Assembly (NCBI GenBank): GCA_002269645.1
Contig: NIVC01001771.1
Location: 124,001 to 188,000, forward strand
Reading direction: 5' to 3'
Length of the DNA stretch: 64,000 nucleotides
Source: Macrostomum lignano
Taxonomy: Eukaryota
Positions 1 to 64,000 of the stretch are shown here, one piece after another. Positions within the stretch are counted from its first letter, which is position 1. Each line of letters opens with the position of its first letter. Below the pieces are notes generated by a model, which made no database searches, was not told the DNA's origin, and worked only from the letters and a program-made list of their open reading frames with translations. The translations under genes and the position numbers were made by a program.

Positions 1-240
1 CAGCAGTAGTCTATGGCCATGTTTTTCTTAACACCGCTCGTGCAGGCTTGTATGGGAAGCACTCTGTTAAAATGACAGCAGTAGTCTATGGCCATGCTTT
101 CTTAACACCGCTCGTGCAGGCTTGTATGGGAAGCACTCTGTTAAAATGACAGCAGTAGTCTATGGCCATGCTTTCTTAACACCGCTCGTGCAGGTTTGTA
201 TAGGGAGCACTCTGTTAAAATGACAGCAATAGTCTATGGC
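1..240. repeat. 74-75 bp tandem repeat, ~3.2 copies, probably inside the last calmodulin intron
   Basis: The unit cagcagtagtctatggccatg...ctctgttaaaatga restarts at 1, 76, 150 and 224. Confidence 0.95.
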
Positions 241-1011
241 CAGCCCCGCTTTAGACCGGCGTGAGGCGGTTTCATTACGAGTCTGCTCTCTTGTTAGGGA
301 AAGACAATCAAAACACTTTTTATATTTACCTACGCGTCTATAGTTAGTTGTAACGCGAAAGCACGCAATTTCGAGCCTACTGACACCTATAAAACTCGTT
401 TACGGTTGAAGCCGAAAAATTCAATGTACAGATGTCTTGCATTTCGCCTACACTGCTACGGCGGATTTTCATCTATAATCCGACTGAATATTTAATTTCA
501 GCCAAGCGTCGGATTACATATCATAAATAACCCCATATGGCCTTCAAAACACCAAAATGCCCCGGAATTGTTGTTTACATCACCTAGGCTCGGCTTTGAA
601 ACGAGATCCGGGTCCGAGCTAAGAATCTACGATAAGCTGACTAGCTAAAGCCACCGACAATGCTCCCGCTATTGCAAGTTAACAAAGCTTAACCGAATAG
701 TTAGTACTTATTATCAGCCTATGTGCATAAATACGTGTCTTTCGTGTCTAGAGGGACACTGGCGAGTGGGACACAACAGATCAGTGAATGTGCATTAAGA
801 ATTGAAATACTGTGCCGTATATAACCCATGCAACCTTGTTCAAAGCACCGACAAGGCAAAATTGATTTATATAGATTAATTCTAAAGCTATTTTGGAAGG
901 GTTTCAAAATATTAGTAAGTTATATACGCTATGCAATCTTATCTAGAAACAGCCTTAAATAACTATTAGTTCCCAGCAGCAGCAGGTGTGTGCGCGAGTG
1001 AGCAGAGGTCA

Positions 1012-2451
<1,440 letters not shown>

Positions 2452-3466
2452 TTTGTATGACAGCAAAGTTTAGTTTAGAGTTAAGGGTGATTCGAAAATA
2501 GAATGTGTTTTGAATTCACAAGAGAAATGCAATTGAAACGCACTGAACTTGATAGTTGATCTACCGTTGGAATTTAAAAGCCCGGGCTTTTTGGAAAACG
2601 ACTGTATAATTTTGTTGTCCAATCGTGGGCTAGTAACCAAGGTAACTACTGCCAAATCGCTATGCAACAGAGCTTGAAGAATAGAAAACAGTCTTCGCAG
2701 TGCTACGTTAATTTTTCCCACTAGCATTTTGTCTATCAACCTCGTTATTTACGAGCTCAGAATACTTCGCCGTAACTCCTAACTAAAAGACAATTAACTG
2801 CCTGGTTTTTTGAAGTGCCCTTTGAAAACAGACATCTAAAAGTATGACACCCTTATCCTTTTAAACTATAAAAGGTTAATGATTCCATGGGTTCCATTTT
2901 ATGCTGTTTATTCATTTTGTAAGCCGTGCAAAATCAATTTGAAGTTAAGAAAAAGGCAGGGACATGAAAAAGGCTTGAATTGCATTTGATCTGCCTAGCA
3001 TGAAAAGCTATCGCTATTTTGGGTTGCAGATTAATTTTTGTCTCAGATTAATTTTGAGCCAGCATAGAAAATATTTTCAAAAAACGAAGTTTCCTGGCTT
3101 TACTTAAGCAGTCCTTGGAAGAAACAGCAAATCAGCTATCGACCTTTTACTCGAGTCAGACTTACATGTACATGCTGTGTGTACGTACATTGTAAGTGTA
3201 CGAACGTATACGTACAGTTCCTAAATCTTTCATTACACATTTGTATGAAAGATGTTATGAGATAATTAATGCGCCTGAAGTTTTTATTCTATTAATCAGT
3301 ATATTACGTACATGTATTTAGTGACACGTGATATCGCTCAATGTAATGACATACAGGTGTGGTTAAACTTGACAAGGATAACATTTATCCTTGCTTGTAT
3401 GAGATGAAGACAATATACATGTACATGTACTATAACTTCAGGCGAGAAGAAACTCGAACACTGACC

Positions 3467-3810
3467 GGGGGCCGTAGCCCAGCTGCTCTGGTGTGCCAGC
3501 AAACCAGGCTCGATTCCAAGTGCAGTCACATTAATTTGGGGCTGAATTATAGAATCTCGGCTTGGCTCTGCTCGTGCAATTAAAGGCCTTGAGCCAACCC
3601 CCCAAGGCGCAGTGAAGTGTACATGCCTAACGATAATATAAAGTTAGGGCCGCTGTACACTCCTGTGTGAGTGTGTGCCTGCGTACGTATCCGCGCGCTT
3701 GTATGCCTGCTCAGGGAGTCGGCGGAATGGGCAGTAATGCCTCTCGCCGGTTGTGCCTATGTCGCTTAAAGTGCGCCAGAGTGCACACAACCCCCTGCCT
3801 CTAATAAAAA
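3467..3810 (+). mobile_element. tRNA-derived SINE, copy 1
   Basis: Head GGGGGCCGTAGCCCAGC (A-box-like) and GGCTCGATTCC (B-box-like), with an A-rich tail ctctaataaaaa. Near-identical reverse-complement copies lie at 32311-32652 and 33982-34352. Confidence 0.85.
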
Positions 3811-4497
3811 GACTGACTTAGGGGTATGTCAAGATCTTAGTCAAGGACCACTGCATATATTAGAGGCAGAGAATTGGTAGAGAACGATCTTCCTTCTGCA
3901 TGTCGTTTTAAGTTTCTATTTGAAGCATGACGTGTATACCTACGACGAGCGTAATTAAATGCATAGCTCTGATTGTAGTAAAAATTGTACGTTATTGTTA
4001 GATAATTAGCAACCTTATAAATTCATGTACCGTAACAGAAAAATTTCTGATCGAACAGTGCAAGTTCGAAGAAAATCAGTTGAGCCATTTTTTCTCTAAT
4101 CGATAATCACATAGACACAGACAGACCATTTTTAGTATATGGAAAGTTGGATAATGACTGGCTTTACTACGAGTATTATAAATAAAACGAGAAATTGTTG
4201 CGAATTTTGTGAAGAATTGCTGTTCGAGTTAAACGATAGTTTTATTTTAGTAAAGCTTTTATAACAGGCATAAATAACGAGTAAATAGTATTGAAAATAG
4301 AGAATGATTTCTTCGTTGTGCTGAATGTAATATTGGCAACCATTATTACGGAAGTTGCATCACGTCCAGAATATTAACCAGAGATTAAGTCAAGGATACA
4401 CTAAGTCACAATGTAGCTTGTTCAAATTACAGTCAGTGAGTTAACCTGAAAAATAGAGCTGCCTGGTTGGGGCACAAAACGCGCACAAAAAGACTAG

Positions 4498-4740
4498 AAC
4501 AGGGCTCGGACAAGTCCGATCTGAGGGCCACATGCGGCCCACGAAGCCTCTCCATCCGGCCTCGGGAAACTTCCCAATAGCAATACCATCCGCTCCAGTT
4601 TTGTCTCTTCTCGGCTCTATTCTCTCCCCTCTGCTCTCTTATCTCATCCCATCTCTTGCATCCTCTTCTCTCTTCTCTCATTTTTTATTTCATATCCTCT
4701 CCACTTACATCTAGCCCGTAGCCTGTATCTGGCTCTTAAG
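4498..4740 (+). mobile_element. Degenerate hAT/Charlie-like MITE remnant related to 5159-5457
   Basis: Starts cagggctcggacaa and shares gcggccc..gaagcctctc.atccggc and caatagcaat plus a CT-rich body with 5159-5457. No clear right TIR. Confidence 0.4.
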
Positions 4741-5158
4741 GTAAAAAGTTTGCCTAGAACCTCACTAGAATGAGAGAAGTATAATATGTAAGTCACACAA
4801 AATGCTGCCAAAATGCTACAAAGAAGACACATATACAACCCAATGGAACGATCGTACAAATTTCGAAAATAAAATGTAATTAAAAGCAATAAAACGCGCT
4901 GTTCTGAAAAGCACTTTGAAAACCAAGCAGAGAGTGAGTGAATGACTGAACAGACGCTAAATACACATTTCAATACGGAAGCAAGCAAAGTATGAATAAG
5001 TTTTGAAAGAAAAAATAATGTTACTTTTTAACGGAATATATGTAGAAAAAAGAACATAAATATTAGCATATTGAATTAACATAAATATAAAAACAACAAT
5101 TACCAACGGATGACTTAATTTTGGATAAGAAAATAAACTATTTAGCATCATGTTAAAC

Positions 5159-5457
5159 CAGGGGTCGGCAAACTCCAGCCACACGCGGGCCGCGAAGCCT
5201 CTCTATCCGGCTATCGGGTCCTTTGAAACTTTACAATAGCAATCCGGCCTGCTCGAGGCTTGCGTCTCTTGTCAGCTCTCTCCCATTCTCTTTTCTCTTA
5301 TCTCTCGTTTCGGCTTTCATCGCCCTCCTTTTTTCTCTTCTTATCTTCTCTCTCACCTCTCTCCTCTTCCCTCTCCTTCCCCTTCGCATCAGGCCGGCTG
5401 ATCCATGATCTAGATTCTTTATCTTGCCCCTGAGGTAGAAACGCTTGCCGACCCATG
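5159..5457. mobile_element. Non-autonomous hAT (Charlie-like) MITE
   Basis: TIRs CAGGGGTCGGCAA / TTGCCGACCCATG. The 8-bp flanks tgttaaac / tgctagag match at 5 of 8 positions. Confidence 0.55.
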
Positions 5458-5872
5458 TGCTAGAGTATGTTAGAACAAATTTTAAAATACACAAATGTGC
5501 AAAGCAACACAACACAATTAATTAACGATACAAGTAATGTGCCAATTAGAAATGAGAAAAATAACAAAAACAGACGCGCAATATCAGTCGCAAATGGATA
5601 TGCAATTGGTATGCTTTTATGGCAAACGAAGCAAAAGATGCGGATCTCTATCCACGGTGAGAACAACACGATTGATACCGTCTTTGAATGATTTTGAGCG
5701 CATTCTCAGCGGATTAATTTAAGTTTAAATGTTACTAGGCACAATTGCATTGTTAAATCTCTCCTCTTCAGAGCAATTATTCTACTTTGAAGATGCTTGG
5801 AACTCCTAGAATTGCCGATTCGCACACCAATGCCACCAATATAGCAGATTGCAAATTGTTATGGCCATTCAT

Positions 5873-10804
<4,932 letters not shown>

Positions 10805-11800
10805 CTTGGCCCGTTCTAATATCGACTTTTCAAAGAAAAAATAATATAGTCACACTACAATCAGCGAGATAGCATTGGCGCTCAAATCAAAGTACCAGTA
10901 CAGTTACAGTACAGGTACATCAGCTGTGTGTCGAATGTCATGTTGATTTGGTGTTCGTCGCCTTACTAAGGGCCAGTCAATCCGGCGACAGACGATCCGA
11001 CGTCAGTCAAAACAGCGACAGTCAATCTGGCGACAATTTGTAGTAAAAAGCTATTACATATAAAACAGTTATTATTATTTAAACAGATTAAAGAGAGTTT
11101 TGATTATTATAATTATTATAATTGCAATTATTGTTATTAATATTTTTTTATTAGAATGTATGCAAAATTAGTTCCGAGTTCAATTGGAATTTAGCGGGTT
11201 CAAAATGCGCGCCTATCTATCAACTATCAATTCAGATTGTTTTCTGAAAATGATGATACATGTACATGTATTCGTTTAAAAATGGGAAGCCGCATTAAAT
11301 CGATGCGTTCTTTTTATATTTTCACTAAAGGCCGCACACTATATATGGTTCGTTCAGTCGTTGACAAGAAGATTTTTTCAATTAATAAGCGGGGGCTTGA
11401 CGACATGCACCAGCCATAGTTGTTTGACAAGACAAATAGCTTTCACTCATACTATCCGCTTTCCTGATTTCTTGCAAGACGCAAACGAAATCAGCACTCA
11501 TCACAGTGTTGTCTATGGTCAAACTAAGACACACATCTCAGTCGTCTATGGGTAAAATAACTCTCAAACAGCCAATTAAAGCGTGATAAAAAAGTGTGGA
11601 ATAATTACCGCTTCCGGCACGCTGAAATAATGGTCGACAGACTGCGCTATGCTGAAATAATGGCCTCTATGTGTCTTATATTATAAGTAGTGCTACACGC
11701 GCACTCGTGTTTGGCCATTATTTCAGTCCTTACCTACTACGCAATCTACCAGTGTCATGTGGGTGGCTTGGGAACACAGGAGACCATATTTATTTATTTA

Positions 11801-11946
11801 GTTTTGATTCATGGCAATTTATTTTTGCCAAAATGAGAAAAAGTAATTTTTGATTAATGGAAATGGAGATCAATGGTTACTGTTGGGCCAAAATAAAAAC
11901 CACTAGGTGTCATTTTAAAGCCCCCCAGCGGGGGGCTAAATGGCTA
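11801..11946 (+). mobile_element. Helitron-like 3' end fragment (second copy at 14644-14790)
   Basis: ~146-bp direct repeat of 14644-14790, including the hairpin AGCCCCCC-AGC-GGGGGGCT followed by aaatggCTA. Confidence 0.55.
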
Positions 11947-11974
11947 TATAGTCACAATATACTAAATCTCTAAG

Positions 11975-12022
<48 letters not shown>

Positions 12023-14790
12023 GACCGGTATTCCAGTCTACAGCCTGAATGCCCAAACCGATTTTTTTCAAACTTGCTTTATTCAATTGTAAATTCTTGT
12101 GAGATTTTGTGGATCTAATTGCATTGAAAAATTCGAATGGGAAGATGATTAAATATTCGAAAAACGAGTTTTCCCAATTCTTTCAATGGGAGGCTAGAAA
12201 AGGTCAAAATCTTGACTAACTGAATAGCAATTCCAATTAAGATTGCGCCACAACTTTTCTCTCTTCATTGTGTAGTAGGCCTCTCAGTACTGGATGCAGC
12301 AAGGGAGAGGAAAATAATGCTCAGTGGCTGCGTGTGTACATTCTGCTCTGGCTGACTGCATAGACAATTGCTATTTATAGATTTCACTCAATTGTGCATT
12401 GGCTCTGCCTGCACACAACCTGTGCACACTGAGCAGCCTATCACTGCTATGTATTTGACTGCAGTGCCGAAGCATATATGGCTGATTTTTGCGCCCTCCG
12501 ATCAGTTGGCGGAATAGCCGCAGTGTAGGCACTAGGACTAGGTTTAGGCTAGGCGTAAGGTCCAAGGTTCGATTCTGGCTCCTCGGCGGATGATTAAAAT
12601 TAAATTAAATTATTCATTTATATATAGCTTCAGGCTCAACTAATAGGAATATTTTTGTTGAATTTGCTAGGCACACACTTAACGAAACATTTTAGCTAAT
12701 TTACTAAGCAAATTTGATTTGTAAAAAACTGCTTCGCGTATTACTCATCGCATCAATGGTTATTGCCTAGCTCCATGAAAGTATCAAATTGCTAAGCTGC
12801 TAAATTTATTGTTAAAATGAAGGCTGAATTGTGAAAAAACTGCCGATATGTATCGAAAATTGATTAGTGAACCGTAATAAATGCTGAGAAAGGATCCTTT
12901 ATTTCAGTTTGCTGAGGATACTGAGGAGCCGGCCGAGAGGAGAACTGCAGACTGCTGAGGGGAACTGCAGATTGGCGAAATGGTCATTTCATGCAGACTG
13001 CAAAGGGGACAAACTGAAAACTGCTGAAAGGGGACAAACTGAAAACTGCTGAAAGGGGACAAACTGAAAACTGCTGAGGTAGTTCCTCCAGACTTATAAG
13101 CGCATAGCTGATAACTGCTGAGGGGGCTGCTTGGAGGATTGGTAGAATTCTGAGCAAGACAACTCTCAGAGAAGATAGGATAGCAAGACATCAGTTTCAA
13201 AACTGTGCAGTTTAAGTGATTAAGTGCAGGTTGTTTAGGGAATTACTGTGGACTGCTGAGTGAATTATTGTGGTTTGCTGACGGGACAGTTCTAGGCTGC
13301 TGAGGGGATAAATGCTTAATGTTAATGAAAGTTATAGACTGCAAGGGGATAACTCCAGGCTGCTAAGATAATGACTGCAGTCTGTTTTGTGGGATTAGAA
13401 GGGATAATTTCAGGTTGTTGTGGGCATATCTCAGGAATTGCTGAGATGTCATGGCTTTTTGGGGCAATTTCTGAGAGTTCAAGGCCCATGGGGAATTGCT
13501 GATATGCCATGGCTTACTGGAAAAATTGCTTGAATTGAGGTTTCAAAGGCTTATGAGGTGAAAGTGCTGAGATTGCTTTCTTTTGGGGGATGCTTGCTAT
13601 TTAGGAATGAAAGTATTGCTTAATGCTGATTTGTGCAAACACTGCCGATATGTATCGAAAATTGATTAGTGAACCGTAATAAATTTTTAGCAAATTTTTA
13701 TTGTTGAAAATACCATTGCAGTTTGCTAAGCATGGGAGACTGAGGAGCCGGCCGACAGAAGAACTGCAGATTGTCAAAAGGATCATTGCAGACTGCAAAG
13801 GGGACAAACTGCAAACTGCTAAGGTAGTTCCTCCAGACATATAGATCATATCGTCTGGAGGATCATATCATAGATGTAAAAATGTGAGATTTGCAGACGG
13901 AGTTCCTCCAGACCATATTCAGAAGCAATGATATGATCTTTGCTCCAGACTTATGAGCGTATAGCTGCAAACTGCTGAGGTGGTAACTGTGGACAGCTGA
14001 GTAAATTATTGTTTGCTGTGGGGACAATTCTAGGCCGCTAGAGTATGACTGCAATCTGTTTTTTGGAATTGGAAGGGATAATTTCAGGTTGTTGTGGAGA
14101 CATCTCAGGAATTGCTGAGATATCATATGGCTTTTTTGGGGTAATTTCTGAGATGTCAAGGCTTACTGGGGGATTGCTCAGATGTCAGGGCGTACTGGGA
14201 AAATTCTTGAGATGTCAAGGCTTCTTAGAGGAATTGCTGAGATGTCAAGGCCTACTGGGGGAATTTCTGAGATGTCAAGGCTCATGGGGGATGGCTGAAT
14301 TGTTGGGGAAGGGGGTTAGGTTGTTAAGCGATTGTCAGATCGTCAAGTAGTACGGCTCAAGTAGCTCATTTAATTCAGATAATGAAATAGTACACACAAG
14401 TGATGCTGAATTCTGCTGATAGGAAATACCAGCGTATTTACTAAAGGTTTGATTATTTGAGTTAGGCTAATAAAGAGGGGTCAAAGGCCGTCAGGGATTG
14501 GTATATTGAGCTCCTGCTGCGGACCAGAATATGCCCAGGCCAATGACGATATGCTCTAAGAGTTTGTACTTGAAAGGATAAGCACTATTTGCTGATTGAA
14601 AAGGGTTTTGGGCTGATGAAGGAAACTTTTTTTGCTGGTGAAAGTTTTGATTCATGGCAATTTATTTTCTTCAAAATGAGAAAAAGTAATTTTTGATTTA
14701 TGGAAATGGAAATGAATGGTTACTGTTGAGCCAAAATGAAAACCACTTGGTGTCATTTTAAAGCCCCCCAGCGGGGGGCTAAATGGCTAG
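11947..14790 (+). mobile_element. Probable non-autonomous Helitron, ~2.8 kb
   Basis: The 5' part has an AT-rich leader, (TCTG)n at ~11977-12022 and an AACCGATTT motif, as in non-autonomous Helitron/DINE-type heads. The 3' end has an 8-bp GC hairpin 10 nt from a terminal CTAG, followed by T. The exact 5' TC was not identified. Confidence 0.5.
12830..14290. repeat. Diverged ~800-bp tandem duplication with nested 24-bp and 30-bp repeats
   Basis: ctgccgatatgtatcgaaaattgattagtgaaccgtaataaat occurs at ~12840 and ~13641, and several further colinear blocks recur ~700-820 bp apart. Confidence 0.85.
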
Positions 14791-15280
14791 TTAATATCTA
14801 TTTGTATATACGGCGTTTGCTAGCCTGTTCATGTGAGCATCACTGAGAGGAGACTCTCGAGTAAGATACAAGGACTACTAGACGAAGTGTTCCTAGTGGT
14901 CCTTGGTAAGATAGCGATGGATCTAAAAAGGAAATAATAAACACGGAGCCTGTTGTCGAGAGCTCGCGGAGGGGCACACAAGGTGCCTAGATTTATTTCG
15001 AATAGCTACTCCGAACTGAACAGACTTACATGTATACAACACACTGTGCATGCAATGCATTGAGTCGAAAAAAACTGACAGGATTTTGTGCATGTGCTGC
15101 AGAGCTGCAGACCGTTGCTAAAATTCTTATCCCCTACATGTAGATCATAGGTGATGTATGTAATCGCATCGCATACTTGAGGTTGAAAGCACTAAGCACT
15201 ATACGTAATTGACAGCGCAAATGGCTTGTACATGTAGAATTACACCCAGATGTAAATGTACATGACATGTTGTCCAGGCA

Positions 15281-15554
15281 CAGGGGCGTCGTAAACCCCT
15301 TCCCCCCTAGTAAAAGCCAATGGGGGACGAAACCATGCCAATGCTTTTCGTCCCACTCCAACTTGTGGCCCCGCGTTGTGGAAATAATCAATAATTCTGC
15401 TTCAGGGCGTCAAAATAAGTGCCTACCTGCGGCGCTGAAATCAGCGCTAACAACACCTCTCGATTCTCAAAATAACATGTAGGAATTTAGTCATATGCAC
15501 GTAAAATACTTGGCTTTGTGCCCCTCACAAATAAAATCCATAACGACGTCCCTG
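15281..15554. mobile_element. hAT-like MITE, 274 bp
   Basis: TIRs CAGGGGCGTCGTA / TAACGACGTCCCTG. The 8-bp TSD-like flanks tccaggca / cccagaca match at 6 of 8 positions. Confidence 0.65.
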
Positions 15555-16502
15555 CCCAGACAAAAACTTTTTAGTTACAAATTAAACAGACTGAGCCATT
15601 GTCCAACTGCGTCAATATGGGCTTGATGAAGGCCGCGCGGAGGAGTATAATATAGTCGCTAGCGGTCCCCGGCTTCAGCTGTGATGGCTAATTATATGCT
15701 ACGCGAAACAATATAATGTCTGCGTCGCTTAAATGCGGATCTGTCAAAATTAAAATAGCTGCAGCAATATTAGAAGAAATCCGGAGTCTTTCCAAACGGA
15801 TATGAGAAGTGCAGGGCATTTCTGGCGCAAATCCTCTCGGCTCTCCTTCACAGAACTTGCAGCATTTTTAGGTACTATGAGCTGGTATTTTCTAACTTGT
15901 GTCAATATAATGTTTTTTTCCTGTGTCAATGTAATAATAGGAAAATTGTTTACTGAAGTGCACCCCCGATCTCTATATGTGAATCTTTATGAACAGCTCT
16001 TTATTGTGCAGTTGTGCGGGCTTCACTTAGACTATAGAGGGAATATACTATATACCAGTACTTGCTATTGTTAAGCTCAAAAATAGATCCTTCGGTCACT
16101 CACTAGTCCACCTTAAAATTGTGTTGTGCATGAAAAACAAAAGACATACACAGCTTGGCCCTGCCTAAATTGAAGCCTTTCCCAATTCTGCTAAACCATT
16201 CTGATTCACGATTTGTGTCTCACACTGCTGCCTGTCTTCTTATATTATAAACACGCAGGGTACGAGAGGCGAGAGTCAGCGGAGCTCAGGGGCCGCGCGG
16301 AGAAGTTGCAGCTGACAAGAAGCCGCCTCGTGCCTACAGCTATTTAGTTAGTGTATAACCCCCAGCCACCCACCCCAACACGCAGGGCTAAACAATAACA
16401 GCGCAATAAGACTATATATACCTCTGACAAGCAGCCGCAAAACGGTCCTTTTAAAAAAACTCGCCTTTTCAAAGATTTTAAACACAAATTTTGTTACTAC
16501 TA

Positions 16503-16682
16503 ATGAAGTCTGTCCGATTCAGCAAGGAGGTGACGGTCTGGTACTTCTACAACGAGACCGCCTGTCAGAGGCGCCGGCGGTTGTCTTCAACTTCTCTGTC
16601 GCAGACGTTCGACCGGCTCTGGGCTGACATCGCCAAGTACCTGCGATCGAGTGACACTCCAGCCATTGCTGCAGTTCGGTGA
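16503..16682 (+). CDS. Small ORF, 59 aa, putative PP1-binding (RVxF) micropeptide
   Basis: MKSVRFSKEVTVWYFYNETACQRRRRLSSTSLSQTFDRLWADIAKYLRSSDTPAIAAVR. 22 of the first 25 codons after the ATG end in G/C despite AT-rich flanks. A TATATATA lies at 16413-16420. Confidence 0.55.
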   Translation: MKSVRFSKEVTVWYFYNETACQRRRRLSSTSLSQTFDRLWADIAKYLRSSDTPAIAAVR

Positions 16683-17264
16683 CTGCATCGAACAGAATCT
16701 GTCAATCAGTCAGCATCAAGCTGGTGGCAATAACTGTACATATCATAATTTCCTTTGTAAATATAAAATAATTGATTTAATTTTTGCACCTGTAAATTAT
16801 TCTTGCCAATCCATAACTGTATACAGTACATTGTATGTAAATTGTATAGCGGTCTAAATACACATTATTCTGCTCAAACATTGCACATCAATGCGATGCT
16901 AATGGGCTCAGTGATGATGCAATTATGTAATTAGCGGTAATACGATTGATTTGTTCAATCTGTATAAATTCTATTTTTACTGCCTTTGTTTTAACTTTCT
17001 TTTTAGAAAATGAAGAAACAAATCTGTAATTATTCTAGAATATAAACGAGAGGACAATTTCTTAGAAACATTTTGAAGGCCTATCAAAAATACCAAGCAC
17101 AACTGAAGTAGAAGGCAAGAACTACTGAAAAACTCAGGACGCATAACTGTTATGCTAAATATTTACAAACTTTTTATCATAGAGAATGCTTTCTGGGCGG
17201 GCCTTGAAAAAAATCCTACCAAGTTGAAGTTCCGCCTCCCGAGTTTACTTAGTAGTCCTTGGTA

Positions 17265-17785
17265 GAAGGACGCTACACTTGACTTTCTTAGAAATTAACT
17301 GGAGGCCGATAAGAAAAGCAAGAAAAAATCATTTTGATGCTATTTATTTTCTATATTCAGCTAATGCTCGTTCTTTAGAGCATGCATGTACTAAGCGCAC
17401 TAGAGATATGACAGATATACGTTCCTTACCGACCTCCAGCTAATTTCTAAGAAAATCGACCTAGCTACTGCTCATTTCTAGAAAAAATCGACCTATCTCC
17501 AGCTCATTTCTAGAAAAAATCGACCTAGCTCCAACTCGTTTCTAAGAATATCGACCTATCTCCAGCTCATTTCTAAGAAAATCGACATAGATTCAGCCCA
17601 TTTCTAAGAAAATCGATCTAGCTCCAGCTCATTTCTAAGAAAATCGACCTAGCTCCAGCTCATTTCTTAGAAAATCGACCTAGCTCCAGCTCATTTCTAA
17701 GAAAATCGACCTAGCTCCAGCTCATTTCTAAGAAAATCGACCTAGCTCCAGCTCGTTTCTAAGAAAATCGAGTGCAGCGTCCTTA
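17265..17785. mobile_element. TA-flanked MITE with ~40-bp TIRs containing a 31-bp minisatellite (17430-17770)
   Basis: The left end GAAGGACGCTACACTTGACTTTCTTAGAAA.. matches the reverse complement of the right end at 33 of 40 positions. TA lies at 17263-64 and 17786-87. The internal unit is cgacctagctccagctcatttctaagaaaat. Confidence 0.7.
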
Positions 17786-18544
17786 TACTTCAGTTGTCCG
17801 TGAATAATACATCACTACTCGTATTATGTAAACCAAATATGTACATGTCCTAGCTGACATACATGTAACAGTGTGTTGAACCGTCAAACACGATAACTTC
17901 ATGTTAAGAAACGGAAATTTCTTATTTTGGCAACATATTAACGCAAATATTTGCTGCACAATTTTCCAAGAAACAAAATTTTCCGTTCTTTAATCTTAAT
18001 TAGTGTGATATTTTGAATGACGTTCAGAAAAAAACAATTAAAACCCTTTATTTCTACTCTCAGTAGACTACAAATGCTAACCATGAAATTTTCAAGCGGA
18101 AAAGAAACAAATCAAAAACACAGCCGTGTGAGTTTTGCTGATGCTGCTCAAAATTATTGTCACCGCGTATTAGTTTTCACTGCAGTTTTACACTCGTATT
18201 AGCATTGAACTTTATTTTATTTTTTAAACTTATATTTTTGTTCGTTTGACACGCGGGCAGGCCGGCGGATGTTTTTTTGAACGACACTTGAAATATTCAA
18301 TCAGATTTAAGCCTGTCTGTCTCAGCTTTTCATAAACTATTCAATTAGGAGCGCATCGTGCTGGGTTGCGTGCGGCCGCAGACCTTCGTTCCTTGGGGAC
18401 CGCCATCGACTGACCGGAATTTTCCTGGAATTCAGTTAGAAAACTGCAGTATGAGTGTTTGAGACCGCTAAATGAGGTCTTTTTCGACTCTATGAATAAA
18501 TGAGTTTATGAATTATTCATTGAGTGAGTGAATTCACAAGCGAG

Positions 18545-18872
18545 TTAATGAGTGAGTTCATGAGCAAGATCACTAGTGAGATCAAGAGTGAGATCAAGAG
18601 TGAGATCAAAAGTGAGATCAAGAGTGAGATCAAGAGTGAGATCAAGAGTGAGATCAAGAGTGAGATCAAGAGTGAGATCATAAGTGAGATCAAGAGTGAG
18701 ATCAAGAGTGAGATCAAGAGTGAGATCATAAGTGAGATCAAGAGTGAGATCAAGAGTGAGATCAAGAGTGAGATCAAGAGTGAGATCAAGAGTGAGATCA
18801 AGAGTGAGATCAAGAGTGAGATCAAGAGTGAGATCACTAGTGAGATCAAGAGTGAGATCAAGAGTGAGATCA
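18545..18872. repeat. 12-bp minisatellite (gagtgagatcaa)n in intron 18425-18886
   Basis: ~26 copies by direct inspection; the SEIK/LISL ORFs are artefacts. Confidence 0.97.
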
Positions 18873-18895
18873 GAAACACAGCTCACCTCGGCAGC

Positions 18896-21800
18896 TCAGT
18901 AGCCGGGCGGGACGCGCCTGGCCAACTTCTCGGCGAATCGCTTCAGCTCGGCCACGCCGGCCGCCTCGAGTTGCGAGCGCCGCTCGGCCTCGGCCTGAGC
19001 TTCGGCGGCCTCAGCGATGGCCGCCTCTCCGGTGAGCTCGTCGGCCATCTGCTCGGCACGGTCCTGATCCAGCGGCACGAACAGGCCCTTCACGCCCGCC
19101 ATGCGCACCAGGAACATCGTCAGCGGCTGCCGGCTCGGCGGCAGCGGCGGCGGCGGCGGAGGTGGCGGCGGTGGCGGCGGTGGCAGCATCGATGACAGGT
19201 CGGCGGTTTCGCTGAACTTTTCTCGCCCAGATCCGTCCTCCTCCTCCTCTTTCTCCTCGCCAGGGAAGTTGTCGTCCCTGACGGGCTCCTCGGCCCAGCC
19301 TTCAAAGAGACCGCCGGCGTCATTGTTGTCGTAGTCATCGACGTCGACGGCCGGTTCGGCCCGCTCCTCGGCGGCCGCCTCGGGATCGGCGCCGTCGCGA
19401 TCGTCGGCGGCCAGCCGGATGTTGCCTTCGGCGTCTTCGACGTAGCCGCCGACTGGCTGGCTGGCCAGCATGGCGGCCAGCTGCCGGTACTCCTCCGGGC
19501 TGAATTCGACCAGGTCGCGTTTTCGACGGCGCCGACGCGCGGCTGGCATGCCGGACTCCATGGCGCCGAGTAGCAGGCTGCGGCGCATGCGCAGCACGGC
19601 CGCTTTGGCCTCGGAGGGCGGCAGGGCGGCTCGCTTGCTGGCTGGCGGTGGGGCGACGGCGGAGCCTGGCCGGGCGGCGCCGATGGATGGGGAGAAACTT
19701 CGAGTTGAAGTTGGAGTCATTTCCAAGAATTCAAAATCATTTCCCAGAATTCAAAATCATTTCCCAGAATTCAAAATCATTTCCCAGAATTCAAAATCAT
19801 TTCCCAGAATTCAAAATCATTTCCCAGAATTCAAAATCATTTCCCAGAATTCAAAATCATTTCCCAGAATTCAAAATCATTTCCCAGAATTCAAAATCAT
19901 TTCCAAGAATTCAAAATCATTTCCAAGAATTCAAAATCATTTCCAAGAATTCAAAATCATTTCCCAGAATTCAAAATCATTTCCCGGAATTCAAAATCAT
20001 TTCCAAGAATTCAAAATCATTTCCCAGAATTCAAAATCATTTCCAAGAATTCAAAATCATTTCCCAGAATTCAAAATCATTTCACGGAATTCAAAATCAT
20101 TTCCCGGAATTCAAAATCATTTCCCAGAATTCAAAATCATTTCCCGGAATTCAAAATCATTTCCCGGAATTCAAAATCATATCCCGGAATTCAAAATCAT
20201 TTCCTGGAATTCCAAATAATTTCCTGGAATTCAAAATCATTTCCTGGAATTCAAAATCATTTCCCGGAATTAAAAATCATTTCCTGGAATTCAAAATCAT
20301 TTCCCGGAATTAAAAATCATTTCCCGGAATTCCAAATAATTTCCCGGAATTCAAAATCATTACTTGAATTTCAAATCGGTTCCAAAAGTTAAAAAAATAT
20401 TTTCCAGAGTTCAGAATAATTTTCCGGAGTTCAAAATCATTTTCAAGAACTTTAAAAAAAACCTTTCCAGAATTCGAAGTTTTAAATTAAAACAAAATCA
20501 CTTTTTAAAATTGAAGCTTTTTCATTGCAAAATATTTTCTCTTTGCCGAAATCACATGTCACAAGCAGCTACAAACCTGAACTAAATATCTTATATTATT
20601 CGGATATTATTTTGCATTTTGTTGGCCAAATAAGCACGATTTTCACAGATTTTCACAAACAGGTGCAATCGAGAATATTCGGCAATAATTATTGTCAAAT
20701 AATTATTAATCCACTCGATCGGGAAAGCACACCTGTGCGCAAGACTTTGGAAGGAAAATATTGCTTTCACACCTCATTAGCTTCTTTTTTGTTTCTACCC
20801 GGTGCACCTGCAGTCGTTGAGTATTTTTTAAATAAGAAATACAAATTGACCATCGCCCCACTGCCCGGCCACGCCTGACCAACCTGGCTAATGAAGGTCG
20901 GGGGGGGGGCTCTCTTTGCATTTTAACAAATCTCCTTTTTCCTAGAAATTTCTGTTCGGACAAATTTGACTTGGGAGAGTTGGAGAGGGAGAGGGAATCA
21001 GAGAGATTGGGTACTCAAAACTGTATATTGGGAAAATAATGAGCCAGACTAGAAAGGGAGACAGAGGGAGACAGAGAAGGAGACAGAGAGGGAGACAGAG
21101 AGGGAGACAGAGGGAGACAGAGAGGGAGACAGAGGGAGACAGAGGGAGACAGAGGGAGACAGAGAGGGAGACAGAGGGAGACAGAGGGAGACAGAGGGAG
21201 ACAGAGGGAGACAGAGAGAGAGAGAGACAGAGAGGGAGACAGAGGGAGACAGAGAGAGAGACAGAGAGGGAGACAGAGAGGGAGACAGAGAGGGAGACAG
21301 AGGGAGACAGAGAGGGAGACAGAGGGAGACAGAGAGGGAGACAGAGGGAGACAGAGGGAGACAGAGAGAGAGACAGAGAGGGAGACAGAGAGGGAGACAG
21401 AGAGGGAGACAGAGAGGGAGACAGAGAGGGAGACAGAGAGGGGGACAGAGAGGGAGACAGAGGGAGACAGAGGGAGACAGAGAGAGAGAGACAGAGAGGG
21501 AGACAGAGAGGGAGACAGAGAGGGAGACAGAGGGAGACAGAGGGGGACAGAGAAGGAGACATAGATGCAGGCAGAGCGATGCCCCAGCCGACATCAGCCC
21601 AGCCCCAGCCAGACAGGCATCTGCACGCAGTCTCAGCTCAACTTTCAAAGGGATTTCCACGGCCAAGCCGCTGTTCTATGAAAGGCGATATGTTGGAATC
21701 ACAGCCAGTCAGAATGCAGTGAAGCGAGCTTTGCAATTTACGTGACAGTCGAGCAGCTTTGAGCTACAAAAAACGTCAGGGTCGGATTGTCAAAATGCCG

Positions 21801-24800
21801 CATGATGAAAATGGCTTGTTTTGAAAAATCCTAACCTGCTCCTAGAGGCATTTGAGCAGGGTTTTTACTTTCAGTCAACTGAGAGAAGAGAAACCTGTTC
21901 AAGCGTGCAGCTGACTGGTTGCTACCCTGGTTAGGGATATTTCATTTTTATTGTCTAGAAAACTGACAAAGGGGTTTAGTTTCTGTACTTCCTGCACTTA
22001 TGCTCGGGAGAATCGCCTCAAAAAGATGAAGCATCTCTTTAAAAAATAATGTTCTTCATCTGCAGAATGGCACTGGCTCACTTTGCTTTTATAGAATGTC
22101 ACTCGTACAATGTATTACTCGTACAATGTCACTCTATTACAGAATGTCACTCTTTATTACAGAATGTCACTCTTTATTACAGAATGTCACTCTTTATTAC
22201 GGAATGTCACTCTTTATTAAGGAATGTCACTCTTTATTACAGAATGTCACTCTTTATTAAGGAATGTCACTCTTTATTACGGAATGTCACTCTTTATTAC
22301 GGAATGTCACTCTTTATAACAGAATGTCACTCTTTATTACGGAATGTCACTCTTTATTACGGAATGTCACTCTTTATAACAGAATGTCACTCTTTATTAC
22401 GGAATGTCACTCTTTATTACGGAATGTCACTCTTTATAACAGAATGTCACTCTTTATTACGGAATGTCACTCTTTATTACGGAATGTCACTCTTTATAAC
22501 AGAATGTCACTCTTTATTACGGAATGTCACTCTTTATTACGGAATGTCACTCTTTATAACAGAATGTCACTCTTTATTACGGAATGTCACTCTTTATAAC
22601 AGAATGTCACTCTTTATTACGGAATGTCACTCTTTATTACGGAATGTCACTCTTTATAACAGAATGTCACTCTTTATTAAGGAATATCACTCTTTATAAC
22701 AGAATGTCACTCTTTATTACGGAATGTCACTCTTTATTACGGAATGTCACTCTTTATTACGGAATGTCACTCTTTATAACAGAATGTCACTCTTTATTAC
22801 GGAATGTCACTCTTTATTACGGAATGTCACTCTTTATTACGGAATGTCACTCTTTATTACGGAATGTCACTCTTTATTACGGAATGTCACTCTTTAATAC
22901 AAAATGTCACTCTTTATTACAAAATATCACTCTTTATTACAAAATGTCACTCTTTATTACAAATTGTCACACTCTCACTCCACTAATACTAAACCAACAG
23001 AAAATCTTACTAAGCCAGACAAGAGGAGTTCTGCATCTTCATCTGTCACAATTGCACACATTTCTCTCCCAGCATCTCTTCCCAACTCAGGCCAGACACA
23101 TTAGGTATAGGGGGGGGGGTGCACAAATGCAAATATGCGGCAACACTGGAGCAGATGGGCAGCCCTGGATGAAAAAAGATGCCCCATCAAATTCACCGCC
23201 ATCTGGAGCTCGATCACGGCTTTTCCGACAGCCCCTCAGTTTTCCCGACTTCATGAATCCCCCACATTTTGCGCTCCCGGAATTCTTCTGCAGTTGTCAA
23301 AAATTAAAAGGATTTGGGCTGAATTCCCTCCATACTTTGGGTGTTAGAACTCCGCGGCTACATCCTGCAGTTCACCTCTCCAGTTTCTGTCTCTAGAACT
23401 CCGCGGCTACATCCTGCAGTTCACCTCTCCAGTTTCTGTCTCTAGAACTCCGTGGCTACATCCTGCAGTTCACCTCTCCAGTTTCTGTCTCTAGAACTCC
23501 GCGGCTACATCCTGCAGTTCACCTCTCCAGTTTCTGTCTCTAGAACTCCGTGGCTTAATCCCGCAGTTCACCTCTCCAGTTTCTGTCTCTAGAACTCCGC
23601 GGCTACATCCTGCAGTTCACCTCTCCAGTTTCTGTCTCTAGAACTCCATGGCTTAATCCTGCAGTTCACCTCTCCAGTTTCTGTCTCTAGAACTCCATGG
23701 CTTAATCCCGCACTTCACCTCTCCAGTTTCTGTCTCTAGAACTCCGTGGCTTAATCCCGCACTTCACCTCTCCAGTTTCTGTCTCTAAGCACTCCATGGC
23801 TTAAGCTTAAGCATCAATCAGCTCTGCAATGAGAAAGAGGAAACAGGAAGGAGATGGGACAGGCCAGGAACAGGAAGCCCACGACGCTCAACTCAGGATT
23901 TCAGTGGCATCCAGGCAGTGGGGAGCGATGGATTGAAAGGGAAGAGAGAAGTGGGAGCAAAGCAGAGTAGCAAACAGGATTGGGGATGATCCGAAATGGC
24001 CAGTTTCGGTCCCTTTCCACATTTGACACAGCGATTTCATCTTTGTGTACAAGCTCCTGCCTTTAAGTACATTTGATTTTACACTTATTAATATGCGTCC
24101 ACAGCCCAATATTCTGTACTATTTATCGTAAACTGGTCGGCACACAAAAAGACAGATCGTTAGACATGAATTTTGCCCTGGATACTCAGATTTGAGCAAC
24201 TCCTCTGCCTATGTATTCCTACGTATGGATGTCTCACTCCCACTCTCCGAGACTCTCACCCCCAGACTCCCACTCTCCGAGATTCTCACCCCCAGACTCC
24301 CACTCTCCGAGACTCTCACCCCAGACTCCCACTCTCCGAGATTCTCAACCTCCAGACTCCCACTCTCCGAGACTCTCACCCTCCAGACTCCCACTCTCCG
24401 AGACTCTCACCCCCAGACTCCCACTCTCCGAGACTCTCACCCCAGAATCCCACTCTCCCAGAATCCCACTCTCCCAGACTCTCACTTTCCCAGACTCTCA
24501 TTCTCCCAGACTCTCACTCTCCGAGACTCTCACTCTCCCAGACTCCCGATCTCCCAGATTCCCGATCTCCCAGACTCTCACTCTCCCAGGCTCCCGATCT
24601 CCCAGACTCCCGCTCTTCCAGACTGCCCCTCTCCCAGACTGCCCCTCTCCCAGACTGCCGCTCTTCCAGACTGCCACTCTCTCAGACTCTCACCCCAGAC
24701 TGCCGCTCTCCCAGACTGCCGCTCTCCCAGACTGCCACTCTCCCAGACTGCCGCTCTCCCAGACTGCCGCTCTCTCAGACTCTCACCCAGACTGCCCCTC

Positions 24801-27800
24801 TCCCAGACTGCCCCTCTCCCAGACTGCCGCTCTCCCAGACTCCCGATCTCCCAGACTCCCGATCTCCCAGACTCCCAATCTCCCAGACTGCCCCTCTCCC
24901 AGACTGCCGCTCTCTCAGACTCTCACCCAGACTGCCCCTCTCCCAGACTGCCCCTCTCCCAGACTGCCCCTCTCCCAGACTGCCGCTCTTCCAGACTGCC
25001 ACTCTCTCAGACTCTCACCCCAGACTGCCGCTCTCCCAGACTGCCGCTCTCCTAGACTGCCACTCTCCCAGACTGCCGCTCTCTCAGACTCTCACCCCAG
25101 ACTGCCGCTCTCCCAGACTGCCGCTCTCCCAGACTGCCCCTCTCCCAGACTGCCCCGCTCCCAGACTGCCCCTCTCCCAGACTGCCGCTCTCTCAGACTC
25201 TCACCCAGACTGCCCCTCTCCCAGACTGCCCCTCTCCCAGACTGCCCCTCTCCCAGACTGCCGCTCTTCCAGACTGCCACTCTCTCAGACTCTCACCCCA
25301 GACTGCCGCTCTCCCAGACTGCCGCTCTCCTAGACTGCCACTCTCCCAGACTGCCGCTCTCCCAGACTGCCGCTCTCTCAGACTCTCACCCCAGACTGCC
25401 GCTCTCCCAGACTGCCGCTCTCCCAGACTGCCCCTCTCCCAGACTGCCCCGCTCCCAGACTGCCGCTCTTCCAGACTGCCACTCTCTCAGACTCTCACCC
25501 CAGACTGCCGCTCTCCCAGACTGCCGCTCTCCTAGACTGCCACTCTCCCAGACTGACGCTCTCCCAGACTGCCGCTCTCTCAGACTCTCACCCAGACTGC
25601 CCCTCTCCCAGACTGCCCCTCTCCCAGACTGCCGCTCTCCCAGACTGCCGCTCTCCCAGACTGCCGCTCTCCCAGACTGCCCCTCTCCCAGACTGCCACT
25701 CTCTCAGACTCTCACCCCAGACTGCCGCTCTCCCAGACTGCCGCTCTCCTAGACTGCCACTCTCCCAGACTGCCGCTCTCCCAGACTGCCGCTCTCCCAG
25801 ACTGCCGCTCTCCCAGACTGCCGCTCTCTCAGACTCTCACCCCAGACTGCCGCTCTCCCAGACTGCCCCTCTCCCAGACTGCCGCTCTCCCAGACTGCCC
25901 CTCTCCCAGACTGCCGCTCTCCCAGACTGCCCCTCTCCCAGACTGCCACTCTCCCAGACTGCCGCTCTTCCAGACTGCCACTCTCTCAGACTCTCACCCC
26001 AGACTGCCGCTCTCCCAGACTGCCGCTCTCCTAGACTGCCACTCTCCCAGACTGCCGCTCTCCCAGACTGCCGCTCTCTCAGACTCTCACCCAGACTGCC
26101 CCTCTCCCAGACTGCCCCTCTCCCAGACTGCCGCTCTCCCAGACTGCCGCTCTCCCAGACTGCCGCTCTCCCAGACTGCCCCTCTCCCAGACTGCCACTC
26201 TCCCAGACTGCCCCTCTCCCAGACTGCCGCTCTCCCAGACTGCCGCTCTCTCAGACTCTCACCCCAGACTGCCGCTCTCCCAGACTGCCGCTCTCCCAGA
26301 CTGCCGCTCTCCCAGACTGCCGCTCTCCCAGACTGCCGCTCTCCCAGACTGCCCCTCTCCCAGACTCCCGATCTCCCAGACTCCCGCTCTCCCAAAACAT
26401 GAACCCCTGAACGCTTACCCGGCATGGCCCGGACTTCGTCCTTCATCTGGCTGAAAGTCCGCTTAACGCTCGCCTTGCCCAGACGGAGAGTCAGAGACTT
26501 CCTCTCGGCCTCTGTCATGGACTCCAGCAGGTGGTGGAACATCTCCTTCAGGTCCTGACGGCTTGGCCCAGTCTCGTATCGCTCCTTAGGCTGCTGCTGC
26601 TGCTTGGCGTGCTGCATTGCCGCTTCGTGGTGCTTTGCCAGCTCCTGCTTTTCATCCCGGTTCTGCTGTGCAGTCTTGCTTCCAGAAGCCTTCGCCGCTG
26701 CAGCCGCGGCCGCCGCAGCCTTGAGCTGCTGCTCGCCAGACAGCTCGGGCTTTGATAGGCTGGACTCCAGCTCATCCTCCAGACTGCCTGCGCATTCATG
26801 TTAGCGATCGGAGCAGATGTCAGTTTGTGATGTACTTTTAATTTTATTCGTGAAGTGTATTGGGTTACCCCAGCCCATCATCATAGTTTCTATAGTTCAT
26901 GCGAGGGTTCAGTAAGGTTTTATTTTTAAAAAGCTATGCTCATAAGTCATTAATTTGCTGGGAGAAGAAAATGAGCAGTGCGACATGATCAATGAGCAGT
27001 GTGACATGATCAATGAGCAGTTTGACATGATCAATGAGCAGTGTGACATGATCAATGAGCAATTTGACATGATCAATGAGCAGTGTGACATGATCAATGA
27101 GCAATTTGACATGATCAATGAGCAGTGTGACATGATTAATGAGCAATTTGACATGATCAATGAGCAGTGTGACATGATTAATGAGCAATTTGACATGATC
27201 AATCAATGAGCAGTGAGTCATGATCAATCAATGAGCAGTGAGCCATGATCAATAAATCAATGAGCAGTGAGTCATGATCAATCAATGATCAGTGAGTCAT
27301 GATCAATCAATGAGCAGTGAGTCATGATCAATCAATGAGCAGTGAGTCATGATCAATCAATGAGCAGTGAGTCATGATCAATCAATGATCAATGATCAAA
27401 GCAGACCAGAGCAGAAACCCTGCATGTCCTGATTTTTAAGTCAACAACGATCTCATCAACTGAAGATACCCGCATTTAACTTATTTCAAGGCTTCCTCGG
27501 TGTTCCCTCACGAACCGCTAAATGCTGGTACTACGAGCGGGAGGCGCGGTAATGCTTTTGGCGAAACCTCAAAGAGAACTAATTAGCTCGGAGCGAAGCG
27601 CTATCGACCGCCCGCCCCCTCTTCAGATTCAGACAAAGCAGGCAATTTAGAAGTGCAAACGGCTGCCTTCCACCGTAAACATTACTTTCCTGTCCTTGTT
27701 TGGGGAGGAAAATTTTCCTCACTGAACTAATTAAGAAAACTTCTCTGTGAAAAGCGCAGCCTGGTAACGAGGGGATAAAAATTATAGGTACAGTATTTAC

Positions 27801-28581
27801 ATTATTACGAGTACTTGCGGGTTTAGTCTATGAAAATTCTAATAAAACTGGGGCTACACTTTTTTCAACTCACTTAAGTAAGCCCATTCCCTGTCCCCAC
27901 CCCTGTCCCCACCCCTGTCCCCACACCTGTCCCCACCCCTGTCCCCACACCTGTCCCCACCCCTGTCCCCACCCCTGTCCCAAACCTGTCCCCACACCTG
28001 TCCCCACCACTGTCCCCACCACTGTCCCCACCCCTGTCCCACCCCTGTCCCCACCCCTGTCCCCACACCTGTCCCCACCCCTATCCCCACCCTTGCACCC
28101 CCTATGCCCAACCCTATCCTCACCCCTGTCCACATCCCTGTCCCCACCCCTGTCCCACCCCTGTCCCCACCCCTGTCCCCACCCCTGTCCCCACCCCTGT
28201 CCCCACCCCTGTCCCACCCCTGTCCCCACCCTTTCCCTGTCCCACCCCTGTCCCCACCCCTGTCCCCACCCCTGTCCCCACCCCTGTCCCCACCCCTGTC
28301 CCCACCCCTGTCCCCACCCCTGTCCCCACCCCTGTCCCCACCCCTGTCCCCACCCCTGTCCCCACCCCTGTCCCCACCCCTGTCCCCACCCCTGTCCCCA
28401 CCCCTGTCCCCACCCCTGTCCCCACCCCTGTCCCCACCCCTGTCCCCACCCCTGTCCCCACCCCTGTCCCCACCCCTGTCAAAACCCCTGTCCCCACCCC
28501 CAACTCACTGGACCGGTCAGCCTGGACCAGCAGCAGGGCAGCGGCCAGGACCGTCAGAGACAGACAGCCGGCGAGTTGCAT
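18896..28581 (-). CDS. Unknown secreted precursor-like protein, ~403 aa; exons 28509-28581, 26419-26787, 18896-19665
   Basis: Exon 1 encodes the signal-peptide-like [24 protein letters not shown] with a phase-1 GTGAGT donor. Exon 2 (369 nt) is phase 1-1 with gcgcag / GTAAGC sites. Exon 3 enters at phase 1 (cggccag|GC; least certain site). The total is 1212 nt, in frame, with GC-rich codons. Confidence 0.65.
19716..20362. repeat. 20-bp minisatellite (tttcccagaattcaaaatca)n
   Basis: ~32 copies, degenerating at the right end. Confidence 0.97.
21053..21560. repeat. GA-rich 10/12-bp repeat (gagggagaca / gagagggagaca)
   Basis: Direct inspection. Confidence 0.95.
22088..22965. repeat. 20-bp minisatellite (gaatgtcactctttattacg)n
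   Basis: ~43 copies; a ttataaca variant recurs every third unit in the middle. Confidence 0.97.
23345..23790. repeat. 49-bp minisatellite
   Basis: tagaactccgcggctacatcctgcagttcacctctccagtttctgtctc restarts at 23345, 23394 and onward; ~9 copies. Confidence 0.97.
24232..26395. repeat. 16-bp C-rich minisatellite (cccagactgccgctct)n with interspersed ctctcagactctcacc variants
   Basis: ~2.1-kb array ending ~25 nt from the donor at 26418. Confidence 0.97.
26965..27395. repeat. Compound 21-bp then 25-bp minisatellite
   Basis: aatgagcagtgtgacatgatc repeats to ~27200, then aatcaatgagcagtgagtcatgatc. Confidence 0.95.
27889..28500. repeat. 12-bp minisatellite (cccctgtcccca)n
   Basis: ~50 copies, abutting the donor at 28508. 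Confidence 0.97.
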
Positions 28582-28869
28582 TGCTGCCGAGTAGCAGTTC
28601 AGTTGTTCAAAATAATTATAATTGGCACCTGGAAGGTAGGAATGGGACGATGTTGAGCCGATTTGAGCAGCGCTCTCGGGTACCAAAATGATGAAAAAAT
28701 GAGAGAAGATGAGCTCAGCCTCGTCCCAGCATCATCTACGGAGATTCATTTTGTCTGGATTCATTTTTTGGAGAAGATGGATGGCCCTCTCCCCCAAGTA
28801 AAAATTTATAGCTCGTAGGGCTCCTTCCCTAAAGCAGCTTTGGCTTCCTTCCCCCAGATAAATTAAAAA

Positions 28870-29640
28870 TGACACCCCTTCAACAAATGGCGACCCCTCA
28901 AATAAAATGGCACCCCTTGAACAAATGGCATTCCCTCAACAAATGGCATTCCCTCAACAACTGGCATTCCCTCAACAACTGGCAATCCCTCAACAACAGG
29001 CATTCCCTCAACAAATGGCATTTCCTCAACAACTGGCATTCCCTCAACAAATGGCATTTCCTCAACAAATGGCAGTCCCTCAACAAATGGCATTGCCTGA
29101 ACAACTGGCATTCCCTCAACAAATGGCATTTCCTCAACAAATGGCATTCCCTCAACAAATGGCATTTCCTCAACAAATGGCATTGCCTCAACAACTGGCA
29201 TTCCCTTAACACATGGTATTCCCTCAACAAATGGCATTGCCTCAACAACTGACATTCCCTTAACACATGGTATTCCCTCAACAAATGGCATTGCATCAAC
29301 AACTGGCATTCCCTCAACAAATGGCATTGCCTCAACAACTGGCATTGCCTCAACAAATGGCATTCCCTCAACAAATGGCATTGCCTCAACAACTGACATT
29401 CCCTTAACACATGGTATTCCCTCAACAAATGGCATTGCATCAACAACTGGCATTCCCTCAACAACTGGCATTCCCTCAACAACTGGCATTGCCTCAACAA
29501 ATGGCATTCCCTCAACAAATGGCATTCCCTCAACAACTGGCATTCCCTCAACAAATGACATTGCCTCAACAAATGGCATTGCCTCAACAAATGGCACCCC
29601 GTCAACAAATGGCACTCCATAAAAACAAAATGGCAACCCG
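28870..29640. repeat. 18-bp minisatellite (caacaaatggcattccct)n
   Basis: ~40 copies; the QQMAFP frame is interrupted by TAA codons. Confidence 0.95.
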
Positions 29641-30629
29641 TCAAAATAAGAATTCCTGGTCTAGCCCAAGGCTTAGAGTCTCGAGCACAAGCATGCCTCA
29701 CCTGAGTAGCCAACTCAAACTCCGCTCTCAGCTACCTGCGTCACCACGTGGCACCGCGCACAGATCTTCGTCTGCTGCTTCTAGCTCAAAGAAGCTGCTC
29801 CTGTTTCTGCTTGACACCGGTCACCCCCTGGCTCTTAGCGACAGCGAGAGAGAGAGAGAGAGAGAGAGACCGAACGCAGCCAGGGCTCCGCAGCTGCCTG
29901 CCCTGTCCTTATCCCTATGCTGACACCCCCTGCTTGCCTCTGCCCTGCTCGCCTTCGGCTCTCCTTCCTAACCCACTCCGCCATCGTCTCAGCGAGATTT
30001 GCTGAGCCCAGCTGTCTGCCTTCCCCTCTGCCCTCCCTTCAAGCCCTCCTGTCCGCCTCTCAGTTCATCAGTCATAGCAACAAAGTCTGCCCCTGTAGTT
30101 TATTCTCCATCTCTCAACCCCCCCCCCCAGCCCAGCCCCTGTCTTCCCTGCCTATATCCTCGCCATTGCGGTTAAATACACGGGACAGTTCGGGAGAGAC
30201 TGAGGGCGGGATAGGGGAGAGAGAGAGAGAGGGAGAGAGGATTAGGAGCCGCGCTGACCAATCAAAGGCCTTTCTTGCCCTCTCTCTCTCTCCCACACTG
30301 CTCACAACTCCCTCATCAGTCGGGAGAGTACATCGCTAATTCCAAACGGACGGGCGATGATGTATTTGGTTAGTTTTTATCCATCATAGCAACCCCCTGG
30401 TCAGACGTAAACGGATGTACAAATCGAAAAAAACTGGCGGGCCGAAAGCTGCCCTACACAACCCCCCCCCCTTACTCAAAGCTTTCAGGCTTGAAAAAAG
30501 AAAATGGGGAGAGAGCTTAAAGAAAAATGAATACATTATTGCTGCTGCTGCCCGCAGATTGGGGTTAGGAGACGAACCGGGCCGAGAATTCGAAATGCCT
30601 CGTCTCCTGTTTGAGCTGCATGCAGCTGC

Positions 30630-31730
30630 AGTACCTGTAGTGATTGTAGTGAGTGCCAGTTACAGCACCTGTAGTGATTGTAGTGAGTGCCAGTTACAGC
30701 ACCTGTAGTGATTGTAGCGAGTGCCAGTTACAGCACCTGTAGTGATTGTAGCGAGTGCCAGTTACAGCACCTGTAGTGATTGTAGCGAGTGCCAGTTACA
30801 GCACCTGTAGTGATTGTAGCGAGTGCCAGTTACAGCACCTGTAGTGATTGTAGCGAGTGCCAGTTACAGCACCTGTAGTGATTGTAGCGAGTGCCAGTTA
30901 CAGCACCTGTAGTGATTGTAGCGAGTGCCAGTTACAGCACCTGTAGTGATTGTAGCGAGTGCCAGTTACAGCACCTGTAGTGATTGTAGCGAGTGCCAGT
31001 TACAGCACCTGTAATATATGCAATGAGTTCTAGTTACAGCATCTGTAATATCTTCAATGAGTTCCAGCTACAGCATCTGTAATATCTGCAAGGAGTTCCA
31101 GTTACAGCATCTGTAATATCTGCAATGAGTTCCAGCTACAGCATCTGTAATATCTGCAATGAGTTCCAGTTACAGCATCTGTAATATCTGCAATGAGTTC
31201 CAGTTACAGCATCTGTAATATCTGCAATGAGTTCCAGTTACAGCATCTGTAATACCTGCAATGAGTTCCAGGTACAGCATCTGTAATATCTGCAATGAGT
31301 TCCAGTTACAGCATCTGTATTATATGCAATGAGTTCCAGTTACAGCATATGTAATATCTGCAATGAGTTCCAGTTACAGCATCTGTAATATCTGCAAGGA
31401 GTTCCAGTTACAGCATCTGTAATATCTGCAATGAGTTCCAGTTACAGCATCTGTAATAATTGCTGTGAGTTCCAGCTACAGCATCTGTAATATCTGCAAT
31501 GAGTTCCAGTTACAGCATCTGTAATAATTGCTGTGAGTTCCAGCTACAGCATCTGTAATACCTGCAATGAGTTCCAGCTACAGCATCTGTAACATCTGCA
31601 ATGAGTTCCAGTTACAGCATCTGTAATATCTGCAATGAGTTCCAGTTACAGCATCTGTAATATCTGCAATGAGTTCCAGTTACAGCATCTGTAATATCTG
31701 CAATGAGTTCCAGTTACAGCATCTGTAAGA
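30630..31730. repeat. 34-bp minisatellite with two sub-arrays
   Basis: gagtgccagttacagcacctgtagtgattgtagc repeats to ~31010, then gagttccagttacagcatctgtaatatctgcaat. Confidence 0.97.
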
Positions 31731-32134
31731 ACAGCCGGTTGTACAAAGGCATCATAAAAAAGCAATACTTAAATGCAACTGACAAACTCCATATCAAACC
31801 ATGCTTACACACGATCTAATGCGGTGTAAACAAAAATTCAGAGTTTTCTGGCTGCCATTAATATTCCTATCTGGCCAAACTTACCTGTGTAGGTCACGCA
31901 CACAGACGCGAGTTGGCAGGTCTCATTCCGGCTAATCCCAATAACCAACAGGTCATCAGTCGGAAATTAATTTAATGTTATAATCGTCATGTAGGGATTC
32001 CTGACTGCCTGTCTGCGTGACTTCGATAAATAGCAAATTTTTAAATTAAATTCAGAATTTTAATTAAAAAAATTAATAAACCTTCTGAACCAATTATCGA
32101 ATTAAAATCAAGAGATTTAATCAATCGAAACATC

Positions 32135-32895
32135 TATAAGCCTGAAGCTTCCTAAACCCGAAATTCTATAAGCCGGAAGCTTCCTAAACCCGAAATTCTA
32201 TAAGCCTGAAGCTTCCTAAACCCGAAATTCTACAAGCCGGAAGCTTCCTAAACCCGAAATTCTACAAGCCTGAAGCTTCCTAAACCCGAAATTCTACAAG
32301 CCGGAAGCTTTTTATTAGAGGCAGGGGGGTTGTGTGCACCCTGGCGCACTTTAAGCGACATCACAACCGGCGAGAGGCATTACTGCCCATTCCGCCGACT
32401 CCCCTGAGCAGGCATACAAGCGCGCGGATACGTACGCAGGCACACACTCACACAGGAGTGTACAGCGGCCCTAACTTTATATTATCGTTAGGCATGTACA
32501 CTTCACTGCGCCTTGGGGGTTGGCTCTCAAGGCCTTTAATTGCACGAGCAGAGCCAAGCCGAGATTCCAATTCAGCCCCAAATTAATGTGACTGCACTTG
32601 GAATCGAGCCTGGGTCGCTGGCACACCAGAGCAGCTGCGCTACCGCCCCCCTAAGCCGGAAGCTTCCTAAACCCGAAATTCTATAAGCCTGAGGTTTCCT
32701 AAACCCGAAATTCTATAAGCCGGAAGCTTCCTAAACCCGAAATTCTATAAGCCGGAAGCTTCCTAAACCCGAAATTCTACAAGCCGGAAGCTTCCTAAAC
32801 CCGAAATTCTATAAGCCGGAAGCTTCCTAAACCCGAAATTCTATAAGCCGGAAGCTTCCTAAACCCGAAATTCTACAAGCTGGAAGCTTCCTAAC
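32135..32895. repeat. 32-bp minisatellite interrupted by a SINE
   Basis: aagccggaagcttcctaaacccgaaattctat occurs on both sides of 32311-32652. Confidence 0.95.
32311..32652 (-). mobile_element. tRNA-derived SINE, copy 2, with 13-bp TSD
   Basis: Reverse complement of 3467-3810; TSD aagccggaagctt at 32298-32310 and 32653-32665. Confidence 0.9.
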
Positions 32896-33299
32896 CCGAG
32901 CTTGTAGGCCTGGAATTCGGAAGGTCATTAAGTACGAGCGTAATTATGAAATAATTTATGACGCAGTTAAATAAGCAGCAAGCAATGGCACCCCGCTCTC
33001 TTGAAAAAAGCAGCAAAATCCGAAGCGGCTTGCAATCACAGGTTTGATTGATATTATGAGGATTCATCACAGGAGGCTGTTTACCTCATCGTCTGTTTTA
33101 TCCACCTTCAAAGCCGCGGATTCCCGCTAATCTCCTGGCTAAGCTACTCTGTAAAAAGCCGTGACGCCCGTATCTATTACTGAGAGTGACGGACAGGCAG
33201 ATAGTCAGGACACCTGTCTGATGCAACTGGAATGACAGCATCTGCAGCATCTGATACTGGGTGACTGCAGGTAACCTTTGAGCAGGAGAGAACGTTAAA

Positions 33300-33490
33300 G
33301 GGTAGAAGAAAGGAAGAGAGGGAGACAGGGGAGAGGGAGACAAGGGAAGAGTGGAGAGAGGGAGAGAGGGAGACAGCGGGAGAGGCAGAGAGGGAGACAG
33401 GGGGAGAGGGGGAGAGGAGGAAATGAGGAGAGGGGAGGGAGAGTGAAGGAAGAAAAGGAGAAAAGGAGAAGAGAGAGAGAGAAAGGAAGA

Positions 33491-33549
<59 letters not shown>

Positions 33550-33572
33550 AAGAGAGAGAGAGAGAGAGAGAG

Positions 33573-33643
<71 letters not shown>

Positions 33644-33660
33644 GTGTGTGTGTGTGTGAG
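33300..33660. repeat. GA-rich tract, (GA)n and (GT)n microsatellites
   Basis: Direct inspection. Confidence 0.95.
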
Positions 33661-33981
33661 CAGAAGTCAGAGGCGGCACGCATGAGTAGCAAATTAATTC
33701 CGCCTTATCCAGCCTCAAAGACAGCTTATCATAGGGACTAATTGACACTAATTGAGCAGCTTACTTGGGATAAAATCCCAAAGTACTAATGGATGGCAGA
33801 CTTTTTCTTGTAAACACGCTCCCAAAAATGCTGACTTAATTGCGTAGATGGTCAATATTAGCTCGCATTTCATCAGTTTTTATTAAATTTCCCTAGCTCA
33901 AAATTAGCCTTTGATCTATGTGGAATGCTGAGATGCCAAGGGAAGAGTTACGGTTAGGGTTAGGGTTAGGGGGTTATGGTT

Positions 33982-34352
33982 TTTTTATTTTTTATTATAG
34001 AGGCAGGGGGGTTGTGTGCACCCTGGCGCACTTTAAGCGACATAGGCACACAACCGGCGAGAGGCATTACTGCCCATTCCGCCGACTCCCCTGAGCAGGT
34101 ACACAAGCGCACGGATACGTACGCAGGCACACACTCACACAGGAGTGTACAGCGGCCCTAGCTGTATTTATCGTTAGGCATGTACACTTCACTGCGCCTT
34201 GGGGGGTTGGCTCTCAAGGCCGTTAATTGCACGAGCAGAGCCAAGCCGAGATTCCAATTCAGCCCCAAATTAATGTGACTGCACTTGGAATCGAGCCTGG
34301 GTCGCTGGCACACCAGAGCCTGCGCTAGACCGCTGGTCTAAGGACCCCCTCA
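33982..34352 (-). mobile_element. tRNA-derived SINE, copy 3, with 11-bp TSD
   Basis: Same body as copies 1 and 2, with a longer A-rich tail. TSD gggttatggtt at 33971-33981 and 34353-34363. Confidence 0.9.
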
Positions 34353-34687
34353 GGGTTATGGTTACGATGAACGTAATGTTTCTAGGAGAGATTGCTTGCG
34401 AGGCCATGGGTGCGTTGCTGATAAATCAAGGCTCATTAAAAAAGCGATTCCTTCCTTCGGACCCTTCCCAGCGGGGGGTCGAGGATTGCCAGTTGGAATT
34501 CCTAAAATTGGAACGCCTTCAAAATCAGGCCGTTCGAGTCCGCGACTATGTCTATGGCCGAGACGGTGCCTCTCTCAATTATAGCTACAAAAGAGGATAG
34601 AGAGGAAAGAAGCAATGGATGCAGCAAAAAAACTAATCCAGCCGAAAGCAGTTTGGGAAAACAAGGAAGAAGCCGGCCGAAGAAGCA

Positions 34688-36100
34688 ATGCCACCAGGCC
34701 AGTCCAGCCCGAAACCGGCCAGCGCGGACGCCGCCCTACTCAGCGACGAGGTGAACGAATGGCGACTGGTCGACTCGGAGGAGGACGAGGACACAGCCAG
34801 CGCCTCCTCCGAACGACTCCCCGAGCAGCAGCCGCCGCTGCAGTCGGACAGCAACGCGGGCAACAGCGACCCGCCGGAGACGGTGGCCGGCCTGTTCAGC
34901 CGGCTGCACAATGCCGGACTCCAGCAGCGCTGCCTGCCGTCTGACTTCACCGTCCAGCTGATTGCTGGCGCACTGGCCACGGCCAAGTCCGTGCTGCTGG
35001 CCGAGCCCAACTGCCTGCAGCTGGCCGGCCCCATCGTGATGTTCGGAGATCTGCACGGCGAATTCCACTCGCTAGTGAAGCTGATCGAAGTGCTGGGCCG
35101 GCCGCCCGCTCGATCGTACTTGTTCCTCGGCGATTATGTCGACCGGGGACCGCTGTCGCTGGAGACTGTGCTCTACTTGCTGCTGCTCAAGGCGCTGCAC
35201 CCCCGCCACGTGTTTGTGCTGCGCGGCAACCACGAGGACCGGCGGATCTATCGGTACTTCAACTTCGAGGACGAGCTCATCGCTACATTCGGCCTGACAG
35301 CCGGGCAGAACCTCAGCAACTACTTCAACGAGACCTTCTGCTACTTGCCCGTGTGCGCGGTGGTCAACGGCGAGATCTTCTGCTGCCACGGCGGCCTGTC
35401 GCCATACTTCAACCATCCGCGCTTCGCCGCGTCCCAGGCCGAGCTGGTCAGGCGGATCAACGAGCCATCGAAGCCGCTGCACTTTCGCAAGTCCGATTTC
35501 ATCGCCGACCTGTTGTGGTCGGACGCGCTGGACATTGTGGCCGAGATGCCCAGCCCGGCCGTCTATCCAAGCACCGCGGAGGAGTGGATCGAGCAGCGGA
35601 ACGCAGTCAGCGACGCCCTGGGCACCATGCGGCCGACGGTGGCCACCTCCGCCGTGCCGACTGTCTCGCCGTCGCTCCGCCTATCGCAGATGCCGATGCT
35701 GGAGAGCGCGTCGAACGCCGACGGCCAGCAGGGCGTAGTCGAATGGATGCCGAACCCTCGCGGCTGCTCGTACGTCTTCACCAAGGCCGCCTGCTTCAAT
35801 TTCCTGCGCCGGCACCGCCTGAACTGGCTGATCCGTGCGCACATGTTCGTCATGAACGGCTGCAAGTTCAGCTTCGAAGGCCGCTGCGTCACGCTGTTCT
35901 CGGCGGCCGACTACGCGCAGCGCTACCGCAACACTGGCGCGGTGCTGCACATCCCCGGCAGCGCCTCGGACGGCACCAAATTCCCGGGCAGGACGCTGCG
36001 CTTCTGCAAGAAGAATCTGCTGCAGTGCGACAGCCGCTTGCCGGAAAACCCAGCCGATTGGCCGGAGGAAATTGCGGTCAAAAAGTCGCTGATCAGATAA
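34688..36100 (+). CDS. Intronless divergent PPP-family Ser/Thr phosphatase, PP1-like, 470 aa
   Basis: Motifs GDLHG, GDYVDRG, RGNHE, CHGG, LLWSD, NPRG, RAH and TLFSA..Y appear in PP1 order. GC-rich codons; AATAAA at 36155. Confidence 0.93.
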   Translation: MPPGQSSPKPASADAALLSDEVNEWRLVDSEEDEDTASASSERLPEQQPPLQSDSNAGNSDPPETVAGLFSRLHNAGLQQRCLPSDFTVQLIAGALATAKSVLLAEPNCLQLAGPIVMFGDLHGEFHSLVKLIEVLGRPPARSYLFLGDYVDRGPLSLETVLYLLLLKALHPRHVFVLRGNHEDRRIYRYFNFEDELIATFGLTAGQNLSNYFNETFCYLPVCAVVNGEIFCCHGGLSPYFNHPRFAASQAELVRRINEPSKPLHFRKSDFIADLLWSDALDIVAEMPSPAVYPSTAEEWIEQRNAVSDALGTMRPTVATSAVPTVSPSLRLSQMPMLESASNADGQQGVVEWMPNPRGCSYVFTKAACFNFLRRHRLNWLIRAHMFVMNGCKFSFEGRCVTLFSAADYAQRYRNTGAVLHIPGSASDGTKFPGRTLRFCKKNLLQCDSRLPENPADWPEEIAVKKSLIR

Positions 36101-36349
36101 GCACTCCAGCCAGAACTATATAGATCGATAGTTTTCATTGCGTTTTCGATTTTGAATAAAAAGAATAAAAAGAAATAATTACGTTTGACAAATGCCAGAC
36201 TAACTACTAGTGCGCAGTAGTGCGCCAAAACAATTCTATCAGGGGGAGACCAAGGAAGATTTTTCTTGGCGCCGTCTTCTTTTTAACATATTCTGTCTTG
36301 ACAGTTGCTTTTTCCAGAATTGGTTGCAAGTGAATGCGGGATACAGTTG

Positions 36350-36665
36350 GGGTAGAGGGAGAGAAACGAGGAGACAGGGGAGAGACGATAGCGGGTAAAA
36401 AGGGGAGAGTGAGAAGAGAGAGGAGAGACAGGAGAGAGAGGATCGAGAGGATCGAGAGGAGAGAGAGGAGAGAGGAGAGAGGAGAGAGGAGAGAGGAGAG
36501 AGGAGAGCGAGAAGAGAGGTAAAAAGGGGAGAGAGGACAGAGAGAGGAGAGAGAGAAGAGAGAGGTGAAAAGGGGAGAGATAGGAGAGAGCGGGGAGAGA
36601 GGGGAGAGGGGAGAATAAAGAGAAGGAGAGGGGAGAGGTTAGATGGGAGAGGAAGAGAACGAGAG
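36350..36665. repeat. Purine-rich (GGAGA-like) low-complexity tract
   Basis: Direct inspection. Confidence 0.85.
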
Positions 36666-37193
36666 AACCGAGCGTCCTTCATTTTTCAATCCAAATGAAC
36701 TCACAGCTAATAATACGAATTTAATGTCAATCAAAGCTCAACTGCACTAGCTATGAGCCTTGCAATACGATACCCAGAGGATTAAAAGATCAAAAGATTA
36801 AAATCGACCCTGGGAAATCATTTGAAAGAAACTGGTGTCACTTGCATCAGTACATCATTATAAATTATCGAGACTTGCGCAGACGCCTGCTTCTGTTCCT
36901 TTGCTGATGGAGATGCAGCCAGCCAGCCGCTGTCAGATCCAGTTGGATATTCGATACTGACACCAGGCTGCCCGGCAATCAGGAATCAGTTCTAATAAGG
37001 AATTGCATTGCCCTTCGCATTGGTCCTCCCCCCCCCCGCGGTGCACCTCGAGAAGCCCGGGAGGGCCAATAGACGGGCCGCGCATTCGGGCTGAACAAAG
37101 CTAGAAAGCGATAAATACATGTAGCTAACAGCTAGCGGCGGTCTCTCATGCAGACTCTTTGAAATCCCATCGGCAAAAACAATTCCTAGAAAG

Positions 37194-39521
37194 ATGCAGA
37201 AGCACCTCGCCCAGGCTCTGACAGCTGGAATTATCGCCGCCAAGATTCTCATCATGGCGGTGGGGCTGCTGGGCAACCTGCTTGTGATACTCGTGATCGT
37301 GAACACTAGGCGGCTTCACACCAGGGTGTACGCGCTGCTGGTGAACCTGGCCGCTGCCGACCTCCTCTCCCTGCTGATCTGCGTGCCGCACAGCATCCTG
37401 CAGGAGTTCAAGGAGGTCTACAAGCCCGACCTGCTGTGTGAGTGCTTGCTCAGTGCAACTCCAAAAGCATTAACAATCTTAAATCAATTATCAACCACAT
37501 GCTTTAACAACGAAACTTTGAATCCCACATCATAAATACCAGTCCCAACTCCGAAATCTCGAATCCCAACTCCAGAGTAACCAACTAACTCTGAAATCCT
37601 GAATTGAAAGCCTCAAATCTGAAATCCCAAACCCGAAACCTGAATCGCAAATCCCAAATCCAAAACACCAAATCTCAAATTCCAAACCCCAAATCCCAAA
37701 TCCCAAATCCCAAATCCCAAATCCCAAATCCCAAATCCCAAATCCCAAATCCCAAATCCCAAATCCCAAATCCCAAATCCCAAATCCCAAATCCCAAATC
37801 CCAAATCCCAAATCCCAAATCCCAAATCCCAAATCCCAAATCCCAAATCCCAAATCCCAACTCCCAAACCCATACCCCAAATCCAAATCCAAAACCCCTA
37901 ATCTCAAATTCCAAACCACAAATCCCAAATCCCAAATCCCAAACCTCAAATCCCAAATCCGAACCCCAAAATCTCAAATCCCAAATCCAATATCTAAATC
38001 CTAAATCCCCAATCCCAAATCTCACATCCCAAATCCCAAACCCTAAACCCCAAATCCCGAATCGTAAACGGCAAGTCTCAACAATAAGAAGCCAGAAGAA
38101 ATCCAGTCTCAGGCATCCCAACCCACAATCCCAAATCCATACCCCAAATTGAAATCCAAAACACCAATCTCACATCCCAAATCCCAAACCCCAAATCCCA
38201 AATCCCAACCCCAAAATCTCAAATCCCAAATCCAATATCTAAATCCTAAATCCCAAATCCCAAATCTCACATCCCAAATCCCAAACCCTAAACCCCAAAT
38301 CCCGAATCGTAAACGGCAAGTCCCAAAAATAAGAAGCCAGAAGAAATCCAGTCTCAGGCATCCCAACCCTCCTTGAAACAACAAACCGCAGGCCAGCTGG
38401 CTTACGGATTTGAGCACCTGTTTACCATGGCCTCCAGCCTGACCATCGCCGTGATCGCCCTAGAGCGCCTGGTGGTGATCTGGATGCCGCTGCGCGGTCC
38501 CACCCTGCTGGGCCGGGCCAGCCTCCGAGCTGCCGTCATGCTGGGCCTCTGGCTGCTGTCGCTGCTGGTCACGCTGCCGTTCTTCATCCGCGCCAACGCC
38601 AAGCACCTGCCGATCCCAGACAGAGCGGCAGGCAATTCCAGCTCCGGAGCTGGCCGCTGGTCGCACGTGTGCGGCATGCCGCAGTCGCCGGTGAATCCCA
38701 ACGCCACGGATGAGGACAAGCGGCTGGTGAGCATCCTCGGCCTGCCGCCGGAGACCTTCTACATTATTAACACCTGCCTGGAGCTGTACCTGCCCATGCA
38801 GCTCATCGTGCTGCTCTACTCCGCCATCTTCTACAAACTTCTCCGCTCATTCCGTCGCCTGGGAGGCGAGGAGGCTGAGGACAAGCCTCATCGCAGGCAT
38901 CGGCAGCAGCGGCATCATCATTTCCGACAGGAGGAGGAGATCCAACTGCAGGACCGGCGGCCTCAGCGGCCTCAGCAGCCGCCGAGAACAACCTGCCGAG
39001 TGAACAGCGGCGCCCTCATCGAACGGAAACGGGTGGTGTACTTCAGCCTGATGGTGGCCATCGTGTACTTTCTCGCCGTGGCGCCGTACCGCAGTCTGGC
39101 CCTGTGCCTGGCGCACAGGAGCTGCTTTCACAGCCTGCTGGCTGGGCTGGGGCAGGCCGGTCTGTACGTCACCGCGCAATGCCTGTCAATTTTGCTGTAC
39201 GCCAACCACTGCCTGAACCCGGTGCTGTACAACCTGGCCTCCCGCCGATTCCGCCGGGCCACCGGCCACCTCCTGCGTCGCTGCTGCGCTGTCGGCGGCG
39301 GCGATGCTCGAGGCGTCGGCAGAGGCGGTGTCGGCGGAGGCGGCGGAGGCGGCGGCGCATTGGCTAACAGGGGACGGCTTGGCGGCGCCGGCGGGGCCGC
39401 CTGCGGCGGAATCGGCAACGGCTGCGGCGACGGCGCCGGGATGGAGACGCGGACGCTGAGGGCGACAACTCGACGGACGAAGTTCAAATCCAGAAGCAAC
39501 AACTGCGAGCTGCAGGTGTAA
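37194..39521 (+). CDS. Class A peptide-type GPCR (GHSR/TRH/ETH-receptor-like features), ~457 aa; exons 37194-37437 and 38392-39521
   Basis: TM1 GNLLV, TM2 NLAAADLL, TM3 ALERL, TM7 NHCLNPVLYN and helix 8 SRRFR. The phase-1 join T|GC creates the conserved TM3 Cys. The N-terminus may extend upstream through an acceptor near 37150. Confidence 0.9.
37600..38370. repeat. (cccaaat)n 7-bp array plus a duplicated degenerate block filling the GPCR intron
   Basis: Pure array at ~37690-37860; the block near 37960-38125 is repeated near 38215-38370. Confidence 0.95.
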
Positions 39522-39589
39522 ATTGGAGAGCTGGGACCGGAATGGCTGACACCTGATCAGACATGGGCAATTTTTCGCCTCTCAACTCT

Positions 39590-39925
39590 CTAGACATCCT
39601 CTCAGACACCTCTTTAACACCTCTGCAGACGCATCTACAGGTATCTGCAGACACATCTACAGGCACATCTACAGACACATCTACAGATACATCTACAGAC
39701 ACATCTACAGGCATCTGCAGACAGATCTACAGACACATCTACAGACACATCTACGGACACATCTACAGACACATTTACAGACACATCTACAGACACATCT
39801 ACAGACATCTACGGACACATCTACAGACACATTTACAGACACATCTACAGACACATCTACAGACACATCTACAGATACATCTAAAAACACATCTACAGAC
39901 ACATCTACAGACACATCTATAGACG
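39590..39925. repeat. 12-bp minisatellite (acacatctacag)n
   Basis: Direct inspection. Confidence 0.95.
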
Positions 39926-40731
39926 CCTGTGCGAATGTCGCTTCGAAAACTTTCAGAAACTTTAAAGACTTCTTATGAGATGAATTTAAAGAGAATTGTA
40001 ATTCTCCCTCCGTAAGGACGCCTCTCGCCAGCTGCCTAAAGACACCTGTAAAGACATCACTCAGACGCCTCTGAAGACACTTTTCTTAAACTTTTTAATT
40101 TTGAACTTACTCTTTTAGCGGATTAAAACTGTCTTTTAATTTGTCATTGTGACCTCGCACCTGCTAAATCAGTTTAAAAATGCACAATCATTAAAACGAA
40201 TCTTTAGTCTCAGCAAATTAAGCATTCCTTTACATCTGCGCCCGTTCTCTATAGACAATCATTTTAACAAACTGAAATTTGAATTATTTTGCGATGCAAT
40301 AAAACAACCAATTAACTGACAATAGGCAATAAAATTATAAAGCTTGGTCTCGTCTCAATGAAAATTTTACCGTGTAATACTAGAACAAAAATACTTGATG
40401 GGTTATATAGCAAGTACGAGGATTATGTACGTAGTATTATCTACCTAACTTACAGTGTACCACTGGACAGAACCATTGTCCGGTGTTTATCTCTGGTTCA
40501 TGCCGGACGGCAGTCTAAACTAATGCTTGGCGACGCTAATATGGATCACCTTTACAGGGCGCACAGCCACCGCTCTGCCTAGTGAAAATGCCTTTCATCC
40601 ATATTCGCGTTTTCCTGCCCCCCTTGCTTTTTGTCCGACAGGTCTGTTAACAAAATGCCCGCAGACTTGGAAGTTGCAACTGCTTCTTCACTCGCCAAGC
40701 CGCCCTAAAGTAAATGATTGCGTGCGGATAA

Positions 40732-41058
40732 ACGGGGCATTCAGGCTTAGATACTCGCCCATAGCAACGGGGCATTCGGGCTTAGATACTCGCCCATAGC
40801 AACGGGGCATTCAGGCTTAGATACTCGACCATAGCAACGGGGCATTCGGGCTTAGATACTCGACCATAGCAACGGGGCATTCGGGCTTAGATACTCGCCC
40901 ATAGCAACGGGGCATTCAGGCTTAGATACTCGACCATAGCAACGGGGCATTCGGGCTTAGATACTCGACCATAGCAACGGGGCATTCGGGCTTAGATACT
41001 CGACCATAGCAACGGGGCATTCGGGCTTAGATACTCACCCATAGCAACGGGGCATTCG
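40732..41058. repeat. 35-bp minisatellite
   Basis: ggggcattcgggcttagatactcgaccatagcaac, ~9 copies. Confidence 0.97.
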
Positions 41059-41329
41059 CGTGTAAACTGAAGTAAAGTAGAAGCACGGTACATTTGATTT
41101 TCTTAGAAATGACCTGGGGGCGGAAGGAAAAGAGAAATCGGATTTCTCTAACGTGGTTCATTGTCGATCGAATTTGTCTATGGCAAAACCCAATATAGCG
41201 CTATGCGTTCTCTTGTATAGAGTATGAAATGCAATAGCGATACGACAAATGTACTTTCCTTACCGGCCCCAGCTCGTTTCTAAAATAATTGGGTGCGTTC
41301 GCGTCCTTCTAGATACCTATGTTACCTAT

Positions 41330-41560
41330 ACGTGCATAGCAACGAAGTATTCACGCATAGCAACGCAACATTCACGCATAGCAACAAAAAATTCACGCAT
41401 AGCAACGCTAAGTTCGTGCATAGCAACGAAACATTCACGCATAGAAACGAAACAGTCACGAATAGCGACAAAACATTCACGCATAGCAACGAAACATTCA
41501 CGCATAGCAACAAAACATTCACGCATAGCAACGCATAGCAACGCAGCATTCACGCATAGT
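41330..41560. repeat. 21-bp minisatellite (cattcacgcatagcaacgaaa)n
   Basis: ~10 degenerate copies. Confidence 0.9.
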
Positions 41561-42161
41561 TCGCGCATGTCAGCATTCGAGAACTCTAATTATTAGTCAT
41601 TTCTAATGCAGCAGATGAAGCCAAAAAAATTCACTAGCATCCCTTTTCGCACACATCACGCCTTGACCAAACGAGGGCAGCTTAAAAGTTCGACCAAGCT
41701 CGGATGAATATTATCCGTCGAACAAAATTGAAGTAGGCGCCGCCGCCACTTTCCAAATTTGGCAGGCGGGCGGAGCTGCCGAGTCTCGCCATAGCTCCCT
41801 CATACCCACTCCTGAGTTCGCAGTGTCGCGGCTTCATCAACTCGGCAGCTTCCTCCCGCAGGAAATGGAACGTCCCTAGCTAGAAGAGTCTGGACAAACA
41901 AGAACGGCAGCTGATGGATTGGATGCTGAGAGTTCCGCATGGCAGCCAGAGGATGAGATGCCTTCACTGGGGCTGTGTTCAGTAGGGAAACAAAGTCCCT
42001 GAGCATAGAGGCAAAAAAGCCAGATGAGATGGGCATTCTGTATTATTTGACGACAAACACGTGCTGCAGGCGAGGCAATTAGGCTAATATCCAGTTGTGA
42101 GCGAGCCAGTGAAAGCTTATTAACCTGGCTCTCCGCTGATGTGCATGTCACGTGAAAGGCA

Positions 42162-42852
42162 CCAGTTGGGGAGAATCTGCTGCAGTCAGTTGGGGAGAAT
42201 CTGCCGCAGTCAGTTGGGGAGAATCTGCCGCAGTCAGTTGGGGAGAATCTGCCGCAGTCAGTTGGGGAGAATCTGCCACAGTCAGTTGGGGAGAATCTGC
42301 CGCAGTCAGTTGGGGAGAATCTGCCACAGTCAGTTGGGGAGAATCTGCCGCAGTCAGTTGGGGAGAATCTGCCGCAGTCAGTTGGGGAGAATCTGCCACA
42401 GTCAGTTGGGGATAATCTACTATCTGCCGCAGTCAGTTGGGGAGAATCTGCCGCAGTCAGTTAAAGAGAATCTGCCGCAGTCAGTTGGGGAGAATCTGCT
42501 ATCTGCCGCAGTCAGTTAGGGAGAATCTGCCACAGTCAGTTGGGGAGAATCTGCTATCTGCCGCAGTCAGTTAGGGAGAATCTGCCACAGTCAGTTGGGG
42601 AGAATCTGCTATCTGCCGCAGTCAGTTGGGGAGAATCTGCCGCAGTCAGTTGGGGAGAATCTGCCGCAGTCAGTTGGGGAGAATCTGCCACAGTCAGTTG
42701 GGGAGAATCTGCTATCTGCCGCAGTCAGTTGGGGAGAATCTGCCGCAGTCAGTTGGGGAGAATCTGCCGCAGTCAGTTGGGGAGAATCTGCCGCAGTCAG
42801 TTGGGGAGAATCTGCCGCAGTCAGTTGGGGAGAATCTGCCGCAGTCAGTTGG
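42162..42852. repeat. 24-bp minisatellite (cagtcagttggggagaatctgccg)n
   Basis: ~27 copies, some carrying a ctatctg insert. Confidence 0.97.
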
Positions 42853-43449
42853 AGACTAAAGCAGTTAAAAGAAGTACTGGGTTATGCAAACATTAAATTT
42901 TGAATACCCTTTCACGTACGCCAGAACGAGTCCATAGCACAGCTTTGCTATGATAATCGCAAACAGCGGAGCCTCCAAAACTCCAAAACAATACAGCTGT
43001 GTTTGCTGTTGCCAAGGCCTCTGGGGGGATTGCCAGTTTTTATGGGATTCGGCGGCGGGCATGAGAGCGGGGGTTAGGCAATATTACTGCTGGGTTTAAT
43101 TGAGAGATTGGAAGAAGATATACCATAGGAACTGTGCATTCATTATTGCCTCGCCCTATCTTCTGAGCGCCAAGCAACCAGTGGGTGCACCTATATCAGG
43201 GATTAGTTGCTGGGAACACCGCCGTCCCACGCTGATCTAATGCTGCATGCACTGGCTGATATCGAGTTGCGGGGTGGGGGCGGAGGGCGTAAGCCGCCCA
43301 AGGACTTCTAGTCAGGGAGTACTATAATATTTTGTATGGACTAGAATACAATAGATCAGTTTGAAATTAGTTCATAATTAAAACTTAACGAGAAATGACA
43401 CATTTGAGGAAAGGAAAGGAAGAAATATGAGGGCGAGACTTTGACACAG

Positions 43450-43835
43450 AAAGAGGCAGAGAGATGGGAGAGAGGCAGAGAGATGGGAGAGAGGCAGAGA
43501 GATGGGAGAGAGGCAGAGAGATGGGAGAGAGGCAGAGAGATGGGGAGAGAGGCAGAGAGATGGGGAGAGAGGCAGAGAGATGGGGAGAGAGGCAGAAAGA
43601 TGGGAGAGAGGCAGAGATGGGAGAGAGGCAGAGAGATGGGAGAGAGGCAGAGAGATGGGAGAGAGGCAGAGAGATGGGAGAGAGGCAGAGAGATGGGAGA
43701 GAGGCAGAGAGATGGGAGAGAGGCAGAGAGATGGGAGAGAGGCAGAGAGATGGGAGAGAGGCAGAGAGATGGGGAGAGAGGCAGAAAGATGGGAGAGAGG
43801 CAGAGATGGGAGAGAGGCAGAAAGATGGGGAGCTA
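43450..43835. repeat. 19-bp GA-rich minisatellite (gagagatgggagagaggca)n
   Basis: Direct inspection. Confidence 0.95.
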
Positions 43836-44644
43836 GAGATGCCACTTTCACAATACCTAACTTTCACATGGGCAACAAGTGCTAAGCCATCACTTTCATA
43901 ATCCAGGTCTTGTGAAATCCTCCGTCACCCTTCTGTTTCTCTGTGGGACTGTTAATCCTTAATCGCATTGCAGATAAGCAAAGGCCTATAAAACTCCGAC
44001 GCACGCTTTTGGAAATCGCTGAGGAGGAACGGAGGCTCAGCCACTCAGTCAAATTGTGCCATTAATGGCAATGCATTACCTGCCGCGTTCTGAGGGGTTT
44101 TAGGGAAGATTTTCCCCAATCTAGGCCCCTATAGACGGCCAGGTGAGTCCACTGCAATTTGGGCAGACTGCAATGATTAGCAGACTCAAGTTTGAGACAC
44201 GCCAGGCCCTCTGACTATCATTCAACTCCGGCTTGTATTTGCCCGATCGTGATGTTTCTCAGCATTGATTTTCCAGCTTGCAGAGTTGCACGCGGTTCTG
44301 AGCTTCGTTTTATTGCAGGCAGCAAAGACTGGGCAGCGCGGCCTTCTGCTTCGGCTGTCCATGTGAAAGCCGTATACTCGTAGAAAGGTATATGCCGTCT
44401 AATGACAGGTTTAGAATCGCATTAGTCGATATTTATTTGTACCAATAGTGCTTAGCAGGCGGTTGATGACGGATTAATTAGTGATGGATTATTGTATAAT
44501 TTTAGCCCATAGCAACATGGGAAACTGTTACTCGCCTTTTGGAAATGTGGCTGTATTTGATTGATTATAACTGGGTTGAGTGGAATAAAATTATTAGCAT
44601 GCCTACTGATACATGTAGAATTCTGCGTGATTAACAACGCAGCT

Positions 44645-45085
44645 TTGGTTGCCTAGTAACAGGGTTTGATGGATAGCAACAAGGTATGGTTGCCTAGTAA
44701 CAGGATTTGATAGCACAGCAACAAGATATGGTTGCCTAGTAACAGGGTTTGATGGCATAACAACAAAGTTTGGTTACCTAGTAACACTGTTTGGTGGCAT
44801 AGCAACAAGGTTTGGTTGCCTAGTAACAAGGTTTGGTGGCACAGCAACAAGGTTTGGTTGCCTAGTAACAGGGTTTGGTAGCATAGCAACAAGGTTTGGT
44901 TGCCTAGTAACAGGGTTTGGTAGCATAGCAACAAGGTTTGGTTGCCTAGTAACAGGGGTTGACGAAATAGCAACAAGGTTTGGTTGCCTAATAATTGGAG
45001 CTGGTTGCATAGTAACGGGATTTGATTGCATAGCAACAAGGTTTGATTGCCTAGTTACAAGGTTTGGTAGCATAGCAACAAGGTA
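44645..45085. repeat. 42-bp (2x21) minisatellite
   Basis: catagcaacaaggtttggttgcctagtaacagggtttggtgg, ~10 copies. Confidence 0.93.
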
Positions 45086-45190
45086 ATATTTCACAGTAGC
45101 AAGTTTCAACCGCGCGCAGCTGAGCCGAATGCAGGCGCCAGGATATCTCGTGTTGAAACTCTGGCTGCATGACTACTCCAATTAATAAAT

Positions 45191-50241
<5,051 letters not shown>

Positions 50242-51009
50242 TGTCTGCTAATATGGTTTTACTTTCAAGAGCACAGAAAGAGAAACACGTATTTTTCTAC
50301 TAAAATCGAATTTACACTTTTTTTAATGTTTTCCAGCCGCTTAAAGACAAGCGAAATTATGGGTGACATTTATTTAAAAAGAGTGGGCGCAGAGATAGCG
50401 GCGTGCTGATTAACCTTAAGTGGGACACGTGACTTTCACCTCTGACGTACCGATTAAGGTGAGAAGTGTCGCTTGCACCTTATACCAGTTGGCGATAAAA
50501 TTGGTCAAGACTCAAAGCGATGTCACTTGCTGGGCCTGGCATGCAGCCAAGTGCCACCAGTTAGATTTAATCTCTAGATATCTTGTTATTTTCATATTTT
50601 TAGGATATATATTTTTTGCTTGATACAGAGGTCCGTATGCACTGGGACTCTCGGGTGCAAATGCTTCTAGTTGACCTGCTGGGGTCAGTCAATTAAAAAA
50701 GCACAAGCCCTGACTTATCTCAGCAGGTGTTGTCAGGTAACTGAAGACAGCAACAGGAAAGCAAAAGGCTTTTTATCTGGTGCTGCAAATTCAATAAGTT
50801 GGAATTGCATTTTGCTTTGATTGCTCGTGTATTTGACTCGTACTTGAAAAACACTCTTTCAGACAGTCTTTGTAAACTTAATTTTTGTCAGGAAATCATT
50901 GCGTCTTTTGCAGCTAAACTATTGCGGTCGCTTCGGTCCATATCTAGTGCTCATCATATCGCTTTGCCTACTAATGAGGCTGAGAATCCCGTGACTGGAA
51001 GTCACTGAA

Positions 51010-51925
51010 CACTGTGGGGATCTGTGGGGAACAGGGATCTGAGAGGAACAGGGATCTGTGGGGAACAGGGATCTGTGGGGAACAGGGATCTGTGGGAAAC
51101 GTGAGAATTTAGAATCCGATCAAACAGAGCATCATCGGAAAAAACACAGAAAAATAGGGATCTGAGGAATAGGGATCTGAGGAATGGGGATCTGGGGAAT
51201 GGGGATCTGGGGAATGGGGACCTGGGGAATGGGGATCTGGGGAATGGGGATCTGGGGAATGGGGATCTAGGGAATGGGGATCTGGGGAATGGGGATCTGG
51301 GGAATGGGGATCTGGGGAATGGGGATCTGGGGAATGGGGATCTGGGGAATGGGGATCTGGGGAATGGGGATCTGGGGAATGGGGATCTGGGGAATGGGGA
51401 TCTGGGGAATAGGGATCTGGGGAATAGGGATCAGAGGAATAGGGATCTGAGGAATAGGGATCAGAGGAATAGGGATCTGAGGAATAGGGATCTGAGGAAT
51501 AGGGATCTGAGGAATAGGGATCTGAGGAATAGGGATCTAAGGAATAGGGATCCAAGGAATAGGGATCTGAGGATTAGTGATCTGAGGAATAAGGATCTGA
51601 GGAATAGGGATCTGGAGAATATGGATCTGAGGAATATGGATCTGAGGAATAGGGATCTGAGGAATAAGGATCTGAGGAATAGGGATCTGAGGAATAAGGA
51701 TCTGAGGAATGGGGATCTGAGGAATGTGGATCTGGGGAATATGGATCTGGGGAATAGGGATCTGAGGAATAGGGATCTGAGGAATAGGGATCTGAGGAAT
51801 AGGGATCTGAGGAGTAGGGATCTGAAGAATGGGGATCTGAGGAATGTGGATCTGGGGAATATGGATCTGGGGAATAGGGATCTGAGGAGTAGGGATCTGA
51901 GGAATAAGAAATCCAGGTCCGAATG
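51010..51925. repeat. 15-bp G-rich minisatellite (ggggaatggggatct and gaggaatagggatct variants)
   Basis: Direct inspection; same family as 53415-55670. Confidence 0.95.
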
Positions 51926-51969
51926 AAACCAGCCTACTCAAAACACTTCCGGTGAGGAGGATGAACCAC

Positions 51970-54900
51970 CTATTCCCTATCGGATCTCCCACCAGCGACA
52001 TTATCTAAGCGCAGTTCTCCACCGAAGGAGCCGCAGCAGCAGAGGCAGCCACGGCCGGCGAAGATTTCCTTAAACTCCGGCAGGCGGATGAAGTACAGCA
52101 GCCAGTTGGTGCCGCACTGCCAGTAGAACAGCCAGTTGAGCACATTTGCCAGGCTGAACAGCATCCCAGTCACCGCGGCTGTGTGCTCATTTGCTGGCCA
52201 GGTGAGCTGCACGACTGTGATGGAGAAGAAGCAGACAGCCCTAGGCAGGGCGCACGCCAGGTAATAGCAGCCGGCAGCAACCAGCGTGACAGCGCTGCGG
52301 GCCTCCTGGCTGGACGGCGCGAGGCCGCGGCCGGGTTTGATGCGGCAGATCTTGACAGCCAGCAGGCAGTTGCAGAGCAGCATGAGCAGGCTGGCAAAGA
52401 CTCCGTTGATCACAAAGTTGGTGTACGCCTGCAGAACGCTGCGCAGCAGCACGCTGGGCAGGGTCGAATAGTAGCAGACCGGCCGACCGGCGTAGGTGAA
52501 CGCGTCGAATATGAACGCCGAGTGCACCGAGCCGCCGAGCATGACGGCCAGAGTGGCCAGCAACACGGTCAGGTACACCTGGCGGGTCATGCGGACTCGG
52601 TGGTAGAACGGCGTCATCAGGGCCAGCACGCGGTCCACAGCCAGCAGGCAAAGCAGATTGGTGGAGCTGAAAGTACCGAATGTCCAGAACAGGCCGTACA
52701 CTTTGCACAGCACTCTGTCGGTCTTGTGCGGCCCGGTGAAGCCGGGCAGCAGGCTGGCCAGGCCCTCGCTTAGAAGCTCGTCGCCAACGACGCTTTGGAG
52801 TGTTGGAAATTATTTTTAAAATGATTAGATCAGCTTTTTAAAAATTCAAGGTGCAGAAATGAATGCATGGATATAAATTTGGATTTAAACATGAAATTTT
52901 TTGGGACTAATTGACGCTATAATGGGACTAAATGGTGATAAAATGGGACTAAATGGTGATAAAATGGGACTAAATGGTGATAAAATGGGACTAACTGGCG
53001 ATAAAATGGGACTAATTGGAGATAAAATGGGACTAATTGGAGATAAAATGGGACTAATTGGAGATAAAATGGGACTAATTGAAGATAAAATGGGACTAAT
53101 TGAAGATAAAATGGGACTAAATGGCGCTAAAACGAGATTAGCAGGTCGCCGCCCTCACCGGACCAGCACAACCAGAGTATCGCAGGCCGTGATGGCGAAC
53201 AGCACGATGTCCTTGCCCTTGATCTGGCGCCAGTTGCGCCACAGCACGGTGAACACCAGCGCGAAACCCACAAAGCCGAAGGCGGCTACCAGGGGGCTGA
53301 AGTACAAGCTCAGCACAGCGTGCACTCGGTTCAGAGCCGAGGCGGTCTCGCGGAGGCCGCTCCAGGAATCTTCGCCTGCCGGGTACGGATTTTCCTTGCG
53401 TAGCTTAGCGACTTGATATGGGGATCTGAGGAATGGGGATCTGGGGAATGGGGATCTGGGGAATGGGGATCTGGGGAATGGGGATCTGGGGAATGGGGAT
53501 CTGGGGAATGGGGATCTGGGGAATGGGGATCTGGGGAATGGGGATCTGGGGAATGGAGATCTGGGGAATGGGGATCTGGGGAATGGGGATCTGGGGAATG
53601 GGGATCTGGGGAATGGGGATCTGGGGAATGGGGATCTGGGGAATGGGGATCTGGGGAATGGGGATCTGGGAATGGGGATCTGGGGAATGGGGATCTGGGA
53701 ATGGGGATCTGGGGAATGGGGATCTGGGGAATGGGGATCTGGGGAATGGGGATCTGGGGAATGGGGATCTGGGGAATGGGGATCTGGGGAATGGGGATCT
53801 GGGGAATGGGGATCTGGGGAATGGGGATCTGGGGAATGGGGATCTGGGGAATGGGGATCTGGGAATGGGGATCTGGGGAATGGGGATCTGGGGAATGGGG
53901 ATCTGGGGAATGGGGATCTGGGGAATGGGGATCTGGGGAATGGGGATCTGGGGAATGGGGATCTGGGGAATGGGGATCTGGGGAATGGGGATCTGGGGAA
54001 TGGGGATCTGGGGAATGGGGATCTGGGGAATGGGGATCTGGGGAATGGGGATCTGGGGAATGGGGATCTGGGGAATGGGGATCTGGGGAATGGGGATCTG
54101 GGGAATGGGGATCTGGGGAATGGGGATCTGGGGAATGGGGATCTGGGGAATGGGGATCTGGGGAATGGGGATCTGGGGAATGGGGATCTGGGAATGGGGA
54201 TCTGGGGAATGGGGATCTGGGGAATGGGGATCTGGGGAATGGGGATCTGGGGAATGGGGATCTGGGGAATGGGGATCTGGGGAATGGGGATCTGGGGAAT
54301 GGGGATCTGGGGAATGGGGATCTGGGGAATGGGGATCTGGGGAATGGGGATCTGGGAATGGGGATCTGGGGAATGGGGATCTGGGGAATGGGGATCTGGG
54401 GAATGGGGATCTGGGGAATGGGGATCTGGGGAATGGGGATCTGGGGAATGGGGATCTGGGGAATGGGGATCTGGGGAATGGGGATCTGGGGAATGGGGAT
54501 CTGGGGAATGGGGATCTGGGAATGGGGATCTGGGGAATGGGGATCTGGGGAATGGGGATCTGGGGAATGGGGATCTGGGGAATGGGGATCTGGGGAATGG
54601 GGATCTGGGGAATGGGGATCTGGGAATGGGGATCTGGGGAATGGGGATCTGGGGAATGGGGATCTGGGGAATGGGGATCTGGGGAATGGGGATCTGGGGA
54701 ATGGGGATCTGGGGAATGGGGATCTGGGGAATGGGGATCTGGGGAATGGGGATCTGGGGAATGGGGATCTGGGGAATGGGGATCTGGGGAATGGGGATCT
54801 GGGGAATGGGGATCTGGGGAATGGGGATCTGGGGAATGGGGATCTGGGGAATGGGGATCTGGGGAATGGGGATCTGGGGAATGGGGATCTGGGGAATGGG

Positions 54901-55854
54901 GATCTGGGGAATGGGGATCTGGGGAATGGGGATCTGGGGAATGGGGATCTGGGGAATGGGGATCTGGGGAATGGGGATCTGGGGAATGGGGATCTGGGGA
55001 ATGGGGATCTGGGGAATGGGGATCTGGGGAATGGGGATCTGGGGAATGGGGATCTGGGAATGGGGATCTGGGGAATGGGGATCTGGGGAATGGGGATCTG
55101 GGGAATGGGGATCTGGGGAATGGGGATCTGGGGAATGGGGATCTGGGGAATGGGGATCTGGGGAATGGGGATCTGGGGAATGGGGATCTGGGGAATGGGG
55201 ATCTGGGGAATGGGGATCTGGGAATGGGGATCTGGGAATGGGGATCTGAGGAATGGGGATCTGGGGAATGGGGATCTGGGGAATAGGGATCTGGGGAATA
55301 GGGATCAGAGGAATAGGGATCTGAGGAATAGGGATCTGAGGAATAGGGATCAGAGGAATAGGGATCTGGGGAATGGGGATCTGGGGAATGGGGATCTGGG
55401 GAATGGGGATCTGGGGAATGGGGATCTGGGGAATGGGGATCTGGGGAATGGGGATCTGGGGAATGGGGATCTGGGGAATGGGGATCTGGGGAATGGGGAT
55501 CTGGGGAATGGGGATCTGGGGAATGGGGATCTGGGGAATGGGGATCTGGGGAATGGGGATCTGGGGAATGGGGATCTGGGGAATGGGGATCTGGGGAATG
55601 GGGATCTGGGGAATGGGGATCTGGGGAATGGGGATCTGGGGAATGGGGATCTGGGAATGGGGATCTGGGAAATAATAGGAACCTAAGTATTAAGACTCTG
55701 TCCTAGTGAATTAAGATCTGGATTTGGGAACAGGGATCCCTGGGATGCGGGATCAAGTTTGTGGCTGTCAATGACCCTCGAATTGCAGTAATTAATGTTC
55801 CTCTGAAAAAACTTAAACCAGCGCTCAATGCAGCTCACCTGACTTGTTAGACAT
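51970..55854 (-). CDS. Divergent class A orphan GPCR, ~363 aa; exons 55839-55854, 53159-53411, 51970-52792
   Basis: The micro-exon MSNKS (N-glycosylation sequon) has a phase-1 GTGAGC donor, followed by a phase-2 join CG|C. Seven hydrophobic segments, TM3 LCKVY...AVDRV, ECL2 PVCYY, TM6 CALP and TM7 TNWLLY. Confidence 0.85.
52900..53125. repeat. 21-bp minisatellite (gataaaatgggactaattgga)n
   Basis: ~10 copies in intron 52793-53158. Confidence 0.95.
53415..55670. repeat. 15-bp G-rich minisatellite (ggggaatggggatct)n, ~150 copies
   Basis: Nearly homogeneous array with occasional 14-bp units; it fills GPCR intron 1. Confidence 0.98.
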
Positions 55855-56104
55855 TTCTTCCCTATCCGGCTGGGTAGCCCAAGTGGGTCGGCCGATCTTG
55901 CAGAGACAACTAAGACTGAATTTATGAATAAATTGAGTTTTTGATGATGAATAGAGGCTGAACCAACCGACTCGGGATTGGCTGTCGCTTTTTTAATTCA
56001 CTTTTTATAATCTCCCCGCCATGGTCAGCCAAAGCAGGATGCTGCAACTTGGCCGGATTTCGCTGCATCGGCGAGGCAGGAAGTTTTCAGTTTTTGATTT
56101 GATT

Positions 56105-56697
56105 TAGAATGAGTCATTCAGGATCTGGGATTTAAGAATGAGTCATTCAGGATCTTGGATTTAAGAATGAGTCATTCAGGATCTGGGATTTAAGAATGAG
56201 TCATTCAGGATCTGGGATTTAAGAATGAGTCATTCAGGATCTGGGATTTAAGAATGAGTCATTCAGGATCTGGGATTTAAGAATGAGTCATTCAGGATCT
56301 TGGATTTAAGAATGAGTCATTCAGGATCTGGGATTTAAGAATGAGTCATTCAGGATCTGGGATTTAAGAATGAGTCATTCAGGATCTGGGATTTAAGAAT
56401 GAGTCATTCAGGATCTGGGATTTAAGAATGAGTCATTCAGGATCTGGGATTTAAGAATGAGTCATTTAGGATCTTGGATTCAAGAATGAGTCATTCGGGA
56501 TCTGGGATTTAAGAATGAGTCATTCAGGATCTGGGATTTAAGAATGAGTCATTCAGGATCTGGGATTTAAGAATGAGTCATTTAGGATCTTGGATTCAAG
56601 AATGAGTCATTCGGGATCTGGGATTTAAGAATGAGTCATTCGGGATCTGGGATTTAAGAATGAGTCATTCAGGATCTTGGATTAAGAATGAGTCATC
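56105..56697. repeat. 29-bp minisatellite (aagaatgagtcattcaggatctgggattt)n, ~20 copies
   Basis: Direct inspection; each unit contains TGAGTCA. Confidence 0.97.
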
Positions 56698-57749
56698 GAA
56701 ATGGGGGTAGAGGTTTCGTGTGGAGTCTGAGGATTTAAGCTTGGCTGGGGGGGGGTAAGAGCCAATAAATGAGCCTTGTCTTTAAAAAATACATAAAAAA
56801 TGCTTCAATTGAACTTGCAACTGAACTGAAAGTTCAGTTAACTAATTAATAGGGAAAGTTAAGTAATAGGGTTAACTAATACGCTTTGAGAACTTTATTA
56901 CTTTTCTGTCTGCCAACATCAGTTGGTAAAAAAAATATTGTTTTACTCTTTATGAAATCTCCATACACTTACTTGGAGCCCCTATAAGTGGGGAATAAGA
57001 GAACCTGTGCGAGACCTTTCATACACAGAAGATGAAGAAGATCGAAAGAGACAGACAAATCAAATCAAAAATGATGGCTGAAGCTGGGAGAGCGAAGACA
57101 CGGAGGATTCTGACTGAAATGGAAAGATTCTGTTTAATATGAAACTGAGTTTGTCTTAATTGAATTTCTGCAAGCCTTCTGCAGCACAGACATGCACAGC
57201 GCAGCGAATTCTGCTTTGGCTGACGTCCTTGATGGATGTTTGAGAGCCTCTCAGTAAATATTATTTTCTCTTTAATCATAACTGGTGCATAAACAATTAC
57301 GAGTATTTATTATAACAGTACAACAGCAGTTTTTAGAGTCCTTGTGGCAATTTGCATTCAGCCCGGCACGCTTCACAGAAAGCAGCTTTGAACAGCTTTG
57401 TTTTTTAGTTCAATGCACGCGCCAGATCAAATTTTTCTCAGGTTTAAAAAGCATGAAATACTACTGAATTCAAGATTGACAGTTGTTATAATTAAAGTGG
57501 CAAAATTTAAACCATACCCAGTTGACAGTATCAGTAGAATGGGATAGATACTTAGTCTAATAGGATTGCATAGGATAGGATAAGAGGATGCATATTTTGA
57601 ATAGAACAACACAGAGGCGGAGCGCAGTTGTATTTAAATACAGGCGTGAGAACGCGGATGCCAACAGCCGAAATCTGCTTGCAGGACAAATTAGCCCCAC
57701 ACAGAAACACGCTGGCTGTATGGCTTTTTTACTTTGATACCAAACAGCC

Positions 57750-58751
57750 AATCAGCTATTTAACCAATCAATCAGCTATTTAATCAATCAATCAGCTATT
57801 TAATCAATCAATCAGCTATTTAACCAATGAATCAGCTAGTTAATCAATCAATCAGCTATTTAATCAATCAATCAGCTAGTTAATCAATCAATCAGCTATT
57901 TAATCAATCAATCAGCTATTTAATCAATCAATCAGCTAGTTAATCAATCAGTCAGCTATTTAACCAATCAATCAGCTAGTTAATCAATCAGTCAGCTATT
58001 TAATCAATCAATCAGCTATTTAATCAATCAATCAGCTATTTAACCAATGAATCAGCTAGTTAATCAATCAATCAGCTATTTAATCAATCAATCAGCTAGT
58101 TAATCAATCAATCAGCTATTTAATCAATCAATCAGCTATTTAATCAATCAATCAGCTATTTAATCAATCAATCAGCTATTTAATCAATCAATCAGCTAGT
58201 TAATCAATCAATCAGCTAGTTAATCAATCAATCAGCTAGTTAATCAATCAATCAGCTAGTTAATCAATCAATCCGCTAGTTAATCAATCAATCAGCTATT
58301 TAATCAATCAATCCGCTAGTTAATCAATCAATCAGCTATTTAATCAATCAATCAGCTAGTTAATCAATCAATCAGCTAGTTAATCAATCAATCAGCTAGT
58401 TAATCAATCAGTCAGCTAGTTAGTCAATCAATCAGCTATTTAATCAATCAATCAACTAGTTAATCAATCAATCAGCTAGTTAGTCAATCAATCAGCTATT
58501 TAATCAATCAATCAACTAGTTAATCAATCAATCAGCTAGTTAATCAATCAATCAGCTAGTTAATCAATCAATCAGCTATTTAATCAATCAATCCGCTAGT
58601 TAATCAATCAATCAGCTAGTTAATCAATCAATCAGCTAGTTAATTAATCAATCAATCAGCTAGTAAACCAATCATTCAATCAATCAATCAACCAATAAAC
58701 CAGTCAATCAATGAATCAATCAATAAATCAAAAAATCAATCAGTCAATCAG

Positions 58752-58808
<57 letters not shown>

Positions 58809-58875
58809 CAATCAGTCAGCTAGCCAATCAATAAATCACTCAATCAATAAATCAATCAATCAATCAATCAGCTAG

Positions 58876-58908
<33 letters not shown>

Positions 58909-59007
58909 CAAACAATCAATCAGCTAGCTAATCAATAAATCACTAAATCAATCAATCAATCAATCAATCAAACAAACAATCAATCAGCTAGCTAATCAAT
59001 AAATCAC

Positions 59008-59048
<41 letters not shown>

Positions 59049-59187
59049 CAATCAGCTAGCCAATCAATCAATCAATCAATCAATCAAACAAACAATCAAT
59101 CAGCTAGCTAATCAATAAATCACTCAATCAATCAATCAATCAATCAATCAAACAAACAATCAATCAGCTAGCTAATCAATAAATCAC

Positions 59188-59230
<43 letters not shown>

Positions 59231-59250
59231 GCTAGCCAATCAATCAATCA
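57750..59250. repeat. 20-bp (taatcaatcaatcagctatt)n grading into (AATC)n
   Basis: Direct inspection. Confidence 0.96.
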
Positions 59251-59251
59251 C

Positions 59252-63569
<4,318 letters not shown>

Positions 63570-63679
63570 TAGCCGCTCCTTGAAATCGTTATAAGTATAG
63601 AGGCTTCTTTTGTTTGGATATGAGCTGCTTAGATATGAACTGAGTAGAGGGAGCAAATCAAAGACTATTCATAGGATAG

Positions 63680-64000
63680 GTAGCTAAGGGTGGTAGCTAA
63701 GGGTGGTAGCTAAGGATGGTAGCTAAGGGTGGTAGCTAAGGATGGTAGCTAAGGGTGGTAGCTAAGGATGGTAGCTAAGGGTGGTAGCTAAGGATGGTAG
63801 CTAAGGGTGGTAGCTAAGGATGGTAGCTAAGGGTTGTAGCTCAGGGTGATAGCTAAGGATGGTAGCTAAGGGTGGTAGCTAAGGATGGTAGCTAAGGATG
63901 GTAGCTAAGGGTGGTAGCTAAGGATGGTAGCTAAGGGTGGTAGCTAAGGATGGTAGCTAAGGGTGGTAGCTAAGGATGGTAGCTAAGGGTGGTAGCTCAG
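63680..64000. repeat. 13-bp minisatellite with alternating gggtggtagctaa / ggatggtagctaa units
   Basis: Direct inspection; runs off the window end. Confidence 0.97.

What the first reader, a model, noticed from the sequence alone, without database searches (positions are those of the whole stretch)
16503..16682. 59-aa small ORF with a GADD34-like PP1 docking motif and an Inhibitor-1-like basic phosphosite
Seen: KSVRFSKEVTVWYF at the N-terminus, RRRRLSS at residues 23-29, and an amphipathic FDRLWADIAKYL. Codons are strongly GC3-biased (22 of the first 25) in AT-rich surroundings, and a TATA-like motif lies ~85 nt upstream. Known: PPP1R15A/GADD34 binds PP1 via RKVRFSEKVTVHFL (RVxF plus a downstream hydrophobic pair), and viral mimics (ICP34.5, DP71L) are similarly short. 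Inhibitor-1 pairs KIQF with RRRRPT, 23 residues from F to T; here F6 to S28 is 22. The GADD34 eIF2alpha-binding RxGxW motif is absent. Inference: an unannotated, possibly PKA-switched PP1 regulatory micropeptide that gene finders would miss.
Basis: partly seen in the sequence, partly recalled or inferred. Interest (0 to 1): 0.8.

Follow-up and report, generated by a model that had tools for sequence, protein, structure and literature searches.

The report
Orphan flatworm micro-gene with PP1-docking motifs
A 59-codon reading frame in the flatworm Macrostomum lignano is real, looks protein-coding and is already annotated. Its first 26 residues resemble the strings that dock proteins onto protein phosphatase 1, but it has no relatives anywhere, so that function remains an untested guess.

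Summary

**Source and annotation.** The window is Macrostomum lignano assembly Mlig_3_7, contig NIVC01001771.1. The exact 59-aa product is already a deposited protein (NCBI, nr, UniRef). It comes from an RNA-seq-guided, TransDecoder-filtered annotation, so "unannotated" is wrong.

**Coding signals.**
- Codon usage fits M. lignano genes only in this frame.
- A GC-rich block coincides with the ORF.
- No ATG lies upstream in the leader.
- The locus is not repeated within the window.

**Homology.** The ORF is an orphan: two very large protein searches, Pfam and PDB gave no homolog. It is not a member of PPP1R15/GADD34 (PF10488) or Inhibitor-1/DARPP-32 (PF05395). Control fragments of the same size hit those models strongly.

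**What remains.**
- a strict RVxF (KSVRF);
- aromatic residues at +7 and +9;
- an Arg cluster at the spacing of the PP1 "Arg site" in spinophilin, PNUTS and PPP1R15B;
- RRRRLS at Inhibitor-1-like spacing;
- an amphipathic helix.

**Verdict.** The motif reading is plausible and testable, but conservation, translation and binding could not be tested. I estimate about 0.35 that it is a PP1-interacting micropeptide and about 0.35 that it is a functionless ORF. Interest is modest.

The parts
16413..16420 (+). TATA-like element (TATATATA), a putative core promoter 83-90 nt upstream of the ATG
   Evidence: (pattern scan). Its function is inferred only. No transcription start data are available here.
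16421..16502 (+). AT-rich leader. It has no upstream ATG. An in-frame TAA at 16479-16481 makes the ATG at 16503 the only possible start in this frame. An AG at 16473-16474 after a pyrimidine run could be a (trans-)splice acceptor.
   Evidence: 27% GC at 16440-16499. The acceptor role is speculative.
16503..16682 (+). Single-exon coding sequence of 59 codons plus TGA. The product is a basic protein of 7.0 kDa, pI 10.3.
   Evidence: Annotated gene with exactly this product. Codon log-likelihood is +0.25 bits per codon in this frame and at most 0.02 in the other five. The GC block coincides with the ORF.
16506..16520 (+). K2-S3-V4-R5-F6, an RVxF-type PP1 docking motif. It fits both the loose pattern [KR]x0-1[VI]{P}[FW] and a stricter one.
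   Evidence: Motif definition quoted from PMC10731240.
16539..16550 (+). W13-Y14-F15-Y16, an aromatic PhiPhi-x-Phi block. W13 is at F6+7 and F15 at F6+9, the offsets of PPP1R15B Y650 and I652 from F643.
   Evidence: Spacings from PMC4394352. Inference by threading, not a structural test.
16569..16580 (+). R23-R26 arginine cluster. It lies 9-10 residues after the PhiPhi anchor (W13 or Y14), as the Arg-site residue does in spinophilin (F459 to R469) and PNUTS (F411 to R420). It is also the basic part of a basophilic kinase site.
   Evidence: PMC4394352 and PMC10731240. Inference.
16584..16589 (+). S28-S29, candidate phosphoacceptors in RRRRLSS (RRxS and RxRxxS consensus). They lie 22 and 23 residues after F6. 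In Inhibitor-1, F12 to T35 is 23 residues.
   Evidence: Phosphorylation itself is not testable here.
16608..16643 (+). F36-L47 (FDRLWADIAKYL), the core of an amphipathic helix
   Evidence: Hydrophobic moment 0.72-0.75. The single-sequence AlphaFold2 model predicts a helix at 32-48, at low confidence with mean pLDDT 64.
16760..16772 (+). Cluster of poly(A)-signal-like hexamers (AATATA, TATAAA, AATAAT) about 80 nt after the stop. No canonical AATAAA lies within 800 nt.
   Evidence: Function inferred only.

Best explanation
**What it is.** This is a real, already annotated, lineage-restricted single-exon micro-gene of the flatworm Macrostomum lignano. It encodes a basic 59-residue protein. It is not a homolog of GADD34/PPP1R15 or of Inhibitor-1.

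**How it most likely works.** If it is translated, its exposed N-terminal 26 residues would dock on the catalytic subunit of protein phosphatase 1, as spinophilin, PNUTS and PPP1R15 do:
- V4 and F6 would sit in the RVxF pocket.
- W13/Y14 and F15/Y16 would sit in the PhiPhi site.
- One arginine of R23-R26 would sit in the Arg site.

This would place S28/S29, a basophilic-kinase site, close to the bound phosphatase. The serines could be a phosphorylation switch or simply a substrate of the bound enzyme. The C-terminal amphipathic helix (about residues 34-49) would stay free to bind a partner.

**Shown.** The ORF, its annotation, its coding-like statistics, its orphan status, the motif matches and their spacings.

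**Inferred.** Translation, PP1 binding, phosphorylation and any effect on phosphatase activity. The resemblance is most economically read as convergent short-linear-motif evolution, or as chance.
For: **Gene status**
- The exact product is a called gene on NIVC01001771.1 of GCA_002269645.1 and is held by NCBI, nr and UniRef.
- That assembly is M. lignano Mlig_3_7.
- Its GenBank annotation derives from genome-guided RNA-seq transcripts with TransDecoder coding calls. Non-coding and repeat-overlapping transcripts were removed (PMC5730564).

**Coding signals independent of the motif**
- Codon usage trained on 2,224 codons of genes in the same window scores +0.25 bits per codon in the ORF frame. 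The other five frames score at most 0.02.
- The ORF ranks 3rd or 4th of 58 small ORFs, depending on the background used. Two of those above it overlap reading frames with receptor-like sequence and are probably GPCR exons, though they were not scanned. The third lies in a GC-rich repeat region.
- GC3 is 0.73, like local genes at 0.69-0.88.
- The GC block starts and ends with the ORF.
- There is no upstream ATG, and an in-frame stop lies 24 nt upstream.
- The locus is single copy in the window and outside all repeat families.

**Motif**
- The 14-residue match to the PP1-binding segment of PPP1R15A has 7 identities and 11 positives. That segment was verified against PDB 7NZM and 4XPN.
- The spacings F+7, F+9 and Arg at PhiPhi+9/10 match those read from the PP1 complexes of PPP1R15B, spinophilin and PNUTS (PMC4394352; PMC10731240).
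- The composite string is rare in random peptides, 3e-4. The Inhibitor-1-like pair is rarer, 4e-5.
Against: - No homolog exists in 5.8 billion clustered proteins or by HMMER against 1.84 billion representatives. The only other hit is a repeat-protein artefact.
- The paralogous contig NIVC01001331.1 carries annotated copies of two genes that lie 2 kb and 18 kb downstream of the ORF, a 403-aa gene and a 470-aa phosphatase. No annotated copy of this ORF exists anywhere.
- There is no Pfam or PDB sequence match.
- Loose versions of the motifs are common. RVxF occurs in 55 of 680 ORF segments of this window, and the composite string in 3 of 680, one inside a receptor-like (7tm_1) reading frame.
- All patterns were defined after the fact.
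- The RVxF starts at residue 2, so the usual N-terminal basic flank is missing.
- The single-sequence AlphaFold2 model puts residues 8-30 in a helix rather than an extended chain, though at pLDDT 64.
- The start context has C at -3, and there is no canonical AATAAA.
- Serine rather than threonine at the putative switch site argues against Inhibitor-1-type inhibition (from memory of the DARPP-32 and Inhibitor-1 literature, not checked here).
Confidence: 0.35

Rival explanations
1. The ORF is a functionless or very young reading frame on a transcribed but essentially non-coding locus. TransDecoder called it because it happens to be GC3-rich, and the PP1-like motifs are coincidence picked out after the fact.
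For: - It is an orphan in every search.
- It is only 59 codons, and 121 ATG-ORFs of that size or longer occur in the window.
- Only one annotated copy exists, although two downstream genes (2 kb and 18 kb away) are annotated on both paralogous contigs.
- A GC-rich block without an ORF lies just upstream, so GC-rich patches are not always coding.
- Total codon evidence is only about 15 bits.
- The start context is weak and there is no canonical poly(A) signal.
- Loose PP1 motifs are frequent in random ORFs.
Against: - The codon score is positive only in the ORF's own frame, and the ORF ranks beside two probable exons.
- GC content rises and falls at the ORF boundaries.
- The ATG is the first one after the TATA-like element.
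- The joint occurrence of a strict RVxF, PhiPhi, Arg at the right spacing and RRRRxS is expected in fewer than 1 in 10,000 random 59-mers.
Confidence: 0.35
2. The ORF encodes a real small basic protein whose function has nothing to do with PP1. Examples would be a nucleic-acid- or membrane-associated protein, or a reproduction-related orphan protein. KSVRF...VTVWYF would be just a hydrophobic strand, and RRRRLSS an ordinary basic or kinase site.
For: - The coding-like statistics and the annotation apply as above.
- The protein has pI 10.3, an Arg cluster, a Ser/Thr-rich linker and a strongly amphipathic helix.
- RVxF-type patterns have low specificity.
- M. lignano is reported to have many fast-evolving, lineage-specific genes related to reproduction (PMC7336406 title and abstract).
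Against: The N-terminal string matches three separate PP1 contact sites at the spacings seen in solved complexes. It shares 7 of 14 residues with the experimentally defined PPP1R15A docking segment. Accessible strict RVxF motifs usually do bind PP1 in vitro (general knowledge, not tested here).
Confidence: 0.22
3. The ORF is a diverged or truncated true homolog of PPP1R15 (an eIF2-alpha phosphatase subunit, like the short viral DP71L), or of Inhibitor-1/DARPP-32.
For: - A 14-residue similarity to the PPP1R15A core.
- A size similar to the 71-residue DP71L chain (PDB 9NB9).
- An Inhibitor-1-like order of RVxF and RRRRx[ST].
Against: - PF10488 and PF05395 do not match it at E<=10. Control fragments of equal size score 37-145 bits.
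- There is no alignment to PPP1R15B at all.
- The conserved RxGxW and ARDRxRF elements are absent.
- No intermediate sequences turned up in two exhaustive searches.
Confidence: 0.04

Closest known systems
PPP1R15A/GADD34 and PPP1R15B/CReP PP1-binding core (Pfam PF10488), with the short viral versions DP71L and ICP34.5
   Same: - An RVxF followed six residues later by a hydrophobic or aromatic pair: VRFSEKVTVHF in PPP1R15A against VRFSKEVTVWY here, with 7 of 14 identical.
- An arginine further on that could use the PP1 Arg site.
- A small overall size comparable to DP71L.
- A downstream amphipathic helix.
   Different: - There is no detectable homology beyond 14 residues.
- It lacks the RxGxW element and the ARDRxRFxxRI helix that confer eIF2-alpha and G-actin dependence (PMC4394352).
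- It is a stand-alone ORF with the motif at residue 2, not the terminal exon of a long protein.
Inhibitor-1 (PPP1R1A) and DARPP-32 (Pfam PF05395)
   Same: An RVxF near the N-terminus, followed by RRRR-x-[ST] with almost the same spacing (22 or 23 residues against 23). A short, heat-stable-inhibitor-like basic region.
   Different: - No Pfam match, whereas control N-terminal fragments score 88 and 125 bits.
- The site is Leu-Ser instead of Pro-Thr.
- It has a PhiPhi block that Inhibitor-1 lacks.
- Inhibitor-1 and DARPP-32 are, to my knowledge, vertebrate families.
Spinophilin and PNUTS type RVxF-PhiPhi-(F)-Arg docking string. This is a class of convergent short linear motifs, not a homologous family.
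   Same: The order and spacing of RVxF, PhiPhi, a third aromatic and Arg. The candidate has F6, W13/Y14, F15/Y16 and R23/R24. Spinophilin has F451, F459, T461 and R469. PNUTS has W401, F411, F413 and R420.
   Different: Those strings lie inside large scaffold proteins with substrate-recruiting domains. Here the string makes up nearly half of a 59-residue protein. Binding is untested.
CSRNP1-3 N-terminal region (Pfam PF16019)
   Same: An RVxF followed by [VI]TVxYF: RVAFDGITVFYF against SVRFSKEVTVWYF.
   Different: The shared stretch is only six residues, with one residue more between the motifs.

Membership tests
PPP1R15 / GADD34 (PF10488) | RVxF motif followed by a PhiPhi pair in the conserved core | tested here: met
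   KSVRF then W13-Y14 at F+7/+8. BLASTP aligns residues 2-15 with RKVRFSEKVTVHFL.
PPP1R15 / GADD34 (PF10488) | Arg-site arginine followed four residues later by the conserved Trp (RxGxW), then the ARDRxRFxxRI region needed for substrate-specific activity | tested here: not met
   Arginines are present, but no GxW and no ARDRxRF (against the verified core sequences). The importance of these residues is described in PMC4394352.
PPP1R15 / GADD34 (PF10488) | Match to the family profile | tested here: not met
   No PF10488 hit at E<=10. The 68-aa PPP1R15A and 62-aa PPP1R15B cores score 36.7 and 145.3 bits.
PPP1R15 / GADD34 (PF10488) | Promotes eIF2-alpha dephosphorylation | not testable with these tools
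   Needs a cell or biochemical assay.
Inhibitor-1 / DARPP-32 (PF05395) | N-terminal KIQF-type RVxF, plus RRRRPT about 23 residues after the Phe | tested here: inconclusive
   KSVRF plus RRRRLS(S) at 22 or 23 residues. The pattern is met, but with Leu-Ser instead of Pro-Thr.
Inhibitor-1 / DARPP-32 (PF05395) | Match to the family profile | tested here: not met
   No PF05395 hit at E<=10.
Inhibitor-1 / DARPP-32 (PF05395) | PKA phosphorylation converts it into a nanomolar PP1 inhibitor | not testable with these tools
   Needs kinase and phosphatase assays.
RVxF-PhiPhi-Arg PP1 docking string (motif class) | [KR]-x0-1-[VI]-{P}-[FW] | tested here: met
   K2-S3-V4-R5-F6. Definition from PMC10731240.
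RVxF-PhiPhi-Arg PP1 docking string (motif class) | Hydrophobic or aromatic pair 7-10 residues after the RVxF Phe, with a further hydrophobic residue two positions on | tested here: met
   W13 (+7), Y14 (+8), F15 (+9), Y16 (+10). Compare PPP1R15B Y650 (+7) and I652 (+9), and spinophilin F459 (+8) and T461 (+10).
RVxF-PhiPhi-Arg PP1 docking string (motif class) | Arginine 8-10 residues after the PhiPhi anchor | tested here: met
   R23 is W13+10 or Y14+9. Known values are 8 (PPP1R15B), 9 (PNUTS) and 10 (spinophilin).
RVxF-PhiPhi-Arg PP1 docking string (motif class) | The motif lies in an accessible, intrinsically disordered segment | tested here: inconclusive
   In the single-sequence AlphaFold2 model, residues 1-7 are coil and 8-30 are helix, at mean pLDDT 64.
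RVxF-PhiPhi-Arg PP1 docking string (motif class) | Binding to PP1 that is lost on mutating the Val and Phe | not testable with these tools
CSRNP N-terminal region (PF16019) | Match to the family profile | tested here: not met
   No hit. Only VTVWYF/ITVFYF is shared.

The most novel reading that the evidence does not exclude
A 59-residue micropeptide, arisen independently in a flatworm lineage, that combines a PPP1R15/spinophilin-type RVxF-PhiPhi-Arg docking string with an Inhibitor-1-type basophilic phosphosite. It would act as a kinase-switched inhibitor or specifier of PP1. That would be a convergent, minimal reinvention of two vertebrate regulatory principles in a single micro-gene.
Probability: 0.07. 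Interest if true: 0.6.

Novelty: new member of a known kind. Interest (0 to 1): 0.3.

Why it matters
If the peptide is made and binds PP1, it would be one of the smallest cellular PP1 regulators. It would also be a clean example of docking motifs arising by convergence in an orphan gene, in a flatworm model where transgenesis is established (PMC5730564).

It would not open a new principle. PP1 is already known to be steered by hundreds of proteins through these same motifs.

If the ORF is not translated, the case is a useful caution. Even a multi-part motif match in a coding-looking ORF is not evidence of function.

Tried and rejected
1. **Homology.**
   - The word-indexed search of 5.8 billion proteins found only the protein itself.
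   - HMMER against 1.84 billion representatives added only a bacterial-type repeat protein. It matched through four copies of QQTFDQL and was rejected as an artefact.
   - PDB sequences gave nothing at E<=10.
   - Pfam gave only a sub-threshold FabD_helical_ins hit, 16 bits against a cut-off of 27. I rejected it.
2. **RNA genes.** Rfam and tRNA scans of the window found nothing.
3. **Repeats.** The ORF region is in no direct or inverted repeat family and is unique in the window.
4. **Alternative start.** The 63-aa TTG-start version is not on record anywhere.
5. **Paralogous copy.**
   - A duplicated region exists on contig NIVC01001331.1, but the tools fetch at most 10 kb around a gene. The expected position of the ORF copy lies about 7 kb beyond the fetched locus.
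   - I tried to use the neighbouring 403-aa gene as an anchor. This failed because its exact product is not returned by the protein searches.
   - I also could not reconstruct that product. Splice-site enumeration gave 150-500 equally plausible models.
   - Even if reached, the test would have low power. The two copies differ at only about 1.7% of synonymous sites in the phosphatase gene.
6. **Structure.** The single-sequence AlphaFold2 model has low confidence (pLDDT 64), so it was not used for a fold search.
8. **Functional link to the PP1-like phosphatase 18 kb downstream.** I considered this and set it aside. That enzyme's RVxF-groove residues are substantially changed, and another gene lies between the two.

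Full report
**1. The observation**

The + strand carries an ATG at 16503 that opens a 59-codon frame ending with TGA at 16680-16682. The product is MKSVRFSKEVTVWYFYNETACQRRRRLSSTSLSQTFDRLWADIAKYLRSSDTPAIAAVR.

- KSVRFSKEVTVWYF is residues 2-15, RRRRLSS is residues 23-29, and FDRLWADIAKYL is residues 36-47.
- 22 of the first 25 codons end in G or C.
- A TATA-like element lies 90 nt upstream.
- A GT sits at the stop codon.

An in-frame TAA at 16479-16481, with no AG between it and the ATG, means the protein cannot start earlier in this frame. The RVxF-like motif is therefore truly at the extreme N-terminus.

**2. Where the window comes from, and whether the ORF is annotated**

An exact-sequence look-up finds the 59-aa product as a called gene on NCBI contig NIVC01001771.1 (239 kb) of assembly GCA_002269645.1. 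The same sequence is held by NCBI, nr and UniRef. Papers citing that accession identify it as the Mlig_3_7 assembly of the free-living flatworm Macrostomum lignano.

The assembly paper describes the deposited annotation. It is built from genome-guided RNA-seq transcripts (StringTie/TACO plus the TBONE boundary pipeline). Coding potential comes from TransDecoder. [quoted passage not shown]

Two things follow. And an assembled transcript very probably exists at this locus. That second point is an inference from the pipeline, because I could not see the reads.

**3. Is it coding?**

An ORF of this length is not remarkable in itself. The window has 121 ATG-initiated ORFs of at least 59 aa. Three lines of evidence independent of the motif point to coding.

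- **Codon usage.** I built a codon table from 2,224 codons of genes recognised in the same window: calmodulin, a zinc-finger gene, the neighbouring 403-aa gene, a PP1-like phosphatase and several GPCR exons. The ORF scores +0.25 bits per codon in its own frame and at most 0.02 in the other five. It ranks 3rd or 4th among 58 comparable small ORFs, depending on the background used. Two of those above it overlap reading frames with receptor-like sequence and are probably GPCR exons, though I did not scan them. The third lies in a GC-rich repeat region.
- **GC3.** It is 0.73, inside the range of local genes, 0.69-0.88.
- **GC profile.** GC content is 27% just before the ATG, 50-63% across the ORF, and 17-32% after it.

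There is no upstream ATG between the TATA-like element and the start. The ORF region is single copy in the window and belongs to no repeat family.

Several points count against coding:
- The total codon evidence is only about 15 bits.
- A GC-rich block without an ORF lies just upstream, at 16230-16410.
- The start context has C at -3.
- No canonical AATAAA follows the stop, only variant hexamers at 16760-16772.

**4. Relatives**

None were found.
- The word-indexed search of 5.8 billion clustered proteins returned only the protein itself.
- HMMER against 1.84 billion representatives added one hit at E = 8e-4. It is a repeat protein matched through four copies of QQTFDQL, which I regard as spurious.
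- PDB sequences gave nothing at E<=10.
- Pfam gave nothing meaningful.

A duplicated region of the genome does exist. The PP1-like gene 18 kb downstream is encoded identically on contig NIVC01001331.1, and a 403-aa gene lies upstream of it on both contigs. That locus is colinear with the window from about position 23,800 onward. Yet the 59-aa protein has only one annotated copy.

I could not fetch the paralogous position itself (see the tried-and-rejected field). The two copies are also so similar that a dN/dS test on 180 nt would have little power. The phosphatase gene shows 6 synonymous and 0 non-synonymous differences in 1,413 nt, and its flanks are 96-98% identical.

**5. The motif resemblance, tested rather than recalled**

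The PPP1R15A core sequence I used was confirmed against PDB chains 7NZM_C and 4XPN_B. The PPP1R15B and DP71L sequences were read from the alignments of the same search.

*Family membership*
- BLASTP of the ORF product against the PPP1R15A core aligns only residues 2-15: 7 of 14 identical, 11 of 14 positive, 18.9 bits.
- Against the PPP1R15B core there is no alignment at all.
- The PPP1R15A and PPP1R15B core fragments (68 and 62 aa) hit PF10488 at 36.7 and 145 bits.
- The ORF product hits neither model, even at E<=10.

It is therefore not a detectable member of either family. The conserved RxGxW and ARDRxRF elements of PPP1R15 are absent.

*Motif level*

In the PP1-PPP1R15B crystal structures the contacts are:
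- V641 and F643 in the RVxF pocket;
- Y650 (F+7) and I652 (F+9) at the PhiPhi site, equivalent to spinophilin F459/T461 and PNUTS F411/F413;
- R658 in the Arg site, equivalent to spinophilin R469 and PNUTS R420 (PMC4394352; PMC10731240).

The ORF product has V4 and F6, W13 (F+7), F15 (F+9), and R23/R24 at 9-10 residues after the PhiPhi anchor. The known spacings are 8, 9 and 10. Residues 2-26 can thus be threaded along the same path on PP1. CSRNP1, another PP1 partner, has a similar RVAFDGITVFYF. Recurrence in unrelated proteins fits convergent motif evolution.

*How much is chance?*

I simulated 2 million random 59-mers with local amino-acid composition, and used the window's own 680 six-frame ORF segments (61,643 residues) as a second control.

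| Pattern | Random 59-mers | Window ORF segments |
|---|---|---|
| Loose RVxF | 5.2% | 55 of 680 |
| Strict RVxF | not simulated | 7 of 680 |
| RVxF plus PhiPhi | 1.0% | 11 of 680 |
| RVxF-PhiPhi-x-Phi-Arg string | 3e-4 | 3 of 680 |
| RRRRx[ST] | 2e-4 | not counted |
| Inhibitor-1-like pair | 4e-5 | 1 of 680 (this ORF) |
| VRFS..VTV | 0 of 2 million | not counted |

One of the three window segments matching the full string lies inside a receptor-like (7tm_1) reading frame. My analytic estimate for VRFS..VTV is about 1e-7 per ORF.

These figures say the full combination is unlikely for a random ORF. But the patterns were chosen after seeing the sequence, and a genome holds millions of ORFs, so chance is not excluded.

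**6. Structure**

The segment 34-49 has a high helical hydrophobic moment, 0.72-0.75. A single-sequence AlphaFold2 model gives helices at 8-30 and 32-48 at mean pLDDT 64. That is too weak to say whether the docking string is disordered when free. Complex prediction with PP1 was not possible with the tools allowed.

**7. Most likely mechanism, and rivals**

My best reading is that this is an expressed orphan micro-gene whose product docks on PP1 through an RVxF-PhiPhi-Arg string. That places the basophilic site S28/S29 next to the bound phosphatase and leaves an amphipathic helix for a partner. I put about 0.6 on the peptide being made and about 0.6 on PP1 binding given that, so about 0.35 overall.

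An Inhibitor-1-like, kinase-switched inhibition is a further step that I rate lower, about 0.07 overall. One reason is that the site is Leu-Ser rather than Pro-Thr.

The rivals are:
- a functionless ORF on a transcribed locus, about 0.35;
- a real small basic protein with an unrelated role, about 0.22;
- true divergent homology to PPP1R15 or Inhibitor-1, about 0.04.

**8. Comparison with the known, and novelty**

In predicted mechanism the closest things are the PP1 docking strings of spinophilin, PNUTS and PPP1R15, and the Inhibitor-1/DARPP-32 module. It is a member of none of those families. If real, it would be a new member of the broad and well-known class of RVxF-type PP1-interacting proteins, notable mainly for its size and orphan origin. 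Interest is modest (0.3), because the hypothesis is cheap to test but rests on motifs only.

Noticed in passing
window 34688-36100 (+): An uninterrupted ORF encodes a 470-aa divergent PP1-like PPP phosphatase. Its best PDB matches are Ppz1 and PP1 at E about 1e-50 to 1e-53. The catalytic motifs GDLHG, GDYVDRG, RGNHE, HGG and RAH are kept. It has an insertion of about 65 residues after LLWSD. Several RVxF-groove positions are changed, by my reading of the HMMER alignment with PP1 numbering supplied from memory: D240R, D242N, L243W, R261G, C291F, F293K. It lies 18 kb from the candidate, with another gene in between, so I assume no functional link.
   Followed up: partly
L002/L004 (NIVC01001331.1) against window 23800-46000: A paralogous (duplicated) copy of this genomic region exists in the same assembly. 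The PP1-like gene is identical in protein, with 6 synonymous and 0 non-synonymous differences in 1,413 nt. Unique flanks are 96-98% identical, and minisatellite arrays differ in length. The upstream 403-aa gene is annotated on both copies, but the 59-aa ORF is annotated on only one.
   Followed up: partly
window 18896-28581 (-): An annotated 403-aa multi-exon gene converges on the candidate, with its stop 2.2 kb downstream of the ORF. A near-identical UniRef entry from the older assembly is named 'Ribosome biogenesis protein NOP53', but Pfam finds no domain in the one exon tested. Its introns are filled with minisatellites. I could not reconstruct its exact exon structure.
   Followed up: partly
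whole window, e.g. 18550-18872, 19717-20442, 24235-26394, 53418-55673, 57749-59255: About one third of the window (21.4 kb of 64 kb) consists of 35 separate minisatellite or microsatellite arrays, with units of 4-79 nt and up to about 150 copies. These arrays create many long spurious ORFs on both strands.
   Followed up: partly
window 7520-8478: A short mariner-like remnant. An ORF with a Mos1-type HTH_48 domain (7864-8244, +) lies between 132-nt inverted repeats (7520-7651 and 8347-8478, 92% complementary).
   Followed up: no
window 3467-3795, 32362-32650, 34007-34319: A dispersed repeat of about 330 nt is present in three copies. The second and third are inverted relative to the first, at 94-100% identity. 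One copy lies just upstream of the PP1-like gene.
   Followed up: no
window 1012-1542 (-), 5876-6400 (-), 37125-39518 (+), 51973-52809 (-), 59255-59635 (-), 61342-62139 (-), 63216-63668 (-): Other genes in the window. There is a calmodulin exon (four EF-hands) and a C2H2 zinc-finger exon. Four ORFs match rhodopsin-type GPCRs in Pfam (two in 37125-39518, plus 51973-52809 and 61342-62139). Two further receptor-like ORFs, 59255-59635 and 63216-63668, were not scanned.
   Followed up: partly
window 16230-16410 (+): A GC-rich block (52-65% GC) without an ORF lies 100-270 nt upstream of the candidate's start. It contains the direct repeat ACACGCAGGG at about 16250 and about 16378. It could be promoter sequence or an untranslated upstream exon.
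   Followed up: no
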